Source of the DNA: Escherichia coli
Lineage (GTDB): Bacteria; Pseudomonadota; Gammaproteobacteria; Enterobacterales; Enterobacteriaceae
Assembly: GCF_030013595.1 (NCBI RefSeq)
Contig: NZ_CP122768.1
Reading direction: 5' to 3' (one strand)
Length of the DNA: 64,000 nucleotides
The translations under genes were made by a program, and so were the position numbers. The notes beneath the pieces were generated by a model that was not told the origin of the DNA, did not search any database, and worked only from the letters and a program-made list of their open reading frames with translations. Positions 1-64,000 of this stretch are shown here, piece after piece; within the stretch, counting starts at the first letter, position 1; each line of letters begins with the position of its first letter.

Positions 1-270
1 CGTAAGTCGATGGCGTTCGTACTCAATAGTCCCTGGCTGGAGATCTGCCTCGCTGGCCTGGCGCAGTTCTTCAACCTCCCGGCGCAGCTTTTCGTTCTCA
101 ATTTCAGCATCCCTTTCGGCATACCATTTTATAACGGCGGCAGAGTCATAAAGCACCTCATTACCCTTGCCACCGCCTCGCAGAACGGGCATTCCCTGTT
201 CCTGCCAGTTCTGAATGGTACGGATACTCGCACCGAAAATGTCAGCCAGCTGCTTTTTGTTGACTTCCAT
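1..270 (-). CDS. nu1: Terminase small subunit Nu1, N-terminal part (gene continues past the left edge of the window)
   Basis: Reverse-strand translation from the ATG at 268-270 reads MEVNKKQLADIFGASIRTIQNWQEQGMPVLRGGGKGNEVLYDSAAVIKWYAERDAEIENEKLRREVEELRQASEADLQ..., which I recognise as phage lambda Nu1; a cos site lies just upstream. Confidence 0.9.
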   Translation of the reverse strand, partial: MEVNKKQLADIFGASIRTIQNWQEQGMPVLRGGGKGNEVLYDSAAVIKWYAERDAEIENEKLRREVEELRQASEADLQPGTIEYERHRLT

Positions 271-439
271 TGTTCATTCCACGGCCAAAAACAGAGAAAG
301 GAAACGACAAAGGCCCAAAAGTTCGTTTTCAGCACCTGTCGTTTCCTTTCTTTTCAGGGGGTATTTTAAATAGAAACATTAAGTTACGACGAAGAAGAAC
401 GGAAACGCCTTAAACCGGAAAATTTTCATAAATAGCGAA

Positions 440-470
440 AACCCGCGAGGTCGCCGCCCCGTGGCAGGCC
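440..470 (-). other. Lambdoid cos site (cosN cohesive-end sequence)
   Basis: Reverse complement of about 448-459 is GGGCGGCGACCT, the lambda left cohesive end, followed (in phage orientation) by lambda-like leader sequence running into nu1. Confidence 0.7.
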
Positions 471-863
471 ACCCCACCGGAAGGACCCGCACAAATGAGA
501 GTGATTATCACCATTGCTGATGAATAAATTGATGAAAATCATTAAAACGCCTTTCAGCAAGATAACGGCGACGGTCGTTGTTGCACTCCGTAACTCTGCG
601 ACTAAGGTTAAAAGCATGGCCCTCTTTTGCCACCGGCAAATCTTCAATGGATTTCCCCTGCCGGTTTTTTATTTTCGTCGATGCATAACATTGCATTTAC
701 ATCAATAGCGGCTATTGTCATTAGTATGTTGCATAAATGCATGGGTGGTATTGGCGGTCTTCGCCGGCCGGTTCTGTGTAGCTGGACCGTTTTTTTATTT
801 CTCACATTACAGCAGCCCCTTAGAGTGAAGGGCTGCTGTAATGCCGCAATCTTTTTTAACATG

Positions 864-883
864 AAAAAGGCCGCAGAGCGGCC
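864..883. repeat. attL core of the P2-like prophage (direct repeat copy 1)
   Basis: Exact 20-bp match to 36907-36926; contains the hairpin GGCCGC-aga-GCGGCC. Confidence 0.6.
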
Positions 884-1008
884 ATAAACACAAGTAAAAA
901 TCAATAAGTTATATAATTATCAAAGACTTACAGACACACAAAAACACAGCCAACCACAACAAATAACAGGGATGTGGTCATTTTGTGGATCATATCGCCG
1001 CCATAAAT

Positions 1009-1446
1009 TTACTTAATAACAGTAACCACAGCCACAAGCACGGCCATCGCAGACAGGACAATACCTGTGAGTAACCAAGTCTGATTTGCAAATGATTTCT
1101 GAAGTTCAGTACGATGCTCAGCCATCTCAACTTTCAGAGACTGGCGTAAATCAGCCATCTCAGACTTCAGGGATTGGCGCGATTCTGCCATCTCAAGCCT
1201 CAACCCTTCGCGAATCTCCAGTACATCAGATTTGGTAGCAAAGGATTCGCTTCTTGTGGTGAGAGTAATCAGGTTGTTTTTGATTTCAGTCACATCACTT
1301 TCCAGGCAACTGACCCGCCGTTCAAGGTCGTCATTCATGCCATCACCTCCATCATTACCACTTCCTGTTACTTGGTTGTTGGATACATTATAGGCATTCT
1401 CTTTCTTTTTTCTGAACCGCGAAATATGTGCAACATTCTCTGCCAT
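1009..1446 (-). CDS. Hypothetical coiled-coil protein with C-terminal transmembrane anchor (cargo)
   Basis: ORF with repeated heptad-like segments (LRLEMAESRQSLKSEMADLRQSLKVEMAEHRTEL) and a hydrophobic C-terminus; start overlaps the stop of the upstream ORF (TGATG). Confidence 0.5.
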   Translation of the reverse strand: MAENVAHISRFRKKKENAYNVSNNQVTGSGNDGGDGMNDDLERRVSCLESDVTEIKNNLITLTTRSESFATKSDVLEIREGLRLEMAESRQSLKSEMADLRQSLKVEMAEHRTELQKSFANQTWLLTGIVLSAMAVLVAVVTVIK

Positions 1447-1808
1447 CACTTCTCATCACCCTGCTTGCCTACCCAGTTCATAAAGGCCCGGGCCGAGTAA
1501 CGATGAACAAACCCACATCTGTTACAGGTAAGTCGGAATTCATAGTTATGGATATTTTCCCGATCATGTCCCTCATATCCCGGATACCCAGTAAATGGAC
1601 CGATGTAATCAAGCATAACAAAAGTGCCTAAATCACACTCCTCAGCAGTTTTCGGCTCAGGCCCCACCTCAACAATATTCGTCAAATACATGTACATATC
1701 CGTATCGCCACACGACAAACATTTTTCATTCGTAGACGACTCATTGAGAAAACGCGCAAAATTATCGAGCGTTGCCATTCTTTTAAGTTCATCTAAATGA
1801 AACTTCAC
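1446..1808 (-). CDS. Hypothetical protein with two CxxC pairs (possible zinc ribbon), cargo
   Basis: GTG start preceded by AGGAGG located inside the last int codons; CLSCG and CNRCG motifs. Confidence 0.5.
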   Translation of the reverse strand: MKFHLDELKRMATLDNFARFLNESSTNEKCLSCGDTDMYMYLTNIVEVGPEPKTAEECDLGTFVMLDYIGPFTGYPGYEGHDRENIHNYEFRLTCNRCGFVHRYSARAFMNWVGKQGDEK

Positions 1809-1810
1809 TC

Positions 1811-2788
1811 TTAAGCACCTCCTAGTGGATTAAACCTCACCGCATCCTGCAGGTAATCCGGCGCAAGATGGGCATAAATCATCGTTGTCTGAATCTTTGC
1901 GTGCCCCAGAATTTTCTGGAGCGTCAGAATATTGCCGCCGTTCATCATGAAATGACTGGCGAAGGTATGGCGCAGCGCATGAACAGCCTGGCCGTCAGGA
2001 ACATCAGGTGCGACCGTTTTGATGACATCGCGAACCAATGGATAATCCAGCGTCGGAAACACCAGTTTCCCGCCCCGTATTTTGATCTTTTCAAACAGGC
2101 TTTCAGAAATAGGAACGGTACGGTTTTTGCTGTTCTTCGTTTTTGAAAAAGTGATTCGACAATGAAGAACACGGCGCTGCTCTAGTGCCGCTACCTCGCC
2201 CCATCGCGCCCCGGTCGACAGAAGGATTTCGACAGCCAGCCGTTCATCGGGATTTTCAGCCAGTGCATCCAGCAACTGAACACATTCAGACTTACTCAGA
2301 TATCCCATTTCGCGCTCGTTAACCTTCATTCCTTTAAGGCCTTGAACGGGGTTATCGTTAAGAAAATGGCCGGATGAGATGAGTGCGGTAAACATCGCGC
2401 TTAACGCCCCAATCTCTCGATTTATGGTGCTGGGCTGTATCCCCTGCTCTATCCTGGACACACGTAGCTCGGTGAGCATCGTTGTATTAAGTTTATGCAC
2501 GCACGGGTCATCCATTGCCTCACTCAAGCGCAGCAATTTAAGGCGCGTGTTATGCCCTGACTTCATTAGCTGGCCGTGGTATTTCCACCACAAGTCAATA
2601 AGCACTGACAGCGGGCGGCGATCAATGGAGTTTCCTTTCCACTCATTGTTATGCTGTTGCGCCAGCACCCACCGCTCATATAAAACTGCATCCGATTTCG
2701 TTTTAAATTTTTTGCGAATGCGTTTGCCTTTACGCCCCTCAGGACGCATGTCAAGAAGATACCCTCCCGGAATTGATTTTATGCTCAT
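1811..2788 (-). CDS. int: Tyrosine integrase (P2 Int-like)
   Basis: C-terminal HxLRHT...Y catalytic region (AVHALRHTFASH...MIYAHL); adjacent to C repressor as in P2. Start chosen at MSIKS (ORF is open up to 2938). Confidence 0.85.
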   Translation of the reverse strand: MSIKSIPGGYLLDMRPEGRKGKRIRKKFKTKSDAVLYERWVLAQQHNNEWKGNSIDRRPLSVLIDLWWKYHGQLMKSGHNTRLKLLRLSEAMDDPCVHKLNTTMLTELRVSRIEQGIQPSTINREIGALSAMFTALISSGHFLNDNPVQGLKGMKVNEREMGYLSKSECVQLLDALAENPDERLAVEILLSTGARWGEVAALEQRRVLHCRITFSKTKNSKNRTVPISESLFEKIKIRGGKLVFPTLDYPLVRDVIKTVAPDVPDGQAVHALRHTFASHFMMNGGNILTLQKILGHAKIQTTMIYAHLAPDYLQDAVRFNPLGGA

Positions 2789-2837
2789 TCGTGAAGCCCC
2801 AGCGTTACAAGACCACCATGCCCCCAGCGTTCCATGA

Positions 2838-3149
2838 TTAGCCGGGCTGTGTGCCAGTCTTGCGGGATTTTTGAGAAGACGATGTGTTTTCTGGCCCATC
2901 AGGGGAGAGAGAAGGACTGATCTGCCCAGCAGCCTCATTTGTTTCGTTACTCATCAACCACGTAGTGTATTTTTTAAATTCCGGGTGCATTGTGATTTTC
3001 AGTAAAACCTCCGTTCCCACACCTCGAATACCAGTCTCGTATTGCTTAACCGTACCAACCGCAATACCTATTGAATCCGCGAACTTTGCCTGACTAAGCC
3101 CCTCAGATTCTCGAATTGCTTTTAGCTTCTTTGATATCTCTATTGACAT
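2838..3149 (-). CDS. C: Immunity repressor (P2 C-like, HTH)
   Basis: About 103 aa from MSIEISKKLKAIRESEGLSQAKFADSIGIAVGTVKQYETG; helix-turn-helix; divergent from the early operon. Confidence 0.75.
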   Translation of the reverse strand: MSIEISKKLKAIRESEGLSQAKFADSIGIAVGTVKQYETGIRGVGTEVLLKITMHPEFKKYTTWLMSNETNEAAGQISPSLSPDGPENTSSSQKSRKTGTQPG

Positions 3150-3244
3150 GGTGTGCACCTGAATACTATATTGGTTATCAGTTGAGTACCACTTGACACT
3201 ACAAAGAGCCACAAATAGCACCAGATTGAATAGGTTATCACACC

Positions 3245-3523
3245 ATGGCAAAAGTCCTTAACACATACGAACAAGCGGATTTTGAGCGTTTGGCGGCGTT
3301 CTACCCATACCGTAATGAACATGGGCTACCGGTACTTGAAGAAAGCCTGGAGGATTATGCGAAACGCACAAATCAAAGCATTCTCGCTGTAAGAAGGCAG
3401 GCTGATAGATCGGTAATTCCCGTTACTCAAGAAGGAAGAAACACAAAACGCAAAGTAAATCTCTTCGCAATTTTCCTGAAAACCATCAGAAACGCAGAGA
3501 AATACGTGCAAATGACAAAATAA
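3245..3523 (+). CDS. First early-operon gene, putative Cox/Apl-like regulator
   Basis: 92-aa ORF divergent from the repressor, positionally equivalent to P2 cox; no clear sequence match recalled. Confidence 0.45.
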   Translation: MAKVLNTYEQADFERLAAFYPYRNEHGLPVLEESLEDYAKRTNQSILAVRRQADRSVIPVTQEGRNTKRKVNLFAIFLKTIRNAEKYVQMTK

Positions 3524-3537
3524 CGAGGTGTCATTTT

Positions 3538-3876
3538 ATGCTGAAGCAACGCCGTAATTTTTGTACCGGAACAGAACGCCACGCTAACCGTTTCACTACC
3601 AGTGCATCACGCAGCAACATCCGCTACAGCCTGAGTGATACACACGCAACGCCGGATGGCTACCCAGTAAAACAAATCGGCGAGCACGCCTGGCTGATTG
3701 AGAAAGCTGGAATCGTGATCCACAAATGCCCACGCAATCCGTTTACCGGAAACCGCATTTTTGCACTGAGCTGTGGCGACAATCAGTTCGGGCAGGATTT
3801 CACATTATACGAAGCACTTCGCACGGTTGATCGTCTGCTTCGCGGGCAAAGTTTTATTAAACAGGCTGATTTATAA
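3538..3876 (+). CDS. Hypothetical early protein
   Basis: ORF with GAGGTG ribosome-binding site. Confidence 0.5.
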   Translation: MLKQRRNFCTGTERHANRFTTSASRSNIRYSLSDTHATPDGYPVKQIGEHAWLIEKAGIVIHKCPRNPFTGNRIFALSCGDNQFGQDFTLYEALRTVDRLLRGQSFIKQADL

Positions 3877-3886
3877 CAGGTGCTTT

Positions 3887-4174
3887 ATGACCAAAGACCA
3901 TGCACAAGGTGTATTTATTCGTTTTATTGATTTTCGCGGTGAACTGTTATTACGTGCATCCGCTATTGACGGAGTGACTCCGGCGGGTAAAAACGGAGCC
4001 GACGAAGCCACTTACGTTTATCTGAACGGCACGCGACTGCTTGTGGAACTTCCGTACCAGACCGTACGAGAAATCATCAGCGAAGCTGAAAAGGCACGCC
4101 AGGTTAATGGCGATGAACCCTATATCGAAATTATTTGTATGGATTCAGAAGCTGAAATACAGAAAGCAGATTAA
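3887..4174 (+). CDS. Hypothetical early protein
   Basis: ORF from internal ATG directly after the previous stop. Confidence 0.5.
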   Translation: MTKDHAQGVFIRFIDFRGELLLRASAIDGVTPAGKNGADEATYVYLNGTRLLVELPYQTVREIISEAEKARQVNGDEPYIEIICMDSEAEIQKAD

Positions 4175-4182
4175 AGGGCGTT

Positions 4183-4428
4183 GTGATGGGCAAAGAATAT
4201 AAAACTCTCATTAACAAAGCACTTGAGCGTTTTTATTTTCGCTTAAGTGCATCAGGCGCTCATGCTGAACGTGCGGCCCGTGACTCATTGACCAGAGCAA
4301 TCCGAAGTCTGTATGACGTGGCTTTTTACGCTGATGATCTGGATGCACTTAACGAACTTTCCGAGCTGATCTGTGCCGCAGAATGCGGGGAACATATTGA
4401 ACCGTATAAGCTGGGAAATATCGCATGA
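4183..4428 (+). CDS. Hypothetical early protein
   Basis: 81-aa ORF in the early operon. Confidence 0.5.
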   Translation: MMGKEYKTLINKALERFYFRLSASGAHAERAARDSLTRAIRSLYDVAFYADDLDALNELSELICAAECGEHIEPYKLGNIA

Positions 4429-4538
4429 GTATATTTATTTCATGGCTTGTTCTGATTATTTCGGTGGCCTGCGCCATTGGGATTATGCGAATTATTAATT
4501 CAGTAAAAAAGATTGAACGCTTTTTCACTGAAGAATAA
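4425..4538 (+). CDS. Small hydrophobic peptide (37 aa), translationally coupled
   Basis: ATGA overlap with upstream stop; MSIFISWLVLIISVACAIGIMRIINSVKKIERFFTEE is a single predicted transmembrane helix. Confidence 0.3.
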   Translation: MSIFISWLVLIISVACAIGIMRIINSVKKIERFFTEE

Positions 4539-4624
4539 CCGCGCAAATAAGACCCCAGGTTAAATAAGAAAATGTGAAAACAATCCGCATTCGCGGAGGT
4601 ATTCGCACACGCCAAGGAGGCGTA

Positions 4625-4828
4625 ATGGCAATTAAGCATTTTCCTGTCGTTCGTTTCACCTCCAGAGGACGTGAATACGAAGTTGACGAACGCCTGATTA
4701 CCACAATCGACAAACACCGTTCAGAAAAGGATGCACATCACATCTATCTCACTGACGGCACTTACTTCTGCGCCACCAATGTGGTGCAGGTGAATCTTAT
4801 CAGACAGGTACAGGAGTCACGCAGATGA
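4625..4828 (+). CDS. Hypothetical early protein
   Basis: ORF with AAGGAGG ribosome-binding site. Confidence 0.5.
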   Translation: MAIKHFPVVRFTSRGREYEVDERLITTIDKHRSEKDAHHIYLTDGTYFCATNVVQVNLIRQVQESRR

Positions 4829-5070
4829 CCATTCTGGACTACATCGCTGCCAATCCGGGTTGTAGCAGTGGAGAAATCGCCGCAGCACTGAATACACCAA
4901 CCACAACCATTAATGCGGAGCTACGCCGTCTCTGGCGCAGCGGTTTAGTCACAAGAAAAGAGCGCAAAACAGGCGGTCGCTTTTCTTATCAGGTAAACCC
5001 GATGCCGTTTGGGTGTAGCAACCCACTAACCCAGATGTTCAACCAGCTACTGAGGGAAATCAGAGCATGA
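4825..5070 (+). CDS. Hypothetical early protein (possible winged-helix DNA binding)
   Basis: 81-aa ORF, overlaps previous stop. Confidence 0.45.
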   Translation: MTILDYIAANPGCSSGEIAAALNTPTTTINAELRRLWRSGLVTRKERKTGGRFSYQVNPMPFGCSNPLTQMFNQLLREIRA

Positions 5071-5211
5071 GCACCTCCAACTGCCGGAAACCACGTCGGG
5101 CTTCAGCAGCTCATCCGGCAGCAAAACAAACTCCATTAATTCCTGTTCCGGGCCTTTCCTGCACCTTGCGGCGGGAGGCCTTCGCACATCTGTAACAAGA
5201 GGATTGCCGCA

Positions 5212-5577
5212 ATGATTCTCGCCAACGACTTTCTTGAATACCTGCTCAACACAGAGCGTGATCTTGCCGTTCGCGTGCGTGAACGTTATGACATGTACCT
5301 GAAATCCCTGCCTGTACCGCAGCTCGCTGACGGAAAGATTGTTATTGATGGTCGCTACATGATTGACAGCCACGAGGGAAATTACAGGCTTTACCGCATT
5401 GAAGGTGGCACCCCGTCCGTTATTGGCATTTACCAGCGCCCATCCTCTGCAATCGTCGATGTGATTGCCGACAGCATCCGCATCACACATCGCCATGCCG
5501 ACACAGAAGACACCGTGCTGGAAATTCAGCGGCTGGCTACAGTCTGCCGCGACACCCTGAATGGCATGACGAAGTAA
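5212..5577 (+). CDS. Hypothetical early protein
   Basis: 121-aa ORF upstream of A. Confidence 0.5.
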   Translation: MILANDFLEYLLNTERDLAVRVRERYDMYLKSLPVPQLADGKIVIDGRYMIDSHEGNYRLYRIEGGTPSVIGIYQRPSSAIVDVIADSIRITHRHADTEDTVLEIQRLATVCRDTLNGMTK

Positions 5578-5583
5578 ATCACT

Positions 5584-8406
5584 ATGACGGCAAAGTACAT
5601 CAGGGACTGGCAACAACCGCGCCACGCAGTGGGGCGTGAAGGAACGGGGATCCCCGCTCCTGAATCCGCGCTTTCCTCCTGGCTGGATGCCTACCGGGCA
5701 GAGAACGAGCGCCGCCAGGAAATGGCTGATGCGGCGTTCTCCGCCACGCCGCTGGGCAACCTGATTAATAAAAGCCTGGACGCACAGGAAAAACAGGACA
5801 AAACCATCACACTGGCAGGAGACGCCAGAAAACAGGCACGCGGCGCGGTGGATGAAGCCATGGCCTCGCTGCGCCTGCTGCCGTCCTATCTGCGCGATCC
5901 GCTTATTCGCCACCTCTCCTTCCTGCGCAAAAAACAGGAAGCCGATCGTCAGAAAGGAAAAAACGCCAGGCAGGCAGAACGCTATGCGCGTGGGACCCTG
6001 CGCAAAATATTCGAACGTCTGGAGCGCACCGATCACCGCTGGCTGACACCGGGTTATCGCTCCCTTGCCGGACGCGAACGCCTGGACGATTTGCTTTACC
6101 TGCCGCAGCTCAACAAACACCAGATACAGACGCTGGCCACCATGACGGCGGCGATGTTCAGCAGCACCTTCGAAAAACTCTGCGATGGCTTTGGCGCGAC
6201 CGATGGCGAACTGACCATGGATGTAACGCTGAAGGCGTATCAGATGCTGGCCCGCATGGCGTTACACCTGCACATCATGCCTCCACATTATGACGCACTG
6301 ACAACAGACAAAGACCGGAGGAACGAACCGGACACGGAGCTGCTGCCGGGCGCAATCCTTCGCCTGACCTGTGCGGAATGGTGGAAACGCAAACTGTGGC
6401 TGTTACGTTGCGAGTGGCGGGAAGAACAACTCCGCGCCGCCTGTCTGGTTTCCAGAAAAACATCACCCTATCTGAGCCAGGACGCGTTAAGCGAGTTTCG
6501 CGCACACCGCGAGAAAACACGCGATTTCCTGAAAAGTTTCATGCTGGAAAATGAAGACGGGTTCACGATTGATCTCGAGACGGTGTATTACGCGGGAGTA
6601 AGTAACCCGGTTCACCGTAAGGCAGAAATGATGGCCACCATGAAGGGGCTGGAACTTCTGGCCGAAGCCCGTGGCGACAGAGCGGTGTTTCTGACTGTCA
6701 CCTGCCCGTCAAAATACCACGCAACAACGGAGAACGGTCATCCGAATCCCAAATGGAACGGGGCCACCATGCGCGACTCCAGCGATTACCTGGTTAACAC
6801 GTTTTTTGCGACGGTCCGCAAAAAACTGAACCGCGACGGTCTTCGCTGGTATGGCATCCGCACGGTGGAGCCTCACCATGACGGCACTGTGCACTGGCAT
6901 ATGATGGTCTTTGCACATCCGGACGAGATTGAAACCATCGTGTCCCACGTCTGCGATATTGCCATTCAGGAAGACCGCCACGAGCTGGGCGATGATATTA
7001 CTCCGCGTTTTAAAGCGGAGTACGTCGACGGCTCAAAAGGCACGCCAACCAGCTACATCGCCACCTACATCGGAAAGAACCTGGACAGCCGCGCCGTGGA
7101 TGGCATCGCCCCGAAAACGGGCAAGCCACGCGTTGACCACGAAACCGGAAAATCAATGGCCGAGAGCGTGGAGCGCGCCATCGGCTGGGCGCGCCTTCAC
7201 CGGGTCCGCCAGTTCCAGTTCTTTGGCATCCCCTCCCGTCAGGTGTGGCGTGAACTGCGCCGCCTTGCCAGCCAGATGGCACGCAACCCGGAAGGCCCGC
7301 AACGGCTGAAGGATGACGCAATGGATGCAGTGCTCGCTGCCGCTGATGCCGGGTGTTTTGCCTCCTACATTGAAAAACAGGGCGGCGTACTTGTTCCACG
7401 CCAGGACTACCTGATTCGCACCGCCTACGACCTCGCAGATGAGCTGAACGATTACGGCGAACAGAGCGTACAGATTTACGGGATCTGGTCACCACTCATC
7501 GGGGAGTCTTCCCGTGTGTGCACACATCCGGATAACTGGAAGCTGGTAAGACGTAAACCGGAAGCGGAAGACAGCGCCCGCGAAAATGGTTTTGACCTTC
7601 AGGGCGGCCCTGCCGCCCCTTGGACTCGTGGCAATAACTGTCCCCGTGTACAGGAAACGGACAACAACGGGACAGAACAGCCGGAAGAACGGCCAGCACC
7701 GTGGCCGCAGCTCCCTGACGGCGTTGAAGTGAACGAATGGATGCGCTCACTGAAACGGCACGAACGCCGGGCGCTGATGCGTTCGCTTCGTGACAAACAG
7801 GCAAAAAACAGCAGTGATGAAATGCAGAGCTGGACACAGAGCCGCAAACAGCAGCGGCCTTTGCCTGATAACCACGAATTACTCGCTAAAGAATGGCGGG
7901 AGTCTGCTGAATCTCTCGGCCTGCATATCGGTGAACAACAGATGCAGCACCTGTTACGGGGCGGCAGTCTGTACGTTGACGGCAGCATCATTGCACCGCA
8001 GGGATTTGAAATTGTACGCAAACCGGATACCCGCCCGGACAGCCGAATCACGCAGCTCTGGCAGCGCCTGAGCCGTAATCATGGCGTAAGCAGCACGGAG
8101 ATCCGCCATAACCCGGTCGCCAGCTATCTGGCACAGCTGGGGGCATCAGACCCTGAAGCCGCCGCACGCCTGGCATCCACACTTCAGCAGGACCAGAACA
8201 CCATGAAAACACCCGTTACCGTGCTTTCTGACATGCTGCGCGCCATCCGCGACGCAGAGCACGCACAGAGAATCAGTGAAACCACTGAACGCGCCAGCCG
8301 CAAAGCAGACCTGCTGCGGGGTGGCCTGACCAGTGGAAACAAAAAACAGACAGAAACGGGACTCACGAATCCCGCAAATGAGCAAAAAACGCGCAGCGAT
8401 ATATGA
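5584..8406 (+). CDS. A: Replication initiation endonuclease (P2 gpA family, rolling-circle)
   Basis: 940-aa ORF with the HUH-type region (GTVHWHMMVFAHPDE) and conserved P2 position between early genes and the Q/P packaging genes. Confidence 0.85.
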   Translation: MTAKYIRDWQQPRHAVGREGTGIPAPESALSSWLDAYRAENERRQEMADAAFSATPLGNLINKSLDAQEKQDKTITLAGDARKQARGAVDEAMASLRLLPSYLRDPLIRHLSFLRKKQEADRQKGKNARQAERYARGTLRKIFERLERTDHRWLTPGYRSLAGRERLDDLLYLPQLNKHQIQTLATMTAAMFSSTFEKLCDGFGATDGELTMDVTLKAYQMLARMALHLHIMPPHYDALTTDKDRRNEPDTELLPGAILRLTCAEWWKRKLWLLRCEWREEQLRAACLVSRKTSPYLSQDALSEFRAHREKTRDFLKSFMLENEDGFTIDLETVYYAGVSNPVHRKAEMMATMKGLELLAEARGDRAVFLTVTCPSKYHATTENGHPNPKWNGATMRDSSDYLVNTFFATVRKKLNRDGLRWYGIRTVEPHHDGTVHWHMMVFAHPDEIETIVSHVCDIAIQEDRHELGDDITPRFKAEYVDGSKGTPTSYIATYIGKNLDSRAVDGIAPKTGKPRVDHETGKSMAESVERAIGWARLHRVRQFQFFGIPSRQVWRELRRLASQMARNPEGPQRLKDDAMDAVLAAADAGCFASYIEKQGGVLVPRQDYLIRTAYDLADELNDYGEQSVQIYGIWSPLIGESSRVCTHPDNWKLVRRKPEAEDSARENGFDLQGGPAAPWTRGNNCPRVQETDNNGTEQPEERPAPWPQLPDGVEVNEWMRSLKRHERRALMRSLRDKQAKNSSDEMQSWTQSRKQQRPLPDNHELLAKEWRESAESLGLHIGEQQMQHLLRGGSLYVDGSIIAPQGFEIVRKPDTRPDSRITQLWQRLSRNHGVSSTEIRHNPVASYLAQLGASDPEAAARLASTLQQDQNTMKTPVTVLSDMLRAIRDAEHAQRISETTERASRKADLLRGGLTSGNKKQTETGLTNPANEQKTRSDI

Positions 8407-8451
8407 AGCGCGCACAAAACAGGCAAAAACGGGATTTCAGAATCCCGTAAA
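8354..8451. repeat. Two copies of a roughly 25-bp palindromic motif (AAACGGGA-N6-GAATCCCG-AAA) upstream of parM; candidate centromere/operator
   Basis: Copies at about 8354-8378 and 8427-8451, each an inverted repeat CGGGA...TCCCG; copy 1 overlaps the 3' end of A. Confidence 0.45.
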
Positions 8452-8482
8452 CGATTAATTAATCAACATAAGGAAAAGCGAC

Positions 8483-9442
8483 ATGAAAATTTGTATCGAC
8501 GACGGCTCCACCAACATCAAGCTGGCATGGACTGAGAACGGCGAACGCCGCAACGCCATCAGCCCGAACAGCTTCAAGTCGGAATGGTCTGCGCCGTTCG
8601 GCGGCACGCAGCCCGCGAACTACATGCTTGATGGCGTGCGCTATGGTTTTGATCCGGTCAGCGATCGCTTTGTCCAGACGACCGACACGCAATACCAGTA
8701 CAGCGATGTAAATGTCATTGCCATTCATCACGCGCTGGTCAAATCAGGCATCACGCCACAGGAGGTGGATGTGGTTGTCACCCTGCCACTGAGCGAGTAT
8801 TTCGACACAAACGCACAGCCGGACATGGCCAACATCAACCGCAAAAAAGCGAACGTTATGCGCCCGGTGGAGTACCAGAACGGCGAAGCATTCACTATCC
8901 GTAACGTGCGGGTTATGCCTGAATCCATTCCGGCTGGCTTTAAAGCACTGGCTGACATGAGTCCGTTTGAATCCCTGCTGATTGTGGATTTAGGTGGAAC
9001 CACGCTGGATGTGGCAAAGGTTCAGGGACAACTGGCAGGTATCAGCCAGGTGTTTTGCGATCCACACGTAGGCGTTTCCCTGATGGCCGATGCAGTACTG
9101 TCGGTGATGGCCACTAACGGTATGCGTACCAGTCACCACATCGCCAATACCATTATCGAACATCGCCATGATGAAGCCTGGCTGCGCCAGCACATCCACA
9201 ATGACGCGCATTACGCCAGCCTGATGGCGGTTATTCGTGAAAAGGAAGAAACACTGAAACAACGCGTGATCCGCGCGCTGGCGGGTTTTTCGGGTTACGG
9301 GCGGGTGATGGTTGTCGGTGGCGGGGCGGAGATTGTGGCACCCGCTATCCGCGAAGCCTGCGGAGTTAATGCGACTTTCATCGCGGACGGGGTGCCACAG
9401 TTTGCTCTGGTTAATGGGCTGTACGCAATGGACAAGGAGTAA
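8483..9442 (+). CDS. parM: ParM/StbA-like actin-family partition ATPase
   Basis: Residue-level similarity along the whole length to plasmid R1 ParM as I remember it (IDDGSTNIKL, YSDVNV...HHAL, VMPESIPAG, LI.DLGGTTLD, GGGAE, LVNG). Confidence 0.85.
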   Translation: MKICIDDGSTNIKLAWTENGERRNAISPNSFKSEWSAPFGGTQPANYMLDGVRYGFDPVSDRFVQTTDTQYQYSDVNVIAIHHALVKSGITPQEVDVVVTLPLSEYFDTNAQPDMANINRKKANVMRPVEYQNGEAFTIRNVRVMPESIPAGFKALADMSPFESLLIVDLGGTTLDVAKVQGQLAGISQVFCDPHVGVSLMADAVLSVMATNGMRTSHHIANTIIEHRHDEAWLRQHIHNDAHYASLMAVIREKEETLKQRVIRALAGFSGYGRVMVVGGGAEIVAPAIREACGVNATFIADGVPQFALVNGLYAMDKE

Positions 9443-9446
9443 ACCA

Positions 9447-9758
9447 ATGACGACACCAACCAGACGGATAAGTTTCTATCTGAAGCCCGCCGCCGTCAAG
9501 AACGAAGGCGAAGCATGCGCCTGGCTGGACAGCCTTACACCAGAAGCCCGCAAAAGCGGCCAACGTGTGGCTTTTCTGGCCGGGCTGGCACTTCTGAAAA
9601 TGAATCCGGCAGAGGCTTACCGACTGGCTGCATGGGCTGACGATGAGGCGTTATCAGTGACACAAACCAGGACAGAACGCCCCGCGTCACAGCCAGTACC
9701 AACCACACAGATAACCAGTCGGATGGCCGGAAATATCAGGGCGTTATTTCCCGAATAA
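9447..9758 (+). CDS. parR: ParR/StbB-like centromere-binding protein
   Basis: Starts 4 bp after parM; resembles R1 ParR from memory (FYLKP, AALTAGLAL-type helix, RALFPE C-terminus). Confidence 0.6.
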   Translation: MTTPTRRISFYLKPAAVKNEGEACAWLDSLTPEARKSGQRVAFLAGLALLKMNPAEAYRLAAWADDEALSVTQTRTERPASQPVPTTQITSRMAGNIRALFPE

Positions 9759-9821
9759 CACAACATCAGGGCGCATCCGCCCTGATGACTTTAATCCGGG
9801 AACATAAACAAGGGGGACACA

Positions 9822-10154
9822 ATGCAACACATTGACAGAGAAAAAGCGCAGCGACTGATTGAGCGGATGGAAGCGCTGGCGAAAGAAGAAAATGTCAACA
9901 TCCAAAAAATAGCTGAATGTGGCCAGATAGTTCTTCGTCGTGAAAAAGACCTCAAACAACTGATGTCTGGCGAAACCAGCAAAACATGGACTTCAGGCGA
10001 GGAGACGATTTATTGCAGCTTCTGCAATAAATCTCAGTACGAAGTCACAAAGGTGATTGCCGGACCGTCTGTTTACATCTGCAATGAGTGCGTGGATTTG
10101 TGCAATGAAATTATCAGGAGAGAAGTGACAGACAAAAAGGGAAAAAACGCATGA
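9822..10154 (+). CDS. Small protein with a C-terminal ClpX-type C4 zinc-binding domain
   Basis: [39 protein letters not shown] closely parallels the ClpX N-terminal zinc-binding domain ([40 protein letters not shown]); no AAA+ module follows. Confidence 0.7.
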
Positions 10155-10489
10155 ACAGAAAACAAAAACAAGAGTTGAAATACTTTTTACGTAAAGAAAT
10201 TGCCAGGCTTGAAGATGCAGAATCACAATCATCAGAAATTCCGTTCGGAATGGATATCAACGACGCCCGTATGCTCCAGGCATACCGCATAGCTCAGGCT
10301 GCACTACAGGCAAAACCGTCAGATGGACTGGTTAGAGCAGTACGATTCTATGAACTGGTAAAGCGTGAGAATCCGCCAGCCGAAACCGGAGCATGGAAAG
10401 ACGCTGTTGACTGGGTACTCAAAGAGGCTTGTCAGGTTGTAAACACTGGCATCAAAGGAGACCTAGCCCAGCCTGCATCAAAGCTATAG
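10151..10489 (+). CDS. Hypothetical protein translationally coupled to the ClpX-ZBD gene
   Basis: ATGA overlap with upstream stop; 112 aa, no recognised domain. Confidence 0.5.
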
Positions 10490-10498
10490 AAATGAGCC

Positions 10499-10527
10499 AA
10501 AACGCCCTCTTCCAGGGCGTTTATTTC
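10499..10527 (+). terminator. Rho-independent terminator after the accessory genes
   Basis: GC stem AACGCCCT/AGGGCGTT followed by a T-rich tract. Confidence 0.55.
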
Positions 10528-10980
10528 AATGCACAATAGTGCACAAATTTGCACAATTTTTTTGAACGAATTTTTGCCCTTCCGGCCCGCGTGACAGTTG
10601 GATCCGTCAAGGATCCGTGCGTGCACAAAAAAACGCGCTTTTTCTGCGCGCAGGTGACGGGGGAACAGCCCGCGTTTCAGGGGGTAAATAGCATTCCCTG
10701 AACGATGTCGCAGAGATACAACAGAATGGCTGTATTTCTCACGCTGAGCGTGAAAAAGATGTGAGGGCTTTTGATTTGATGGGGTGAAAGGTAAGGCCGT
10801 CAAAATCGCACTGAGGCGGCGAGAACATACAGTCAACGCGGTAGGATTGCGTAAGAGTCTGACCGTCGATGGTGGCGATAAACTGGAAGGCGTCGTGAAA
10901 TTATCTGATTGATACAGGAGCTGGAGAGTCGGGGCATAAATTTTTTATGCCCCGGCGAAGCAGCAGACAAGCGAAGCGCG

Positions 10981-12027
10981 TCAGGATGTGGGCTGGGTAT
11001 CTAACAGTGCGTAAGGGTTAAAGCGGATCACCTCTTCGCCAAGCCAGTCATTGATGTGCTTCATGGCCTCCATGACGGGCATCAGCTCGTTAATTGCGTA
11101 AACCCGCGCGGCCTTCTCCACATCACCAAACGCACTTTTTTCACCCGGCATCGCTCCCATCAGTTGCGGCGGAACGCGGTGCGCAGCCAGCACATCATCA
11201 CGGGATGCCGCCTTAACATTCATGAACTCATCCTTTGCGGTGATCTGCTGGAACGGCAAAATTTGCACACCTTCTTTGCCCCCGTTGGGCGCATGAATGA
11301 GCACGTTTTTAAATGCACCACCACCACGCGCACCCTGTAACGTTTCTTTCAGGGAGTCCATGCTTTCGCGGTTTACCTGCGCTGCACCGATGTAGATGAT
11401 GCACCCGGCGTGGGATCCGTTGTCGTAATACAGTTTTCTGAACATGTCCGCCGAATGAGACAGGCTGGCCGAGAGTAATGCGCCAAGATATTCCGGCATG
11501 CCGTAAATTTCCTGGTTAATGTCAGGATTCATCAGGTGACACACTTTGCCTGGGCGAAACTGAAACGCATCCTTGCCATCCTGCACATACCACCATGATT
11601 CAAGATCGCTTCCGCGTCGCATGTATTTCGCCAGGGCGTGCCGTAATTTAAGCGGTTCGCCGAGCATATTGCTTCGAAGCTCAAGGAATGCGTTACCGAA
11701 CACAAACCAGTCCAGCGCCAGCGCCGAGAAATCCTGCCGGGAAAGCAGCGGGTGCGGAATATAGCAGCCGAGCAATACATTGCGCTTAAAGTAAAGCGCA
11801 GACTGATGCCAGGACGTTTGCCGGGCAGCTCTTGCCAGACCGTACCAGTCTACCGGGGTTTCATACCACCGCCCGTTATCAGCACAGTACATATTGTCCA
11901 GCAGGTCATGCCCGGTCAGGCGATAAGGACCATCAAATGTGAATGCACTGAGCGATGATTCTTTCCTGAGCGCATCAGCGAGATCAATGCGTGAACTCAT
12001 GCGCACTTTTTTATTTTTTCTGCTCAT
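10981..12027 (-). CDS. Q: Portal protein (P2 gpQ)
   Basis: 348-aa ORF matching P2 Q in size and position, divergent from O. Confidence 0.85.
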   Translation of the reverse strand: MSRKNKKVRMSSRIDLADALRKESSLSAFTFDGPYRLTGHDLLDNMYCADNGRWYETPVDWYGLARAARQTSWHQSALYFKRNVLLGCYIPHPLLSRQDFSALALDWFVFGNAFLELRSNMLGEPLKLRHALAKYMRRGSDLESWWYVQDGKDAFQFRPGKVCHLMNPDINQEIYGMPEYLGALLSASLSHSADMFRKLYYDNGSHAGCIIYIGAAQVNRESMDSLKETLQGARGGGAFKNVLIHAPNGGKEGVQILPFQQITAKDEFMNVKAASRDDVLAAHRVPPQLMGAMPGEKSAFGDVEKAARVYAINELMPVMEAMKHINDWLGEEVIRFNPYALLDTQPTS

Positions 12028-13778
12028 CAGAACTCCATAACCGTGAAACGCTCGTTTTCTCCTTCGCCGCCAATTGGTTCGTTAATGACAGCAAGCATGG
12101 TTGCCCACGCAAGGTCGCCGTGGCTGATCCCCCTCGCGCGGTCCGTTTCGTAAGTGATAAAGCCGCCCGGTGTTTTCACCTTACGCACGGCGTTAAAGGC
12201 CGCGACCAGCTCGCGTTCGGCGCGATCGTATTCCCACCGTCCGGCACGCATTATTTGCAGCATTTTCAGTACCAGCGACCGTTTGGATGACAGCGTGAAG
12301 GTGTACGGAATAGCAGCAGGGAAAAACCGCTTCACTATCTGATAAACAGCCTCCCCGTTCCCGCCCGTCACATCAATGCCGATGTGTTCCACGTTGTAGC
12401 GACACGTGAACTCTTCAATGACTCTGGCCTGTTCTTCAAACTCCAGCCCCTGAACGCGTCGCGTCTCCACCGTTCGAAAACGGCCACCAGGAACAGCCGG
12501 AGGAACCACCACGGACACAGCGCCGCTGTCGCCGTTGCCACTGCTGCCGTTTGCGTCATACCCAATCCATACCGGACGATTCCCCATCGGGCGGGGAGCA
12601 AAAGGTTTCCAGTCTTTCCAGTCGTCGTATCCGTCAACACCGCAGCCAATCAGGATATTCAGGTTAAATGCCGATTCCCCTTCGCGAACAAACTCACACA
12701 TATAGAGATTGAGGAACTCGTCTTCGGTGTTTTCATCACGGATTTCGTCAATATCGGTGTGTTTCCAGCCGTGATTAACCACATCTTCCAGCGTGACAAT
12801 TTGCCGCCACGTCCGGTCAGGGCAGATAAGCCCGTTATGCAGCGTTTTCCAGTCCACAGAAAAACGCTGGCGTTTATGCGCGGCCTTTTTCTCGTTCCAG
12901 CGGTCGCCGTTCCAGTAGACGTATGCCTCGTGCGTTTCGGTTGATGGCGTGGAGAAGTAGGTGCGCCGCAGTCCGCTGAGGGTTGCCATAGCGCCAGCCA
13001 CCTTGCGCAGTTCAGCAAAGCGACTGACCCAGAAAAATTCATCAAAATAAAAATTGCCTGTGTAGGACTGTGCCGTCGCAGCAGAAGTACCGAGAAAATG
13101 CAGTTCTGCGCCGTTGGAGAGGATGATTTTATCGCCCCCTTTCAGCTCCACATCAACTTCAGCCGCGGCCTTCTGAATAATGCTTTTAAACTGGAACGCC
13201 TGACGACGCGACGCAGACAAAAAAATCTGGTTACGCTGGTAAGGTTGTGCCACATCGTCACGCAGCGCCATCAGCAGTGCTTCCTGTGCAAAATACCAGG
13301 TCGCCCCAATCTGTCGGGATTTCAGGATCATCCTGTTACGTATCCCGGCTTCACTGCAAAGGGTCAGGGAGTCAAACCAGCCCCGCTGATGCCACTCCAG
13401 CCTGCTGATGATTTTTTCCCGCAGTGCGGCAATCTGCTCCGGCGTGAAATGATTTTTAAGTTTTTTCGCCCGGCCTTTCTTTCCTGTGGCCGTCGCATCC
13501 GGCTGGCCATCATGCAGTTTTTTAAGCTGCCGGGTCAGCAGGTCTATTTCCTTAAAGTCACCACCTGTTTTATTCTGTTTTTCAGTAAGCTGGATGAGGC
13601 GCGCATCGATGGACTGCGTGACACGCTGCACGGGTGGCGTTTCATCCCACTGGTCGCGTTTTTTCCACGCATAAATCGTGTTCGGGTTTATTCCCATCAG
13701 ACGTGATATTTCTGCGGGCGGATAACCCTGCCAGTAAAGTTGCCGCGCACGCTGGCGCACAAAAGCGTCCTGAATCAT
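12027..13778 (-). CDS. P: Terminase large (ATPase) subunit (P2 gpP)
   Basis: 583-aa ORF directly upstream of Q on the same strand; P2 P family. Confidence 0.85.
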   Translation of the reverse strand: MIQDAFVRQRARQLYWQGYPPAEISRLMGINPNTIYAWKKRDQWDETPPVQRVTQSIDARLIQLTEKQNKTGGDFKEIDLLTRQLKKLHDGQPDATATGKKGRAKKLKNHFTPEQIAALREKIISRLEWHQRGWFDSLTLCSEAGIRNRMILKSRQIGATWYFAQEALLMALRDDVAQPYQRNQIFLSASRRQAFQFKSIIQKAAAEVDVELKGGDKIILSNGAELHFLGTSAATAQSYTGNFYFDEFFWVSRFAELRKVAGAMATLSGLRRTYFSTPSTETHEAYVYWNGDRWNEKKAAHKRQRFSVDWKTLHNGLICPDRTWRQIVTLEDVVNHGWKHTDIDEIRDENTEDEFLNLYMCEFVREGESAFNLNILIGCGVDGYDDWKDWKPFAPRPMGNRPVWIGYDANGSSGNGDSGAVSVVVPPAVPGGRFRTVETRRVQGLEFEEQARVIEEFTCRYNVEHIGIDVTGGNGEAVYQIVKRFFPAAIPYTFTLSSKRSLVLKMLQIMRAGRWEYDRAERELVAAFNAVRKVKTPGGFITYETDRARGISHGDLAWATMLAVINEPIGGEGENERFTVMEF

Positions 13779-13932
13779 TGCTCCCCCTGAGTAATTACAG
13801 GAAGATTACCCGCGCGCGAAACCGTTCTCCTTAACCCCCTGTTCTGGCCGTTTTCTTACAACAAAAGCCCTTTGTATCAGCCTGTTACGCTTTGCCATCA
13901 TGACTGAAGAACCAGTCAGAGGGGCAAAAACT

Positions 13933-14769
13933 ATGGCTAATGAAAAAAAGACATCCCGCAAAAAGTTTCGCGTGGCTGTCTCCGGATCAACTGTTGATGG
14001 CCGTGAAATCAGTCCGGTGCATCTGCGTGAAGCCGCCGAGAACTTCAACCCGGATGTTTACGCTGCCCGCGTGAACGTTGAGCACTATCTCTCGCCATGC
14101 CCGTCAAGCGAATTTTCCGCAATGGGCGATGTCACCGCACTGAGTACGGAAGACATTACGGAAGGTCCGCTGGCCGGACGTACTGCGCTGTATGCAGAAA
14201 TCGAACCGACCGAGCGCATGAAGCAGCTTGTCGCGGACGGCAAGAAAATCTATTCCAGTATCGAACTGCACCCGCAGTTCTCCGTTAACGGGCGCGCCTA
14301 TCTGGTCGGGCTGGCGATGACCGACACCCCGGCAAGCCTGGGCACTGAGCGCCTGAAATTCACGGCACAGCAACGTCAGGCGGTGATGACGTTCAACAGT
14401 GTCCAGGGTGAAGCACCGCTCATTTCCGAAGCCATCGAGTCTGAAATCATCGAAATGGCAGAACAACGCCAGGAAGAAGGCACCCAGTGGTTTAACCGCG
14501 TAATGGGGATTATTGGTCGTGGCCGCAAAGCGGATGACGCCAGTTTCTCCCGTATTCAGGAAGCGGTGGAAGGCGTCGCAACGTCACAGGCCGACATTAT
14601 CGACCGTTTTAATGTGCTGGAAACCCGCCATCAGCAGGACCGCCAGAAAATCACGTCACTGACCACAGAGCTGACAGCACTGAAGGAAAAACTGCGCACG
14701 CAGGACGGCGATCCGCAGAACCGCTTCACCGCAACGGGCGCAGCCTCCGACCAGCTGGCTGACTTCTGA
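13933..14769 (+). CDS. O: Capsid scaffolding protein (P2 gpO)
   Basis: Resembles P2 O N-terminus (FRVAVSGSTVDGREIS...VNVEHYL); ORF open from 13900. Confidence 0.8.
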   Translation: MANEKKTSRKKFRVAVSGSTVDGREISPVHLREAAENFNPDVYAARVNVEHYLSPCPSSEFSAMGDVTALSTEDITEGPLAGRTALYAEIEPTERMKQLVADGKKIYSSIELHPQFSVNGRAYLVGLAMTDTPASLGTERLKFTAQQRQAVMTFNSVQGEAPLISEAIESEIIEMAEQRQEEGTQWFNRVMGIIGRGRKADDASFSRIQEAVEGVATSQADIIDRFNVLETRHQQDRQKITSLTTELTALKEKLRTQDGDPQNRFTATGAASDQLADF

Positions 14770-14791
14770 TAAGACAAAGGAGCAAATTTTT

Positions 14792-15844
14792 ATGAATCTG
14801 GTGATGTCAGATATTACCCGCAACAAGCTGGGTTGCTATATGGCGCAGCAGGCGTCGCTTAACAATATCCCGGTATCTGCACTGGTATCGCGATTTACCG
14901 TAGAACCCTCGGTGCAGCAGCGTTTTGAAAACGCAGTAAAGGAGAGCACTGAATTTACAAAAAAAATTAACGTGTTCGGTGTGACTGACCAGAAAGGCGA
15001 AAAAATCCTCCTTGACACCACCGGGCCGATTGCGCGCACGAATACCAGTTATGACGGCACAAAACGCCGTAACCCGAATAACGTGGTTGATCTGAAAAAC
15101 CGCAAATACCAGTGCGAACAGGTGAACTACGACACGTTTATTTCGTATCCGCAGCTTGATGCCTGGGCGGCACACCCTGATTTTCAGTCCCGCGTCAGCA
15201 CACAGATTGCCCGGCAGGTGGCGCTTGACCGCATCATGATCGGTTTCAACGGCACGTCTCACGCAGATGAGTCCAACTTCAGCACTAACAAGCTGCTTCA
15301 GGACGTTAACGTGGGATGGCTGGAGCACATCAGAACCGACGCCAGCGAGCGCGTTATGAATGATGTAACGCTGACCTCCCGCAACATGGACAACACCGTG
15401 GCGCACGCGGGTAAATATGCGAACGCTGATGCACTGGTACAGGACGCGCGCTCATCCCTGCTGGATGAATGGCACAAGGAAGCTGACGACCTCGTGGTGA
15501 TTATGGGGCGCAACCTGTTTAACTCGCTGCGTCTGCCCGTGCTGAACAGCATCAGCGGCCAGAATCCCAATGCGGAATTACTTGCCGGACAGCTCATCCT
15601 GTCATCGCGCGCCATTGGCGGGCTGGATGTATTCCTTGCGCCGTTCTTCCCGGATGCAACGATGCTGATCACCTCGTTCAACAACCTGTCAATTTACTGG
15701 CAGAAAGGAACAATGCGTCGCCTGATGAAAGACGAGCCGGAATACAACCGCATCGCCACCTACCAGTCCATCAATGACGCTTATGTCGTTGAAGACTATG
15801 GCAAGTGCGCGATGGTCACTGGCCTGAAGTTCGCCGACAGCTAA
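14792..15844 (+). CDS. N: Major capsid protein (P2 gpN)
   Basis: 350 aa; conserved blocks FTVEPSV, MIGFNG, LVVIMGR, NLSIYW as in P2 N. Confidence 0.9.
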   Translation: MNLVMSDITRNKLGCYMAQQASLNNIPVSALVSRFTVEPSVQQRFENAVKESTEFTKKINVFGVTDQKGEKILLDTTGPIARTNTSYDGTKRRNPNNVVDLKNRKYQCEQVNYDTFISYPQLDAWAAHPDFQSRVSTQIARQVALDRIMIGFNGTSHADESNFSTNKLLQDVNVGWLEHIRTDASERVMNDVTLTSRNMDNTVAHAGKYANADALVQDARSSLLDEWHKEADDLVVIMGRNLFNSLRLPVLNSISGQNPNAELLAGQLILSSRAIGGLDVFLAPFFPDATMLITSFNNLSIYWQKGTMRRLMKDEPEYNRIATYQSINDAYVVEDYGKCAMVTGLKFADS

Positions 15845-15889
15845 TCACCTCACGGCGGGCATCATGCCCGCCTGTAACGGAGAGAAAAA

Positions 15890-16690
15890 ATGATTACTCC
15901 TGCACAGCAACACTGGCAGAACGTGATGGCACAGCGCGCAGGCCGGGCGAATGAAGGCGTGGACCACGCCGCGCGTACCGCGCATGAAGAGGTGCTGTAT
16001 CGTCTGCGTCTGGCACAGGCCCGGCTTAAGGGCGTACAGGCCAGAAGCGCGAAAGCCGCCATCAAAAAAGAGTTATTGCCGGACTTTTCCGGCTGGATTG
16101 AGGGAACGCTGGAGGCTGACGGCGGGCAGCAGGATGAAGTGATTGCCACGCTGATGGTCTGGGCGATTGACTGCGGCGATCTTCCGCTGGCGCTGCGTAT
16201 TGGTGCATATGTGGTCCGTCACAACCTCATCATGCCGGATAACTTTGGACGTACTGCTGCCACGGTACTGACCGAAGAAATCTGTAATCCGGTACTGACG
16301 CAGGCCGGGACGGATGCCGACGCGGATTTGTCCGCCTTTATCGAACCACTGGACACCCTCCGGGAGATTGTCACCGACCAGGACATGCCGGACGAAGTGC
16401 GCGCCAAATTATGCAAAGCGTGCGCCTTTGCCCGCCGTGGCCTGAGTGATACGGACAGCATGGCCCTGTCACTGAAGCTGCTGCGCGAAGCAATGCACCT
16501 GAACCCGAACGCAGGTGTGAAACGCGAGATTGCAACCCTTTCCCGCGCCCTGAAAAAAGCCGATTCCGCAGCCGCACCAGAAGACGCCAGCGCACAGCAG
16601 ACGCAGGACGAAAGCAGCAAAAGTAAAAAGACAACGCGGAAGCCTGCAACACGAAAAACCACCGCGACGCAGAAGGCGAAGCGCGGTTAA
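15890..16690 (+). CDS. M: Terminase small/endonuclease subunit (P2 gpM)
   Basis: Conserved KKELLP, DMPDEVRAKL, AGVKREI blocks of P2 M. Confidence 0.85.
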   Translation: MITPAQQHWQNVMAQRAGRANEGVDHAARTAHEEVLYRLRLAQARLKGVQARSAKAAIKKELLPDFSGWIEGTLEADGGQQDEVIATLMVWAIDCGDLPLALRIGAYVVRHNLIMPDNFGRTAATVLTEEICNPVLTQAGTDADADLSAFIEPLDTLREIVTDQDMPDEVRAKLCKACAFARRGLSDTDSMALSLKLLREAMHLNPNAGVKREIATLSRALKKADSAAAPEDASAQQTQDESSKSKKTTRKPATRKTTATQKAKRG

Positions 16691-16783
16691 CGACTGACCC
16701 CGTCAGCGGGCGGCGTGCGCGGTGTTCCGGTTTGACTCCGTGACCGTTTACACCGCGCACCCACCGCCCGATTTTTTTCAGGA

Positions 16784-17287
16784 GTGAACCCCATGAGTAT
16801 GGTTGCCAGAACTGAACCCAGACCCGCAGAGGACGACATCACCGATACCGATGATGGCGATACCCGCATTTCAGCGGGTGCATTCTGGCCGGATATTGTG
16901 CTGCGCGAGCTGCGTCTGGCGGTACGACTGCCGGGCCGCGTGACCACCTCCCGCCTGCTACATACTGCCACCGGGGCTGTGGCACACGTTACCCGCGAGC
17001 TGGAAGCATGGCAGCAGGAACAGCAGGCAGCTGGCCATCAGACGCTGGCCGATGTTCCGGCACCCGTAATTAACGGAGAAAGCGTCAATCTCTGGCACTG
17101 GCGCAATGCTGTTTATACCGCCACGCGCGCCCTGATTCTGGAGCGTTACCGCGATGCGGACACAACGGATAAGGGCGACCGCCGGGCGGACGCACTGGAT
17201 ATACAGACATCGGATTTGTGGCGCGATGTGAGCTGGGCCATCTCTGACATTCTGCGCCGCCCGCGAATTTTTGCGGAGCTGTGCTGA
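16784..17287 (+). CDS. L: Capsid completion protein (P2 gpL)
   Basis: C-terminal LWRDVSWA...RRPRI matches P2 L. Confidence 0.85.
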   Translation: MNPMSMVARTEPRPAEDDITDTDDGDTRISAGAFWPDIVLRELRLAVRLPGRVTTSRLLHTATGAVAHVTRELEAWQQEQQAAGHQTLADVPAPVINGESVNLWHWRNAVYTATRALILERYRDADTTDKGDRRADALDIQTSDLWRDVSWAISDILRRPRIFAELC

Positions 17288-17487
17288 TGAAAGTGAAGGC
17301 ACTGGAAGGCGACACCGTGGATTCGCTCTGTTTCCGGTACTACGGCACGACGCAGGGCGTCACCGAAAAGGTGCTGGATGCCAACCCCGGACTCTGTCAG
17401 CAGGTATTTCTGGACGCCGGGCAGGACGTGGAGATGCCGGAGCCGGAGAAGAAGAAACGAGAAATGATTCAGTTGTGGGGGGAGTAG
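17287..17487 (+). CDS. X: Tail protein X (P2 gpX)
   Basis: MKVKALEGDTVDSLCFRYYGTTQGV...ANPGL parallels P2 X. Confidence 0.85.
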   Translation: MKVKALEGDTVDSLCFRYYGTTQGVTEKVLDANPGLCQQVFLDAGQDVEMPEPEKKKREMIQLWGE

Positions 17488-17489
17488 CA

Positions 17490-17813
17490 GTGAGCACCAT
17501 TCAAACAGGGATCACAGAGCAGGTTATTGCGTGGCTCTTTGACCACCTGCCAACGGTGTATGCAGTAGGCGCGGCGGTCAGCATTTCCGCGCTGATGAGT
17601 CTTTATGACGGACGAACACTGGTTCAGACCGTAACGGGATCGCTGGCGTGCGGCGTTCTTGCCATGGCCGTGGCCGGGTCGTTGCGCTTCTTCGGGTTTC
17701 CTGAAGATGCCGTGACGTTTATCGGCGCATCAATCGGTTTTATGGGCGCAGAGAAAGCACGCGACAAGGTTATTGCGGCCTTTAATCGCAGGGTGAAGGG
17801 GAAGGACGAATGA
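17490..17813 (+). CDS. Y: Holin (gpY position)
   Basis: GTG start with GGGGGAG ribosome-binding site; small protein with hydrophobic helices directly before the endolysin. Confidence 0.65.
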   Translation: MSTIQTGITEQVIAWLFDHLPTVYAVGAAVSISALMSLYDGRTLVQTVTGSLACGVLAMAVAGSLRFFGFPEDAVTFIGASIGFMGAEKARDKVIAAFNRRVKGKDE

Positions 17814-18202
17814 GCAACACATTTAAATTCAGCAGTCGGAGCGAAAAGAATTTGCAGGGCGTAAATCCTGATCTGGTGAAAGTGACCCGACGGGCACTGG
17901 AAATTTCGGAAGTGGATTTTGGTATCACCGAAGGGTTGCGCAGCCGTTACCGCCAGAAGCAACTTGTGGCCACAGGTAAGAGCCAGACCATGAACAGCCG
18001 CCACCTTACGGGACATGCCGTGGATGTTGTGGCTTATATCGGCAGCCAGGTGTCATGGGAATGGCCGCTGTACGAAAAAATCGCAGCAGCATTCAGACAG
18101 GCCAGCCGGGAGCTGAATATTCCGGTGGAATGGGGCGGCGACTGGAAGACCCTGAAAGACGGACCGCATTTTCAGTTACCACACGGAGCCTATCCGGCAT
18201 GA
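17810..18202 (+). CDS. Endolysin, peptidase M15 family (L-alanyl-D-glutamate peptidase-like)
   Basis: SRHLTGHAVDV...VEWGGDW motif arrangement typical of zinc D-Ala-D-Ala carboxypeptidase-like phage lysins; occupies the P2 K position. Confidence 0.7.
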   Translation: MSNTFKFSSRSEKNLQGVNPDLVKVTRRALEISEVDFGITEGLRSRYRQKQLVATGKSQTMNSRHLTGHAVDVVAYIGSQVSWEWPLYEKIAAAFRQASRELNIPVEWGGDWKTLKDGPHFQLPHGAYPA

Positions 18203-18606
18203 AGCTCTGGCCCACGCTGGGTGTCGCTTTCCTTCTGATTGCCGCATGGGGAACATCCATGCGTCTGTCATGGTCGCTGGGCCGGGAGAACGCCAGAAAC
18301 GAAGCGCAGGCCAGCACCCTGAAACGTACCGCCGACACCCTGAATATCATCAGCGCCGGGGTACAGGATATGCAGCAGGTGCTGGCGCAACTCCGCGTGG
18401 AAAATCAGCAACGCAATCAGGACGGAGAGGTAAGACGTGAACAGCTACGCAACGATATTGCAAAAGATGAATGCGCCCACGCTTTGCCTGACGCTCGTTT
18501 TACTGACAGGCTGCGCAGGCACGCAGAACGCGCCACTGCCAGCGCCGTCAGTCCGGCTTATACCGCAGACGCTGACCATACCGGTAACGCCGCCCCCCTT
18601 CCCTGA
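18199..18606 (+). CDS. i-spanin (LysB/Rz-like)
   Basis: N-terminal transmembrane segment followed by coiled-coil; overlaps the embedded lipoprotein gene. Confidence 0.6.
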   Translation: MKLWPTLGVAFLLIAAWGTSMRLSWSLGRENARNEAQASTLKRTADTLNIISAGVQDMQQVLAQLRVENQQRNQDGEVRREQLRNDIAKDECAHALPDARFTDRLRRHAERATASAVSPAYTADADHTGNAAPLP

Positions 18607-18757
18607 TACTCCCACATGGGGAAATCTCGGTATATGGGGCGACCGCCTTCTGGATGCACTGGAAACCTGTAACGCGGATAAACGGGCCATTGAATTACTG
18701 GAACAGCGCAGGCTGCAACGACTGAACAACGAGGACAACAACCATGCTGAAAACTGA
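18437..18757 (+). CDS. o-spanin lipoprotein (LysC/Rz1-like), embedded and overlapping
   Basis: Signal peptide with lipobox LLTGC; proline-rich mature part; starts inside the i-spanin gene in another frame. Confidence 0.6.
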   Translation: MNSYATILQKMNAPTLCLTLVLLTGCAGTQNAPLPAPSVRLIPQTLTIPVTPPPFPDTPTWGNLGIWGDRLLDALETCNADKRAIELLEQRRLQRLNNEDNNHAEN

Positions 18758-19211
18758 TTCCCTGCGTGAAGCCATGACCCGTTCATGCCGATGGTGTCAG
18801 GCCAACCCGGAAAAATTCACCATTTTCGTGGAGAGCGGCAACATTGAAACGACCGGAGAAACGCCCTCGTTTGTTTACCGCTATCAGATGGTGATGTTTG
18901 TCATGGATTACGCCGGGGAGCTGGACGACCTCACGCTGCCGCTGCTGGCGTGGTTATCCGAAAATCAGCCACAGTTGTTGCTCAACCCTGAGCGTAATCA
19001 GGACATCAAATTCTCCGCCGTTATCAATGACGATGACAGCGCCGATCTCCTGTTTACGCTCCCCCTGCGGGAACGCGTTCGCATCACGCGCAGCAGTCAG
19101 GGGACACCGCAGGCAGAACACCTGCCGGAGCCAAAACCCCGCCTGCCATCACCCGAAGGCGACTGGTCGCATGTATTCCAGGATGTGACGTGGGGTGAAA
19201 GCGATGGATAA
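18744..19211 (+). CDS. R: Tail completion protein (P2 gpR)
   Basis: 155 aa, same length and position as P2 R. Confidence 0.8.
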   Translation: MLKTDSLREAMTRSCRWCQANPEKFTIFVESGNIETTGETPSFVYRYQMVMFVMDYAGELDDLTLPLLAWLSENQPQLLLNPERNQDIKFSAVINDDDSADLLFTLPLRERVRITRSSQGTPQAEHLPEPKPRLPSPEGDWSHVFQDVTWGESDG

Positions 19212-19839
19212 GGCATTCACCCGCGTGGATGAAACCTTTGAGGCCATCCGCGACAGCCTGAATCAGCAGGCCATCAATAACATCGCCAGAAAGCTGGCAC
19301 AGGATTTACGCCGCGCCCAGCAGGCGCGTATCCGGTCACAGAAAGCGCCGGACGGGACCGCGTGGACACCACGCAGACGCCGCGTAACCCGGATACAGGA
19401 GCGCATTCGCTTTATCTGGAATAACGAAGCACGCACGCTGAAAAACTGGCATCACGACACGGGGAAATACGGGCGAACCATTACCGGGTGGGATGAGGAT
19501 AAAAACAATATCCGCACGTTTTACCGGGATGACATCGACCGTTTTCTGGAAATACGCACCCGGCGCATCAACCAGGACAGCACAAAGCGCGTCCCCATGT
19601 TCGTAAAACTGCGCACCGCCCGCTACCTGAAAGCCCGTGCAGATGCTTCCGGTGTGACGGTGGGTTACAGCGGCGTGGCCGCACGTATTGCCCGCGTTCA
19701 TCAGTTCGGTGAGCGCGATCAGGTTGCGCCGGGCATTTTCACCGATTACCCGGTACGTGAGCTGCTGGGTATCAGCCAGGCAGATGAGCGCCTGATTTAT
19801 AACACGGTGCTGGGCCGGATTGCGGAGGCTGTACGGTGA
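19195..19839 (+). CDS. S: Tail completion/virion morphogenesis protein (P2 gpS-like)
   Basis: Position between R and V; longer than P2 S. Confidence 0.7.
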   Translation: MKAMDKAFTRVDETFEAIRDSLNQQAINNIARKLAQDLRRAQQARIRSQKAPDGTAWTPRRRRVTRIQERIRFIWNNEARTLKNWHHDTGKYGRTITGWDEDKNNIRTFYRDDIDRFLEIRTRRINQDSTKRVPMFVKLRTARYLKARADASGVTVGYSGVAARIARVHQFGERDQVAPGIFTDYPVRELLGISQADERLIYNTVLGRIAEAVR

Positions 19840-20417
19840 GCGCAGAACTCATGCGACTGCTGAGCAATATCATCCGCACCGGGATCATCTCTGAAGTTGA
19901 TGAGAAGTCCTGGCGCGTGCGCGTTCGCAGCGGCGAACTGGAAACAGGCTGGTTGCGCTGGAACACCACGCGCGCGGGAGCCTTCAATGTATGGCTGCCG
20001 CCATCACCAGGCGAACAGGTGGTAATTGCCTGCATTGGCGGCAACCCGGAAACCGCCATGATAATTGGCAGCCTGTGGAGTGATGCCAGTCCGGCCCCCG
20101 GCAAAAGCCTGAAAGAAATCGTGGTCAGCGCGCCGGATGGCGCGGCGTTCCGCTACGACGCAGACGCTGGCGCACTGAGCGCCAGCGGCATGAAAACAGC
20201 CACCCTGCAGGCATCCGTCAGCGTGACACTGGATACGCCCGTCGTGGAATGCACAAACCTTCTGAGAACAGCGACGCTTGACGTCACAAAAGGGGGAAAG
20301 ATGAGCGGCAATATCACGCACAGCGGCGGCGATTTCACCTCAAACGGCATCACAGTGCATACGCATAAGCACGGTGGCGTTAAAGGTGGCAGCGATTCGA
20401 CAGGAGGCCCGCAGTGA
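19836..20417 (+). CDS. V: Baseplate spike/assembly protein (P2 gpV)
   Basis: 193 aa with the conserved GG/HTH..HGG C-terminus of gpV-type spikes. Confidence 0.85.
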   Translation: MSAELMRLLSNIIRTGIISEVDEKSWRVRVRSGELETGWLRWNTTRAGAFNVWLPPSPGEQVVIACIGGNPETAMIIGSLWSDASPAPGKSLKEIVVSAPDGAAFRYDADAGALSASGMKTATLQASVSVTLDTPVVECTNLLRTATLDVTKGGKMSGNITHSGGDFTSNGITVHTHKHGGVKGGSDSTGGPQ

Positions 20418-20764
20418 CAACCCGCTACACAGGAATGAACCCGGACGGAACGGGAAACCTGAACGATATGGAGCACCTGAAACAGTCAGTCAGGGACATC
20501 CTGACCACCCCGCTGGCCAGCCGGGTTATGCGACGGGAATATGGCAGCCTTGTGCCTGATTTGATTGACGAACCCATGAATAACACCACGCGTCTGCAAT
20601 GCATGAGTGCTGCCGTGATTGCGCTGACACGATGGGAACCCCGCATTGCCCTGGACGCTATCGACGTTGTCTGGAAGGCAGGAGGCCGCGCCGGGGTGAC
20701 GCTGTCGGGCACTGTCATGCAGACCATGCAGAATGTTGAATTAACCATCACGCTGAGGGAGTAA
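20414..20764 (+). CDS. W: Baseplate protein (P2 gpW)
   Basis: 116 aa, overlaps V stop; P2 W size and position. Confidence 0.85.
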   Translation: MTTRYTGMNPDGTGNLNDMEHLKQSVRDILTTPLASRVMRREYGSLVPDLIDEPMNNTTRLQCMSAAVIALTRWEPRIALDAIDVVWKAGGRAGVTLSGTVMQTMQNVELTITLRE

Positions 20765-20767
20765 ATC

Positions 20768-21664
20768 ATGCCTGCCGTTGACCTTTCACAGTTACCGGAC
20801 CCCGCCATCATCGCGGAGCCTGACTTTGAGGCAATTCTGGCTGACACAAAGGCCATGATGATTGCGTCCTATCCCGCCGAACAGCGTGAAGCCGTTTCCG
20901 CCGCGCTGGAGCTGGAATCGGAACCCCTTAACGTTATCGCTCAAACCATGTCGTTTCGTGAAATGCTGTTACGCCAGCGGGTCAATGAGGGTGCACGCGC
21001 CTGCATGCTAAGCCACAGCGCCGGGACAGACCTGGACAACCTCGCGGGCAATATGAACACAAAGCGCCTGGTTATCACTCCGGCAACGGATACCACCGAC
21101 GCAGTGATGGAAAGTGACACCTCGCTGAGACTACGGGCGCAACGGGCATATGACGGTCTGAGTGTTGCTGGCCCGTCAGGTGCATACGAGTATTTTGCAC
21201 GCAGCGCCAGCGGTCTGGTACGCGATGCGCGGGCCATCAGCCCGTCTCCGGCCAACGTGACGGTTTCCATCCTGTCCACTGAGGGCGACGGCACAGCAAC
21301 GGAGGCATTGCTTAATACCGTTCGCGCCGTTCTGAATGCAGAGGATACCCGCCCGGTGGCCGACCGCCTGACCGTACAGAGTGCCAGAATCGTGACATGG
21401 CGGCTGAATGCAAAACTGTACTTTTACCCCGGCCCGGAATCCGAACCTATTCTGGCCGCGGCGGAATCGTCGTTCAGGAAGTGGCTGTCTGAGCAGGGGC
21501 TTATCGGTCAGGATGTGGCGTTGTCAGCCATTGCTGCCGCACTGCATGTGCACGGTGTGCAACGCGTGGAGATAATCGAACCCACACAAAATATGGCCAT
21601 CAGCGACATACAGGCGGCGCGCTGTGAGTCATTCACCATCAGCGAAGGTGGGCGTAATGAGTAA
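20768..21664 (+). CDS. J: Baseplate assembly protein J (P2 gpJ)
   Basis: 298 aa, P2 J position. Confidence 0.85.
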   Translation: MPAVDLSQLPDPAIIAEPDFEAILADTKAMMIASYPAEQREAVSAALELESEPLNVIAQTMSFREMLLRQRVNEGARACMLSHSAGTDLDNLAGNMNTKRLVITPATDTTDAVMESDTSLRLRAQRAYDGLSVAGPSGAYEYFARSASGLVRDARAISPSPANVTVSILSTEGDGTATEALLNTVRAVLNAEDTRPVADRLTVQSARIVTWRLNAKLYFYPGPESEPILAAAESSFRKWLSEQGLIGQDVALSAIAAALHVHGVQRVEIIEPTQNMAISDIQAARCESFTISEGGRNE

Positions 21665-22187
21665 TTCACTGTTACCGCCATCAGCCAGCAATTTCATGCG
21701 TTGTGCCGAAGCTGTCGGAACGCGCATTACAGACATTCCGGTAGACCTCAACACGCTGTGGTCGCCGGACACCTGCCCGGTGCATCTGCTGCCTTATCTC
21801 GCCTGGGCATTTTCCGTTGACCGCTGGGATCGCAACTGGCCGGAAGAGACAAAGCGACAGGTGATTCGTGATGCATGGCTGATACACCGACACAAAGGGA
21901 CCATCAGCGCACTGCGCCGGGCCATTGAGCCGCTGGGATACCTCATTCGTGTGTCTGAGTGGTGGGAGTTCGGCGGAGAACCGGGAACATTTACCGTTGA
22001 AGTCGGCACGCTGGACAGTGGCGTGACGGAGGAAATGTATCTGGAAATGGAGCGGTTGATTGCTGATGCCCGCCCGGTCAGCCGCCACATGACAGGGCTG
22101 AATATCATTCAGGAGATCCCGGGGGATATTTTCGCGGCGGCAGCAACTTACGACGGTGAAGTCATTACCATTTATCCGGACGATTAA
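21657..22187 (+). CDS. I: Baseplate/tail protein I (P2 gpI)
   Basis: Starts 8 nt inside J; 176 aa as in P2 I. Confidence 0.85.
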   Translation: MSNSLLPPSASNFMRCAEAVGTRITDIPVDLNTLWSPDTCPVHLLPYLAWAFSVDRWDRNWPEETKRQVIRDAWLIHRHKGTISALRRAIEPLGYLIRVSEWWEFGGEPGTFTVEVGTLDSGVTEEMYLEMERLIADARPVSRHMTGLNIIQEIPGDIFAAAATYDGEVITIYPDD

Positions 22188-22189
22188 GC

Positions 22190-24781
22190 ATGAGTACCAC
22201 AACACGAAAATTTAAAACCATTATCACTGATACTGGTGCCAAAAAATTAGCTCAGGCAGCCGCGCCAGATGGTAATCCTGTCCGCCTGACTCACATGGCC
22301 GTGGGCGACGGTGGCGGCACGTTGCCCACACCAGACAGTAAGCAGACCCGTCTGGTGCATGAGGTGTGGCGACATACTGTTAATCGCGTCATCCTGGACG
22401 CAACACATCAGAACCGCATTATTGCGGAGCTGGTTATTCCTCCTGAAACGGGCGGATTCTGGATCCGGGAAATTGGTGTATTTGATGAGCACGGCGATTT
22501 GATCGCGGTGGGCAATACTGCGGAAAGTTACAAGCCAGCCGTTGCCGAAGGATCCGGACGTGTACAAACATTTCGCACCATTCTGACCGTATCCAGCACT
22601 GCCACCGTGGCGCTTACCGTGGATAACACCATGGTTATGGCCACAGTGGATTACGTGAATGACAAACTGAAAGAACATGAACAGTCACGACGTCACCCGG
22701 ACGCCTCGCTGACCGCAAAAGGCTTTGTTCAACTCAGTAGCGCCACCAACAGCACGTCTGAAACACTGGCCGCAACGCCGAAAGCGGTAAAGGCCGCGTA
22801 TGACCTTGCTAACGGGAAATATACCGCACAGGACGCCACCATAGCGCGAAAAGGCCTTGTCCAGCTCAGTAGTGCCACCAACAGCACGTCTGAAACGCTC
22901 GCCGCAACGCCGAAAGCGGTAAAGGCAGCATATGACCTTGCTAACGGGAAATACACTGCACAGGACGCCACCACAACGCGAAAAGGCCTTGTTCAGCTCA
23001 GTAGCGCCACCAACAGTGATTCTGAAACGCTTGCGGCAACGCCAAAGGCGGTAAAGGCAGCATATGACCTTGCTAACGGGAAATACACTGCACAGGACGC
23101 CACCACAGCGCGAAAAGGTCTTGTCCAGCTCAGTAGCGCCACCAACAGCACGTCTGAAGCATTGGCCGCAACACCGAAAGCGGTAAAGGCCGCGTATGAC
23201 CTTGCTAACGGGAAATACACTGCACAGGACGCCACCACAGCGCGAAAAGGTCTTGTCCAGCTCAGTAGCGTCACCAACAGCGATTCTGAAACGCTTGCGG
23301 CAACGCCAAAGGCGGTAAAGGCCGCGTATAACCTTGCTAACGGGAAATACACTGCACAGGATGCCACTACAGCGCGAAAAGGTCTTGTCCAGCTCAGTAG
23401 CGTCACCAACAGTGATTCTGAAACGCTGGCCGCAACATCAAAAGCGGTGAAGTCTGCCTATGACAATGCTGAAAAACGCCTTCAGAAAGATCAGAACGGT
23501 GCGGATATTCCGGGAAAGGATACCTTCACGAAAAATATCGGTGCCTGTCGTGCTTATAGCGGCGCTTTGAGCACTGAAGCCGGAAACTGGACAACCGCTC
23601 AGTTTATTGAATGGCTGGATTCCCGTGGTGCATTTAATCATCCGTACTGGATGTGCAAAGGCTCATGGTCATATGCAAATAACAAAATCATTACGGATAC
23701 CGGATGTGGTGATATCCACCTGGCTGGTTGTGTCGTCGAGGTCATGGGAACTAAATCTGCAATCACTATCCGAGTAACCACGCCGACAACATCAAGTGGT
23801 GGCGGTACAACCAGCGCACAATTCACTTACATTAATCATGGGGGCGGCTACTTCCCCGGCTGGCGTCGTGACTGGAATCGTCAGGGCGACTCAATGACCG
23901 GAACGATTAATCAGGATGGCGGAAGCCAGAATGCCTATATGTCTACGGCCTTATGTTCAGGCACCAGAGGCGGCAAAAAATATCTCAGAAAGTTTCGTGG
24001 TGGAGAAGGAGATACTATCTGGCATGAAACAGTACAGGGCGGGGTAATTCGCTGGGCGACAGGAAACTATGACGCTCAGGAAGAATTATCACTCAGCTCC
24101 GCTTATGGTCTCCGTTCAAGAGGTGAGATTACATCACTCAGTGCTAATGGTCTGCGCATTGCTTATGGCAATTATGGATTCTTTATCAGGAATGATGGCG
24201 GCAGCACATATTTAATGCTGACGGCCTCTGGCGATAAATTTGGGACATGGAACGGCTTAAGACCGCTGACTATCAATAACGCCAATGGCGGAGTGTCAAT
24301 GGGGCATGGCCTGAGTGTTACAGGTGATATTGTCTCAAGTACCAAAGTACGTGCCGGTAGCGGGAAAAAGTTCACGGTCAGCAGCAGCAATACATCCACG
24401 AAGGAAGCCGCATTCAATTTGTGGGGAAACGCAAGTCGTCCGGTGGTGGCTGAATTAGGTGATGATGCAGGCTGGCATTTTTACAGTCAGAGAAATACAG
24501 ATAACAGCATCACTTTTGCTGTTAACGGGCAGGTATCACCATCTAACTATGGCAACTTTGATTCACGCTATGTCCGGGATATTAGACTTGGTGGCGCGTC
24601 ATCCTATAAACCAGCAAATAACGGGACAACATGGACGCATCAGGCTCCATCTGGTTGCGCATATACCGGGATTATCGTTCAGGATACAGGCTCAAACTCT
24701 GCCGATAATATTGGTGGTGTTTATTACAGACCAATTCAAAAAAATATTAATGGTACATGGTATAACGTATCGAGTGTTTGA
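22190..24781 (+). CDS. H: Tail fiber protein (P2 gpH-like) with expanded internal repeats
   Basis: Conserved gpH N-terminus, then about 5.5 tandem 44-aa repeats and a distal receptor-binding region. Confidence 0.85.
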   Translation: MSTTTRKFKTIITDTGAKKLAQAAAPDGNPVRLTHMAVGDGGGTLPTPDSKQTRLVHEVWRHTVNRVILDATHQNRIIAELVIPPETGGFWIREIGVFDEHGDLIAVGNTAESYKPAVAEGSGRVQTFRTILTVSSTATVALTVDNTMVMATVDYVNDKLKEHEQSRRHPDASLTAKGFVQLSSATNSTSETLAATPKAVKAAYDLANGKYTAQDATIARKGLVQLSSATNSTSETLAATPKAVKAAYDLANGKYTAQDATTTRKGLVQLSSATNSDSETLAATPKAVKAAYDLANGKYTAQDATTARKGLVQLSSATNSTSEALAATPKAVKAAYDLANGKYTAQDATTARKGLVQLSSVTNSDSETLAATPKAVKAAYNLANGKYTAQDATTARKGLVQLSSVTNSDSETLAATSKAVKSAYDNAEKRLQKDQNGADIPGKDTFTKNIGACRAYSGALSTEAGNWTTAQFIEWLDSRGAFNHPYWMCKGSWSYANNKIITDTGCGDIHLAGCVVEVMGTKSAITIRVTTPTTSSGGGTTSAQFTYINHGGGYFPGWRRDWNRQGDSMTGTINQDGGSQNAYMSTALCSGTRGGKKYLRKFRGGEGDTIWHETVQGGVIRWATGNYDAQEELSLSSAYGLRSRGEITSLSANGLRIAYGNYGFFIRNDGGSTYLMLTASGDKFGTWNGLRPLTINNANGGVSMGHGLSVTGDIVSSTKVRAGSGKKFTVSSSNTSTKEAAFNLWGNASRPVVAELGDDAGWHFYSQRNTDNSITFAVNGQVSPSNYGNFDSRYVRDIRLGGASSYKPANNGTTWTHQAPSGCAYTGIIVQDTGSNSADNIGGVYYRPIQKNINGTWYNVSSV
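22715..23460 (+). repeat. Tandem in-frame 132-bp repeats (about 5.5 copies) inside the tail fiber gene
   Basis: Unit encodes RKGLVQLSSATNSxSETLAATPKAVKAAYDLANGKYTAQDATTA; copies near-identical at DNA level. Confidence 0.85.
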
Positions 24782-25317
24782 TTATGATGCATTTAAAAAA
24801 TATAAAACCGGGCAATCCAAAAACAAAAGAACAGTACCTGTTAACTAAAAACTCCGGCGTTGTCTGGTTATTCGCTGAAGATGGTAAAAACTGGTATGAG
24901 GAACAAAAGAACTTTCAGCCAGACACCATAAAGATTGCATATGATGAAAATAATGTCATATGCGACGTGCAAACGGATGTAACTGCAATTTGCCCGGAAG
25001 GAAAAAGTGTTGTCGAGTTGCCTAATATTACAGCAAACCGACGCGCTGATATTTCAGGTAACTGGATGTTTAAAGATGGCTCAGTCATTAAACGTGTGTA
25101 TACCGAAGAAGAGCAACGCTTGCAGGCTGAAAACCAGAAACAAAGGTTATTACAGCAGGCCAGAGAAAAAACGCAGTTCTGGCAGACCCAGCTTGCATTA
25201 GGGATTATCAGTGATTCAGATAAGCAACAACTGATGCGCTGGATGCGGTACGTGCAACAAGTTGAGACCACTGATACCACTGAATTACCCGTTACGTTCC
25301 CTGATCAACCAGAATAA
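24778..25317 (+). CDS. G: Tail fiber assembly chaperone (P2 gpG-like)
   Basis: Immediately downstream of H with overlap; typical tfa size. Confidence 0.8.
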   Translation: MIMMHLKNIKPGNPKTKEQYLLTKNSGVVWLFAEDGKNWYEEQKNFQPDTIKIAYDENNVICDVQTDVTAICPEGKSVVELPNITANRRADISGNWMFKDGSVIKRVYTEEEQRLQAENQKQRLLQQAREKTQFWQTQLALGIISDSDKQQLMRWMRYVQQVETTDTTELPVTFPDQPE

Positions 25318-25350
25318 ACGAAAGGCCCGAATATCGGGCCTTATCGTTAT
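25318..25350. terminator. Bidirectional rho-independent terminator between convergent G and U
   Basis: Hairpin AAAGGCCCGA-tat-CGGGCCTT flanked by T/A runs. Confidence 0.6.
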
Positions 25351-25385
25351 TTCTGTTTATCTAACTATTTGTGATTTGCGTTAAA

Positions 25386-25880
25386 TCAGAACAGTCCCTT
25401 AACAGAACTGACCGCACTGTTAAGGGATGACGCCACCTTATCTTTGAAGCCGGACAGCATATCGCTGAACGATGAGGATTGCAGGCGCTCCCGCAAATCC
25501 TCATCACAGCGTTCAAGGGTCAGTGAAAATTCTATCTTTTTCGCCTTACCGTAGCGATCAAACTCGGAACGGGTCGTATTCGTTTCAGTCAGCACATACA
25601 TGCCGTAAATCTGCCCGACACCATCAATCAGAGGCCAGGGGCGTCCTGTATATGCCTGCGTGGTCAGCAACGAAAGCGACACTTCGCCACCTGTAATTTC
25701 AGGATAAAGCACGCCGGAAAGCACAATGCGATCATCACCTGCACCTATATACTGCCAGCTTGCTGAACGGTTAACGCGTTCATTTTTTACATGCCGCCAG
25801 CTTTTGTTTTGCTGTAACTGCTGATGCGGCAGTGTGCGCAGCTCAAAAACAAACATGCCGTAGATCATCATCATGGCCAT
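25386..25880 (-). CDS. U: Tail protein U (P2 gpU)
   Basis: MMIYGMFVF...QQLQ...SW N-terminus resembles P2 U. Confidence 0.85.
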   Translation of the reverse strand: MAMMMIYGMFVFELRTLPHQQLQQNKSWRHVKNERVNRSASWQYIGAGDDRIVLSGVLYPEITGGEVSLSLLTTQAYTGRPWPLIDGVGQIYGMYVLTETNTTRSEFDRYGKAKKIEFSLTLERCDEDLRERLQSSSFSDMLSGFKDKVASSLNSAVSSVKGLF

Positions 25881-25886
25881 GACTCC

Positions 25887-28703
25887 TCAATCTTTATCGT
25901 AAAAACTGCCACGTCCGGCACGGGCGCGCCGTTCCATCTCTGCCCTGACCATTTCACCGACCAGTTTCGCCAGTTCGCGGGGATTCTGCGTAACAACGTT
26001 ATGCAGATGAACATGAATTTCACCGCCAAACCCGGAGGCAACAGGCTCCCGGTTACGGAAAGTTGCAGGAACTGATGCCACTGGAGAGCGTATGGCCTCC
26101 GCCACCGGGCGGGAGCTGGCCGCAACAACAGGGACCAGCGCCGGAGGCAGCGGAGCCGGGACCACGGGTGTGATATTAATTGCGGGGGCAGGCTTACTGA
26201 CCTGCGCAATCTTCCGCTCCTGCCACTCCCCACGAACAGCAAGTGCGCGGGGCAGGTTCTTAAAGACAATATCGCCGGGGCCAATGCGTTTTTTCGTCTC
26301 ATCAACCAGCTTACCTGTGTTATCAGCAATTTTGCTGAGTCTGCGTAGCGTACCGGTATTGCTGTCTGTGAGCGGTTTGTTGTCTTTGGGCTTATCACCT
26401 CCGGTGCCATTGCCATTTTCCACAGGCTTCGGCGGATTGATTTTCGCCAGGTCCCCCTGAAGCAAGGCAACCTTGTCCTGAAGAATGGCCGCACGCTGTG
26501 CGTCTTCGATTTTCTTGCGCGCCCTTTCCGCTTCATCCGGAAGCACACCGAGCTTTTCAAGTATCCACGCCAGCGTATCCAGCAACATTTTTGCAGGTGT
26601 CAGAACAAGTTGTAACGCACCGCCAAGAACGTTACCGAATATCTCGCCAGCACTGGTACATTTATCCAGCGTTTCCTTGCTGGACTCCATCGGTGACAGC
26701 AGCGATTTAAACCAGTTAAACACCTGGCTGATCCCGCTTCCGATTGCGTCAAAAACAGGACCAAACCGTTCAAAGGTTTCGCGCAACGGGGTCAGCCTTT
26801 CCATAATCCCGCTGAACACTCCGGCAAAAAATGCCCTGATGGGATCCCAGTATTTCCAGATAAGAACGGCAGCTCCGGCAAGCGCAGCCACAATAAGACC
26901 AACCGGACTGAACAACGCCCCGATAGCGCCTCCCAGTAAAGAAACAGAACCCGTCACCATTCCCCACAGCGCAGGCAACACCCTGACGACATTCATTGAC
27001 CGGGTCAGGATGTCAAAACCAAGACGCAGGGTGGCCAGCTTCCCGTAAAGCACCCCAATAACCAGCGACAACGAGCCAATCGTTGCAGTCATTGCCAGCA
27101 ACGCACCGCCTGCTATCAGTAGCTGGCGCGTCAGTACCGGATGGGCCTGCGCCAGCGAGGTGATTTTTTCAAGCACCCGCGTGAACCACTGCGTGACAAA
27201 ACGCAGCGGACCGTCAACCAGATCACTGATGCGAATACGAAGACCTTCCCATGCGCTGTCGAGATTTTTCAGGTCCCCATCAAGATTATCGGCCATTACT
27301 TTTGCAACGCGATCGGCCTCTCCCCTTGCCCCCTGCAATTCTCTGGTCAGTTTTTGCAGCTCTCCTGAACCAGCCGCCGCAACAAGCGTCTGCAAACCAA
27401 CGAACGCCTCTTCTCCGGCGATGTCCTTGAAGAAGGAGACCTGGTCCACCTGTCCGTATTTTTGTGTCGCCTTATAGAGATCAAGCAGCACATCCTCCAT
27501 CGGGCGCATTTTGCCTCTGGCGTCAGCAACTGACACCCCAAGCTCTTTCAGCGCATCAGCCGCAGCTTTTGGCGGTGATGCAAGGCGGGACAGACTTGCG
27601 CGCATGGCCGTACCAGCATCGCTTCCACGAAGACCATTATTGGCAAGCATCCCGGCCATGGCTGCCGCTTCTTCAAGACTGATACCAAGTTTTGCGGCAA
27701 CCGGACCGGTATACTTCATGGTTTCGCCCAGCGCGCGTAAATCAGTATTGGTCCGGGTGAATGCCGCTGTCAGCGTATCGCCAACCCGGTCCATTTGATC
27801 GGCTGTCAGGTTGAACTGTGTGAGGATATTGGAGCCTATATCAGCCGTCTCGCCGAGTTCGACGCCACCTGCCAGCGCCATATTAAGAACACCGGGCAAT
27901 GCGGCCTGAATGGCCTGCGGAGTAAAACCAGCCATTGCCAGAAAGCTCTGCCCACTGGCGGCATCACTCGCAGTAAACTGTGTTTCAGAGCCAAGTTTTA
28001 ACGCCTGCTCACGCAGCGCCTTAAACTGCGGGCTGTTTTTGTCGATTCGCGTCAGTGCCTGAACGCGGGACATCTCTTTGCCGAACCCGATCGCAGGCTG
28101 CAAAAAACGCCCGGCAGCATAGCCGCCCGCCGCTGCCGCACCAATTGCCAGCGCACCACCTGTTTTCAGTTTTCCCGCTGTTTCCTGCGCGCGCGAATAC
28201 CGCTCACGCGCCCGCGTTACACGCGCAAGCGCCTGCCGTTCGCGTTCAAGCTGGTTGTTGTACTGTTCGGTGCGTCTGATGGCCTGCTGGATGGTGTTAT
28301 CGCTGCCTGTCAGGGAAATGCCGTGGCGTTTCAGCTCTCCGCCAAGCTCCCGCATTTTCTGAATTTCCCGTGTGCGCGATTCATTCAGGCGTTCAAGCCG
28401 GGTGCTTAACTGCTGCATCAGCTTTTGTTGTTTTTCGCTGAGCACTGTACCCGTGCGTTGTAACTGATTAAGGGCGTTAAGCTGGCGTCGTGCTTTCAAT
28501 ATGCCAGCATCCGCTTTACTGACAGCGTCACGGGCGCGCTCAAATGAACGCGCCTGACGCTCGAGATTTTTGATCGCCCCCTGCGTTCGCTGGATGGAGT
28601 CACCAAGCTGCCCCATCAGGCGGCGGGCGTTTTCGGCAGGCCGGGTCAACCTGTCAACGGCGCTGAAAGCGACCCGGATATCAAGAGTCTTCATTATCTG
28701 CAT
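25887..28703 (-). CDS. T: Tail tape measure protein (P2 gpT)
   Basis: 938-aa protein, helical with a central hydrophobic glycine-rich segment; between E and U. Confidence 0.85.
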   Translation of the reverse strand: MQIMKTLDIRVAFSAVDRLTRPAENARRLMGQLGDSIQRTQGAIKNLERQARSFERARDAVSKADAGILKARRQLNALNQLQRTGTVLSEKQQKLMQQLSTRLERLNESRTREIQKMRELGGELKRHGISLTGSDNTIQQAIRRTEQYNNQLERERQALARVTRARERYSRAQETAGKLKTGGALAIGAAAAGGYAAGRFLQPAIGFGKEMSRVQALTRIDKNSPQFKALREQALKLGSETQFTASDAASGQSFLAMAGFTPQAIQAALPGVLNMALAGGVELGETADIGSNILTQFNLTADQMDRVGDTLTAAFTRTNTDLRALGETMKYTGPVAAKLGISLEEAAAMAGMLANNGLRGSDAGTAMRASLSRLASPPKAAADALKELGVSVADARGKMRPMEDVLLDLYKATQKYGQVDQVSFFKDIAGEEAFVGLQTLVAAAGSGELQKLTRELQGARGEADRVAKVMADNLDGDLKNLDSAWEGLRIRISDLVDGPLRFVTQWFTRVLEKITSLAQAHPVLTRQLLIAGGALLAMTATIGSLSLVIGVLYGKLATLRLGFDILTRSMNVVRVLPALWGMVTGSVSLLGGAIGALFSPVGLIVAALAGAAVLIWKYWDPIRAFFAGVFSGIMERLTPLRETFERFGPVFDAIGSGISQVFNWFKSLLSPMESSKETLDKCTSAGEIFGNVLGGALQLVLTPAKMLLDTLAWILEKLGVLPDEAERARKKIEDAQRAAILQDKVALLQGDLAKINPPKPVENGNGTGGDKPKDNKPLTDSNTGTLRRLSKIADNTGKLVDETKKRIGPGDIVFKNLPRALAVRGEWQERKIAQVSKPAPAINITPVVPAPLPPALVPVVAASSRPVAEAIRSPVASVPATFRNREPVASGFGGEIHVHLHNVVTQNPRELAKLVGEMVRAEMERRARAGRGSFYDKD

Positions 28704-29219
28704 TCCCGCTGCGAAGTGCCGCCCGCTCGCGCCAGCTAACCACTTCGCCGGGCGTCATCATGAAGATTTCGGCGGGCGACCAGTTAAAAATGGCGGCAAT
28801 ATCCGCCACCAGATCTTCGATGTGCTCAAAGCACACCAGGGTGATTACGCTGCCGTCTCCTGCACGCTCTTCGCGCCAGAGTCTGGCTCGCTCATAAAAT
28901 TTACAGCCACAGCGCACAACTGAATAAAATCGCGTGACGACATTTTTTTAATCATCACTTCATCCAGTCGTGGCGAGGTCACGCGAGGCAACAGCGTGAA
29001 CATGGTATCCGCTTTCAGATTCAGCACATCAGACAGCGACAGACCACGCAGGGATCCAGCCTGCTCAATAGCCCCGGTGATCTCCACATACGTGATTTTT
29101 TCGCCACCACGCTCAATTGGTCGGGTCAGTTTTACGCCACGTTCGACAGCCATATCCTCACCTGCCGTCACATCATCCGCCACGGTGTTATTCCGGGTTT
29201 CAGTATCGATGTCTTTCAT
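28681..29219 (-). CDS. E+E': E+E' fusion produced by programmed -1 frameshift
   Basis: A7 tract (plus-strand T7 at about 28943-28949); the -1 frame continues into the 28681-28917 ORF, as in P2 E/E' and lambda G/GT. Confidence 0.65.
28845..29219 (-). CDS. E: Tail assembly chaperone E (zero-frame product)
   Basis: ORF upstream of T containing an A7 slippery run; exact start uncertain. Confidence 0.7.
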   Translation of the reverse strand: MKDIDTETRNNTVADDVTAGEDMAVERGVKLTRPIERGGEKITYVEITGAIEQAGSLRGLSLSDVLNLKADTMFTLLPRVTSPRLDEVMIKKMSSRDFIQLCAVAVNFMSEPDSGAKSVQETAA

Positions 29220-29274
29220 CAGTTGTCTCCTTTTCAGTCAGAGGCGACGCACTGCGCCGCCTGCATATTATTTA

Positions 29275-29787
29275 TCAGCCAAGCCCAAGCGCGGAACGGA
29301 TACGGTCAGGCACAATGTCCTTGCCGTCCTTCCGGTAGATGTGGTTCAACAGGTCGATTTCCCACAGCGGGCGATCGTTAACGCTCAGCTTGTAGTAGGT
29401 GTTTTTGACAGCGTAAGTGTGTGATGTGGCTTCGCCCTGTTTGGCTTCCCCCATATCAATTTCCGTCACACGCCCGCGCATCTCGATTTCATACAGATCA
29501 CTTTCTGCATCGGTGTAGTATTCACCCGCAAAACGCAGCAGCGTGCCGTCAATCGTGCCGCCATATTTAAGGAACAGCGCACGAACAGCTCCCCCCATAA
29601 CAAAACTCGCATCAAGCGCGGAGTCGTCCAGACCGAGATCAATACTTACCGCCCCCATCATGCCACCACCACGATAGCTGTCGGTTTTGCGCGTCAGTTT
29701 GGGCGGCGTGACGGATGTCACTTTACCCACTTCGTTTTCACCATCCACAAACAACGTAAAAAAGCGAAGATGTTTTGGTACAGCCAT
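29275..29787 (-). CDS. FII: Tail tube protein (P2 gpFII)
   Basis: 170 aa, directly downstream of the sheath gene. Confidence 0.85.
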   Translation of the reverse strand: MAVPKHLRFFTLFVDGENEVGKVTSVTPPKLTRKTDSYRGGGMMGAVSIDLGLDDSALDASFVMGGAVRALFLKYGGTIDGTLLRFAGEYYTDAESDLYEIEMRGRVTEIDMGEAKQGEATSHTYAVKNTYYKLSVNDRPLWEIDLLNHIYRKDGKDIVPDRIRSALGLG

Positions 29788-30971
29788 CAGACACCTCCCA
29801 GCACCGCAAATGCGGGACCAAAGAATTCATCAGTAAACGTCTGGTAAAGCTCCATGTCTTCCAGTGGCGGAACGGGCGTATATTTGTAGCGAATACGCAC
29901 ACGTCCCTGACGTAAATCCGTGGTGCCGTTATCCACCACGTCATACCAGCACTCCGCACCAATCAGTTTCCCGGCAGTAACCAGCGAATCCAGTTTTGCT
30001 CTGATGGCACTGATAACATCCTTCACGTTCGCAGGCGTCAGTGGACTGTCGATGGTTTCAAACTGCGCTTCCGCAATTGAATCAGCCAGCACCTGTGCGG
30101 TTCGGGTATACACCTCAAAGATGTAGGCGTTCGTTTCCGGTGTGCGGTTGCCCCAGAAGCGGAACCCGTTGCGACGAATAATGGTCGTGATTTCTTTGTT
30201 GTTGAGGCTGTTGGCATCACTGTCTTCAGCCTGCAACGACCAGAACACATGCCTCGACATCCCCAGCACATTTTTAACCGGAACGTTGGACAGCGATTTG
30301 TGCCAGCCCTGCTCATGGTCAATGTACGCACGAAGGCCGCACGCATAGGCAGGCGCGGGGAACGTTTCGTTTTCGCCACTTTTCGGGTTGTAGGCGATGA
30401 AGTCCGGCCACAAGAGCATCACCTCACGTTCGTTGAATTTCTGGCGGTAGGTAATCGCTTCAGCCATCGTGTTACAGCCGTGACATGCGGCATACACAAA
30501 CGCGCGCAGTTTACCCGCAATCACGCACAGGGATTTTGTCACCGCCTCCGTGTCCAGCTCCGGCGCGGCCAGAATACGCGGACGGTATCCGATGCTTTCA
30601 TCCTGCTCTGCAACAAGCAGCGCATACATCCCCGTATAGCTGCCGTCATCCTCAGAACCACCGATAACCAGTTGATCCTGCGTCTTACCGTCTTCTTCTT
30701 TGTGTTCAGCCACGCGAACGACGATCACCTTTGTGCTCACCTGGTCTGCGATGGCCTTAAGCGCACGATAAAGCGTCCCCGTTGTTCCGCATTTTCCCAG
30801 CACGTCATTGACGCGGGTCAGCAGTGTGGGCTTGTTCAGCGGGAACAGCTTCGCGTCCGCATCATCCGCCGTTGCCACGATACCGATAACGCTGGAATCA
30901 ACATCGTTAATCGCTGTTACCAGGTCGGTATTTTCCGTAACACGGGCACCATGAAAACGAGTTTCACTCAT
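29787..30971 (-). CDS. FI: Tail sheath protein (P2 gpFI)
   Basis: 394 aa with conserved sheath blocks (GFRFWGNRT, YTRTAQV, YKYTPVPPLE). Confidence 0.9.
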   Translation of the reverse strand: MSETRFHGARVTENTDLVTAINDVDSSVIGIVATADDADAKLFPLNKPTLLTRVNDVLGKCGTTGTLYRALKAIADQVSTKVIVVRVAEHKEEDGKTQDQLVIGGSEDDGSYTGMYALLVAEQDESIGYRPRILAAPELDTEAVTKSLCVIAGKLRAFVYAACHGCNTMAEAITYRQKFNEREVMLLWPDFIAYNPKSGENETFPAPAYACGLRAYIDHEQGWHKSLSNVPVKNVLGMSRHVFWSLQAEDSDANSLNNKEITTIIRRNGFRFWGNRTPETNAYIFEVYTRTAQVLADSIAEAQFETIDSPLTPANVKDVISAIRAKLDSLVTAGKLIGAECWYDVVDNGTTDLRQGRVRIRYKYTPVPPLEDMELYQTFTDEFFGPAFAVLGGV

Positions 30972-31128
30972 AGCTTCAGCCCCTTGTATCCGTTAAATGA
31001 TTCGGCAACAATCATCACCCACCACGCGCGTAATCTCACCCCTGCGCCGTTCTCCCGACCCAGCGACAACAAAAAGCAGTAACCCCCTCCGCACGCACAT
31101 GCGACCATGCCGCACAGGGAGGGAACAG

Positions 31129-32232
31129 ATGACCGACACCACCATGCAATTGCTCAGTCAGGGCACAGACCCCGTGAAAATGCCGGATTTTGATATTCTT
31201 GCGGAGGGTAAAACGCTGTCAGGCGTGGCAGAGCGCCTGATGAGCCTGTCACTGACCGACAACCGGGGATTTGAGGCGGACCAGCTCACCATCACGCTGG
31301 ATGATGCGGATGGTCAGTTGCAGCTACCGCCACGGGGCGCGCGCCTGACGGTTCTCATTGGCTGGAAAGGAGAACCGCTGACAGAAAAAGGCACTTACAT
31401 TGTTGATGAAATCGCTCACGAAGGACCGCCGGACAGGCTGACAGTTTCAGCCAGAAGCGCAGATTTTCGGGATGAATTTAACGTTAAACGTGAGGTGTCC
31501 TGGCATGATGTGACCGTTGAGCGTGTGGTATCCGCCATCGCTCATCGGTATGGTCTGAAATCGCAAATCAGCGAAATGCTGATGGATATTGAAATCGACC
31601 ACGCCGACCAGACCGAAGAAAGCGACATGTCCTTCCTTACGCGCATGGCGGAAATGCTGGGCGCAATCACTACGGTAAAAAGCGGTAATCTGTTATTCAT
31701 TATGCCAGGCGGTGGCGTGAACGCGCAGGGCCAGCCGTTGCCCTCGTTCGCCATCACACGCAGCAGCGGCGATCGCCATCAGTTCCGCATTGCTGACCGA
31801 GAGGCGTATACGGGGGTACGCGCTTACTGGCTTGATCTTAATTACGGGAAAAAGAAAAAAGTCAGCGTGAAACGCCGTAAACCGCCAAAACCCAAAAAGG
31901 AGAAAAGCAGCAGCCGTGAAGGTGATTATATGGAAGGCGCGGAAGGCAATGTGTTTGTGTTACGCAAGACTTATCAGAACGAGCAGGCAGCAAGACGCGC
32001 AGCGGCGGCAAAGTGGCAGCAGCTACAACGCGGAGCCGCAGCGTTCTCCATCACATTGGCACGTGGACGCGCAGAACTCTACCCCGAAATGCATGGCACG
32101 GTAACAGGCTTTAAAAGCGAGATTGATAATCAGGACTGGATTATTGCGAAAGCCGAGCACACCATTGATAACAGCGGCTTTACCACGCAGCTTGAGCTTG
32201 AGGCAAAAATCCCGGAATGGATAGCAGAATGA
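31129..32232 (+). CDS. D: Tail protein D (P2 gpD, late control gene D family)
   Basis: Start at MTDTTMQLL with AGGGAGGG ribosome-binding site; size and position as P2 D. Confidence 0.8.
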   Translation: MTDTTMQLLSQGTDPVKMPDFDILAEGKTLSGVAERLMSLSLTDNRGFEADQLTITLDDADGQLQLPPRGARLTVLIGWKGEPLTEKGTYIVDEIAHEGPPDRLTVSARSADFRDEFNVKREVSWHDVTVERVVSAIAHRYGLKSQISEMLMDIEIDHADQTEESDMSFLTRMAEMLGAITTVKSGNLLFIMPGGGVNAQGQPLPSFAITRSSGDRHQFRIADREAYTGVRAYWLDLNYGKKKKVSVKRRKPPKPKKEKSSSREGDYMEGAEGNVFVLRKTYQNEQAARRAAAAKWQQLQRGAAAFSITLARGRAELYPEMHGTVTGFKSEIDNQDWIIAKAEHTIDNSGFTTQLELEAKIPEWIAE

Positions 32233-32396
32233 GACTCTTAAATGTATTAGTCCAGACACGTACTAGCGGGCTAAACGGCACAGTCTTATCTGACCATCTG
32301 CCCCTGACACAGAGCAGACGGTCCTTGATCTTACCCACTAATAATGGACGCGCGACTAATATAATTTATTGCTTTTTATTTATACCTCACTGAGAT

Positions 32397-33032
32397 TTAG
32401 CGAGCTAATATATTCAAAGAATTTAACAATTGAGTGTCGAGTGTTTCAGTTGCAGGAATCGGTAATCCATTCGCAATGCGGTAATTTTTCACAGACAGCC
32501 TTGTGGATGGCCCCATTATGCCGTCAATATTTCCGTTATAAAATCCCCTGTCCAGCAATGCGAACTGAACTCGCATAATCAATCGCTTACGTTTCTCTGC
32601 ATCAGAAGCAAGCCCATTACTCGTACGGTTAACCTCTGAAGTTCCAACAGAACTCGTGTTAGTGGTTCTATTATTATCGTTAGAACGAAGTGCACGCACC
32701 GAGGAAGAGGACGATGAGGAACTTGCACCTGAACTTGAAGAACCAGATGAACTTGGTGAGCTGTATGTTTTTGGATAATAGGGGGTACTTCCACCATAGT
32801 ATCCACCACCTGATGAGGATCTATGAGAGCTATGGCTCCTATGAGAACTATGGCTTCGATGCCCTGCGATATAAAATGGGACTTCCGTGTTAAGTGGAGC
32901 TATCACTAAATCATGCTCATTAAGAGTCATACCAGGTAAATCACTCGCTCCTGTAGATGAATCGCTTGCCCATACAGAATTGTTGAGAGCCAAAAATCCC
33001 GGAAGTAGAGCAGCAAAATTAAACTTTTTCAT
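32397..33032 (-). CDS. hxsA: His-Xaa-Ser repeat protein HxsA: secreted precursor with Gly/Ser/Tyr-rich linker and C-terminal peptidoglycan-binding domain
   Basis: Signal peptide MKKFNFAALLPGFLALNNSVWA; HRSHSSHRSHSSHRS repeats; C-terminus LLDRGFYNGNIDGIMGPSTRLSVKNYRIANGLP resembles PG_binding_1; ATGA overlap with hxsC. Confidence 0.8.
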   Translation of the reverse strand: MKKFNFAALLPGFLALNNSVWASDSSTGASDLPGMTLNEHDLVIAPLNTEVPFYIAGHRSHSSHRSHSSHRSSSGGGYYGGSTPYYPKTYSSPSSSGSSSSGASSSSSSSSVRALRSNDNNRTTNTSSVGTSEVNRTSNGLASDAEKRKRLIMRVQFALLDRGFYNGNIDGIMGPSTRLSVKNYRIANGLPIPATETLDTQLLNSLNILAR

Positions 33033-34141
33033 AAAATTGGTCTCGGTGATTGATGAAAACGGCCTTTTGAGGAACTGAAATAGCCAGCACAGGAAGGCTT
33101 CTGAGTACATTCATCACATTCTTTTGGATAGTAATTTTTCCAATCAGAGATCGACTGAACAGCAAGCTCCCTAGCCCTTTCAGGAAGATAACACAAAGGA
33201 TAATTAAAAATTGTCAGAGGTATGCCTGACCTGTATGCAGCGTCTATGGCAGAGATTATTTTCTCACTATAACTACTGTGATCAATGAAGATGGTGGACC
33301 AGTTTTTTCGTGCCCAACCGATAGGCTCCAACCCCATAAGGGAAATCTGATTGATGTTGGAGAACACACGGCCAGCGAATTCTACGATATCATCCAATTC
33401 GGTATAGTTAGCCAGTGTAGGAATAACTCTAAGTTCGATATTAATCCCCAAGTTTCCTGCATTGATTAACCCTTTAACCGTTTCATTAAATGCGCCATCA
33501 CTCCCTACCAGATGATCATGCACAAGTGGTCTTGATGAGTAGAGCGGGATACCAAAGGTGATTTTGATCTTTTTGCTTCGCTTTGCCATTTCCTGTGTAA
33601 AGTTGGTATCAGCAAATTTGCGTCCGTTTGTTAAAACATGTAAAGCAGTATCTGGTGAATTCTCGATGATAAAATCAATGAAGTGAAGGAAGTCATCCCC
33701 ATATAGCAAAGGTTCACCACCGCTGACCCCAACAACTCCGTTCAAGCCAAATGAAGCTATAGCAAGAGCTGATTGGGTAAGTAGCCAGTCATCATTTATT
33801 TTCTTTGGTGGCTGCGAACAAAACAGACACAAGTTATTGCAGCGTTCCGTAACTAAGACAGTATTATGATTGGCTTTGCGTGACAGAATAACGCGTATCA
33901 TATTGCCATTGTTGATTATCCCAATATCTCCATCTTCAATTGACTCAAATAATTCAGTGCTAATAACAGAGAAATCAAAGCATGGTGGAATGGCATCATT
34001 ATTGCCTTCAGCAACTACTAGCAAATTGGGCAAAAAGAATAAAGGGTTCACTGGTTTTTGTTTGCATAACCGATAGAACCCCGTGGGCACGTTCTCTGTA
34101 GAAGCAAAATGAAAGATATCGTTCCTGATAACCTCAGACAT
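33029..34141 (-). CDS. hxsC: Radical SAM maturase (HxsC-type assignment; B/C assignment tentative)
   Basis: CNNLCLFC (Cx3Cx2C) radical-SAM cluster motif; C-terminal CDEC...C cluster; overlaps both neighbours. Confidence 0.8.
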   Translation of the reverse strand: MSEVIRNDIFHFASTENVPTGFYRLCKQKPVNPLFFLPNLLVVAEGNNDAIPPCFDFSVISTELFESIEDGDIGIINNGNMIRVILSRKANHNTVLVTERCNNLCLFCSQPPKKINDDWLLTQSALAIASFGLNGVVGVSGGEPLLYGDDFLHFIDFIIENSPDTALHVLTNGRKFADTNFTQEMAKRSKKIKITFGIPLYSSRPLVHDHLVGSDGAFNETVKGLINAGNLGINIELRVIPTLANYTELDDIVEFAGRVFSNINQISLMGLEPIGWARKNWSTIFIDHSSYSEKIISAIDAAYRSGIPLTIFNYPLCYLPERARELAVQSISDWKNYYPKECDECTQKPSCAGYFSSSKGRFHQSPRPIL

Positions 34142-35522
34142 ATGCCCATCCTTTTAGCATCTCAGCCTTCGAACCACCCTCTGAGATGCAGTTCATCAGA
34201 TACCTGAACATCCCCTTGTGATATTGACAAAACGTTGAACGACTCCTATCACCGACAGGCTCACCCTGTACACTTATGTTCTGGCATGGATCTGAACCAC
34301 AAAATGGTTGATATGCACATGTATCACAACCTGGCAGAGCAAAATTGAACGATGAACTCAATACTGCGTTATAGTAAGGACTATCAGAAAATGATAGCGT
34401 CTTAACTTCACCCGCACTGAACTCCGTTTCAGGATTCACCTTCTGCAACATACGGCTCTCATCGCTACCATATACTCGACCGTCATAATTGAAAAGAATA
34501 CTGTTAAGCACGACTCCACTTGGAGACTTTAAATCCGCATAACCACTAAAACCGGGATTGAAGATCCTTTTCAGATGAATGGAGGCCGAATGTTCCACAA
34601 CCCTTATCCCTTCATTATTAATCTTAAGGATTTCATCTATCAACGAGGCATAGAAGCTGAAGTATTCGTCCATAGAAAAGGTGAAAGAAGCTTTTTGTGC
34701 AAACCCATAGGGACTAACAGGTCGGATAAACATGTCCTTGAGACCAAGAGACAAGTGAGCCTGAACAATCGATTCAGGACGTCTGATAAGCTCTTTAGTA
34801 ACTGTAGTAACCGTTGCAACGCGGCCAGCACCTAAAGAGTGTTTGATAGCCTCTACCCCTGACACTGTTCTACTGTACGCAAGCCCACGACCAAGAATTC
34901 GATTACTGTTGTGAACAACTTCCTCACCATCAAGCGACACAGAGAACGTTATGTTCCGGTCTCTCGACCATTCAATCATATCCTCATTCAAGACAGACAG
35001 ACTTGATGCCACCACCATCTCAAAATTGGTTCTTCCCAGCGTTTCAGCACATTGATCATAGATGCTCTGAATTAAATCAAACCGCAAGAGAGGCTCCCCA
35101 CCCTGTATCTCTATTTTGTAAGGTGGCGTTGATAGTTTTTTAATAGCCGAAATAATATCGGGGATGAGCTCAGGATTTAGGTCGTAACCTGAGGCATTAA
35201 CAGAAGCTCTACTAACCTGGCAATACTTGCATGTATGGTCACAACGTAATGTGGGTACAATCATGAAAATTGGCCTGACAGCCAGTTCATTCATCAATCG
35301 TTTTGCAAAAGCAGAACTTAAAGCATAGGGAGTTATAGCAGATGAGCTTTCACTGGTTATGAAAAGCTTACTTTCTAGCACGTTTGATTGCTCCGAACTA
35401 ATTCGCTCATCAGAAAGATCAATAAGGTCTTGCTCACCAATGAAATGATGAAAACCTGCAAGGTTGCTTATAAACACCTGTCCATTAGGCAATCTGTCAA
35501 AATTAAATGGCATCAATTCCAT
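34134..35522 (-). CDS. hxsB: Radical SAM/SPASM maturase (HxsB-type assignment; B/C assignment tentative)
   Basis: CDHTCKYC (Cx3Cx2C) motif plus C-terminal Cys-rich SPASM-like region (CDTCAYQPFCGSDPC...C). Confidence 0.8.
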   Translation of the reverse strand: MELMPFNFDRLPNGQVFISNLAGFHHFIGEQDLIDLSDERISSEQSNVLESKLFITSESSSAITPYALSSAFAKRLMNELAVRPIFMIVPTLRCDHTCKYCQVSRASVNASGYDLNPELIPDIISAIKKLSTPPYKIEIQGGEPLLRFDLIQSIYDQCAETLGRTNFEMVVASSLSVLNEDMIEWSRDRNITFSVSLDGEEVVHNSNRILGRGLAYSRTVSGVEAIKHSLGAGRVATVTTVTKELIRRPESIVQAHLSLGLKDMFIRPVSPYGFAQKASFTFSMDEYFSFYASLIDEILKINNEGIRVVEHSASIHLKRIFNPGFSGYADLKSPSGVVLNSILFNYDGRVYGSDESRMLQKVNPETEFSAGEVKTLSFSDSPYYNAVLSSSFNFALPGCDTCAYQPFCGSDPCQNISVQGEPVGDRSRSTFCQYHKGMFRYLMNCISEGGSKAEMLKGWAYV

Positions 35523-35836
35523 TATGAAAGCCTCTCATCAACACTGCGAAGCACTTTATGGACAATAGAGTCTCTCAACGCCCCTGTTTTATGCTGTAGC
35601 TTTTCTCGCAAAGAGTAATCATTAAGCAGCCTATCGAATTCATAAAGGAATTTGGGATTATCGTTTTCAAAAGAGATTATCCAGTGGGAAACGTCTTCAT
35701 GGAGTTTCCATCGAGTAAGCGGAGTCATCCAATATAGACTATTGCGTATAACCCATTCAGAATATAGTTCTTTCTCAAACACTCTTTCGCTCATTGCAAT
35801 TATCTTCCAATACAAATATTCATGATCAGCAACCAC
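35522..35836 (-). CDS. hxsD: HxsD, small LLNDYxLRE-motif protein of the His-Xaa-Ser system
   Basis: Contains FDRLLNDYSLREKL; GTG start at 35836 (alternative ATG at 35794); stop overlaps hxsB start by 1 nt. Confidence 0.7.
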   Translation of the reverse strand: MVADHEYLYWKIIAMSERVFEKELYSEWVIRNSLYWMTPLTRWKLHEDVSHWIISFENDNPKFLYEFDRLLNDYSLREKLQHKTGALRDSIVHKVLRSVDERLS

Positions 35837-35871
35837 TTTAAAGCGGATTTTTCCTATGGCAACAATAATAT

Positions 35872-35891
35872 AACATATCCATAGATATGTT
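35872..35891. promoter_or_regulatory. Perfect 8-bp inverted repeat (AACATATC-n4-GATATGTT) upstream of the hxs operon; candidate operator
   Basis: Located about 35-55 bp upstream of the hxsD start in the hxs/ogr intergenic region. Confidence 0.35.
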
Positions 35892-36046
35892 ACAGATGCC
35901 TTGTTTCCCGTTGACTAATACATCACAACGTTAGTAATGGCTATCACAATTGTGAACTTCCACTTTTCACACAAGACAAGCTGTTAATTGGAATCTGTAT
36001 CAGTACAACTTAGAATATCGGAAGCACCACAGTAAGGGAGGTCGCT

Positions 36047-36307
36047 ATGTTCCGTTGTCCGCTTTGTGGCGCATCCGCCCGAATCCGCACCAGTCGTCCG
36101 GAAAATGATTCAAACACCGTGCGGCAAAAGTATTACCAATGTAACAACCTAGAATGCGGCGTATGCTTCTCAACACTGGAAGCTTTCCATAAATTCACAT
36201 CAAAACACGCCTCCGGCGCTCACTCTTCAGAAGGTATCCCGTGGCATGAACTGCCAGCTTCACACAAAGGAAACAATCAGATGAGTTTGCCCTTACCTCA
36301 AAATTAA
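36047..36307 (+). CDS. ogr: Late transcription activator Ogr (C4 zinc finger)
   Basis: MFRCPLCGASARIRTSR...YYQCNNLEC parallels P2 Ogr (MFHCPLCQHAAHARTSR...YHQCQNVNC). Confidence 0.9.
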   Translation: MFRCPLCGASARIRTSRPENDSNTVRQKYYQCNNLECGVCFSTLEAFHKFTSKHASGAHSSEGIPWHELPASHKGNNQMSLPLPQN

Positions 36308-36367
36308 CAGGCAGAATTGCCGGAGTAACAAAAAAGAGATAGATTACGCGCGGGTGCCTTTCGGCTG

Positions 36368-36631
36368 ATGGTCGGAGGGAATACCCGAAGGCCAGATGTG
36401 GAAAGGCCCCGGAAAACATTTCTGTTTAACCGAGGCCCTAACCGCATTACCTTGACAAGTGAAAGGTTAGCGCCTCTCCGGAAAAGGAGCAAGTGCTATG
36501 TCGCAAAAATCGCTTACGGCCATCATGTTCTGCGTGACGGCAATCCTCATCATCTGGATGTTGCACGGTTCGCTGTGCGAAATACGGATGAGATTCTGGG
36601 GAGCGGAGTTTGCGGCGTTCTTACAGTGTAA
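36368..36631 (+). CDS. Mok-like overlapping reading frame (translation-coupling ORF for the hok-like toxin)
   Basis: 87-aa ORF in another frame spanning the hok-like gene, as in hok/mok loci; may not yield a stable protein. Confidence 0.35.
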   Translation: MVGGNTRRPDVERPRKTFLFNRGPNRITLTSERLAPLRKRSKCYVAKIAYGHHVLRDGNPHHLDVARFAVRNTDEILGSGVCGVLTV

Positions 36632-36638
36632 GCAGTAA
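36498..36638 (+). CDS. hok: Hok/Gef-family type I toxin (46 aa)
   Basis: AAAAGGAG ribosome-binding site; MSQKSLTAIMFCVTAILIIWMLHGSLCEIRMRFWGAEFAAFLQCKQ has the Hok pattern (TM helix then SLCEIR...AAF). Confidence 0.7.
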   Translation: MSQKSLTAIMFCVTAILIIWMLHGSLCEIRMRFWGAEFAAFLQCKQ

Positions 36639-36725
36639 GGAAACCGCGACGGGGGAGCAATCCCCCGTCAATCGGTTGCCAGGGTAAGGTCGATAAGGCA
36701 CCCTATCTCACAGACATGAACAACA

Positions 36726-36760
36726 AACCCGCAACGTAAAAACTGCGGGTTTTCTTTTTG
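36726..36760 (+). terminator. Rho-independent terminator downstream of the hok-like gene
   Basis: Hairpin ACCCGCA...TGCGGGT followed by TTTTCTTTTT. Confidence 0.6.
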
Positions 36761-36906
36761 GTGTCCTTACTGACTTGAAACGGTGATCAGACTATAAGAC
36801 AAAGCCCACAATGTAGCGGGCTTACTCCCCTCTCCCTCCACTGAATGTGGACACATGGTGGAACGAAGATATATAAAACATTATAAATCAATCGGTTACT
36901 GAAAGA

Positions 36907-36926
36907 AAAAAGGCCGCAGAGCGGCC
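36907..36926. repeat. attR core of the P2-like prophage (direct repeat copy 2); also the terminator hairpin of the downstream lambdoid gene
   Basis: Exact 20-bp match to 864-883; on the minus strand it forms hairpin plus T-run just after the stop of ORF 36949-37164. Confidence 0.6.
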
Positions 36927-36948
36927 TTTATGGTTTATTGACAATTGA

Positions 36949-37164
36949 TTAAGACGTGTGGCACTTATTGGCACACCAATAGCAACCATTCACCCGGGAA
37001 TATCCTTTGGCCTTTGCCTCTGTTACCGCCGAAGAACAATCACTATAGTAACCAAGGTAATCGCGGTTAGCTACAGCAGGAAGATATGAACATTCCTCAG
37101 CATGCACCTCATGATCGCCATTGCTCTGAGCATTTTTGTTCACGTAATAGTGTTTAAAAACCAT
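36949..37164 (-). CDS. Hypothetical small Cys-rich protein (lambdoid late region)
   Basis: 71-aa ORF ending at a hairpin terminator. Confidence 0.4.
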   Translation of the reverse strand: MVFKHYYVNKNAQSNGDHEVHAEECSYLPAVANRDYLGYYSDCSSAVTEAKAKGYSRVNGCYWCANKCHTS

Positions 37165-37584
37165 TGTATAACTCCATGTTGACGCTGATATTCAGCATTA
37201 ACATGCTATATCACCAATTACACAAACATAAGCTTGTTATTTCAATTAGTTGATAACGATCACCACTGAACTTTGGCCTTGCGAAATTCAAATGTTTTTC
37301 TGACTATTATTGGGCCGATAAACAGATATTATTTGAGCGTTTTGGTTCATTACATAAGCAATATCTCCATCTTTCAGAATGACTTTCCCATCCTTTCCCG
37401 ATACGGCAATACTCCGCTGCTCAGGATGATAGCCAATGCTACGCCCGCAATGGATCTCTTCCCCACCATTTTGAGACATGACTTTTACAGTTAACATTTT
37501 TCTGCTCCTATTTAGATGCCCTTTCCATCCGGGCCACTGTTCAAAGTAAATTTAGATTCAACAATATTCTGCTCTTACAGGCGA

Positions 37585-37782
37585 TCAGTTCTGCATACAC
37601 TGCCGAACACCGTCGACAATTTCACAGACCTGAGAAGCTGTATCGAAAAGCTGGCGCGCCTTATCCAGGCTGACGCATCCCACCAGGAAAAAAGGCACCA
37701 GTATCGCTACCAGTGCCCATTTCGCCGCCGTTCGCGGCATTCTGTGTGTCCAGTGTTTTCGCTTCATCTCACTATCCACCAA
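37585..37782 (-). CDS. Putative small lipoprotein
   Basis: Signal peptide with lipobox FLVGC. Confidence 0.35.
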   Translation of the reverse strand: MVDSEMKRKHWTHRMPRTAAKWALVAILVPFFLVGCVSLDKARQLFDTASQVCEIVDGVRQCMQN

Positions 37783-38266
37783 TCAATCCGGATAAGCTCA
37801 ATACTCGCCAGGCGGTGGAAATGAAAATGGCAACCAACATTGCTGAAAATGAAAGGCCAACAACCACACAGAGAATTCGCGCCAGTTTTATAATGCTATC
37901 TGACATATTTACCCCTGCCCCACTTACGATTTCACAGCAATGAGCAATTTTGCCATCCCATACAGCATCGGAGACACAGCGATACCGACCGCCACCCACT
38001 TAATGGCAAAAGCCACCGCTCTGCTGATGTCATCAGTTACAGGCGCTTTCAATTCAAGGCCGTTTTTCATAGTCAACCTCAACAGAATTAGTTTATACTT
38101 CCTCATGTTCTCCTTTGCCTTACCCAAGGCCAGAAACAGAAAACCCCGGACTGTTACCGCAGCCGGGGTTTTTGCTATCTGATGCTATGCCCCTTACTTT
38201 CGCTCATCGTAGCCCCAGAAAAGAGCCTGCATGAGTTGAGGGTGTTCAGCACTTCAGTGTCAGTTT

Positions 38267-38833
38267 TTAAACCACCACGCGCTCTTTCATCCAGCCATAG
38301 ACAAACGACTCATTGGCCTCGCGTTTCTCTGCCAGCTCCAGATAACGCTCGCCCTGCGTACAGTTCAGGGCTTTCACCAGTACCAGTTCACCATCCCTGC
38401 TGCGATTTTTCAGATATGCCCGTAATGCATTAAGAGTACGCGGCCCGATGCGTCCATCAGCATCCATATCCGGATAGAGTTTCCCGCGCAGGTTGAAAAC
38501 GTTCAGCCAGCGCTGAAGCATTCTGGACGCCACAGTTGGCCCCATGTTCACGCCCGTATCGCACAACTCTGCGGCAATATCCGGAGACAGGTCCTCAACC
38601 TGGTCGAATCGTGGTCCGTACCAGTAGTCCGCCTCGAGTATTTCCAGCGCCTGCCCACGCGTCAGGTCACGCATATCGCCCTGATAACCGTGTGCACGGG
38701 CAACTTTTTCAGTGATGCCCCATTTAGTCGGACCACCTTTATCATCCGGGTGATTGACGTAACCGCCCTCTTTTCCCAGAATTTCGTCAAAAATTTCATC
38801 TTTCGACTTCATATCAGCGCCTTCGTAATACAA
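38267..38833 (-). CDS. Endolysin, GH108-type lysozyme with peptidoglycan-binding domain
   Basis: N-terminal EGGYVNHPDDKGGPTKWGIT block typical of GH108 phage lysozymes; follows holin-like genes. Confidence 0.7.
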   Translation of the reverse strand: MYYEGADMKSKDEIFDEILGKEGGYVNHPDDKGGPTKWGITEKVARAHGYQGDMRDLTRGQALEILEADYWYGPRFDQVEDLSPDIAAELCDTGVNMGPTVASRMLQRWLNVFNLRGKLYPDMDADGRIGPRTLNALRAYLKNRSRDGELVLVKALNCTQGERYLELAEKREANESFVYGWMKERVVV

Positions 38834-39104
38834 GGATTTTTGATACGTTCCCGCGTGCTCGTATCACCAGCACGCAGAACACCAGGTTAATCAGGACGAC
38901 CAGCCAGTTACCGGGAGGAAAGCGACCACACAGATAACAAAGCGGCGCAAAGGCATAAAGCAGCATCAGCAGCCAGGCCAGCCACGACATCAGCGGTTTA
39001 TGTCTCGACTCACCACGACGATAAAAAAAGAGCGTCAGCACGATAACCGTGCTTAACACCACATTCAGTAATCCGGGAAGGTTACTTAACATTACCGCCT
39101 CCAC
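38814..39104 (-). CDS. Putative holin/antiholin-like membrane protein
   Basis: Three hydrophobic segments; between holin and lysozyme. Confidence 0.4.
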   Translation of the reverse strand: MEAVMLSNLPGLLNVVLSTVIVLTLFFYRRGESRHKPLMSWLAWLLMLLYAFAPLCYLCGRFPPGNWLVVLINLVFCVLVIRARGNVSKILVLRRR

Positions 39105-39471
39105 CCCGCAGACGGGAGAACAGCCCGGATACCAGCGATGCGATATCCTGCTGGTGGATGAATGAGAGAATCTTCACCGACACCACCGATACCAGTACCG
39201 CACAAAGCGCGTCGAGAGATGTGCTGTGGAGATTCAATTTTTCGACCAGCCAGGACGCAAGGACATCCGCCCCCAGCACGCCAACAATGAACGACACCAG
39301 AAAATGCGCCGCCACACGCCAGACAGAAATCACCTGTGGCATCGTGGCCACAAACAACGCCCCGGCAAACGCGCCAAACACAATCCCGAAATCCGTCCCG
39401 GTAAACAGCCCGAATACCGTCGCCCCGCCGAGCGCCACAGCAGTGCTGGAACCGGATAAGGGTTCAGACAT
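39082..39471 (-). CDS. Putative holin
   Basis: Gly/Ala-rich transmembrane helices; first gene of the lysis cassette. Confidence 0.5.
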   Translation of the reverse strand: MSEPLSGSSTAVALGGATVFGLFTGTDFGIVFGAFAGALFVATMPQVISVWRVAAHFLVSFIVGVLGADVLASWLVEKLNLHSTSLDALCAVLVSVVSVKILSFIHQQDIASLVSGLFSRLRGGGGNVK

Positions 39472-41095
39472 ATTTATTCTCCTGTAAATAAAAAGGACCA
39501 TCAGCGGCCCCGTAACTGACATTTTATTAACGTTTGAAGATATGGATATTTATCAGGGTTTACCGTTTTCTGAACCCTGGATATGTTAAGCATTCAGCCC
39601 GCCAGTGGTGGGACGCTGGCTCATCATAGAGAAAGAGGGATGGCTGATTACCTCTGATCAGGGAAATCACATGCAGTTTTTACATAAAAGAATGCATTTA
39701 AATGCAGGAGATACGGTAGTGGTTGACTGCTCTCATCAGTGCAATATTTTGCTGATGACAGATACAAACTTTAATAACTACCGCAACGCAAGAAGCTTTC
39801 ATCATCACGGTGGTGGCGGTTTTTTTCAGAGATTACCGGCCCACCTTCATGTACCGCATTCAGGTTACTGGAATATTACAATTGATTTAGGAGGCGGAAG
39901 TGCAGCTATTCGGCACTCCATTTCCGTCATCCCAGCATAGCAACTCGCCTTTAGCCTGAGTAAATGCGTCCTCAAGGACGGCAACGAGTCGCAGTTGCGT
40001 GCCGTCCTTTACACAGCGTGTGCAGGCAATACCTTCAGAACTTTCATTATGCCGAGCTCATACAATTTCACCATTTTGTTCAACTACAACGCTCATAATT
40101 TTCTTACACTTTTTTAATAAACCACACCAATAACAACCATCACCGATACCTTTTGTATGCTGTTATTTTGCATTACGGTGTAACGGCAAGAGCCCCCTCC
40201 CCGCCCTGAAAGGCTCTGTGTTTTTGATGTGCGCCTGATGTGGCTCAGATACAAAAAAGCTCGCAGTAGCGAGCTAACAGAAAATATGAAGCATGTTTTT
40301 ATCCACGAAGTATGACGTTGAATTCATCCATACCGACACGGCTGGCTATCTCGTTGTATTCCTCAACAAGAGCCAGCAATTCTGAATTAGCAGCCATGAA
40401 CTCTTCAAAAACCTTATGGATGGCATCACTGTTTAATAAAACAATGTTCTTTCCTGAAAGGCGATCAGGGGTAGAAAATATAACTGTCAAACGACTAAAG
40501 GCCCTGGCTCGTTCAGCATTAACATCCTCAATACGCTGCAACAAGCTGGAGCACCTGGAAATATCATCAATATTCACTCTACTCCTGCCATCTGGATGAT
40601 AATCATTTCACGGAGAGAAGCACTCAGAAGTACCACTGAAGTATAGCTGGTGACCAGCTACTTACACATCTATTGCCATCCTGCTGATGATAAGTCGACA
40701 TTAGCCCTTCTGTCTATAAACGAAACAAAGGATAAGTTCAGGTTTTAAACACACTGCCAGGATAAAGTATTGTATACAGTATAGAAGAGCGTTATTGAAT
40801 GACATAAAAAACCAGACCTAATCCCTTATCCGGAAGATATATCAAATAAACGGGGAAAATGTATTAAGATGGCGTTCCTATTCTCTCCATCCCTGATGTC
40901 CACGTAACTCGTTATAGAATCAGAACGCCATCTGAATACACACAAAAAAGCTGACTTCACACCCTCCAGATGTGTGAACGCAGTGCCCGACCACGTGCTT
41001 TCGCAACCAGCACAAATCATTTTAAAGCATCGAAAAACGATCAGAATATATCAGAACTTCCTAGCATCCTGCTTGGCTTAGATATTAATCGAGGA

Positions 41096-42181
41096 TTAGC
41101 TCCTGTTCTTATCTAATTGTGCATTTCGCAATTTATCGTTCAGCACCAATATTTCACCAACTGTTTGTTCAAAACGCCCGGACTCAAGTTCAACCCCAAT
41201 CGTGCGACGCCCCAATCCCATTGCTGCTTTTATTGTTGCCCCCGATCCCATAAAAAAATCCGCAACCACATCCCCCGGACGACTGCTGGCAGAAATTATC
41301 TGACGCAACATATCCGCCGGTTTTTCGCAGGGATGCTTACCCGGATAATACTGCACGGGCTTATGCGTCCAGACGTCCGTATAAGGAACGGCGGCCGATA
41401 CAGAAAAATAACGCCGCAGAGATTTGTATTCCTCAAGCAGACTGGCATATTGCCGGTTCAGTTCACTGTATGTGCTGACCAGTTGCTGGTGTGGCGTTGC
41501 CAGCTCCCCACGCTGGTGCTTTTCTTCTGCAACACACGCGAACAGCGCCTGCAGTTTTCTGTAATCAGCTTCGTTCGGTAACTGCCACTGACAGGTACCA
41601 AACCAGTGCGACACCATGTTTTTCTTTCCGGTGGCTTCCGCTATCTGTTTGGACGTTATCCCCAGTGATTCACGCGCATCACGGAAGTAAGAAATCAGCG
41701 GGGCCATGACGTGTTGTTTAAGCTCGCGCTCCTTTGCCGCATAGCCATCATTTTTTGGCTGGTATGGCCCCTGATAATGTTCGGCAAACAGAATGCGCTC
41801 TGTTGCCGGGAAATACGCCCGCAGGCTTTCTTTGTTGCACCCGTTCCAGCGTCCGGATGGCTTCGCCCAGATAATGTGGTTCAGCACATTAAAGCGCTCA
41901 CGCATCATGATTTCGGTGTCAGATGCCAGGCGATGACCACAGAACAGGTAGAGACTTCCGGCAGGTTTCAGTACCCGCCAGAACTGAGCCAGACACTGAT
42001 CCAGCCATTTCAGGTAATCATCGTCGCCCTTCCACTGGTTATCCCAGCCCTCGGGCTTCACTTTAAAGTATGGCGGGTCTGTGACTATCAGATCGACAGA
42101 GTTTTCCGGTAAGGTCTGGATAAATTCCAGGCAATCAGCGTTGATTAACTCACAACTGGATATTTTTACAGTATCAACCAT
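41096..42181 (-). CDS. DNA N6-adenine methyltransferase (orphan)
   Basis: DPPY catalytic motif (VTDPPYF); SAM-binding region FFMGSGAT near the C-terminus; no adjacent endonuclease gene. Confidence 0.8.
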   Translation of the reverse strand: MVDTVKISSCELINADCLEFIQTLPENSVDLIVTDPPYFKVKPEGWDNQWKGDDDYLKWLDQCLAQFWRVLKPAGSLYLFCGHRLASDTEIMMRERFNVLNHIIWAKPSGRWNGCNKESLRAYFPATERILFAEHYQGPYQPKNDGYAAKERELKQHVMAPLISYFRDARESLGITSKQIAEATGKKNMVSHWFGTCQWQLPNEADYRKLQALFACVAEEKHQRGELATPHQQLVSTYSELNRQYASLLEEYKSLRRYFSVSAAVPYTDVWTHKPVQYYPGKHPCEKPADMLRQIISASSRPGDVVADFFMGSGATIKAAMGLGRRTIGVELESGRFEQTVGEILVLNDKLRNAQLDKNRS

Positions 42182-42702
42182 AGATCAATAAGCACTTCTC
42201 TGATAGGCTCATACCGCTTTTGCGCAAAGCAGATGGGCCTGAGGTTTGCTTGTGACCCTAACGCATGAGCAGATGGCTGGCAGGTGCCGCTAACACCCAC
42301 CAGCCGCCCATTACCACAAATGAAAAAACCTTCACTGCGGAAGGCGTCTGTAACAACCGAACTGATAATCTGCCAGACCCGCCATAACAAGCTGGGTCAG
42401 TATTAACTGACAGCGTTCGCGTGAAAGGTAAGTATTCTGCGCAATTTCCCCAACTGTTGCCGGTTCAGTGACGCTTAATTCATTAAACACCACTCTGGCT
42501 GTTTCGGTCATATCCTGCTGTTTTAGCATGTCTTTTTCTCTTTATTGGTTAACGTGACATACCAATAACTCTTGTCGAAAAAGCCAGCAAGCTGAAAGAC
42601 CGGTATTAATAACCACCTGCACATTTTATGTACCGAACCATTTTTCTGGCATAAAAAACCTCTCAATGGCGGGCGGTAAAAATCTTTGTTACTCAAGAAA
42701 TT

Positions 42703-43416
42703 TTAACGCACTCTGACTGTATTAATTTCAAAATCATTAATATTTCCGCTATTAAATATAACGAATTTCTTACCCCCACTCCTGTATGATTTCGATAACA
42801 CCAGACGATCATCATAACGCGCAATAATGTAATACCATACATTCTCATAGTGGATCGCCTGATATTCCCTCTTAAACTGTGGTTTGTACCAACCGGCAAT
42901 AAGAGAGAATGCCCAGAAATAAATCATAAACCCAGCCATCATGAACTCAATTCGGTGATGACGAATAAAAGACATTTCCGAAAAACATTTGACTGAAACA
43001 AGTCTTCTTCCAAACCTGACAAAAAGCGTGATTGTAAAGGCAGCAAGAATGCAGAAAATCAGTACATCTGGCTCAACATGCTGATGGATTACCGAAAACT
43101 CCAGAACAGGTGGAATAAAAAGCAGCAATATCGCGAGAAAAAGCCGGATAAAACTCAAATTTTGTATATTGCGCTTTTGTTTTATGCCCAAAAAGAAAAC
43201 AATACCAACTCCCCATCCAATAAGGAATATAACGATAACTGTCACAGCATAAAACAAACTTCGTGCTACATCATCGACACCAGCCCCGACAACCCACCAT
43301 GGAAAGCCATAGTAAAATGAAGTACCCCATCCATAGAAATAAGCGCTTCCCCATCCTAGACAGCCCATATAAGCAACAAAAAGTGAAGAGTTTCTGAGCA
43401 GAGCACTGTCATCCAT
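42703..43416 (-). CDS. Multi-pass membrane protein of unknown function (cargo downstream of Q)
   Basis: 237 aa, several hydrophobic helices rich in Trp/Tyr/Phe; AT-rich gene. Confidence 0.5.
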   Translation of the reverse strand: MDDSALLRNSSLFVAYMGCLGWGSAYFYGWGTSFYYGFPWWVVGAGVDDVARSLFYAVTVIVIFLIGWGVGIVFFLGIKQKRNIQNLSFIRLFLAILLLFIPPVLEFSVIHQHVEPDVLIFCILAAFTITLFVRFGRRLVSVKCFSEMSFIRHHRIEFMMAGFMIYFWAFSLIAGWYKPQFKREYQAIHYENVWYYIIARYDDRLVLSKSYRSGGKKFVIFNSGNINDFEINTVRVR

Positions 43417-43670
43417 AGTAACACCATTAACAACTCAAAAATATCAACACATATTACATAACAAATTGGATTCCATGCAGTCAAGGGGCGTCATTGATGG
43501 AGAAAGTATTGGCACAATCATCATCACGTTTAATGTCTATGCCATTTTTTTGGGGATAAAAAAACCCGCTCGGTCACGGGTTTTACTAGCTTTGCCATCA
43601 CGTATAAAAACGGCAAAATATCAGATTCACACGAAATATATGCCTTTTTATCTACTTTTGCAATACTTTG

Positions 43671-44342
43671 CTATGAAAATGCCGCCTTTTGTTTTGAACG
43701 TGTTCCCTCCACCAACAATAAAGCTTCACCATCCAGCCGATGAAAAATGTGTTTCATTGCAACCCAGTGACCAGTAAATGTCTTGGACCAGTTTTTGGTT
43801 GTTACTCCCACCAGTAACGCCAGTTCCTGGTATTCGTAACCTTCCCCACCAAAAAGCTCAGCTTTTACCGCCTGCGCCGCCAACCAGATCAACGTCTTCA
43901 GGCGCACCAGAGTTTTTCCTGCAATTTTTCTGGTACCGGATTGAGCATTAAATTCAGTCCACGCCCACTGCGTTATCGCGATCTGATGCTCCCAGCAAAT
44001 GCTACCGCTGTAACACCACAGCAGCCAGGCTTTATGATGTTCTTCAAGAGACAGAACGGCGCGTCGCCATGATGATGTCGAAAACTCAACCGGACTGACC
44101 AGGGCAATTGATGAACCTTTCACCAGCGATTGCTTTCCCGGGATCGGTGGATTATCCAGCGTTACTATTTTTCCAGTGACCTTATCGCGGTACCGGATTT
44201 TTTTACGTCTGTAACGCCCTGTATTGAACATGGCATTCTCCTGCCAGGCTTCAAGCTGACCTTTTGTTGCTCCACTCAAATCAGCGGTGGCGATCATGAG
44301 CTGCTCACGCACAAACTGTAAATACTGGTTATTCATGCGCAC
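43671..44342 (-). CDS. Putative late antiterminator Q-like protein
   Basis: Position between rusA and the lysis region; 223 aa; family assignment from memory only. Confidence 0.5.
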   Translation of the reverse strand: MRMNNQYLQFVREQLMIATADLSGATKGQLEAWQENAMFNTGRYRRKKIRYRDKVTGKIVTLDNPPIPGKQSLVKGSSIALVSPVEFSTSSWRRAVLSLEEHHKAWLLWCYSGSICWEHQIAITQWAWTEFNAQSGTRKIAGKTLVRLKTLIWLAAQAVKAELFGGEGYEYQELALLVGVTTKNWSKTFTGHWVAMKHIFHRLDGEALLLVEGTRSKQKAAFS

Positions 44343-44692
44343 TCCAGTTCTGTGATTTTTATCCCCAGCCGACCACCGGGAACAACCTGACCGCGCATAA
44401 TATTAACTTCATCAAACTGCTCATCGTCGATAAGCAGTCCCGCATGTGTCAGCGCATCCAGTGGTGCCTTCAGGATATTGTCCAGGTCGCGGCGGCGCTT
44501 ATCCGGTGGCTCTGCAATAATTTTTATTGCCAGCCTTCCGGACAGGTTTAATTTCAGTCGCTGCTGGCGAACAATAAGCGCCACATCACGGCGATAACGC
44601 TCACCGGCTTTTGATACAAAATATGTGCTGCCACGACGTCGCCAGTAGGTGTTCACCGTTGGCGGGTAAGGCAAAACAAATTCTATCCCCAT
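44333..44692 (-). CDS. rusA: Holliday junction resolvase RusA
   Basis: RRRDLDN...D motif and 119-aa size match RusA. Confidence 0.85.
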   Translation of the reverse strand: MGIEFVLPYPPTVNTYWRRRGSTYFVSKAGERYRRDVALIVRQQRLKLNLSGRLAIKIIAEPPDKRRRDLDNILKAPLDALTHAGLLIDDEQFDEVNIMRGQVVPGGRLGIKITELECA

Positions 44693-44704
44693 CAGTAACC
44701 TCTT

Positions 44705-45754
44705 TTATCCGAGTACGCCTGTTGCAAAGGCGTGATCAAGAAAACGAAAAATTAAATCAACCTGAGAACCATGTTTTTCTTCGAATGCCTGCGGATCCGC
44801 ATGAAGCTCGTTGTGATGCTCCCGACACAGCGGCAACGTAAAAATATCGTGGGCCTTTGTTCCCATCCCTCCCTGACCGTGACCAATCAGGTGATGGGGA
44901 TCGTCGGCTGGCTTACCACAACACGCACACGGCTGTGTCTTCACCCAGCGTGTGTATTTCTCATTTACCCAACGGCGACGTTTAGGTCGCTTCATGAAAG
45001 ATTCCGGAGACTCAGGATCAACGGCAATGCTGACCACCGTCTTTTCCTGTGGTGTGTTCTGTTGCTGGTGGACGTGAGGCAACGGCGCAAGATTTTTTGT
45101 GCGCTGCTTCAGTATGCTGGTGGCGGTCTGCTCTCCCGGTACGATGTCGCTTTCGCGGTAAACCGTGCGGATTTTTTCCGCACGTAATCCCAGAGAACGA
45201 CGTAATACTGCCTCCGGTAGCGCGTCCGCCACCTGATTGCAGACCGCCCACCAGGATAATTCAGCCAGCGATAATTCCCGTTCCTGTGCACCACTTATTG
45301 CGTGACGTATGACGTCAATCATCCAGGCTGTCAGATTTTGTTGAGCAAGCTGCCCGAGTGATTCGGATGTCTGGTCGCGCAGCTGGTTGTCGCAGTGCCA
45401 GCACAACAACATTGCGCCGGTACCGTAACGATGTATGACGGTTTCACTGTGGTGATAGTCTCCATGAGGCCACTGGCAGGATTTAACATGACGCAGGAGC
45501 CAGTCAGACAGTGCGCCAGCGCCGCCAGCAGCACGAATCACACGCTCATCGCTGAAAAACGGCAGCAATGTTTTATCTTCCGCCAGCGGCTGGCGAACGG
45601 CAGGAACGACTCCGGACGGCATACCGCGCATGTTTTTCGGTTCCGGCTCCACCAGCACCCTGCCGTTATGGAATACCTGCATGGATTCACGCCCCGGCTT
45701 AAGGACCACCAGCCCGAGTTCCGGTACCGGAACAGGTCGAAGTAATACCCGCAC
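44705..45754 (-). CDS. Phage nin-region protein with Cys/His-rich C-terminus (YdfU/DUF968-like)
   Basis: 349 aa; CACCGK...HHLIGHGQGG...CREHHNELH zinc-binding-like motif. Confidence 0.5.
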   Translation of the reverse strand: MRVLLRPVPVPELGLVVLKPGRESMQVFHNGRVLVEPEPKNMRGMPSGVVPAVRQPLAEDKTLLPFFSDERVIRAAGGAGALSDWLLRHVKSCQWPHGDYHHSETVIHRYGTGAMLLCWHCDNQLRDQTSESLGQLAQQNLTAWMIDVIRHAISGAQERELSLAELSWWAVCNQVADALPEAVLRRSLGLRAEKIRTVYRESDIVPGEQTATSILKQRTKNLAPLPHVHQQQNTPQEKTVVSIAVDPESPESFMKRPKRRRWVNEKYTRWVKTQPCACCGKPADDPHHLIGHGQGGMGTKAHDIFTLPLCREHHNELHADPQAFEEKHGSQVDLIFRFLDHAFATGVLG

Positions 45755-45755
45755 G

Positions 45756-46082
45756 TTACCTCCAGATGCGTTGCTGGAATGTGCGGGACGGACGCGGCGG
45801 GCGTTCGGAATAAGGGAGCCTGACGTAGATTATCCAGTGATGGTAGTCGAGGCTAAGGGCTTTCTTAAACTCATACCCACGTCTGCGGTAGTTATGAATC
45901 AGCCATTCGGCCTGTTCTTCAGTGCAGGGATCGTGCTGATACCAGTCATATTTGAATGTGTGAGAACACCGCCCTTGCCTGCTGGCAGGGGCGGTATCAG
46001 AATTGTGATGTTTGGTATTGTGCGCCATCGGTTTTCTCTGCTGGCGCAGCAGGTGCCAGTTGTTCAAGCTGGCGTGCGGCAA
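45756..46082 (-). CDS. Hypothetical phage protein
   Basis: 108-aa ORF directly upstream of the DUF968-like gene. Confidence 0.45.
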   Translation of the reverse strand: MPHASLNNWHLLRQQRKPMAHNTKHHNSDTAPASRQGRCSHTFKYDWYQHDPCTEEQAEWLIHNYRRRGYEFKKALSLDYHHWIIYVRLPYSERPPRPSRTFQQRIWR

Positions 46083-46163
46083 TATTGTCTCTGATTTCTG
46101 TTGTCGTCAACAGGCAACGTGCTATCATCGAATGGTGTTCTATCCTACTCCGTGAGGTTTACC

Positions 46164-46421
46164 ATGCGTACAACCCAACAATTCAGCATTACATTAACTA
46201 ACGAAATGGCTGACATGGTGCGCGCCCGTGTGGCTTCCGGTGCCTATGCTTCAGAAAGCGAGGTCATTCGTGAAGGGCTTCGCGCACTGAATGAGCGCGA
46301 TAAAGCAATCGAAGCGTGGTTAACGCATTCAGCCGCCCCCTCTCTTGATTCTATCCGCGAAACCCCAAACAACGGACGCTCCATTTCACAGGTTCGCGCC
46401 GCGATTCGATCCGGGAAGTAA
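46164..46421 (+). CDS. parD: ParD-family antitoxin (ribbon-helix-helix)
   Basis: GTGAGGT ribosome-binding site; ITLTNEMADMVRARVASGAYASESEVIREGLRAL is a typical ParD/CopG fold; paired with downstream toxin. Confidence 0.75.
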   Translation: MRTTQQFSITLTNEMADMVRARVASGAYASESEVIREGLRALNERDKAIEAWLTHSAAPSLDSIRETPNNGRSISQVRAAIRSGK

Positions 46422-46426
46422 TCTGC

Positions 46427-46726
46427 ATGACATATGAAGTCATCATTACTCCTGAGGCCGAACAACAAATAATCAACCTGCACAGGTATATAACGGAGAA
46501 AGCAGGGAACGTCATTGCTGACAATTATGCCAATGCGCTTCTTGATTATCTTGATGGGTTTTCTACATTCCCGCATCGGGGCAATAAACGCGATGATATT
46601 CGCCAGGGGATGCGGGTAACTCATTTCCGCCACAGAACGATTATTGCTTTTGCCGTTGATAGCAGAAAAGTCTTTATTGTCGGTATCTATCATGGTGGGC
46701 AAAGTTATGAAACCGATTTCTTATAA
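46427..46726 (+). CDS. parE: ParE/RelE-family toxin
   Basis: 99 aa, 5 bp downstream of the antitoxin; RelE/ParE-like motifs. Confidence 0.75.
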   Translation: MTYEVIITPEAEQQIINLHRYITEKAGNVIADNYANALLDYLDGFSTFPHRGNKRDDIRQGMRVTHFRHRTIIAFAVDSRKVFIVGIYHGGQSYETDFL

Positions 46727-46930
46727 ACTTTTACCCACATCATTCCGGTGTTAGAATTAACCGTCCGCCCCCTCTCTTACTGGCGGATTCGTAGGCTATA
46801 TAAATCAAAGATCCCGGCTCATGTTTGTGTCGGGATCTTTTTTCGGCGATTTATCCCCAGCGGCAAATCGAATACACCACCAGCGCCACCGCCATCGCAA
46901 TTCCTACCGTTGTGAATGCTTCAGGCCAGG

Positions 46931-47275
46931 TCATCGTAAAATATCCTCCACGCTTATCAGTCCGTTCCGCTCCAGATAACTCATCGCCTTATCCGGTAAT
47001 TTGCAGTCTGGCTTCGCTTTCCTCAGTTGCCAGGTTAACTGCTTTACCAGCATGGTTAACTCATCGACCAGACGCTGATATCCCACTGGTTTGTATTCAT
47101 GCAATTTACCGGCTGGCTCTGCTGCCAGCGATACCAGTGCGATTTCCAGAACAGCAATATCCATCTTATATGTGCGGATGATGTCATGGTCGATTGTGCC
47201 CGGTATGCACAGTCTCTGTGCTTCAATAGTCTCCTCTGCGTGAGCTATTAACTGCTCTCTGGTAAAAGTCGTCAT
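46931..47275 (-). CDS. Hypothetical phage protein
   Basis: 114-aa ORF overlapping the HNH gene stop. Confidence 0.4.
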
Positions 47276-47637
47276 GCCGTAGCCCCTTCTTGATATTTTT
47301 CAAACCAGAACACAACTGGGTCAGATTTCATTTCAACCAATCCCATACGAACCAGCGCTTTGCCTTTCCCGGACGCAAGGAATTCACGACGACCATCACT
47401 GATAATTCGCCGATAATCTTCCAGACTACTGCAATGCTTGTGCAGATTGCATGGGTGGCATGCCGGAACCATGTTGGATATATCGTCACGTTCCTGGTGA
47501 AGCATATTTCCATCAAAACGAATGACCGGTTTTACATGGTCTGCATGCCACTTTTCGCCAAGTTCGCAGCCGCAATAAGCACAGCGACCGCCGAACTTCA
47601 TGCGCAGCTCTGCACGTTGTTTTTTCGTCAGTGCCAT
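47272..47637 (-). CDS. HNH endonuclease
   Basis: CAYCGC...HADHVKP...CHPCN motif. Confidence 0.75.
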
Positions 47638-48566
47638 ATCAGCTTTCCTTATACGGATTAATTTTATTGTGCAGTGTGTTGAACGACGCCCACACCACGT
47701 CGTTATACAATTCAATAACTGGCTCAATTATTTTCACGATAAACCAGACCAGTAATAGCGGGGATATCGGTATCATCAACACGATAAATATAATGAGAAA
47801 CAAAAATTCTGTCGCTCTACTTTTTCTCGGATATTCTTTTCTGAATAATGTAGTCATTTCTTACCGCCCTTTCGGGCGGCCTCCTGACATTAATCATTGT
47901 GATAACTCATAGTTTCATTTGCAGCATCAACTGGATCAACATCCCACCAGCAATAATTTTGGTCGAGTCCTTCAGGTGTCCACGGCTCTAATTCATTTTT
48001 TACCGCATTCTCGTCACCAGTAATTTTAAAAATCTGCTCAGAAAATTTCCTCACCCACTCGTTATATTTTTCCGCATTAATGGTTTTCTGTGTATTTAAC
48101 ATAGATATGCCTCCAGTTAAGGATTTGATTTTATTTACAGTGCTAAATTTAATTATTCAGTTCTGGATTTTGTCGCCCTGCGTATCCGCGCTTTCGCGTT
48201 ACGCTCAATCTGAATTAACTTTTCTATATTTTTCCGTCTTTCCTGTTCCTCCTGGCGCAATAGCCTTACATCATCTGCCAGTCTGGTTTCTCTTTTCGCC
48301 ACAGAGAGCATCCAGTCAAACGGCTCCACAACTGCACCGCAGATTTTACAGCGGACCTGACGCTCTTTTTCGTCAACCCGAACAGAGGCGTGATGACAAT
48401 ATGCTCTTTCCGATGGCTCATAAAGAAAATTAACCTGATTACGTGGGTCATCCTCTTTTACCGGAAATAAAACGATATTGCTTAACTCATCTTCTGGTTT
48501 TATTTCCATGCTCTTCTCCTTTGATGTGAATGCCAGCGGTAATTGAAGCCTGATAGCTAATTTCAT

Positions 48567-48989
48567 TCACAGTATCGCCTCCTGAAATTTACCCTGATAG
48601 AAAGCCAGTACACGCTGCATAGCTGCGCTCTTCCGGCACTCGCTACAGATTATGTTCTGACGCCTGTCGTAGCGGCGTATTTCTCCGTCTGGTAATGACC
48701 AGATAAGGTCCGGATCAACCACAGATGTTTTCTTCAGATTTGCCCTTGAGAGTTTTTTGCGGGCATTTTGCCAGTCCTTACGCGCCTGCGCTGACGGGAA
48801 TAACCCGTAACCAGAGTTGTATACATCGCCGCTGGCAACCAGCTCTCTTGCGAGAACGCTCATCAGATATCTTGTTGCCCCAGTTTTAGCTTCCAGTTGT
48901 CGTAACGTCTCTCGCCCGCTCTGGCGTACGAGATCAACAATCTGCCCTTTAATTTTTTCCCGCTCTTCCTGTGTAAATACTTTTGCCAT
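48567..48989 (-). CDS. Hypothetical phage protein
   Basis: Start at MAKVF with AGGGGAGGG ribosome-binding site. Confidence 0.45.
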   Translation of the reverse strand: MAKVFTQEEREKIKGQIVDLVRQSGRETLRQLEAKTGATRYLMSVLARELVASGDVYNSGYGLFPSAQARKDWQNARKKLSRANLKKTSVVDPDLIWSLPDGEIRRYDRRQNIICSECRKSAAMQRVLAFYQGKFQEAIL

Positions 48990-49005
48990 AAGCCCTCCCC
49001 TGGAA

Positions 49006-49731
49006 TCACTTTTCCGACACAATACGACTGGAGGAATCAACAATCTGTCGGACAATATCCCGGTGCTTGTTCAGCTCCCGCAGCGCGGCGCAGACTCGCT
49101 CCCACTTCTGGACATGACTTTTCGCCCGGCGCAGTTCGCGGTTTGCCATATGCAGCGATGGTAAAATCAGGCCATTCGCTCGCGTTTCAGTGAACGATGG
49201 CAGTGACTGCACAAGGTCCGCCACAGTTTCTGTTTTAATTTCCTCCTGTGTTGCCGCTTCCTGTACTGGTAACGCAACACCGGCTGGCTGAGGAAAGGCT
49301 TTACCAGATGTTTTCGCTACCGATACAACTTTCGGCTCTGCTGGTAAATTACCGTCCGGCAGGCAGTAACGAAATTTACCGTTCTGATTTACGCGAATCA
49401 GACGACCTTTGCTGATGGCCATAGCCAGCGATGAGTTCACCCTGCGGGAAGTAATTCTGAATATCAGTGCAAGTTCATCAGCCGCTTTAGGGCCATGCTG
49501 TTCAATCGCCTCGATCAGCATTTGCGCTGTCACTTTAGAAGCCTGTGCCACAGATGCGTTTTCGTCGGTTTGAGTCAACCACCACATCGGGCCCTTGTTA
49601 TCAGCTTCCCCGCGACGCTTCAGTTTCCACAGCTCGTTAATCGCCTCATCCCGGGTCATTCCCAGACGTGCTGCCACTTCCTGGGAAGAGGCTTTTCCCA
49701 TTGCTTTCAGTGCGTCAAAAACGGTCTCCAT
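49006..49731 (-). CDS. Hypothetical phage protein
   Basis: Start at METVF with GGAGGAAA ribosome-binding site. Confidence 0.45.
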   Translation of the reverse strand: METVFDALKAMGKASSQEVAARLGMTRDEAINELWKLKRRGEADNKGPMWWLTQTDENASVAQASKVTAQMLIEAIEQHGPKAADELALIFRITSRRVNSSLAMAISKGRLIRVNQNGKFRYCLPDGNLPAEPKVVSVAKTSGKAFPQPAGVALPVQEAATQEEIKTETVADLVQSLPSFTETRANGLILPSLHMANRELRRAKSHVQKWERVCAALRELNKHRDIVRQIVDSSSRIVSEK

Positions 49732-49765
49732 TAAAATTTCCTCCCGGTAAAAATTACTTCTCAAC

Positions 49766-50227
49766 TCAAACAAAACCAGCCGCTTTCCGGCGTTCATATT
49801 CCTGTTTCAGCAACTCAATTGGCGTTGGTCCCGACGGGTGTTTGGGTGCCGCCAGTTGTCGCCGGACTGGCGGAATGCTCAGGCCATTACCAACATGCTT
49901 TGCCCATTTCGTCAGTTGCCATTCTGCAAGCCGTTTTAACTCCCCTTCGGTCATCTGGCGCTCAATCCCCTTTGAACGCATCTCGAGGCAAATGTGATAC
50001 AGCACAGGCTGAGACCACGGGTACTTATCACTTCCGTCGTATCGCCAGGACTCATTGCGCCAGCGGCGGTACTCCTCCATCACAGCATCCACCGTCAGAC
50101 CAAATGGATTGGCTCCGCTTTCCGAAATCAGCGCCACAAACTCAGCCAGGTCCGGAGGCCATGTTTCACCCGCCCGGCAGCGGTCCATGCACTGGCGGCA
50201 GACCTGCCGGATTTGCTGCTCAGTCAT
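49766..50227 (-). CDS. Replication protein, lambda P-like (helicase loader C-terminal region)
   Basis: DKYPWSQPVLYHICLEMRS...TEGELKRLA parallels lambda P (ESYPWKSNAHYWLVTNLYQ...TDAELRRKA); start set just after the initiator stop. Confidence 0.6.
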   Translation of the reverse strand: MTEQQIRQVCRQCMDRCRAGETWPPDLAEFVALISESGANPFGLTVDAVMEEYRRWRNESWRYDGSDKYPWSQPVLYHICLEMRSKGIERQMTEGELKRLAEWQLTKWAKHVGNGLSIPPVRRQLAAPKHPSGPTPIELLKQEYERRKAAGFV

Positions 50228-51245
50228 CGCGCCAATCTGTGCAATCCAGAGCTTCGAAGGTGCGGCCCCGTTCTTCTGGGTCCAGCGGTTCGAATAAACC
50301 TCCCCCATGAGTTCCCACAGCTTCCAGGCCGTTTCCGTCGCTGATAAATCCGTTTTCACGTTCCCACTGCTCACGTGCTGCCCGAATTTCCTGAACTGCT
50401 CGTGATGCGGTGCCACCTGGTGCTGCTGCATGGTTTACCCCCTTGCTGACTGGTTTAACCTGCGCCCTGACGTGATTTACGTGACGGGCGAATTTCTGCT
50501 CCCACTGAATCTGCGTGAACACTTTCCCCTCCGCTGCCCAGTAGTCCCGGAAGGCTGCAAATTCAGCTGGTGTAAATTCCGGCTCAGGCAGAGCCACTCC
50601 CCACAGAGCAGCCCGTCGTCGAAAATCCGGCGACGGATGCCAGCCATCGGTCATCGGAAATTTCCCGATGGGTTCGCTCATGCCGTCCAGATATTCGGGC
50701 TCCGGTGTCTGCGATGGCGTACCGTTCGACTCACTGGTCGTAGCTCTCTCGCGCACGCGCGCGTTATGTGTGGGGTTTAATTCTTTATCTGTATCTTTAT
50801 CTGTCGTGACTCGTCGTGACATGTCGTGACATATGCGTGACTCGTCGTGACACCCCTCATTCTGTTTTCGTAATTTTTCCCTCTCGCGCTGCGCTCTCTT
50901 GCGCTCTGCCGGGGATTTCGCGGTTTGTGAAACGTTGCCATTGTCCTCTTTCAGTACCTGGCGTTTTTCCCATCCAGTGATTAAATCACCATCAAGTACC
51001 CGCCCCTGCATCGTCTGCAAAATTGAATCAATTACCTCTTCTGTCACGTCGAGCGCACTTGCCAAATCTTCTGTCGTGACATCAATGTGACCTCGCGTGA
51101 CATTTCGTGACGCGCTCACCAGGAGGTGGATATACACTGCCATCACTGTTGCAATTGGCTGCCCTGACACCCTGGCAATTGTTCGCCACTTAGGGTCATT
51201 TGGCATGTCATGCCATAATCTGAGCCAAGCGTTAGCCATACTCAC
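50220..51245 (-). CDS. Replication initiator (YdaU/O-like) containing the origin iterons
   Basis: 341 aa; two clusters of TCGTGAC iterons inside the coding sequence, as in lambda O/ori. Confidence 0.6.
   Translation of the reverse strand: MSMANAWLRLWHDMPNDPKWRTIARVSGQPIATVMAVYIHLLVSASRNVTRGHIDVTTEDLASALDVTEEVIDSILQTMQGRVLDGDLITGWEKRQVLKEDNGNVSQTAKSPAERKRAQREREKLRKQNEGCHDESRICHDMSRRVTTDKDTDKELNPTHNARVRERATTSESNGTPSQTPEPEYLDGMSEPIGKFPMTDGWHPSPDFRRRAALWGVALPEPEFTPAEFAAFRDYWAAEGKVFTQIQWEQKFARHVNHVRAQVKPVSKGVNHAAAPGGTASRAVQEIRAAREQWERENGFISDGNGLEAVGTHGGGLFEPLDPEERGRTFEALDCTDWRDD
50801..51112. repeat. Origin-like iterons: two clusters (about 50801-50853 and 51072-51112) of GTCGTGAC-type repeats at roughly 10-bp spacing
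   Basis: Five and four copies respectively, flanking an AT-rich tract. Confidence 0.6.
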
Positions 51246-51310
51246 CTCTTCTGATACCGAATCTTTTTACTCACGAGTTGCCGGAAGTGATTCGATATGG
51301 CTATTGTCAG

Positions 51311-51736
51311 TCAATGTACTGCCACAGCATTTCCTGCCGGGCCACCACGGTTCATCTGATTGAAACCGGCGATTGCCACTGCGACAAAATCATCAGCGTC
51401 TCTCACCAGTCGCTCCCGCGTCTCCACCAGCTCCCGAAAATAAGCTGAACTGTGGCTGCGCATTCTGGCCACCAGCAAAGGTGGCATTGCCTTTTCGATC
51501 GCTGGTAACAACGTCTGAATTTTTTCAACTGCATCAGGGGTGTCTTTCTCTACCCAGCGGAAAATTTTCTGGGTATTGCGAGCCAGGGCTTCCGGATGGC
51601 TATCGTCATACAGTTCAGGAAACGTCATACCCAACTCAAAATAAGCCTGGGTTATTCCAGCTGCTGGAACTTTTTCGCCATCAGGACGCGCCCAGGCATT
51701 CATCGCCATGCGGATGTGTTCATGCTTGATTTTCAT
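51311..51736 (-). CDS. ydaT: YdaT-like protein (Rac prophage family)
   Basis: Begins MKIKHEHI as I recall E. coli YdaT; 141 aa. Confidence 0.55.
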   Translation of the reverse strand: MKIKHEHIRMAMNAWARPDGEKVPAAGITQAYFELGMTFPELYDDSHPEALARNTQKIFRWVEKDTPDAVEKIQTLLPAIEKAMPPLLVARMRSHSSAYFRELVETRERLVRDADDFVAVAIAGFNQMNRGGPAGNAVAVH

Positions 51737-51758
51737 GAATCATTTGCCTCTTGATGTT

Positions 51759-52055
51759 TCAGGTATGATCAAATGAGGATTTGTTACTGTCATTTAGTTG
51801 CTTCACTGACATATTCTGCGAACAACATGCCGAACGTCGTAAATATGACCAGTCAATATCAGGACGAAGTTCTTCGCACAGAACCTCACCTCTTGTTGCA
51901 CGTTCAATTGCTGGACATCTCTCGGCAGGCAATTGACGTACCCCTTTGATCCATTGATTTACGCTTGGAGGTGATACACCTAAAAGCCTAGCCATTGCTG
52001 ATTGCCCACCGACAACAGCACAAGCTTGCTTGAATGAATAGTTCTCTTTTTTCAT
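51759..52055 (-). CDS. ydaS: Cro-like HTH protein, YdaS-like
   Basis: MKKENYSFKQACAVVGGQSAMARLLGVSPPSVNQW matches my memory of Rac YdaS; divergent from the repressor. Confidence 0.6.
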   Translation of the reverse strand: MKKENYSFKQACAVVGGQSAMARLLGVSPPSVNQWIKGVRQLPAERCPAIERATRGEVLCEELRPDIDWSYLRRSACCSQNMSVKQLNDSNKSSFDHT

Positions 52056-52084
52056 CGAATGAACTCCAAAAACACACAGAAATA

Positions 52085-52151
52085 TTAGGCGACGCCTAAC
52101 ACAAATGTCAATAGGCTGTGCCTAATGCGATAAAGGTAGGAATTGCCTAAT
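52085..52151. promoter_or_regulatory. Operator region: three TTAGGC-n3-GCCTAA-type palindromes between the divergent ydaS-like and repressor genes
   Basis: TTAGGCGACGCCTAA (perfect), ATAGGCTGTGCCTAAT, TAGGAATTGCCTAAT. Confidence 0.6.
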
Positions 52152-52178
52152 ACAATGAGCATAGGAGAATATTAAGCA

Positions 52179-52655
52179 ATGCTTAGTGGTAAAGACTTAG
52201 GCCGAGCGATAGAGCAGGCCATTAACAAAAAAATCGCATCGGGATCCGTCAAATCAAAGGCGGAGGTCGCACGCCACTTCAAAGTCCAACCACCATCAAT
52301 TTATGACTGGATTAAGAAAGGCTCTATAAGTAAAGATAAACTTCCAGAATTATGGCGTTTCTTTTCTGATGTTGTTGGTCCAGAGCATTGGGGGCTTAAC
52401 GAATACCCCATACCAACCCCCACCAATTCAGATACAAAAAGTGAACTTTTAGATATAAACAACCTTTATCAAGCAGCCTCTGATGAAATAAGAGCGATTG
52501 TAGCTTTCCTGTTATCTGGAAATGCTACAGAACCAGATTGGGTTGACCACGATGTTCGCGCCTACATAGCAGCGATGGAAATGAAAGTGGGTAAGTATCT
52601 GAAAGCTCTAGAATCTGAACGGAAAAGCCAGAACATCACAAAAACTGGAACTTAA
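52179..52655 (+). CDS. Prophage repressor (XRE-type HTH, RacR-like position)
   Basis: 158 aa; N-terminal helix-turn-helix; flanked on both sides by the same palindromic operator motif. Confidence 0.6.
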   Translation: MLSGKDLGRAIEQAINKKIASGSVKSKAEVARHFKVQPPSIYDWIKKGSISKDKLPELWRFFSDVVGPEHWGLNEYPIPTPTNSDTKSELLDINNLYQAASDEIRAIVAFLLSGNATEPDWVDHDVRAYIAAMEMKVGKYLKALESERKSQNITKTGT

Positions 52656-52970
52656 ACTTATATGGTCTGACGGAAAACTCCTGGATTCCGTTATTTAACC
52701 CCCCATCACTTTCTGCTGTCGCCATCACCTATTAGGTTACGATCAAAACATTAGGCATAGCCTATTGACAATCAATTAGGCATTACCTATAGTTCCAGCA
52801 TACCACCCACCCCGCCCCACAGAACGCAGGGCAATACTTCGAGTTACCAGGCAGTGGTCAGGGGTTAAGTAGCCAGCCCGAGGCGTAAGAACATGACGGC
52901 AGGGTTCAACTTTAACTATGCAGCAGGTTTTTGTTCCGCCACCCCGGCGTTAAGGGGAAATGAGGTCAGC

Positions 52971-53126
52971 ATGGATACTATCGATCTTGGCAACAGCGAA
53001 TCTCTGGTATGTGGCGTGTTCCCCAACCAGGACGGCACGTTCACTGCGATGACGTATACCAAAAGCAAAACGTTTAAAACCGAATCTGGCGCGCGTCGCT
53101 GGCTGGAAAGAAACTCAGGTGAGTGA
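52971..53126 (+). CDS. Small Rac-type protein (YdaF-like)
   Basis: MDTIDLGNSESLV... 51 aa with AAGGGGAAATGAGG ribosome-binding site; assignment from memory. Confidence 0.4.
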   Translation: MDTIDLGNSESLVCGVFPNQDGTFTAMTYTKSKTFKTESGARRWLERNSGE

Positions 53127-55109
53127 TATGGATTTCGACACAATCATGGAAAAGGCTTACGAAGAATACTTCGAAGGCCTTGCCGAAGGCGAAGAAGCTC
53201 TCAGCTTCAGTGAGTTTAAACAGGCGCTTTCCAGCTCGGCAAAATCTAACGGCTGATAAGCGAAGCAGCACCGCGAGGAATCAGTATGCAGAAACGAGAA
53301 CCCGTCATCATCGCGCCAGACTATACCGATGATGAACTTTATGAGTGGATGCGCCAGAAAATTAATGCAGCGCAGGATCTGAAATGGGCCAATGAAGCCA
53401 GGGCTAAGCAGGCTGAAAATCTGTCCGCTCTGGAGCAGGATATCACCAGGCTGGAAAAAGCAGCGGCATTAAGCATTGCCAGAATGATTTCATACCCGCG
53501 TTAATAGCTAACCAACGAAGCTAAGGTTGGTAATTAAGGAGTTCTCCACGGGTCAGGTGGAGTGCGTGCGCCGGACACGGGTGAGCATCCGGTACGTTCT
53601 TTAAAAATCTGGATAGTCCCAACTTATTTAAACGGTTAATTATCTTGAGTTCATCCAGAACTTATTATTGCAAGCGAGGCAAAAAGTACGAAAATGAGCA
53701 TCAAAGCGCATTATTTCCATTGGCTGAAGTACAGATATTACCTTTTTTCCAAAACATTGTGGGCAAAGATACACAGTTATCTCAGTATCGCCTATAAATT
53801 GCTTCTTGGAATATACAAGGGTTCCAGAATCAAGCTTGTTAAGCTTGTAACCTTCCGCCTGTCGCTGAAAATCTTCTGTCTCTGCAATTTTTGCTTTGAG
53901 ATGCATTATCTCTTCATCACGAAAGCGGATCGCATCGCAAAGAGAGAAGCATTCCGCCTGAAGCGTGATTAGTTTGTTCTGAAGTTCAATAGTTGCGGCT
54001 TTAACTTCTGCATCCGTTTTTGCGTCATTAATAACCTTAGCGAGACCAGCTGTCTCCTTTATCGCAGCCATAGCCGCTGACAGTTCTGCTATCACGTTGA
54101 GTACTCTTCTCGTTGTTGGGGATATCCGGATTATACAAATTTCTTGTTGTTGGGGAATAACAGGAACCACCTCGCCTGACGTGGTTAAAAGCAGGCACAC
54201 AACGCGAAAGCGTACGGCGAGGTAGCTGGTTCATAGATAGCCTGTCGTTAAATTTTCGTCGACCGTGCACTTCCGGTTGTGGCAATCCGCGAAATGGCGC
54301 GGCGGTAAGTATGGCTGGGTTATCCTTACCCCATTAGTGGCACCGGGTTGTCAGGTTGACCATACGCTTAAGTGACAACCCCGCTGCAACAACCCATGTT
54401 GATTACCTTTTGGCGGGTATCCGTTTTTTGTTTTCCCTTGTGATACCCGCCCTTTTTAAAGTGAATTTTGTGATGCGGTGAATGCGGCTCAGCGCACGCG
54501 GAACAGTTAAAAAGGCCAGTTGACTTCCGTATTGGTTCTTATGGGTGGGTTCTCTGTATCCGGCGTTAATTATTAACTGGTTAACGTCACCTGGAGGCAC
54601 CAGGCACCGCATCACAAAATTCATTGTTGAGGATGCGATAATGGAAACGTTATTACCAAACGTCAATACGTCTGAAGGTTGTTTTGAAATTGGTGTCAGA
54701 ATCAGTAACCCTGTATTTACTGAAGATGCCATTAATAAGAGAAAACACGAACGGGAGCTATTAAATCAAATATGCATTGTTTCAATGCTGGCCCGTTTAC
54801 GCCTGATGCAAAAAGGACGATGACAATGAATACAGTATTTGCACTCGTTCTGACGGTTTTTCTTAATACAGGCGAGCCAGTCGATCTTGTTATTGGTATA
54901 CATGACTCAATGAAAGAATGCATGGCTGCCGCAGCGGAACAGAAAATTCCCGGCAACTGTTATCCGGTTGATAAAGTTATTCGCATGGACAATAACGAAA
55001 TCCCGGCAGGACTTAAAACAGCACCGTAATTAATATCCGGTTTCATTTTTATATGCCAGCAATGGCAGGGATTTGTTCACCCTTAAATCTGTAATGAGGT
55101 TAAAACAAA

Positions 55110-57581
55110 ATGAGTAAAGTCTTTATTTGCGCCGCCATTCCGGACGAACAGGCAATAAAGGAAGAAGGTGCAGTCGCTGTAGCCACTGCCATTGAAGCCG
55201 GCGACGAACGCCGCGCCCGAGCCAAATTTACCTGGCAATTCCTGGAGCAATATCCGGCTGCTCAGGACTGCGCTTATAAATTTCTTGTTTGCGAGGATAA
55301 ACCCGGCATGCCCCGCCCTGCCATCGACTCCTGGGATACCGAATATATGCAGGAAAACTGCTGGGATGAGGAATCCGCTTCCTTTATTCCGGTCGAACCA
55401 GAATCCGATCCGATGAACGTCAATTTTGACAAGCTGTCCCCTGAAGTACAGAACGCGGTCCTGGTTAAGTTCGACACATGTGAAAACATCACCGTTGATA
55501 TGGTTATTAGCGCACAGGAATTGTTGCAGGAAGACATGGCAACATTCGACGGACATATCGTTGAAGCGTTGATGAAAATGCCAGAAGTTAACGCCATGTA
55601 TCCGGAGCTTAAGTTGCACGCCATTGGGTGGGTTAAGCATAAATGTATTCCTGGTGCTAAATGGCCCGAAATTCAGGCAGAGATGCGCATCTGGAAAAAA
55701 CGTCGCGAAGGTGAACGCAAGGAAACCGGAAAATACACGTCTGTTGTTGATCTCGCCCGCGCCAGAGCCAATCAACAGTACACTGACAATTCAACAGGAA
55801 AAATCAGCCCGGTCATTGCTGCCACTCATCGCGAATACAAGCAGACATGGAAAACACTGGATGACGAACTGGCCTACGCTCTCTGGCCTGGTGATGTGGA
55901 TGCCGGAAACATTGACGGCAGCATCCATCGCTGGGCAAAAAATGAAGTTATCGACAACGACCGCGAAGACTGGAAGCGTATCTCGGCATCAATGCGCAAA
56001 CAGCCTGATGCCCTTCGCTACGACCGCCAGACTATTTTTGGCCTTGTCCGTGAACGTCCGATCGACATTCACAAAGACCCTGTGGCACTGAACAAATACA
56101 TTACTGAATACCTGACTACAAAGGGCGTGTTTGAAGATGAAGGAAGAAATCAGAGCGCAACTGATACTCTCTCGTCGCCAGTACCAGAAACTGATGCAGT
56201 GGAAACGGCAATTCCGGACAACGAAAAAACCGAATGCAAAGTGGAAGTCGAACCATCTGTAGAGCGTGAGGGGCCGTTCTACTTCCTCTTCACCGACAAG
56301 GATGGCGAAAAATATGGTCGCGCAAACAAACTTTCTGGTCTGAATAAGGCGCTGACTGCAGGGGCTACTGAAATCACGAAAGAAGAATATTTTGCCCGTA
56401 AAAACGGTACATACTCAGGTTCACAACAAAATACTGGTGCATCTGACACGACCGCACAACCAGAGCCGGTAAAAGTTACCGCTGACGAAGTAAACAAAAT
56501 TATGCAGGCAGCCAATATCAGCCAGCCTGACGCCGATAAGTTGCTTGCTGTATCACGTGGTGAATTTGTTGCAGGGATTAGCGACCCGAATGATCCGAAA
56601 TGGGTGAAGGGGATTGAAACCCGCGATTCAGTGAATCAGAACCAGCAAGAAACGGAACAGAACGACCAGAAAGCGGAACAAAACAGCCCAAATGCGTTAC
56701 AAAACGAGCCAGAAACGAAACAACCTGAGCCAGTAGCGCAACAGGAAGCGGAAAAAGTCTGCACCGCCTGCGGTCAGACCGGCGGCGGCAACTGCCCTGA
56801 TTGTGGTGCGGTGATGGGCGACGCAACATACCAGGAAACATTCGATGACAAGAACCAGGTTGAAGTTCAGGAAGACGATTCGGAGAAAATGGAAGGCGCT
56901 GAACATCCACACAAAGAGAATGCTGGCAGCGCTCAGGATCACGCCAGCGATAGTGAAACTGGCGAGACGGCAGATCCCTTAATTACGGTGAACGGTCATC
57001 ACGTTATCACATCCACCAGCAGGACGTGTGACCATCTAATGATCGACCTTGAAACCATGGGAAAAAATCCTGATGCCCCGATTATCTCAATAGGTGCAAT
57101 ATTTTTCGATCCGCAAACCGGAGATATGGGACCGGAATTTAGTAAGACTATCGATCTGGAAACTGCTGGCGGAGTCATTGATCGGGACACCATTAAATGG
57201 TGGCTTAAGCAATCACGCGAAGCGCAATCTGCCATTATGACCGATGAAATCCCGTTAGATGATGCACTGTTACAATTGCGGGAATTTATCGACGAAAACT
57301 CCGGTGAATTTTTTGTTCAGGTCTGGGGAAATGGAGCCAACTTCGACAACACGATTTTGCGCCGTTCATACGAACGGCAGGGGATCCCCTGCCCGTGGCG
57401 TTACTACAACGATCGCGATGTACGCACAATCGTTGAGCTGGGGAAAGCCATAGACTTCGATGCCAGAACGGCTATTCCATTCGAAGGTGAGCGCCATAAT
57501 GCACTTGATGACGCCCGTTACCAGGCAAAATACGTTTCAGCAATCTGGCAAAAACTGATCCCGAATCCGGTTGATTTTTAA
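55110..57581 (+). CDS. Large exonuclease, RecE-like middle region with C-terminal DEDD-type 3'-5' exonuclease-like motifs
   Basis: 823 aa; segment DKLLAVSRGEFVAGISDPNDPKWVKGIETRDSVNQNQ resembles RecE as I remember it; C-terminus has DLET, NGANFD and HNALDDA motifs. Confidence 0.55.
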   Translation: MSKVFICAAIPDEQAIKEEGAVAVATAIEAGDERRARAKFTWQFLEQYPAAQDCAYKFLVCEDKPGMPRPAIDSWDTEYMQENCWDEESASFIPVEPESDPMNVNFDKLSPEVQNAVLVKFDTCENITVDMVISAQELLQEDMATFDGHIVEALMKMPEVNAMYPELKLHAIGWVKHKCIPGAKWPEIQAEMRIWKKRREGERKETGKYTSVVDLARARANQQYTDNSTGKISPVIAATHREYKQTWKTLDDELAYALWPGDVDAGNIDGSIHRWAKNEVIDNDREDWKRISASMRKQPDALRYDRQTIFGLVRERPIDIHKDPVALNKYITEYLTTKGVFEDEGRNQSATDTLSSPVPETDAVETAIPDNEKTECKVEVEPSVEREGPFYFLFTDKDGEKYGRANKLSGLNKALTAGATEITKEEYFARKNGTYSGSQQNTGASDTTAQPEPVKVTADEVNKIMQAANISQPDADKLLAVSRGEFVAGISDPNDPKWVKGIETRDSVNQNQQETEQNDQKAEQNSPNALQNEPETKQPEPVAQQEAEKVCTACGQTGGGNCPDCGAVMGDATYQETFDDKNQVEVQEDDSEKMEGAEHPHKENAGSAQDHASDSETGETADPLITVNGHHVITSTSRTCDHLMIDLETMGKNPDAPIISIGAIFFDPQTGDMGPEFSKTIDLETAGGVIDRDTIKWWLKQSREAQSAIMTDEIPLDDALLQLREFIDENSGEFFVQVWGNGANFDNTILRRSYERQGIPCPWRYYNDRDVRTIVELGKAIDFDARTAIPFEGERHNALDDARYQAKYVSAIWQKLIPNPVDF

Positions 57582-57647
57582 TGTTCAACCCTGATCGCCG
57601 TCCCCGAATTATATTGGCGGCGGTCATGCTGTAAGGCACGTGACCAC

Positions 57648-57899
57648 ATGTACGAATTAACTCTATCGCCAGCAGAGATTCAAGAGATCACGAAATACGA
57701 GCGATACACAAAACAGCAACACCAGTTAAGGCTGCACGGTATCCCATTTGTAATCGGTCCTAAAAACGAACCAATAGTTCTTCGCAGGGATATTCCACAC
57801 GGACTGACTACGATGCCAAAAGCACCTGAACTGGTTTCCGCTGAACCCGATTTTGAGGCGCTGAACAATGGGAAGACCAAGAAAAAACAAAAAAGATAA
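57648..57899 (+). CDS. xis: Excisionase-like protein
   Basis: 83-aa basic protein immediately upstream of and overlapping int. Confidence 0.55.
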   Translation: MYELTLSPAEIQEITKYERYTKQQHQLRLHGIPFVIGPKNEPIVLRRDIPHGLTTMPKAPELVSAEPDFEALNNGKTKKKQKR

Positions 57900-58887
57900 T
57901 GCACTACCACCGCGTGTTAGATCGAATGGTTACAGTTACGTATGGAAACCCGAAGGAAGCACAAGAACTATAGGGCTCGGAAGAGTGCGGGAAACCAGCG
58001 TAGCTAAAGTCTGGCAAAATTATGAGCTGGAAAAAGCAAAACTCCACAACATAATGACAGTAGCTAAATTATGGCACATGTTTATGGACTCCCCTGCATT
58101 TACAGAACTGGCCCCCCGAACCCAAAAAGATTATCGGCAACATCAAAGGGCATTGTTGGCAGTATTCGGAAAAGTGCTTGCTGATAATGTAAAAATTGAA
58201 CAGGTAAGAATTTTCATGGATAAGCGAGGACTTGAGAGCAAGACCCAAGCAAACCATGAACTGGCAAGTCTGAGCCGTGTATACGGATGGGGATATGAGC
58301 GTGGGTATGTGAAAAATAATCCATGCAAAGGAGTCAGAAAATTCACACTTAAAGCCCGTACTGTTTACATCACCGATGAACAGTATGCTGCAATATATGC
58401 GGAAGCAATTCCACAGTTACGTATTGCAATGGAGATATCCTATCTTTGTGCGGCAAGGCTCGGTGATGTACTCGAGCTGAAATGGCAGGATATTATGGAG
58501 AAAGGGATTTACATTGAGCAAAACAAGACCGGCACTAAACAAATCAAGGAATGGTCTCCGCGATTACGTACGGCGATCCAGTTAGCCCGAAATGTATCTT
58601 CCGGCACATGCGAGTATGTGATCAACACAACCAAAGGCGGGAAGGTAATAGCCAAGACGCTGAACAACTGGTGGAATCAGGCTAAACGTGCAGCCGAGCA
58701 AAAAGCCGGCGTTCCGTTTGGGTGCAACTTCCATGACATAAAAGCCAAAGGGATTTCAGATTACGAAGGCAGCAGTCGCGACAAACAAATTTTCAGTGGA
58801 CACAAAACAGAAAATCAGGTGTTGATTTACGATCGTAAAACCAAAATAACACCAACACTGGATTTGCCGCTTGTGGTCAGTAAGTAG
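57868..58887 (+). CDS. int: Tyrosine integrase (lambdoid)
   Basis: 339 aa with ARLGD and H..K...Y-type C-terminal catalytic region; adjacent to the tRNA att fragment. Confidence 0.8.
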   Translation: MGRPRKNKKDNALPPRVRSNGYSYVWKPEGSTRTIGLGRVRETSVAKVWQNYELEKAKLHNIMTVAKLWHMFMDSPAFTELAPRTQKDYRQHQRALLAVFGKVLADNVKIEQVRIFMDKRGLESKTQANHELASLSRVYGWGYERGYVKNNPCKGVRKFTLKARTVYITDEQYAAIYAEAIPQLRIAMEISYLCAARLGDVLELKWQDIMEKGIYIEQNKTGTKQIKEWSPRLRTAIQLARNVSSGTCEYVINTTKGGKVIAKTLNNWWNQAKRAAEQKAGVPFGCNFHDIKAKGISDYEGSSRDKQIFSGHKTENQVLIYDRKTKITPTLDLPLVVSK

Positions 58888-59028
58888 GCAATACAGAAAA
58901 TTTTCTGGCAAAAAGACTTGGTATATTAACTCTGAATAACTCCCTAATATATTGATTTTTCTTGGTGTCAAGTCTGATTAACTTTTCGGATATTTTCCGT
59001 ATTATACTGATTTTTCTTTATTTTTCTT

Positions 59029-59088
59029 CGGTCTTGAAAACCGGCGACCCGAAAGGGTTCCAGAGTTCGAATCTCTGCGCTTCCGCCA
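59029..59088 (+). tRNA. 3' fragment (about 60 nt) of tRNA-Ser(UGA), serT-like; prophage att remnant, not an intact tRNA
   Basis: Anticodon stem-loop CCGGT-CTTGAAA-ACCGG (anticodon TGA), variable arm, T-arm CAGAG-TTCGAAT-CTCTG, acceptor 3' strand and CCA; the 5' half is replaced by phage sequence. Confidence 0.75.
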
Positions 59089-59294
59089 AATAAGATAAGG
59101 GGTTAGCTAAATGCTACCCCCTTTTTCTTTTGCCTGTCGAAATTCTCAGGGCGTTATATTTGCTTAATGACCTGATAATCCGCTGTTAAACCTGTTCCAG
59201 ATCAAATGCGTAAAGATGGGTAAAACTTCTGGGTGCCCTTACGCATTATCATTATGCTGCTTAATTAATTACATCTGTCATAGAGAGTGACTCA

Positions 59295-59954
59295 ATGGAT
59301 CGTATTGTTAGTTCTTCACATGACCGTACATCGCTGCTTAGCACCCATAAGGTGCTGCGTAATACCTATTTTCTGCTGAGCCTGACGCTGGCCTTTTCTG
59401 CGATTACCGCAACTGCCAGTACGGTGCTGATGCTGCCATCTCCGGGTCTGATTCTGACGCTGGTGGGTATGTATGGTTTGATGTTCCTGACCTATAAAAC
59501 GGCGAATAAGCCGACCGGGATTATCTCCGCATTCGCCTTTACCGGTTTTCTGGGTTATATCCTCGGACCAATTCTGAATACCTATCTGTCTGCCGGAATG
59601 GGTGACGTAATCGCTATGGCACTGGGCGGAACGGCGTTAGTGTTCTTCTGCTGCTCTGCATATGTGCTGACCACCCGCAAAGATATGTCGTTCCTCGGCG
59701 GTATGCTGATGGCGGGTATTGTGGTGGTGCTGATTGGTATGGTTGCTAATATCTTCCTGCAACTGCCTGCTCTGCATCTGGCGATCAGCGCGGTCTTCAT
59801 TCTGATCTCCTCTGGCGCTATTTTGTTTGAAACCAGCAACATCATTCATGGCGGTGAAACGAACTATATTCGTGCCACGGTTAGCCTGTATGTTTCGCTG
59901 TACAACATCTTCGTCAGCCTGCTGAGCATTCTGGGCTTCGCCAGCCGCGATTAA
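59295..59954 (+). CDS. yccA: FtsH modulator YccA (BAX-inhibitor family membrane protein)
   Basis: 219-aa polytopic membrane protein matching E. coli YccA; next to serT as in E. coli. Confidence 0.9.
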
Positions 59955-60044
59955 TCTCGCCCAGGGTTACTTACCGAGCCTCGCTTTATGCGGGGCTTTG
60001 TTTTTTGTTACACTGCCGCCAGTCTGATTAAGGTAGTAATAATT

Positions 60045-60374
60045 ATGCTGATCTTCGAAGGTAAAGAGATAGAAACGGATACCGAAGGCTATCTCAAAGA
60101 AAGCAGCCAGTGGAGTGAGCCGCTGGCGGTGGTGATTGCAGAGAACGAAGGGATTACGCTGTCGCCAGAACACTGGGAAGTGGTGCGTTTTGTGCGTGAT
60201 TTCTATCTGGAATTCAATACTTCTCCGGCGATTCGTATGCTGGTAAAAGCGATGGCGAATAAATTTGGCGAAGAAAAAGGTAACAGCCGCTATTTATACC
60301 GACTGTTTCCGAAAGGTCCGGCTAAGCAAGCCACCAAAATTGCTGGCCTGCCAAAACCGGTAAAATGTATTTAA
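60045..60374 (+). CDS. tusE: Sulfurtransferase TusE
   Basis: [17 protein letters not shown]...LPKPVKCI matches E. coli TusE. Confidence 0.95.
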
Positions 60375-60649
60375 CGGATACGAAAATCGGTTAATTCCCC
60401 CGAGGGATGATGCGGCTCGCTGAGCACCCGTTCTACACGCGCAGAACGCGGGCCGCCACTCTTTAACCACTGCATTAATTTTTCTACCTGCCCTTCTTCA
60501 CCGCAGGCAACCACTTCCACGCTGCCATCGTCAAGATTTTTGGCGTACCCGGCTAATCCCAGTTTTTTCGCTTCGTACTGCGTGGTATAGCGAAATCCAA
60601 CGCCCTGAACTCGCCCGTAAACCCAGGCAATTATGCAGACTTTCGACAT
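60371..60649 (-). CDS. acyP: Acylphosphatase
   Basis: [23 protein letters not shown]..., 92 aa. Confidence 0.9.
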
Positions 60650-60743
60650 TGCTGCTCTCCTTATCCTTAATGGACGCGTTGCAAATCCATGGAAAACTCC
60701 GGACAATGACGCCCATTTCTTTGCATCGACAGAAAAGTAAATT

Positions 60744-61934
60744 ATGAGTGTACGTTTAGTGTTAGCCAAAGGGCGCGAAAAATCATTACTTCGTCGCCAT
60801 CCGTGGATCTTTTCCGGGGCCGTTGCCCGCATGGAAGGTAAAGCCAGCCTCGGTGAAACCATCGATATTGTTGATCATCAGGGAAAATGGTTAGCACGCG
60901 GCGCTTATTCGCCAGCTTCGCAAATCCGGGCGCGCGTCTGGACGTTTGACCCGAATGAATCTATCGACATTGCTTTTTTTTCCCGCCGTTTGCAACAAGC
61001 ACAAAAATGGCGTGACTGGCTGGCGCAAAAAGATGGCCTCGACAGTTATCGTTTAATCGCCGGAGAATCTGATGGCCTGCCGGGTATTACTATCGATCGT
61101 TTCGGTAATTTTCTGGTGCTGCAACTACTGAGTGCTGGCGCAGAATATCAGCGCGCGGCATTAATTAGCGCCCTGCAAACGCTGTACCCGGAATGTGCGA
61201 TTTACGATCGCAGCGATGTTGCGGTACGTAAAAAAGAAGGGATGGAGCTGACCCAGGGCCCCGTCACCGGCGAGTTGCCGCCTGCCCTGCTGCCGATTGA
61301 AGAACACGGCATGAAGCTGCTGGTGGATATTCAACACGGACACAAAACGGGCTACTACTTGGATCAGCGTGATAGCCGCCTGGCTACCCGCCGCTACGTT
61401 GAAAATAAACGCGTACTGAACTGTTTCTCCTATACCGGTGGTTTCGCCGTATCGGCACTGATGGGCGGTTGCAGCCAGGTTGTCAGCGTTGATACCTCCC
61501 AGGAAGCCCTGGATATTGCACGGCAGAACGTTGAGCTGAACAAACTGGATCTGAGCAAGGCTGAGTTTGTCCGTGATGATGTCTTTAAATTGCTGCGTAC
61601 CTATCGCGATCGCGGTGAAAAATTTGACGTTATCGTGATGGACCCGCCGAAGTTTGTTGAGAATAAAAGCCAGTTGATGGGCGCGTGTCGTGGTTATAAA
61701 GACATCAACATGCTGGCGATTCAGTTGCTGAATGAAGGCGGTATTCTCCTGACTTTCTCCTGTTCCGGTCTGATGACCAGCGATTTATTTCAGAAAATCA
61801 TCGCGGATGCCGCAATTGATGCCGGTCGTGATGTACAATTTATAGAGCAGTTCCGTCAGGCAGCCGATCATCCGGTGATCGCTACCTATCCGGAAGGGCT
61901 ATATCTGAAAGGGTTTGCCTGTCGCGTCATGTAA
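60744..61934 (+). CDS. rlmI: 23S rRNA m5C1962 methyltransferase RlmI
   Basis: 396 aa, PUA plus SAM-methyltransferase architecture; matches E. coli RlmI (YccW). Confidence 0.9.
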
Positions 61935-62309
<375 letters not shown>

Positions 62310-62320
62310 TCCCTGAACAA

Positions 62321-62358
62321 ATCCCCGGAAGGTTTTTGCCTTCCGGGGATTTTTTATT
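62321..62358. terminator. Bidirectional rho-independent terminator between convergent hspQ and yccU
   Basis: Hairpin CCCCGGAAGG-ttttt-GCCTTCCGGGG followed by TTTTTATTT. Confidence 0.7.
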
Positions 62359-62767
62359 TGGCCAGGCCCAGGCGAGGGATCTCAATAGCCGGGCAGCGAT
62401 CCATCACTACATTTAACCCGGCATCCCGTGCCAGTACTGCCGCTTGCTCATTAATCACCCCCAGTTGCATCCAGAGGGTTTTCGCGCCAATGGCAATAGC
62501 TTCCTGCGCTACGCCCCACGCCGCTTCTGAATTCCGGAAAACATCGACCATATCGACTTTTTCAGGAACTTCTGCCAGCGTGCCATACCCCTGCTGGCCC
62601 AGCAGTGTTTTGCCGGCAACTTTTGGCGAAACCGGAATGACGTGATACCCCTGGTCGAGTAGATATTTCATCACACGATAGCTGGGACGATCGGGTTTGT
62701 CGCTTGCCCCCACCAGCGCAATGGTGTGAGTGGACGTTAAAATGCCTGCAATATCGGTTTCTTTCAT
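62354..62767 (-). CDS. yccU: CoA-binding protein YccU
   Basis: 137 aa from [10 protein letters not shown] with GGAGG ribosome-binding site. Confidence 0.85.
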
Positions 62768-62939
62768 TATTTCCTCCAGACTGTTTAACAAAGTGTACGA
62801 CAAAGCCGACATGCCAACCATGCAGCTAATACGAATGAATGAGAGCAAAAGCGGGAAATATGTCTATATGTTAGTAAGTATGATTAAAGAAAAATTTTGA
62901 CACATTATTATTCGGGCGGTCTTTTGACAGGAGCTACCT

Positions 62940-63602
62940 ATGAAAACCGGCATCGTGACCACCTTGATTGCATTATGTTTGCCGGTATCCGTTTTTGCCA
63001 CCACGCTGCGGCTTTCAACCGATGTCGATCTTCTGGTACTCGACGGCAAGAAGGTTTCCAGCTCTCTGCTGCGCGGTGCGGACAGCATTGAACTGGATAA
63101 CGGACCGCATCAGTTAGTGTTTCGCGTTGAGAAGACGATTCATCTTTCCAATAGTGAAGAACGGCTGTATATCTCCCCACCGCTGGTGGTCAGTTTTAAT
63201 ACCCAGCTCATCAACCAGGTCAATTTTCGCCTGCCTCGCCTGGAGAATGAGCGGGAAGCTAACCATTTTGATGCCGCGCCGCGCCTTGAATTGTTGGATG
63301 GCGATGCGACGCCGATTCCGGTAAAGCTGGATATTCTCGCCATTACCTCAACGGCAAAAACGATTGATTATGAGGTCGAGGTTGAACGCTATAACAAATC
63401 CGCGAAACGCGCTTCACTACCGCAATTTGCCACGATGATGGCAGATGACAGTACGCTGCTTTCGGGTGTTTCCGAGCTGGATGCTATTCCACCGCAGTCT
63501 CAGGTGCTCACAGAACAACGGCTGAAGTATTGGTTTAAACTGGCTGACCCACAAACGCGAAATACTTTTCTGCAATGGGCGGAAAAACAACCATCTTCCT
63601 GA
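62940..63602 (+). CDS. yccT: Periplasmic protein YccT (UPF0319)
   Basis: Signal peptide; 220 aa; matches E. coli YccT. Confidence 0.85.
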
Positions 63603-63698
63603 GATTTTTGTGCCTGTGCGCAGGCTTTTTCGGTCTTTATCTTGCAGCGATAAGTGCTTACAGTAATCTGTAGGAAAGTTAACTACGGATGTAACATT

Positions 63699-64000
63699 AT
63701 GGAACTGACGACACGCACTTTACCTGCGCGGAAACATATTGCGCTGGTGGCACACGATCACTGCAAACAAATGCTGATGAGCTGGGTGGAACGACATCAA
63801 CCGTTACTGGAACAACACGTACTGTATGCAACAGGCACTACCGGTAACTTGATTTCCCGTGCAACCGGCATGAACGTCAACGCGATGTTGAGTGGCCCAA
63901 TGGGGGGTGACCAGCAGGTTGGCGCATTGATCTCAGAAGGGAAAATTGATGTATTGATTTTCTTCTGGGACCCACTAAATGCCGTTCCGCACGATCCTGA
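63699..64000 (+). CDS. mgsA: Methylglyoxal synthase, N-terminal part (runs off the right edge)
   Basis: [24 protein letters not shown]... matches MgsA. Confidence 0.9.

Follow-up and report, generated by a model that had tools for sequence, protein, structure and literature searches.

The replication initiator gene of a Rac-like lambdoid prophage of Escherichia coli contains two arrays of short, helically phased direct repeats, which we interpret, with a probability of about 0.8, as iterons of a theta-type replication origin that the prophage carries inside its own initiator gene. In the best reading of the comparative evidence, the five-copy array in the segment that encodes an interdomain linker would form, together with the A-rich tract next to it, the putative origin core, while a four-copy array closer to the 5' end of the gene would be auxiliary. 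The view that the repeats are binding sites of the initiator is supported by their helical phasing, the conservation of synonymous sites within them, their co-inheritance with the N-terminal domain of the protein, the replacement of one repeat core by another from lineage to lineage, and the adjoining AT tract. The initial annotation of this DNA had already read the repeats as origin iterons, and the support that we can add to this interpretation is comparative. All coordinates refer to the window, i.e. the whole 64-kb stretch of DNA that was analysed.

The initiator gene and its operon

The initiator gene (50220-51245, minus strand) contains all the iterons and encodes a protein of 341 aa if translation begins with GTG at 51245; RefSeq places the start two codons later (340 aa from ATG at 51239). 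The same region occurs with 100% identity in E. coli ETEC1732, where RefSeq names the product "DnaT-like ssDNA-binding domain-containing protein". The initiator matches PHROG 1408 and 3729, both annotated as "replication initiation protein". The sole Pfam domain above the threshold is the DnaT-like ssDNA-binding domain (aa 196-262, encoded at 50460-50660, minus strand; PF17948, 62.9 bits vs a cut-off of 25), which also matches the DnaT structures 6aep, 4ou6 and 9zbt in the PDB (E 3e-20 to 1e-18). The folded N-terminal domain (aa 1-95, 50961-51245, minus strand) has no Pfam family above the threshold. Its AlphaFold2 model, obtained from an alignment of 53 sequences, has pLDDT values of 89-98 over aa 10-95 and comprises four helices (aa 18-27, 31-47, 58-65 and 69-79) followed by a hairpin (aa 80-88). 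Foldseek found no significant match for this domain in the PDB (all E >0.3), and the weak matches (E 0.4-2) were nearly all to winged-helix regulators, including CAP, MepR, ArsR and CodY; we tentatively regard the domain as winged-helix-like and putatively iteron-binding. The region of aa 132-160 is predicted to be disordered (pLDDT <50).

The five-copy array, referred to below as the linker array, specifies aa 131-147 of the disordered linker, to which the A-rich tract also contributes coding sequence. It thus lies between the coding segments for two folded parts of the protein, the N-domain (aa 10-95) and the DnaT-like domain (aa 196-262). The four-copy array, which we call the upstream array, encodes aa 45-58, i.e. 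the loop that joins helices 31-47 and 58-65 of the N-domain.

This Rac-like lambdoid prophage of E. coli carries the initiator gene in its early-right operon. The order of genes is racR (divergent), ydaS, ydaT, the initiator, a lambda-P-like loader, DUF1627 and DUF977, with RusA and Q further on. The cII-like ydaT (51311-51736) and the cro-like ydaS (51759-52055), both on the minus strand, belong to the operon as well and precede the initiator; there is a sigma-70-like site at 52111-52082 (minus strand), and the racR-type prophage repressor gene (52179-52655, plus strand) is transcribed divergently. The helicase loader gene (49766-50227, minus strand, from the RefSeq start; the longest ORF reaches 50431) was recognised by Pfam (Phage_lambda_P, 59.2 bits) and by PHROG 109 ("P-like helicase loader"), and is annotated by RefSeq as "replication protein P". 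It is possible that the prophage is defective and that this strain therefore makes no use of the origin.

Two arrays of phased direct repeats

On the plus strand the linker array (50803-50851; the gene is read from the minus strand) shows the core GTGAC at 50806, 50816, 50826, 50837 and 50847, with core spacing of 10/10/11/10 nt, and occupies nt 395-440 of the gene. The upstream array (51073-51111, likewise on the minus strand) has plus-strand GTGAC at 51076, 51087, 51097 and 51107, with spacing of 11/10/10 nt. All nine copies have the same orientation, and the mean spacing inside both arrays is 10.3 nt, every interval being either 10 or 11 nt, so that each array holds at least three same-orientation direct repeats phased with the DNA helix (five and four copies, respectively). 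On the gene (minus) strand the iteron consensus is (T)GTCACGAC, a unit of 8-9 bp. The last core of the linker array and the first core of the upstream array are 229 nt apart, which leaves a gap of ~221 bp. These coordinates agree with the description in the initial annotation, according to which two clusters of five and four direct repeats with a spacing of about 10 bp, separated by roughly 220 bp, lie entirely within a 341-aa initiator coding region and beside an AT-rich tract. In addition, a single inverted copy of the iteron (TGTCACGTC on the plus strand) is located at 51042-51050, 33 nt past the upstream array in gene order, and is kept at the equivalent position in relatives with GTCAC-type cores.

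Confirmation by a repeat finder, which had been suggested as a check, was obtained for one cluster: Tandem Repeats Finder reported 50803-50851 as a repeat with a period of 10 and 4.8 copies, while the four-copy array went undetected at the thresholds of this program. In a chance test, the 64-kb window was simulated 300 times with an order-3 Markov model. The observed densities of five copies in 50 nt and nine copies in 320 nt compare with simulated maxima of 3 and 5, and the number of chains of at least four copies, spaced 9-12 nt apart, that chance would produce in 64 kb is 0.01. The window contains three GTGAC/CGTGA chains, every one of them at the initiator locus, and no other phased array of the GTGAC core. 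Counts over the whole window are not significant on their own (TCGTGAC, 11 vs 6.9 expected; GTCGTGACA, 17 vs 12.9 expected); the repeat signal consists in local clustering, and this clustering is far beyond chance.

Conservation of the repeats at the DNA level

Because the spacing is 10-11 nt, the iteron cores occupy all three reading frames, and therefore the encoded peptide is not repetitive (..SASRNVTRGHIDVTT.. and ..CHDESRICHDMSRRVTT..). When codons were resampled synonymously with the amino-acid sequence fixed (5000 trials), GTCAC occurred in the gene 2.1 +/- 1.3 times, with a maximum of 7, vs 10 occurrences observed. We also compared the gene with its homologues from Aeromonas phage pAEv1818 and Pseudomonas phage P7869, whose N-domain protein sequences are ~73% identical to that of the prophage. 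Third-codon positions inside the cores are unchanged in 11/11 cases with respect to the Aeromonas phage and in 13/13 with respect to the Pseudomonas phage, whereas outside the cores only 39-45% of third positions are unchanged (Fisher p ~6e-5). These results indicate that the conserved iteron signal is at the level of the DNA and not of the protein.

The A+T-rich tract

Next to the linker array lies a short A+T-rich tract (50772-50804, ~30 bp), A-rich on the coding strand, which includes two copies of a 12-nt unit, TCTTTATCTGTA, reported by Tandem Repeats Finder at 50782-50804. The G+C content of the initiator gene, which averages ~54%, reaches its minimum of 35-37.5% at 50760-50819, adjoining the five-copy array. 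An AT-rich element beside the iterons is thus seen both in this gene and, as described below, across the family, and the tract itself is conserved at the nucleotide level among phages of E. coli, Aeromonas and Pseudomonas. We propose it as a candidate DNA-unwinding element. On the far side of the tract from the array there is a G+C-rich palindrome, CGCGCACGCGCGCG (50750-50763), which the window has in common with the ydaU gene of Rac-SA53.

Distribution of the arrays in the initiator family

The N-terminal 130-160 aa of the initiator define a family of proteins; more than 560 loci/contigs in IMG/VR encode this N-domain, and the family occurs in phages of Escherichia, Aeromonas, Pseudomonas, Ralstonia and cyanobacteria. 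We surveyed 74 unique and diverse N-domain loci, taking the first 620 nt of each gene and scoring the 5-mer with the most copies at a spacing of ~10 or 21 nt. The best phased 5-mer has on average 6.55 copies in the gene segment, as compared to 2.29 (maximum 5) in flanking controls. An array at the linker position (at least three phased copies, gene nt ~345-460) is present in 70/74 loci, an upstream array (at least three copies, nt ~123-250) in 31/74. A+T makes up 59% of the 30 nt that follow the last linker copy, and 41% of the gene segment used for comparison (Wilcoxon p 6e-13). Therefore, the five-copy array and the AT tract together make up the conserved unit. The same survey indicates that the four-copy upstream array is a lineage-restricted addition and that the two clusters are not equivalent.

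The core of the repeat differs between lineages (GTCACG, GCAACG, GTGACG, GTAACG(CCA), GAAACG, CGAACG(C) and AACGCCA were found), and loci with two arrays always have one core common to both. The repeats are inherited with the putative DNA-binding domain, as seen from the 74 loci, in which the cores follow the lineage of the N-domain, and from a joint in the gene at 50782-50802 (see below). We considered a fixed helical phase between the arrays, i.e. a strictly phased DNA loop, and rejected it: the distance from array to array varies among lineages between 158 and 286 nt and does not correspond to any fixed number of helical turns.

The upstream array encodes an expandable loop

The domain that presumably recognises the upstream array has a surface loop encoded by this same array. 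Across the family the loop, delimited by a conserved "AS" and an invariant "RG", has between 4 and 30 residues, and it can accommodate insertions of 7 to 26 residues. The number of upstream copies ranges from 0 to 10 in the family and from 3 to 10 where the array is present, and loop length tracks copy number (Spearman 0.92, n=113 loci, which are non-independent). Close relatives of the prophage gene have either 4 or 6 upstream copies, with 6 in the commonest allele, and the two alleles differ by an insertion of 21 nt, which equals two iterons and seven codons. Since the array changes by iteron units within the loop, the number of sites in cis and the shape of the factor acting in trans change in one mutational step. 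We tentatively consider that the upstream array might act through handcuffing or titration, as an element of replication control or incompatibility that evolves rapidly, or else be a device that diversifies origin specificity among competing prophages, although we would put the odds clearly against it.

Modular exchange at the A-rich tract

Megablast searches divide the gene into two parts of different affinity. The segment 50782-51245, which includes the N-domain and both arrays, shares ~94% identity with several phages, Evi and Tritos among them, while the segment 50220-50802, which includes the C-terminal half and the start of the P gene, is ~93% identical to ydaU/ydaV of Rac-SA53 and to PPompW prophages. 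The two sets of matches overlap only at 50782-50802, within the A-rich 12-nt repeats, and these 12-nt repeats are therefore the joint. We propose that the A+T-rich tract may serve as a site of recombination between gene modules. The ydaU protein of Rac-SA53 has a different N-domain (DUF1376), and its gene lacks the GTCAC arrays. The origin of Rac, oriJ, has been reported to be active (PMC3945230); we did not accept it as support for the allele studied here, given the different N-domain and the absence of GTCAC arrays in ydaU of Rac-SA53.

Elsewhere in the family the N-domain and the arrays are fused to C-termini other than DnaT, and the helicase partners of N-domain loci are of four kinds (P-like, DnaC-like, primase/helicase and DnaB-like). 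The N-domain is thus the only constant partner of the arrays, which argues that it is the N-domain that reads them and makes YdaT, the repressor or a host factor less likely in this role.

Proposed mechanism and alternative explanations

We envisage that the winged-helix-like N-domain would bind the direct units (T)GTCACGAC, one per helical turn and all on one face of the DNA, and that the five-copy array (50803-50851) would nucleate an oligomeric complex resembling the O-some of lambda. Such a complex could destabilise the adjoining A-rich tract (50772-50804), whereupon the DnaT-like domain and the C-terminal tail would engage the opened strand and recruit the lambda-P-like loader with the host DnaB. 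Extra sites for the same initiator would be available in the four-copy array (51073-51111) and in the inverted copy, and these sites probably strengthen or regulate assembly of the complex by cooperativity, looping or titration.

An unlikely alternative is that the arrays do bind the initiator and yet serve in regulation (autorepression, titration or handcuffing, as in P1 incA and F incC), with the true origin elsewhere. The upstream array taken alone would fit this explanation, as it has no strongly AT-rich neighbour, is missing from 43/74 relatives and, where it occurs, has anything from 3 to 10 copies, as expected of an accessory or control locus. The linker array fits it poorly: it is retained in 70/74 loci, is followed by an AT-rich tract like a DNA-unwinding element, and has a position that matches those of lambda ori, SPP1 oriL and the putative ori of phage L; moreover, the 64-kb window offers no other phased array of this core. 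Less probable still is that the repeats are recognised by a protein other than the initiator (the cII-like YdaT, the repressor and a host factor come to mind) and form for instance an internal promoter or control site. The ydaT gene is located just upstream of the initiator, and the cII protein of lambda binds direct repeats within a coding region. However, the neighbours differ across the family, in which a cII-like gene may be present or absent and the helicase partners are of four kinds, whereas the N-domain always accompanies the arrays and the core changes with the N-domain lineage. No promoter-like site overlaps the arrays, and in our reading the core is unlike the sites of DnaA, IHF or SeqA.

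We give hardly any credence to the explanation that the repeats have no function at the DNA level and merely reflect a repetitive peptide, or slippage during replication in a linker that tolerates it. Here the predicted disorder of the linker and the insertions of 7 to 26 residues tolerated by the loop of the upstream array are in its favour, but the cores fall in all three frames and the peptide is not repetitive, the cores do not vary at synonymous positions between hosts that differ in G+C content, resampling of codons cannot reach the observed count of GTCAC, and the core that is kept at this position differs from lineage to lineage. On balance, we prefer the reading of the repeats as iterons of an origin with its putative core at the linker array and the A-rich tract.

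Significance

Most likely, the element is of an ordinary kind, an iteron origin in a phage initiator gene, found in a little-studied family of initiators; full-text searching of the literature found no paper on an origin of this family. Among plasmid records the initiator gene was encountered only in prophage-like insertions or phage-sized circles, and no minimal replicon built on it was seen. The general picture of lambdoid replication is unchanged by these results. What they provide is a precise and testable putative origin for a very common replication module (at least 80% of the initiator gene is matched in 657/5,426 complete E. coli genomes), in a gene that is annotated in the databases merely as a "DnaT-like domain protein". 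Of moderate interest are two details, namely the lineage-specific cores and the second array within an expandable loop of the protein. The cores, set against a conserved protein scaffold, constitute a natural series for studying the evolution of specificity between initiator and origin, and bear also on the question of how prophages that share one cell avoid cross-talk. The joint at the A-rich tract marks the place where replication modules are exchanged.

Comparison with known replication origins

The initial annotation had invoked the origin of phage lambda, and the analogy holds for mechanism and position but not for the protein family. Gene O of lambda has four iterons at nt 349-433, followed by an A-rich tract, and the linker array of the prophage occupies a nearly equal position (nt 395-440). 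As in lambda ori, the repeats are in the middle of the gene, in the linker between an N-domain that binds the origin and a C-terminal part that binds the loader, both roles being putative for the prophage protein; an A-rich AT tract comes after the iterons, and G+C-rich sequence after the tract; and a P-type loader gene lies downstream, with cro- and cII-like genes upstream. The number of iterons varies among relatives and adds residues to the protein, as it does in lambda and Stx phages, the latter having six-iteron origins and 13 extra residues in the initiator (PMC7466680). On the other hand, the iterons of lambda are inverted repeats of 18-19 bp placed 20-24 bp apart, whereas those described here are direct repeats of 8-9 bp, 10-11 bp apart, without the 18-19-bp length and internal inverted symmetry of the lambda units; the second array 229 nt upstream and the DnaT-like domain also set the prophage apart from lambda. 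The initiator shows no homology to lambda O: Pfam Phage_rep_O gave no hit, and the hhalign probability for the profile of the family, A4, was 0.2%. Thus, the comparison with lambda is one of mechanism and not of family.

In the style of its repeats the closest match is gene 18 of Salmonella phage L, in which six 11-bp repeats, TGTCCAACGGA, have been described as a putative origin (PMC8022706; GenBank MW013503, rep_origin 31650-31726), likewise as a prediction only. In both cases short direct repeats with a spacing of 10 nt form two groups within a lambdoid initiator gene (nt ~397-473 in phage L) and are followed by an AT-rich tract. The groups of phage L are 35 nt apart within the linker, whereas here they are 229 nt apart and one is inside the region that encodes the DNA-binding domain; the partner in phage L is a DnaB-type helicase, while here it is a P-type loader. 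By hhalign (probability 1.7%) the initiator and phage L gp18 are not detectably related.

A further parallel is provided by Bacillus phage SPP1, whose gene 38 contains oriL, composed of AB boxes, to which the initiator binds, and an unwinding element; in vitro, 356 bp of this DNA are enough (PMC5737612). As in SPP1 oriL, repeats and an AT-rich element are embedded in the gene of an initiator without an AAA+ domain, but the second site of G38P (oriR) is far off in the SPP1 genome, whereas here the second array is in the same gene. There is no significant homology between the proteins: the hhalign probability for SPP1 G38P was 0.3%, and Pfam Phage_rep_org_N (PF09681) stayed below the threshold (E 0.028, 14.9 bits vs a cut-off of 23.3, in 1/53 members). 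Weak PHROG matches over aa 3-164 to "replisome organizer" and DnaD-like families (E 7e-8 to 7e-4) were found, and the N-domain may be a distant relative of replisome organisers such as SPP1 G38P and Tuc2009 Rep.

For the arrangement in two arrays, there are counterparts among plasmids. In P1 (incC/incA) and F (ori2/incC), two clusters of the same direct repeat of ~19 bp flank the rep gene and serve one initiator; one cluster adjoins the unwinding region, while the other varies in copy number and is one that many relatives can do without. The prophage resembles these plasmids in having two such clusters for what is probably one initiator, and differs from them in that both clusters are within the coding sequence. 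By analogy, we hypothesize that the upstream array could have a control role similar to that in P1 and F. Taken together, these comparisons suggest that the element most likely works like an origin of the lambda or SPP1 type, with an initiator that belongs to neither the lambda O nor the G38P family.

Initiator relatives and their repeat arrays

The locus of phage Evi (L001, 597-2958) encodes the same N-domain as the initiator of the window and carries the same arrays, with 4 + 5 copies; the 12-nt A-rich unit occurs there three times. The C-terminal half of the Evi initiator gave no Pfam match, and no annotated helicase-loader gene adjoins the initiator within this locus. Some relatives of the GTGAC type from IMG/VR (L108, L120 and L124) possess very large arrays, with 8–10 copies in the upstream array and 6–7 copies in the linker array; according to the family-wide comparison, these are accompanied by upstream-array loops of 24–30 residues.

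The GTCAC arrays are absent from the ydaU allele of the Rac-SA53 prophage (L002), which encodes an N-domain of the DUF1376 type. This allele contains two copies of TGTT(C/T)(A/G)AACACC, 24 nt apart (3110-3150), directly beside the A-rich tract that it shares with the window, and these copies may be binding sites for the DUF1376-type N-domain.

Other motifs and genes in the window

CGTGAC is strongly skewed between the strands of the whole window (34 copies on the plus strand vs 9 on the minus strand), and only 8 of the 34 plus-strand copies fall within the putative origin arrays. The skew may stem from codon or orientation bias of the window genes, which are mostly on the minus strand. Besides these arrays, the sole phased short repeat of the window is CTATG, present four times with 9-nt spacing at 32821-32848, probably a small tandem repeat.

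The longest ORF of the P-like loader (49766-50431) begins inside the initiator gene, 204 nt ahead of the RefSeq start at 50227; with the RefSeq start, the loader gene overlaps the initiator stop by 8 nt. PHROG 15931 hits the initiator and the loader alike, as though the two were fused in some phages. The nin-like region of the prophage also contains a ParD/ParE-type toxin-antitoxin pair on the opposite strand (~46164-46726; RefSeq annotation mapped from L003 1945-2507).

Just past the A-rich tract lies a G+C-rich palindrome, CGCGCACGCGCGCG (50750-50763), which is also found in the Rac-SA53 ydaU. It is reminiscent of lambda, in which a palindrome lies beside the AT-rich region.

Follow-up and report, generated by a model that had tools for sequence, protein, structure and literature searches.

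[quoted passage not shown] For Rac, Krishnamurthi et al. (2017) described three GCCTAA/TTAGGC repeats between racR and ydaS, and this intergenic DNA gave three EMSA complexes with RacR as well as ChIP-qPCR enrichment (PMC5700373). In a paper published in Nucleic Acids Research in 2022, the K-12 ydaS promoter (TTGACA / TAATAT) was mapped by primer extension and mutagenesis together with three racR promoters, one of them leaderless, while DNase I footprints on the intergenic region led to the operator sequence (T/A)TAGGC-n3-GCCTA(T/A) (PMC9638921). According to the same paper YdaS does not repress racR, and the parallel to lambda is therefore incomplete. A study from 2023 counted four inverted repeats and found RacR to be an octamer in size-exclusion chromatography, which its authors attributed to the four intergenic operators alone (PMC11014345). 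Silencing of RacR in K-12 raised the expression of kilR, ydaC and ralA more than 70-fold and that of ydaF, ydaG, ydaE and racC about 40-fold (PMC6765115). This derepression of the left operon could be indirect, e.g., via YdaS, YdaT or read-through.

The RacR type of immunity resembles the lambda CI/Cro switch in that the repressor gene and a cro gene are divergently transcribed, that palindromic operators approximately 23-26 bp apart cover PR and the repressor promoter, and that a second operator set covers PL past the repressor gene, where cargo genes can be situated between the repressor and OL, as rexAB in lambda. A leaderless repressor mRNA and an octameric repressor are common to both systems. 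The RacR operators, however, comprise 15 bp instead of 17 bp and have another sequence. Moreover, lambda possesses OR1-3 and OL1-3, whereas the RacR type shows four OR sites and an OL composed of two sites plus a half-site, and the distance between OR and OL is about 0.65 kb here as against 2.4 kb in lambda.

CP-933P, which encodes PaaR2, YdaS and YdaT, has the same gene order, homologues of YdaS and YdaT, and an octameric repressor. Its PL promoter and the operators OL1-3 have been identified, repression by both regulators was demonstrated and expression is bistable (PMC8630535). CP-933P differs in the repressor family, in the operator consensus (18-bp palindromes of the GTTTAGTAA type) and by the toxin-antitoxin pair paaA2-parE2 downstream of its repressor. 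Qin (DicA/DicC) has the same left operon, ydfA, ydfB, ydfC and dicB, and the same layout of a repressor followed by PL (with dicBp), a short non-cleavable repressor, and operators on both sides of the repressor gene. Its operators, however, are DicA-type sequences similar to TGTTAG...CTAACA, and it contains not a single copy of TTAGGC-n3-GCCTAA. Lambda, Qin and CP-933P are precedents for an operator pair downstream of the repressor gene.

The window that we analyzed (the whole stretch of 64,000 nucleotides) harbors a prophage that adjoins yccA and still possesses replication, exonuclease and integrase genes. Its repressor gene racR (52179-52655, plus strand) encodes a protein of 158 aa with an N-terminal HTH domain and a C-terminal oligomerisation domain, which is 100% identical to E. 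coli K-12 RacR over all 158 residues and thus its ortholog; RefSeq likewise assigns the name racR in a 99.8% identical locus. Since the published work used this identical protein, the upstream half of the system is experimentally established. Next to racR and divergent from it lie the cro-like gene ydaS (51759-52055, minus strand; 98 aa; Pfam YdaS_toxin, 2.6e-31, and P22_Cro, 3.4e-9) and ydaT (51311-51736, minus strand), coding for a cII-analogous regulator of 141 aa (Pfam YdaT_toxin; annotated as YdaT family in the 99.8% identical ETEC1706 locus). The start codon of ydaT is overlapped by the YdaT-box ATGATTCATGAAAATCAA (51726-51743, minus strand), the same site that has been footprinted in K-12 Rac (PMC11879457). 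On the other side of racR, an early-left operon begins with a ydfA-like gene (52971-53126, plus strand; Pfam DUF1391), followed by ydfB (53128-53256, plus strand) and ydfC (53286-53504, plus strand), both named after the annotation of the 99.8% identical locus, and by dicB and the exonuclease and integrase genes. Neither DicF nor any other Rfam family was detected at the gathering threshold between positions 48000 and 64000. In a megablast search of complete E. coli genomes with a 2-kb query, 4395 of 5426 genomes contained at least a part of the query and 529 contained most of it; the top matches were annotated as racR, ydaS and YdaT family protein, then DUF1391, ydfB and ydfC. Taken together, we assign the region to the immunity switch of a Rac-type lambdoid prophage with both OR and OL operators, at a probability of roughly 0.85.

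The only Pfam match of RacR was a weak one to HTH_17 (residues 28-61). Peptidase_S24 (PF00717) gave no Pfam match, and RacR thus does not belong to the S24 repressors of the LexA/CI type, which sets it apart from the autocleaving lambda repressor. The absence of this domain is real, because relatives exist in which the N-terminal domain of RacR is fused to PF00717. Induction therefore cannot proceed by RecA-stimulated self-cleavage.

Compared with K-12 Rac, the RacR protein, the motif and positions of the operators, the hexamers of PR and the YdaT-box are the same, as is the leaderless racR start inside an operator. All five sites occur in K-12 as well, the downstream pair being base-for-base identical (NC_000913, 1,419,629-1,419,668, between racR and ydaG). 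The two prophages differ in bases between the operators, in one base of OR3 and in the genes behind PL, which are ydaG, ydaF, sieB and kilR in Rac but the Qin-like set of a ydfA-like gene, ydfB, ydfC and dicB here.

The whole 64-kb window was searched for TTAGGC-n3-GCCTAA, allowing up to two mismatches unless stated otherwise. Five copies were obtained, all of them inside two clusters (52085-52150 and 52751-52790). The upstream cluster between the divergent genes ydaS and racR consists of three copies starting at 52085, 52111 and 52136, with zero, one and two mismatches, and this confirms the three palindromes reported for this interval in the preliminary description. OR1 (TTAGGCGACGCCTAA, 52085-52099) is the perfect palindrome TTAGGC-GAC-GCCTAA and overlaps the -10 region of the PR-like promoter of ydaS and ydaT (52082-52111, minus strand), for which the promoter scan scored 10 of 12 (TTGACA at 52111..52106, a spacer of 18 nt, TAATAT at 52087..52082). 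It lies in the ydaST promoter region, where the K-12 footprint at the lowest dose of RacR was located (PMC9638921). OR2 (ATAGGCTGTGCCTAA, ATAGGC-TGT-GCCTAA, 52111-52125, one mismatch) abuts the -35 region of this promoter, and OR3 (GTAGGAATTGCCTAA, GTAGGA-ATT-GCCTAA, 52136-52150, two mismatches) follows. The earlier count of three was correct for these sites but overlooked a fourth operator, OR4 (TTAAGCAATGCTTAG, TTAAGC-AAT-GCTTAG, 52172-52186, three mismatches), whose spacer contains the ATG of racR and which corresponds to the published 'operator 3' with the same property (PMC9638921). OR3 and OR4 lie over the promoter region of racR. A further half-site, TTAGGC at 52197-52202 (plus strand), resides within the racR coding sequence and has also been noted before (PMC5700373, PMC9638921). 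Hence, OR1 to OR4, one of which spans the racR start codon, cover the promoters of both divergent genes, repressor and cro.

Two copies lie past racR. OL2 (TTAGGCATAGCCTAT, TTAGGC-ATA-GCCTAT, 52751-52765) has one mismatch and ends on the T with which the -35 region of a PL-like promoter begins (52765-52793, plus strand; TTGACA, 17 nt, TATAGT; 11 of 12 in the promoter scan). OL1 (TTAGGCATTACCTAT, TTAGGC-ATT-ACCTAT, 52776-52790) has two mismatches and reaches from the spacer three bases into the -10 region. This second cluster of the same motif is thus positioned over an early promoter beyond the repressor gene, and PL, directed into the early-left operon, occupies the place of OL/PL in lambda. 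When each is read the way it is transcribed, the units of PL and PR follow a common plan: operator, TTGACA, approximately 10 nt, operator, -10 region. Two to three sites had been suggested on this side of racR. Two were found, but the third is a half-site only: the candidate palindrome TTAGGTTACGATCAA (52732-52746) shows four mismatches, and among 31 downstream variants its left half TTAGGT (OL3, 52732-52737, plus strand) is conserved, while its right half (52741-52746) varies freely. OL3 was therefore rejected as a full operator. The corrected tally is four operators upstream and two plus one half-site downstream. The centre-to-centre spacing amounts to 26, 25 and 36 bp in OR and to 25 bp in OL, resembling the operator spacings of 23-24 bp in lambda.

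To judge the palindromes against chance, 2000 first-order Markov simulations of the window were evaluated at up to two mismatches. The simulated sequences contained 1.97 copies on average and five or more in 93 of 2000 cases, so that the raw number of five is not extreme. With up to three mismatches, 30 matches occurred in the 64 kb where 21.9 were expected, which is also not unusual. A pair of sites at most 30 bp apart, however, arose in 3 of 2000 simulations and two such pairs in none, as against three pairs observed. Seven of the ten exact TTAGGC hexamers of the window fall within 52085-52781. The significance of the palindromes thus results from their clustering and not from their number.

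The conservation of the operators was studied by phylogenetic footprinting of 80 IMG/VR loci whose RacR is 92-100% identical, comprising 37 distinct upstream and 31 distinct downstream sequences. Seven of 66 half-site columns were variable, compared to 89 of 202 other intergenic columns (Fisher p = 2.8e-7); variation was concentrated in the n3 spacers, where eight of 16 columns were variable, and between the operators. The half-sites of OR1 showed no variation across the 37 upstream variants, and the promoter hexamers, those of PL included, were almost invariant. We also compared loci of more distant RacR homologues (56-62% identical to the query) from Yersinia, Klebsiella, Morganella, Pectobacterium, Providencia and Mixta and two further loci in which the RacR N-domain is fused to an S24 peptidase. 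Apart from the operators, the promoters and, in some loci, the PL leader, the DNA around these divergent loci exhibited no evident similarity. Operators at positions -67 and -7 from the ATG were present in all eight divergent loci, and the OR4 position at -7 was kept in nine of nine. The -42 operator was recognized with up to two mismatches in seven of the eight; the Providencia copy (ATAGGAATTGCCTAC) has three. Four OR operators are characteristic of the E. coli type, and three of the other genera. A downstream pair exactly 25 bp apart in the layout O-TTGAC...-O-TA... was found in each of the eight divergent loci, representing about seven genera. In one divergent Salmonella locus the OR operators were present, but 8 kb of sequence revealed no downstream pair; the left arm of this locus has apparently been exchanged.

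The distance of this pair from the repressor stop codon ranged from 61 to 1401 bp. It was 61 to 157 bp in five divergent loci, 764-903 bp in the S24-fusion loci, where the pair is located behind two small genes, and 1401 bp in Klebsiella, where it is located behind a gene with an HSDR_N domain. The pair therefore follows the promoter and not the end of the repressor gene. This bears on the possibility that the downstream palindromes act as hairpins in the racR transcript, i.e., as a terminator or stability element, instead of as protein-binding DNA. Any inverted repeat can be drawn as a hairpin, and our terminator scan did flag 52752-52764 as a short stem-loop, though on the minus strand. On the plus strand, however, neither palindrome is followed by a T-run, the stems comprise just 6 bp with a loop of 3 nt, and the half-sites are invariant, without covariation. 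In addition, the same 15-mer upstream of racR is footprinted by RacR, and the remote pairs of Klebsiella and of the S24 fusions always lie around -35 and -10 regions. Because of the missing T-run, the invariant half-sites and the movement of the pair with the promoter, the terminator-hairpin interpretation was rejected; hairpins in the racR transcript are a very improbable explanation.

We also considered that recombination in a decaying prophage could have left behind the downstream pair as a copy of the PR operator-promoter unit without function. The PL unit mirrors that of PR, 37 of 52 aligned positions being identical, and prophages of the Rac type are often defective. Yet the half-sites and promoter hexamers have been conserved while the spacers drifted, and the spacing of exactly 25 bp was retained in eight loci with otherwise no evident intergenic similarity. 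Since a relic would not survive such divergence, this origin is disfavored and, to our judgment, extremely improbable.

As a negative control, we searched immunity regions that encode other repressors, 36 kb in total (Qin DicA, HK022, AH07, SfV, ST64B, mEp237, SPN3UB and ZF40), and no copy of the motif was detected at up to two mismatches. Residues 1-73 of RacR are near-invariant across the genera, whereas its C-terminal half is either divergent or replaced, and the motif tracks the N-domain across about seven genera including the S24 fusions. As these relatives combine the same DNA-binding domain and operators with an S24 domain, the two halves of the repressor are exchangeable modules. Phage matches to the window share the flanks but differ across approximately 51713-52958, a span that brackets ydaS, racR and OL as one cassette, so that the operators are inherited together with the repressor specificity. 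Homology of the window with Qin resumes at about 52925, approximately 45 bp upstream of ydfA; judging from these comparisons, modules have been swapped naturally in Qin, where the ydfABC-dicB operon stands behind DicA-type operators. Three comparative results show that the downstream sites are functionally tied to the repressor and support the OR/OL-like arrangement proposed in the preliminary description: the half-sites are conserved, the sites accompany the DNA-binding domain of RacR in different genera, and other types of immunity region lack them.

The downstream sites may, however, be used chiefly by YdaS, or by YdaS and RacR alike, for a late shut-off of the left operon, with RacR having a minor effect on PL. 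In CP-933P, PaaR2 and YdaS each repress PL about 100-fold and share their footprints (PMC8630535), and a gene of the YdaS/P22_Cro family was present at every RacR-type locus examined. On the other hand, the motif tracks the N-terminal domain of RacR, which was kept in the S24 fusions, and depletion of RacR alone derepresses the left operon 40-70-fold or more. We regard a predominant role of YdaS as unlikely; it is a complement to the main explanation more than a true alternative. By analogy with the CP-933P switch, YdaS as the Cro-like protein probably shares these operators.

According to the favored explanation of RacR acting at both OR and OL, RacR dimers would recognize the 15-bp sequence (T/A)TAGGC-n3-GCCTA(T/A) via the N-terminal helix-turn-helix domain. 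As OR1 to OR4 cover the PR-like ydaS-ydaT promoter and the racR promoters, RacR silences the cro-like and cII-like genes and regulates its own synthesis, in agreement with the published work. OL2 and OL1, 25 bp apart, together with the half-site bracket the -35 region and cover the -10 region of PL. From this arrangement we infer that RacR binds at OL and represses PL; bound there, it should exclude the RNA polymerase and silence the early-left operon, which is ydfABC-dicB-exonuclease-integrase in this prophage and ydaG-ydaF-kilR-racC-recET in K-12 Rac. Since RacR is an octamer in solution, OR and OL, separated by about 650 bp, may be bridged, although a repression loop between OR and OL like that of lambda is speculative. 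We see even chances for the combined proposal that the downstream pair is an unrecognised second operator of the essential repressor RacR, that RacR directly represses the kilR/recET-side operon and that the octamer loops OL to OR over this distance instead of just occupying the four intergenic operators.

The early-left leader (52794-52970, plus strand) is long and contains a C-rich tract at 52803-52820. Its predicted structure was no more stable than that of shuffled sequences (z = +1.33). Independently of the operators, we observed an element of about 72 nt with which the PL transcript begins. Four RacR-type loci possess it, as do lambdoid phages whose repressors are unrelated (among them SfV, ST64B, mEp237, SPN3UB, ZF40 and AH07). 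It consists of the invariant core AGGCAGGACGCCCACGAAGUAGCC and two stems, with compensatory changes in 10 of 16 predicted pairs. The element matched 51 phage records, none of which annotates it, though a few have a hypothetical-protein CDS over it; it had no Rfam match and no blastn similarity to the putL region of HK022. The leader of the window gave just a weak partial match (52867-52903, 6.6 bits) to the covariance model of this motif, which was built from other phages. The element may be a cis-acting antitermination RNA and is separate from the operator finding.

The Rac immunity system and its upstream operators are already known. A literature search with the exact sequences of the downstream operators returned nothing, and none of the papers that could be searched yielded an assay of binding to the downstream pair, EcoCyc and RegulonDB lying outside this search. 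The RacR papers searched say nothing of downstream sites, of looping or of a PL promoter, and contain no transcription start site of PL; in PMC11014345 neither 'loop' nor 'downstream' occurs as a word. The downstream pair thus seems to be undescribed for RacR, yet it was to be expected by analogy with lambda.

Beyond annotation, the importance of the finding is small. The prophage is identified as carrying Rac immunity, which predicts that its host is immune to other RacR-type phages and tells which genes should be silent in the lysogen, including the cell-division inhibitor gene dicB. In the K-12 literature RacR is treated as acting only at the racR-ydaS intergenic region. The conserved PL/OL unit would directly explain why kilR, ydaFG and racC are derepressed 40-70-fold or more upon depletion of RacR, and it would also provide a reason for the RacR octamer.

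The control region OR upstream of racR differs in operator number between host groups. In the Rac-type prophages of E. coli, four operators are located at -95, -69, -44 and -7 from the ATG (window 52085-52186), whereas in all other genera examined (loci L084-L092 compared) only three were identified, at -67, -42 and -7. The E. coli lineage possesses one additional operator unit, about 26 bp long.

In some relatives, the N-terminal DNA-binding domain of RacR was found to be joined to a LexA-like Peptidase_S24 C-terminal domain. This holds for the repressors P0105 (locus L087, 2001-2708) and P0103 (locus L092, 4001-4708), whose DNA-binding domains are about 70-82% identical to that of RacR. Both loci retained TTAGGC-n3-GCCTAA operators at OR as well as at OL. 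The fusions are a natural exchange of domains between two repressor designs, one non-cleavable and the other SOS-cleavable.

Some RacR-type loci also contain cargo genes inserted in the interval that separates the repressor gene from the OL/PL unit. The insertion of Klebsiella (L086, 2637-3791) harbors an HSDR_N-domain gene and that of Salmonella (L093, 8653-11455) DUF6694 and a PLD-nuclease-like gene; the loci of the two S24 fusions carry insertions as well (L087, 2722-3307; L092, 4708-5440). In lambda, the matching position is occupied by rexAB. In the lysogen, these genes would be transcribed together with the repressor, and they look like defence-type cargo.

Directly 3' of the racR stop codon, a stretch (window 52656-52698) beginning with TGGTCTGACGGAA is kept in most divergent RacR-type loci; the DNA around it is not conserved among them. 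In the window it contains a 6-bp hairpin (52670-52675 pairing with 52686-52691) followed by TATTT, and could be a weak terminator or a further binding site. The adjacent poly-C run upstream of OL (52698-52705) differs in length among variants. Within OL, the spacer between OL2 and OL1, which includes the -35 hexamer (52763-52775), is itself palindromic (ATTGA-CAA-TCAAT) and similar to half of the YdaT-box (AATCAA), the site spanning the ydaT start codon. This palindrome is probably due to chance, because the corresponding spacers of the other genera are not palindromic.

The beginning of the PL leader carries a C-rich, G-poor tract, CCACCCACCCCGCCCC (window 52803-52820), which looks like a Rho-utilisation site. 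In K-12, a Rho-dependent terminator (trac) is located within racR (PMC4150792). Lambdoid phages of several different repressor types share a conserved RNA-like element of approximately 72 nt, located at the 5' terminus of the transcript from PL. Copies reside at L085 2667-2738, L086 3927-3998, L089 4635-4706, L091 4623-4694 and, in L097-L102, around 1486-1578; Yersinia (L085) harbors a diverged second copy (3348-3406, 40 bits), and the window only a partial, weak match (52867-52903). The element comprises two stems and the invariant core AGGCAGGACGCCCACGAAGUAGCC, with compensatory changes at 10 of the 16 predicted pairs. It was annotated in none of the 51 matched phage records, in a few of which a hypothetical-protein CDS overlies it. 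Neither a match in Rfam 15 nor, by blastn, similarity to HK022 putL was detected. We regard the element as a candidate antitermination RNA of the put or nut kind.

In the RacR-type prophage of Mixta (L091), Rfam matches to C4 antisense RNA, its a1/b1 targets and isrK were obtained at 1166-1364. They adjoin an ANT/pRha antirepressor gene, with the RacR-type repressor about 2.7 kb away, which suggests a P1/P7-style antirepressor control module. A module of this type may be a route to inactivating the non-cleavable RacR-type repressor.

Follow-up and report, generated by a model that had tools for sequence, protein, structure and literature searches.

Among the closest known counterparts of the gene considered here is recE of the Rac prophage of Escherichia coli K-12, which occupies a late position in the early-left operon, ahead of xis-int, and is accompanied by an overlapping recT gene. 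RecE is a 5'→3' exonuclease composed of a large N-terminal region, an acidic linker and a C-terminal nuclease; Pfam assigns to it an Exonuc_VIII domain (PF06630, residues 2-178) and a DUF3799 domain of the PD-(D/E)XK type, its C-terminal nuclease (about residues 606-866). In Rac, recE is expressed only when activated by sbcA mutations, and the N-terminal part of the protein is known to boost linear-linear recombineering. A second K-12 relative, ydfE (b1577), is a pseudogene of the Qin prophage that is interrupted by IS2E after approximately codon 255, with loss of its linker and exonuclease head. The exonuclease head itself has its closest solved relative, by both sequence and fold, in exonuclease A (DexA) of the virulent phage T4 (PDB 8KEL/8KEN), a stand-alone enzyme of 227 residues. 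Stand-alone Rv2179c-like DEDDh exonucleases of 180-190 residues are also encoded directly upstream of xis-int in temperate enterobacterial phages, for example Salmonella phage F1055, Providencia phage PSTCR8lys and E. coli phage SKA5. Searches of the literature (ydfE, Rv2179c-like, and prophage DEDDh together with RecE) returned no functional, biochemical or genetic study of the ydfE family.

Our window, the whole 64 kb stretch of DNA that was analysed, contains at positions 55110-57581 (plus strand) an open reading frame of 823 codons and a stop codon, which begins with ATG and is preceded by a GAGG Shine-Dalgarno sequence 10 nt upstream. This reading frame, singled out in the initial annotation, is a real gene: PGAP calls identical coordinates in a genome that is 99.7% identical, and the PGAP/RefSeq name is "3'-5' exonuclease". 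PHROG 2082 (phrog_2082) matches the full length of the protein (residues 1-823 of 823), and the exact sequence is already public in 114 contigs. Of 5426 complete E. coli genomes, 3531 have the gene at a query coverage of at least 80%, and a single genome may hold as many as 10 copies. It is orthologous to K-12 ydfE, with 93% identity over residues 1-255, up to the IS2E insertion, and the order dicB-ydfD-ydfE is the same in both; in contrast to the K-12 gene, the copy in the window is complete. We consider it probable, as part of the best explanation of the data as a whole, that this reading frame is the intact ydfE of a Qin/Rac-type lambdoid prophage. Such 823-residue ydfE-type genes are common, already catalogued E. 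coli prophage genes and neither broken recombination modules nor a new kind of system; they rank among the commonest prophage genes of the species and are under purifying selection.

The early-left region of this prophage, a defective lambdoid element without head and tail genes, is headed by a racR-type repressor gene (52179-52655, plus strand; called by PGAP in the near-identical genome, with Pfam HTH matches). The best consensus match to a sigma-70-like promoter, TTGACA-17-TATAGT (11/12), follows at 52765-52793 on the plus strand and is a candidate for the early-left promoter, from which an operon with the exonuclease, xis and int genes at its end would be transcribed. Between racR and the exonuclease gene there are only DUF1391, ydfB, ydfC, a minus-strand reading frame of 151-186 residues (phrog_1244), a dicF-like stretch, the cell-division inhibitor gene dicB (54641-54823, plus strand; Pfam DicB, E 7e-37), which lies upstream in the same operon, and a DUF1482/ydfD-like gene immediately upstream (54826-55029, plus strand). 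No DicF or other RNA family was returned by Rfam at the gathering threshold between 51.5 and 59.5 kb. Immediately downstream, 67 nt past the stop codon of the exonuclease gene, starts a DUF4224 excisionase-like gene (xis; 57648-57899, plus strand), so that an annealase gene could not fit in between; next comes a tyrosine integrase gene (57868-58887, plus strand) at the end of the prophage, which adjoins yccA. The assignments of dicB and of the ydfD-like, excisionase-like and integrase genes come from PGAP and Pfam alike. The order dicB-ydfD-exo-xis-int, without an annealase, is also found in the deposited phage genome mEp460, and the annealase-free order recurs in prophages whose integrases and repressors are different; among the surveyed loci the upstream neighbours vary and are either dicB/ydfD or kilR. 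Judging from gene order and the single consensus promoter match, the exonuclease gene, the last of the early-left genes ahead of xis-int, would stay off until derepression; its position is equivalent to that of recE in Rac.

The initial annotation had described the product as a RecE-like exonuclease with a middle segment resembling RecE. That resemblance is borne out by BLASTP, which aligns residues 262-626 (55893-56987, plus strand) with residues 278-592 of K-12 RecE (E 3e-60, 39% overall identity), the identity being much higher from about residue 470 as judged by eye on the alignment; at the DNA level there is a match of 77% identity over 56534-56983. The homologous middle includes a DPNDPKW motif and a CxxC...CxxC ribbon, and the linker segment in common extends from about residue 455 to 625 (RecE 455-591), zinc ribbon included. 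The NCBIfam equivalog model for exodeoxyribonuclease VIII (NF007259) covers only residues 238-626, however, and scores 279.8 bits against a cut-off of 1269. Pfam finds neither Exonuc_VIII nor DUF3799 in the 823-residue protein, and tblastn with the nuclease region of RecE (residues 600-866) gives nothing significant in the 64 kb window. Although the two proteins are alike in overall design, with a large N-terminal region, an acidic linker and a C-terminal nuclease, the N-terminus of the protein in the window is of the YdfE type, and the protein has only the non-catalytic middle and linker in common with RecE. The label RecE-like is thus apt for the middle and linker but not for the catalytic domain, which is predicted to be of the DEDDh type.

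This C-terminal domain (residues 642-823; 57033-57578, plus strand) matches the full-length Pfam profile PF16473 (Rv2179c-like) over residues 642-813, with an E value of 1.6e-67 and a score of 227.1 bits, where the gathering cut-off is 27. The DEDD-like motifs already noted at the C-terminus prove to be a complete DEDDh set (D646, E648, D746, H796 and D801); these five residues, which belong to the Exo I/II/III motifs, are invariant in alignment A4 and align with D7, E9, D119, H186 and D191 of DexA. The AlphaFold2 model of the domain is confident (pLDDT ~95) and has an RNase H-like DEDD fold, and the dN/dS of the domain is 0.17. Foldseek places T4 DexA first (8KEN/8KEL, E 3e-9), followed by RNase T, Orn/REXO2 and Cap18, and the best 50 matches are all DEDDh enzymes; a phmmer search of the PDB with the domain returns DexA as its sole match (E 1.5e-6). 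Sequence and model together thus predict a DEDDh (DnaQ-like) 3'→5' exonuclease of the Rv2179c-like/DexA-like branch with an intact two-metal active site, and hence a polarity opposite to that of RecE. The similarity to DexA includes a TM score of ~0.65 on the target and all five DEDDh residues, but identity is only 21-26%, DexA has extra loops, and the ydfE-type domain is fused to a scaffold of 640 residues. The residues of DexA for which roles in tetramerisation and 5hmC recognition have been proposed are not kept as a set, S87 being replaced by Pro, W152 by Tyr (Tyr766) and D169 by Ala. The stand-alone phage exonucleases are 50-61% identical to the domain but lack the YdfE/RecE scaffold; their N-terminus (MNHLMIDLETMG) lines up with ...CDHLMIDLETMG of the 823-residue protein.

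The protein can be divided into three parts, namely a YdfE-type N-module, an acidic disordered linker and the exonuclease domain. The first 100 residues (55110-55409, plus strand) are modelled with low confidence (pLDDT 40-58), are the most constrained region of all (dN/dS 0.13) and align with the N-terminus of gp07 of Pectobacterium phage ZF40. Residues 101-345 (55410-56144, plus strand), the YdfE_N/YdfE_C region, form two confidently predicted all-helical sub-domains, and no fold relative was recognised for these or for the N-terminal module. Domains PF27430 (YdfE_N) and PF27432 (YdfE_C) are on record in precomputed matches for three homologues (P0129, P0138 and P0151); our local Pfam search returned them neither for the 823-residue protein nor for the homologues that bear them in the precomputed matches. 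A mini-domain consisting of a small beta-hairpin and a helix is predicted at residues 387-432 (56268-56405, plus strand; pLDDT ~90), and its motif GPFYFLF...GRANKL...EEYFARK is kept in the consensus of alignment A2. The linker (residues 433-641; 56406-57032, plus strand) is acidic and mostly disordered, with pLDDT below 50 over most of residues 438-640 and a dN/dS of 0.31. Within it lies a zinc-ribbon motif, CxxC-x7-CxxC (C551, C554, C562 and C565; 56760-56804, plus strand), which is common to RecE (C517...) and gives a weak match to Pfam DZR. The ribbon is not essential to the family, since more distant homologues lack it, and we rejected both this motif and DPNDPKW as family-defining features because they are confined to close relatives. 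Every region of the protein is under purifying selection (dN/dS 0.13-0.31), and an intact reading frame of 805-830 codons is present at 74 of the 86 surveyed loci, which are close relatives and therefore non-independent samples. The N-module and flexible linker may serve as a tether or targeting part, although this is a guess because the fold of the N-module is unrecognisable.

Comparison of related loci reveals that ydfE-type and recE genes recombine with each other in the linker. All four pairings of N-module type and nuclease head exist: Exonuc_VIII is joined to a DEDDh head in P0124 and eight other proteins, and YdfE_N is joined to a PD-(D/E)XK head in P0138, whose gene is followed by an overlapping reading frame of the RecT family (Pfam RecT, 2e-36). 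A close reciprocal chimera from E. coli (locus L105) also has RecT. In a further, clean hybrid (L011), identity to Rac is 94.9% as far as about codon 591 of recE and identity to the window is 94.2% from position 56556 on; the Rac and window halves thus overlap inside the linker. The nuclease head has evidently been exchanged by recombination within the common linker, residues 433-641, which constitutes a crossover zone. What changes places is a PD-(D/E)XK domain together with recT on the RecE side and a DEDDh domain alone on the ydfE side. By the same account, which we judge to have the balance of probability in its favour when taken as a whole, the ydfE product is not a RecE-type resection enzyme, its DEDDh domain having replaced the PD-(D/E)XK nuclease.

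More distant relatives of the scaffold bear a Rad52-like annealase domain in place of a nuclease. Thus gp07 of phage ZF40 aligns with residues 3-335 of the scaffold (24% identity, E 4e-16) and its gene, like those of the P0136 type, occupies the same slot between repressor and xis-int, but the C-terminal head of these proteins is a probable Rad52-like single-strand annealing protein (SSAP) rather than a nuclease. Five of the six C-termini of the P0129/P0136 type are Rad52-like; an assignment of these C-termini to divergent PD-(D/E)XK nucleases was rejected after hhalign against RecE-type domains gave a probability of 0.1%. The ZF40 gp07 gene is followed by a reading frame of 171 residues, and at the P0151 loci a Sipho_Gp157 gene comes next. 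From these fusions (ZF40 gp07 and the P0136 type) the scaffold appears to belong to recombination modules.

An annealase beside the gene in the window was sought at several levels. The genes that lie between the repressor and the exonuclease gene are small, as had been noted from the outset, and tblastn with RecT, Red-beta, lambda Exo and Gam over the 64 kb gave nothing better than E 0.05; RacC, RalR and Kil gave chance matches only over the whole window. Pfam and PHROGs found no annealase among the reading frames from racR to int or among the hypothetical reading frames of the replication/nin region, and there is neither an SSAP domain (RecT/Red-beta, ERF or Rad52/Sak) inside the protein nor an SSAP reading frame in the locus. 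The same three methods (tblastn, Pfam and PHROGs) rule out a frameshifted or degraded recT both at 53.2-55.1 kb and elsewhere in the window. In IMG/VR, RecT is present at none of 80 DEDDh-type loci, in contrast to all 80 of the RecE-type (PD-(D/E)XK) loci. RecT accompanies the PD-(D/E)XK head and not the common scaffold, and therefore no RecT is expected at the 55110-57581 locus; absence of an annealase is the norm for the DEDDh-headed family. The suggestion that the recombination module is incomplete or organised differently from Rac can accordingly be narrowed: it is organised differently, but the lack of a recT remnant and the purifying selection speak against its being incomplete.

Rather than a decayed RecET module, the gene is a head-swapped variant that functions with no annealase. 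With regard to what this variant does, we infer polarity, substrate (DNA or RNA) and physiological role alike. The DEDDh head would act at free 3' ends and remove nucleotides there, the substrate most likely being DNA, given that DexA, the closest relative to have been characterised, is a DNA exonuclease and that elsewhere the scaffold is fused to heads for DNA recombination. Kinship of the scaffold with recombination proteins does not by itself imply a recombination role, since degradation in the 3'→5' direction would remove the very 3' tails on which recombination depends. We tentatively propose that the enzyme plays an accessory part in lytic growth, in which it would shorten or degrade 3'-ended DNA independently of any annealase, and not a part in single-strand annealing recombination, although we hold this with well under even confidence.

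A related but unlikely explanation is that it acts in lytic growth as a counter-defence or "clean-up" nuclease, which removes 3'-ended single-stranded DNA, small DNAs such as retron msDNA, or other nucleic acids that trigger or guide host immunity, and would thereby let the phage go unsensed. There is a precedent in RecE, which degrades retron msDNA and is also referred to as an anti-restriction gene by the authors of that study (bioRxiv 10.1101/2020.06.22.160242). In unrelated temperate phages the stand-alone DEDDh genes sit at an accessory position immediately ahead of xis-int, and the ydfE-type gene has no obligatory partner, its upstream neighbours being dicB/ydfD or kilR; this case is purely circumstantial, however, since the family is not known to block any defence system, and the other heads found on the scaffold (PD-(D/E)XK with RecT, and the Rad52-like SSAP) suggest recombination rather than immunity.

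It is quite unlikely that the protein protects the lysogen as a defence nuclease of the "HREX" kind, with the DEDDh head destroying modified DNA of superinfecting phages. An E. coli homologue of DexA, EcD (HAK9828821.1), is reported to cut 5hmC-DNA and to protect against T4, a tryptophan and an acidic residue (W152 and D169 in DexA) being proposed to recognise 5hmC (PMC12153337). Such antiphage activity, the position of T4 DexA as closest solved relative, the extreme prevalence of the gene and the fact that selection keeps it whole even where the prophage is defective, like that of the window, would all agree with a defence role. Identity of our domain with EcD was nevertheless rejected: EcD belongs to a different branch, its primer-deduced termini (MIDTET... 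and ...TIPETY) do not match, it is not among the best 120 domain homologues, and neither of the two recognition residues is conserved here. The PADLOC match is weak and of a generic DEDDh kind, and the gene lies deep in the early-left region beside xis-int, where by analogy with Rac recE it would be expected to be repressed in lysogens.

An exoribonuclease that trims 3' ends or drives the turnover of transcripts, whether of phage or of host, or that breaks down nanoRNA in the manner of Orn, seems improbable. PF16473 takes its name from the 3'-5' exoribonuclease Rv2179c, the structural neighbours of the domain include RNase T, Orn/REXO2 and 3'hExo, and the Qin version of the operon also yields the DicF sRNA, but the best match in both sequence and structure is the DNA exonuclease DexA, and it is to DNA-recombination heads that the scaffold is fused elsewhere. 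It is most improbable of all that the gene is a former recE now decaying into a pseudogene, with its partner recT lost or frameshifted, as might be read from the RecE homology in mid-protein, the name "exodeoxyribonuclease VIII" in many public annotations of such genes and the missing head and tail genes, given that no remnant of RecT, Red-beta, Exo or Gam exists in the 64 kb and none at the 80 related loci, that only 67 nt separate the stop codon from xis, that dN/dS is low throughout and the reading frame intact at most loci, that mEp460 shares the gene order, and that the C-terminal domain is predicted to be a different, complete enzyme rather than a broken PD-(D/E)XK nuclease.

Returning to the head-swapped variant, a broader and rather doubtful reading is that the N-terminal two-thirds of RecE and YdfE are a portable scaffold with a disordered tether, which temperate enterobacterial phages combine with varied heads acting on DNA ends: PD-(D/E)XK (with RecT), DEDDh, Rad52-like and at least one other (the P0129 type). 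Such a scaffold would bring any head to a common target, for example DNA ends or a host protein located there, and the DEDDh version would then represent annealase-free handling of DNA ends, in anti-recombination, counter-defence or competition between phages, and not a redundant nuclease. From the pattern of head swapping itself, the portion of RecE that boosts linear-linear recombineering is seen to be an independent module, whose function could be tested by domain swaps, a result of use to specialists in recombineering and phage recombination. Members of the family are often mislabelled "exodeoxyribonuclease VIII" or "RecE", names that wrongly imply a 5'→3' recombination exonuclease with a missing RecT, and would be better named YdfE-family DEDDh 3'-5' exonucleases.

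The 823-aa ORF reported in the initial annotation is genuine, running from an ATG at 55110 to a stop codon at 57579-57581 with a GAGG sequence 10 nt 5' of the start, and PGAP names the same coordinates "3'-5' exonuclease". Its reported resemblance to RecE, the exonuclease VIII of the Rac prophage of K-12, was recovered by BLASTP for the middle of the protein (aa 262-626 against RecE 278-592, E 3e-60); identity clearly rises from ~aa 470, and the aligned part includes DPNDPKW and a CxxC-x7-CxxC zinc ribbon. DNA similarity amounts to 77% over 56534-56983 and ends at RecE codon ~591. The DEDD-like motifs noted at the C-terminus correspond to a Pfam Rv2179c-like domain (aa 642-813, E 1.6e-67) with catalytic residues D646, E648, D746, H796 and D801. 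The label "RecE-like exonuclease" is nevertheless wrong: RecE contains Exonuc_VIII at aa 2-178 and the PD-(D/E)XK domain DUF3799 at aa 615-850, whereas Pfam detects neither in the 823-aa protein, which carries a DEDDh catalytic head instead. Against the NCBIfam exodeoxyribonuclease VIII equivalog it scores 280 bits, the cut-off being 1269 bits. As it lacks the three defining features tested, the protein falls outside the RecE/exonuclease VIII family; it belongs to the DEDDh Rv2179c-like/DexA-like family, all of whose testable features it possesses, and to the YdfE family. We regard its architecture and the integrity of its DEDDh site as established. The reading of a commonly mis-annotated gene is corrected here.

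T4 DexA (8KEL/8KEN) was the only PDB relative of the catalytic head found by sequence (E 1.5e-6). In an AF2 model built from a 71-sequence alignment, the DEDDh domain (residues 640-820) has a pLDDT of about 95, and a Foldseek search with this domain returned DexA first (E 3e-9), followed by RNase T, Orn/REXO2, 3'hExo and Cap18. Residues 1-100 are predicted with low confidence, residues 101-205 and 241-345 form two confident helical sub-domains and residues 387-432 a small domain comprising a beta-hairpin and a helix. Residues ~438-640 are modelled as an acidic, disordered linker, in which the zinc ribbon reaches a pLDDT of only ~59.

The gene lies in E. coli chromosomal DNA, within a stretch of early, regulatory and lysis genes (~36.9-58.9 kb) that belongs to a lambdoid prophage adjoining yccA at its end; this stretch is 99.7-100% identical to NZ_CM149870.1. 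The exonuclease ORF sits in a Qin-type left operon, in the order racR, DUF1391, ydfB, ydfC, a minus-strand ORF, a dicF-like stretch, dicB, a DUF1482/ydfD-like gene, the exonuclease ORF, a DUF4224 excisionase-like gene and int. Residues 1-255 share 93% identity with ydfE, a Qin pseudogene of K-12 that IS2E interrupts at this point. The ORF is thus an intact ydfE. The identical protein is already public in 114 contigs under the UniRef name "Exonuclease from phage origin", its 90%-identity cluster holds 23,183 member sequences and PHROG 2082 matches it over its full length. Since sequence, family and domains are already present in RefSeq, PHROGs and Pfam, the gene is already known as an object; no functional study of the YdfE-type/DEDDh exonuclease family was found in the searchable literature.

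Two further features of the operon were observed. The dicF position (~54390-54480, between ydfC and dicB) is occupied by a variant that matches K-12 DicF only in the 3' terminator part, the 5' part including the seed region having diverged, and Rfam reports no DicF here at the gathering threshold. The minus-strand ORF (53640-54200, 151-186 aa, phrog_1244) has no significant Pfam match and occupies the sieB position of Rac-type prophages (compare 3227-3715 of the related locus L011), with a similar ORF in locus L008; the minus-strand ORF may be a moron or a gene for superinfection exclusion.

The absence of a nearby annealase, also remarked upon initially, stands. Pfam and PHROGs searches of the neighbouring ORFs give no annealase family, tblastn over the whole 64 kb finds no RecT, Red-beta, lambda Exo or Gam, and nowhere in the prophage does PGAP annotate a recombinase. 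When 1.84 billion representative proteins were searched exhaustively and domains then assigned with Pfam, N-terminal modules and C-terminal heads proved to combine independently of each other: Exonuc_VIII occurs with PD-(D/E)XK in RecE and with DEDDh in the homologous protein P0124 and eight others, and YdfE_N with DEDDh in the window and with PD-(D/E)XK in the homologue P0138. Close E. coli relatives also show all four combinations. Locus L011 matches Rac at 94.9% identity between kilR and recE codon ~591, and the window at 94.2% identity between 56556 and a point just beyond the stop codon; the two stretches share ~430 bp within the common linker. The related locus L105 is the reciprocal chimera, in which dicB and ydfD are followed by YdfE_N (88%), the YdfE middle (91%), the linker (71%), the RecE nuclease (100%) and RecT (100%). 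The conserved linker is thus the place at which homologous recombination swaps heads. The 823-aa protein itself arose by head exchange. The enigmatic N-terminal and linker region of RecE is a swappable scaffold.

Downstream of the P0138 gene, and overlapping it, is a RecT-family ORF (Pfam RecT 2e-36); directly downstream of the P0124 gene, which has a Rac-like kilR-ydaE context, are xis-int. All 80 IMG/VR loci retrieved with the window-type linker encode a DEDDh head, and none of them matches RecT, Red-beta, lambda Exo, Gam or the RecE nuclease domain. As a positive control, loci were retrieved with the RecE nuclease domain, and 80 of 80 contained RecT, which begins 4 nt ahead of the recE end. 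The loci counted on both sides are close relatives and not independent events, but the contrast is complete, and by these comparisons the annealase goes with the head and not with the scaffold. The annealase-free order recurs in the deposited phage genome mEp460 and in E. coli prophages that have different repressors and integrases and a different attachment site (ompW). Absence of an annealase is therefore the norm of the DEDDh-headed family.

More diverse heads are found among distant relatives, six of which have the YdfE_N/YdfE_C scaffold without a Pfam-recognised head. The C-terminal ~260 aa of the homologues P0136, P0145, P0151, P0176 and P0214 and of gp07 of the temperate Pectobacterium phage ZF40 (L179:3642-5807; N-terminus 24% identical to the 823-aa protein, E 4e-16) are probably a Rad52-type annealase. 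All five homologues match Rad52_Rad22 weakly over the same part of the profile, with a best E of 0.0023 that does not reach the gathering score, and human RAD52 provides the top nine PDB matches of a profile that includes stand-alone phage homologues (E 0.034-0.23, RAD52 residues 54-162). The stand-alone homologues bear depositor names such as "RAD52-like annealing protein" or "putative single strand-annealing protein" and adjoin a Gp157/Gam-like gene or a "putative nuclease". The Rad52-headed scaffold proteins are annotated "putative exonuclease" though they have no nuclease domain; the next gene is Sipho_Gp157 in P0151 loci and a 171-aa ORF in ZF40. Such a scaffold-annealase fusion seems not to have been described previously and, if the assignment is true, the scaffold would be a recombination-module platform able to bear an annealase as well as a nuclease of one or the other polarity. 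The 702-aa YdfE_N/YdfE_C protein P0129 (L012:5001-7109), with xis-int directly next, ends in a C-terminal head of ~250 aa for which no Pfam family, no PDB sequence and neither nuclease type gave a match; this would be a fourth head type.

An ORF of 805-830 aa is present in 74 of 86 surveyed loci, shorter ORFs being counted without regard to contig ends, and at least 80% of the query is covered in 3531 of 5426 complete E. coli genomes, at up to 10 places per genome. Nei-Gojobori dN/dS among 64 unique full-length alleles is 0.13 for aa 1-100, 0.26 for both 101-345 and 346-440, 0.31 for the linker and 0.17 for the DEDDh domain. Purifying selection thus acts on every part, including segments that AF2 cannot fold.

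The protein would act on free 3' ends, most likely of DNA, since DexA, its closest characterised relative, is a DNA exonuclease and the other heads of the scaffold are DNA-recombination enzymes; the N-terminal module and flexible linker may tether or target the head. In Rac, recE is silent until activated by sbcA mutations. By analogy, and from the gene order and a single strong promoter-like site at 52765-52793, the exonuclease gene would be expressed after derepression as the last early-left gene. Because annealases and RecA use 3' tails, which no 3'->5' exonuclease can produce, we tentatively favour an accessory, annealase-independent role in DNA trimming or DNA destruction during lytic growth. 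A counter-defence "clean-up" nuclease has a precedent in the degradation of retron msDNA by RecE (bioRxiv 10.1101/2020.06.22.160242) but is considerably less likely. Slightly less probable again is lysogen defence of the HREX kind, as reported for the antiphage DexA homologue EcD of E. coli (PMC12153337); EcD lies on a different branch from the domain studied here, in which the residues proposed for hmC recognition are not conserved. The DNA-directed relatives make an exoribonuclease improbable, and a decayed RecET module, contradicted by the evidence, is scarcely credible.

The immunity region of the prophage (51759-52655) is of Rac type (racR, ydaS, ydaT) and is joined to the Qin-type left operon (ydfA/B/C, dicB, ydfD, ydfE), which is another case of lambdoid mosaicism. 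To the left is a junction at ~35.5-36.9 kb, and the match to NZ_CM149870.1 at 100% begins only at 36907 and runs rightwards through the lysis, Q, nin and replication regions. The lambdoid head and tail genes that NZ_CM149870.1 possesses further left are lacking from this copy of the prophage, so it looks truncated or defective, although the exonuclease ORF is intact. Within the nin-like region are genes for a ParD/ParE toxin-antitoxin system and an HNH endonuclease (46164-46726 and 47272-47637), with a RusA resolvase and a DNA methyltransferase further left. ARAGORN reports no tRNA-Ser in the window; in related strains serT marks the left boundary of the lambdoid element.

The left half of the window is filled by a P2-family prophage (864-32232), absent from the same place in the otherwise near-identical NZ_CM149870.1 and NZ_CP080233.1. 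It encodes a replication endonuclease, P2-type capsid, portal and terminase proteins, a tail fibre (22190-24781), a tape measure protein (25887-28703, minus strand) and P2 gpD (30997-32232), and ARAGORN proposes a candidate 90-nt "tRNA-Leu(CAG)" in this region (20123-20212, minus strand). Directly after gpD, a low-GC island (0.41-0.43; 32397-35522, minus strand) contains three ORFs, for a 237-aa protein with a weak peptidoglycan-binding match and two radical-SAM proteins (370 and 462 aa). The island resembles the cargo of a P2 variable site and may be an accessory or defence locus.

Follow-up and report, generated by a model that had tools for sequence, protein, structure and literature searches.

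The 3′ fragments of tRNA genes are textbook att scars, and the sites of integration within these genes have reportedly been classified by Williams into sublocations, with the anticodon loop forming one of the classes. The tDNA islands collected by Islander carry a restored tDNA and a displaced 3′ fragment, with anticodon-centred 'A' sites in 2,083 of 3,919 (PMC4383910). In Escherichia coli, serT has been listed as a prophage integration site in STEC O121:H19 (PMC8767318) and in CC119 STEC, with tandem occupancy (PMC10132054), while 'yccA' has been given as the integration site of Stx2k phages (PMC8065619). A close relative of the prophage described here is the temperate phage Evi, a coliphage from infant faeces (PMC10910852). 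As Evi was isolated as a coliphage, its att module belongs to a viable phage.

Here we describe the boundary of a lambdoid prophage next to yccA in a 64,000-nucleotide stretch of E. coli DNA (referred to as the window). Positions 59029-59093 are assigned as the core of attR, that is, the right junction of the prophage in the anticodon-loop region of serT, and we put the probability of this assignment at about 95%. The feature is real, goes beyond chance and represents an ordinary attR scar at a site that is already known.

Identity and extent of the serT fragment

In E. coli K-12 MG1655 the serT gene (b0971, annotated as tRNA-Ser(UGA)) is 88 nt long and lies between hyaA and yccA; the initial annotation had given serT as a neighbour of yccA in E. 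coli, and this is what the K-12 annotation contains. The letters of the window at 59029-59088 (+), CGGTCTTGAAAACCGGCGACCCGAAAGGGTTCCAGAGTTCGAATCTCTGCGCTTCCGCCA, are 100% identical to nt 29-88 of K-12 serT. This displaced 3′ fragment starts at the second base of the 5′ arm of the anticodon stem, of which it retains 4 nt, and continues through the anticodon loop, the long variable arm and the T arm to the 3′ strand of the acceptor stem and the terminal CCA. The initial annotation, made from the letters alone, had described the 3′ 60 nt or so of a tRNA-Ser(UGA), from the anticodon loop through CCA, and proved exact in its coordinates. The 60-mer occurs once in the 64-kb window and gave 0 matches in 100 shuffles. 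The 5′ 28 nt of serT had no match anywhere in the window with up to 3 mismatches allowed.

An intact tRNA at this position, which the initial annotation had named as speaking against its reading, was predicted neither by ARAGORN, which called no tRNA at 59029-59088 when run over the window, nor by Rfam, which had no match at the fragment at the gathering score. A permissive Rfam search of 58850-59300 returned noise only, the best tRNA-clan match being to tRNA-Sec with 13.6 bits and E=8.7. As a positive control, ARAGORN called tRNA-Ser(tga) at the K-12 site (attB) and at the attL of a prophage in NZ_CM149870.1, and none in the attP of Evi. Elsewhere in the window ARAGORN called a tRNA-Leu(cag) at 20123-20212 (-), which was considered as an alternative integration target and rejected; it lies antisense within an open reading frame, is without an Rfam match and is almost certainly a false positive. 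That reading frame (19836-20417 (+)) encodes a P2 gpV baseplate spike with the Pfam domains Phage_base_V, Phage_spike and Apex.

Comparison of the four att sites

Four sequences were compared, all anchored on the 60-mer: the junction in the window, the hyaA-side junction in NZ_CM149870.1 (E. coli HCP5S3_I2), the int-proximal region of Evi (LR597642.1) and K-12. The identity with attP runs 5 nt (AATAA) beyond CCA, such that the duplicated block is 65 bp long (59029..59093 (+)) and consists of the 3′ part of serT plus AATAA. To the left of the block the window is about 95% identical to the Evi attP over 150 nt and has no resemblance to what precedes serT nt 29 in K-12. To the right, 139 of 140 nt are identical to K-12, and the window does not match Evi. 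The attL in NZ_CM149870.1 is the mirror image: its left side is the K-12 flank followed by serT nt 1-28, and its right side matches Evi. The serT restored at this attL is identical to K-12 serT, and the terminator hairpin behind it (-20.1 kcal/mol) comes from the phage and is homologous to the native hairpin, though diverged from it. Evi represents the uninterrupted attP and K-12 the empty attB; the layout of attP is int, a 141-bp AT-rich arm, the 65-bp serT copy, the phage terminator hairpin and a second arm with three cTTGGTATA repeats. The 65-bp block is therefore common to attR, attL, attP and attB, which bears out the att duplication proposed in the initial annotation.

The locus shows the following features of the Islander signature, to which the near-identical prophage of NZ_CM149870.1 adds a restored intact tDNA at the other end. 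The displaced 3′ fragment lies between DNA of the element on the left and the native chromosome on the right, a tyrosine integrase is encoded inside the element 141 bp from the fragment, and the duplicated 65-bp block is shared by an empty attB (K-12) and the attP of a free phage (Evi). The onset of identity at tRNA nt 29, in the anticodon stem, and its close 5 nt past CCA fit the anticodon-loop sublocation. The fragment thus gives a base-precise right boundary of the prophage, with phage DNA up to 59028 and the shared block up to 59093.

Evi carries the same 65 bp beside its int, so a phage copy of the fragment does exist, and the fragment in the window could have been a tRNA pseudogene or a remnant of cargo carried along by the phage, and not a chromosomal leftover of integration. 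This is highly improbable and is refuted by the comparison of the flanks, as the native serT terminator and yccA are found directly 3′ of the block, in the stretch that is nearly identical to K-12, and the phage arm (TCAAGGGGTTACC...) seen in Evi and at attL is not found 3′ of 59093 in the window. Because there is chromosomal DNA on one side, the copy in the window is the junction copy, as the assignment to attR holds.

Neither an intact serT nor a second copy of the fragment is present in the window, and the intact serT of this genome must therefore lie beyond its left edge, as the initial annotation had predicted, a placement that is well supported by the comparison with the NZ_CM149870.1 prophage, where the intact gene is at the far, tail-fibre end and adjoins hyaA.

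The chromosomal side of the junction

The block is followed by the native serT terminator (59094..59135 (+)), a hairpin with a U-run that is identical to K-12 except for one A>C change and has a predicted folding energy of -17.3 kcal/mol (z=-3.4). The change, at 59117, places a one-base bulge in the terminator stem. A simple terminator scan 3′ of the fragment found nothing, since the A>C change bulges the stem; folding shows the bulged hairpin. The first chromosomal gene past the prophage is yccA (59295..59954 (+)), identified from the open reading frames and from the K-12 and RefSeq annotations. It is followed by tusE, yccX, rlmI, hspQ, yccU and yccT, which is the K-12 order read in reverse.

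Integrase, excisionase and the attP arm

The gene closest to the junction on the phage side is int (57868..58887 (+)), which encodes a 339-residue tyrosine integrase of the lambda Int type. The protein scores 34.3 bits against PF00589 (cutoff 27.1), matches the integrase families phrog_1 and phrog_7244, and aligns over its full length with the lambda Int structures 1z1b and 1z1g (phmmer, E=2e-17). Its residues 1-45 (MGRRR..LPPNLYIRNNGYYCYRDP..GLGRDR) align with residues 1-50 of lambda Int, the N-terminal arm-binding region. The catalytic residues R (in ARLGD), H (FHD), H (GHK) and Y (LIYDR) align with those of lambda Int. At the position of the second catalytic arginine, Arg311 of lambda Int, there is a lysine instead (Int residues 290-297, FHDIKAKG, encoded at 58735-58758). 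The lysine and the surrounding motif FHD[IL]KAKGISD are kept in all six aligned members, namely the Int of the window and those of Evi, ST64B, Chris1, mEp390 and BUCT708. Being conserved across the subfamily, the substitution is no argument for inactivity, and the variant is presumably active since the element is demonstrably mobile.

The start of int is overlapped by xis (57648..57899 (+)), which encodes an 83-residue excisionase of the DUF4224 type (PF13986; phrog_1266, E=6.5e-23). Upstream of xis and int lies a gene for an 823-residue 3′-5′ exonuclease (55110..57581 (+); PF16473), and the order exonuclease-xis-int, which is also found in Evi, ST64B and Chris1, is typical of this group of prophages.

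Between int and the fragment there are 141 bp of phage-derived DNA (58888..59028 (+)), the int-proximal arm of attP, which is about 95% identical to the Evi attP. Its GC content is 27.7%, compared with 44% for int and 58% for the fragment, and the statement in the initial annotation that the 5′ half of the tRNA gene had been replaced by AT-rich phage DNA adjoining int was thus correct. The arm contains the sequence ACTTGGTATA (58916..58925 (+)), a candidate arm-type Int-binding repeat from a family that has four copies in the Evi attP; there the repeat, cTTGGTATA, is found once in the int-proximal arm and three times in the far arm. The int-proximal arm has one more, degenerate copy at 58960-58969 (+) (TCTTGGTGTC; TCTTGGTGT as a copy of cTTGGTATA). 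The repeats lie on both arms of attP and are candidate arm-type binding sites for Int.

Proposed mechanism of integration

We propose that the lambda-type integrase recombines the phage attP with the chromosomal serT, and that Int would work via its arm-binding N-domain and the DUF4224 excisionase, presumably together with host bending proteins. Strand exchange would most likely occur in the 7-bp anticodon loop CTTGAAA (59033..59039 (+), with TGA at 59035-59037), the putative overlap region at the int-proximal edge of the block, between the inverted stem halves CGGT and ACCG. The loop is favoured because the block starts just 4 nt before it and because, for the gene to be rebuilt, the phage has to bring no more of the tRNA than the part that lies 3′ of the crossover. 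The tRNA fragments of all eight related phages end at the same place in the anticodon stem. As attP and attB are identical across the 65 bp, sequence alone cannot place the crossover, and the loop is the most likely of the positions within the block.

At the far junction the 5′ 28 nt of the bacterial serT would be joined to the phage-borne 3′ part and its terminator, and serT would stay intact because the phage copy restores the 3′ part there. At the near junction the bacterial 3′ 60 nt and the native terminator would be left between int and yccA as a non-functional scar. Such an att scar explains the unannotated tRNA-like piece beside yccA and guards against its being miscounted as a tRNA-Ser pseudogene.

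The lambdoid prophage and a nested P2-like prophage

The best-matching reference is the 45-kb uninterrupted lambdoid prophage of E. coli HCP5S3_I2 (NZ_CM149870.1, 3267245-3312520), in which the RefSeq annotation includes gpJ, Lom, tape measure, capsid, portal, terminase, lysis, Q, RusA, replication P, exo, xis and int. The lambda-like gene order is seen in this 99.87%-identical reference, while the window itself holds only the part from int through lysis and the edge of nu1. The right-hand 22 kb of the prophage (36907..59028, identified by BLAST) comprise lysis, Q, RusA, ParDE, replication, the racR/ydaS immunity region, dicB, exo, xis and int. Positions 36907-61506 of the window align with 23402-48001 of the reference locus (L004) in a single alignment of 24,600 bp at 99.87% identity and with no net length difference. 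For this lambdoid part, collinearity with NZ_CM149870.1 also predicts a gene for a DNA methyltransferase and a toxin-antitoxin pair, ParD/ParE (approximately 41096-42181 and 46164-46726, with coordinates obtained by offset), in addition to racR/ydaS/ydaT and dicB.

The lambdoid sequence continues at the other end of the window, where positions 1..883, containing the nu1/DNA-packaging gene and the cos-side spacer, are 98.9% identical to 22539-23421 of L004; the two pieces of the window found by BLAST overlap by 20 bp in L004. The gap between them (884..36906) is filled by a P2-like prophage of approximately 36 kb that lies outside the serT att site and is flanked by a 20-bp direct repeat. The 20-mer, AAAAAGGCCGCAGAGCGGCC, is present at 864-883 and 36907-36926. 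It is also the ihfA-terminator junction of a related P2-like prophage in O26:H11 11368, and is unoccupied in the lambdoid prophage of NZ_CM149870.1. The genes of the P2-like prophage include those for an integrase (1811-2938 (-)), a replication endonuclease, P2-family capsid, portal, terminase, sheath, tube, tape measure and gpD, and there is an hxs-type radical-SAM cassette at approximately 32397-35522 (-). A P2-like phage has thus integrated into a look-alike of its attB, in the stretch of the lambdoid prophage that separates the lysis genes from cos/nu1. The nested junction of the two elements was found in 0 of 5,426 complete E. coli genomes, and no record covered 80% or more of window positions 22000-46000.

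Tandem prophages at serT have been reported in CC119 STEC (PMC10132054), and a non-nested arrangement was also considered, with the lambdoid prophage ending at about 36907 and the P2-like element adjoining it in tandem at serT. It is the least probable of the alternatives and is refuted by the sequence. There is no serT sequence at 864-883, at 36907-36926 or elsewhere in the window apart from the attR fragment, the P2-like element is bounded by another 20-mer, an att core of the ihfA-terminator type, and window positions 1-883 resume the lambdoid sequence exactly where 36907 left off.

With the P2-like element nested, the absence of the far att site from the window is accounted for. If the window were collinear with the reference, an intact serT would be predicted near position 13,660, where it is absent; the insertion of the 36-kb P2-like prophage into the lambdoid element has moved the far site out of the window. 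The lambdoid element should accordingly be about 81 kb long here, with its serT-bearing left end about 22.3 kb to the left of window position 1. Enlarged by the nested element, this lambdoid copy is probably not packageable, and the serT junction may have become a fixed scar that no longer works as attR.

Occurrence in E. coli genomes

Of 5,426 complete E. coli genomes, 742 contain the 2.36-kb stretch from xis and int through the serT fragment to yccA as one contiguous piece and 4,662 have an empty, uninterrupted hyaA-serT-yccA site, so that occupied and empty sites together cover all but about 20 of the genomes. In 5,413 of the 5,426, serT is intact and has kept its native flank on the upstream side. 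The 241-bp query behind this last count had been meant for attL junctions and, because the phage-borne terminator resembles the native one, it also aligned with empty sites; the count is thus of intact hyaA-side serT only.

These data also bear on whether a deletion or an illegitimate rearrangement truncated serT where the end of the prophage had degraded, in which case the other end would lack the intact counterpart. The nested P2-like element disrupts the prophage, which shows that the region has been remodelled, and the other end is outside the window. The breakpoint is nevertheless the same, base for base, in 742 other genomes and at the attP boundary of the free phage, an intact serT is kept beside hyaA in nearly all of the genomes, and the visible 22 kb of the prophage have no net length difference relative to the intact 45-kb prophage. 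Such a truncation therefore has very little chance of being the explanation. To our knowledge, serT is the only gene for tRNA-Ser(UGA) in K-12.

The attR scar has no wider significance, serT being a listed prophage site of E. coli that is occupied in approximately 14% (about one in seven) of the complete genomes. The nested P2-like prophage, the inverted attP described below and the Lys-for-Arg motif are of mild use for prophage bookkeeping and answer no open question.

Comparison with known systems

The free phage Evi (LR597642.1) has an Int that is 99.4% identical in amino acid sequence, the same exo-xis-int order, an int-proximal arm with 95% identity and an identical 65-bp serT block. It differs in being a free 40-kb phage genome with its own terminator and far arm after the block, and outside these regions it is a mosaic when compared with the prophage in the window. 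The prophage in NZ_CM149870.1 is 100% identical across the xis-int-serT fragment-yccA stretch and 99.87% identical over 24.6 kb; it is 45 kb long and uninterrupted, whereas the copy in the window has the 36-kb P2-like insert in the 20-bp ihfA-terminator-like site.

In a tblastn search of phage genomes, Evi (99.4%) was followed by a subfamily of integrases with 42-60% identity, from Chris1, 606R7, BUCT708, KpF5, ST64B, ZF40, mEp390 and Fostie. The ST64B/CP-933U-type integrases use serU. These eight relatives share the xis-int-attP order, and beside int each has the 3′ fragment of a tRNA with its boundary 3-4 nt into the anticodon stem. They differ in the orientation of the fragment, which is sense in the window and Evi, whereas in the relatives it runs antisense to int and has its CCA end closest to that gene. 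In 606R7 there is an intact tRNA-Ser(CGA) beside int, and the 'Stenotrophomonas' phage BUCT708 has an E. coli-like fragment of the serT type in the antisense arrangement.

The attP module is thus inverted relative to xis-int in the lineage of the window and Evi compared with the eight relatives. With the antisense fragment of the relatives int comes to lie beside the restored tRNA, and with the sense fragment of the window and Evi it comes to lie beside the displaced fragment, such that the inversion flips the chromosomal orientation of the prophage. A further consequence is that a sense-strand 3′ half of a tRNA and a terminator invariably lie behind int, in the free phage as well as in the prophage. 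The int gene of lambda is subject to sib retroregulation, and the tRNA-like 3′ tail might be a fixed counterpart of this, an element for processing or stability of the int transcript, but this is pure speculation and very unlikely to be right. The inverted attP is a curiosity of module shuffling.

The similarities to the Int/Xis/attP system of lambda are a heterobivalent Int homologous over its full length, a small xis overlapping the start of int, an attP adjoining int and predicted arm repeats on both arms (here 1-2 on one and 3 on the other). The differences are the attB, which is intergenic between gal and bio in lambda and a tRNA anticodon loop here, the residue at position 311, which is Arg in lambda and Lys here, and the excisionase, which here is of the DUF4224 type. 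The att identity is 15 bp in lambda and 65 bp here, the block being longer because it must rebuild a tRNA gene. The tDNA islands of the Islander type, finally, are alike in having the 3′ fragment downstream and in the same orientation, and a tyrosine integrase inside the element, and the attR described here shows no difference in kind from them.
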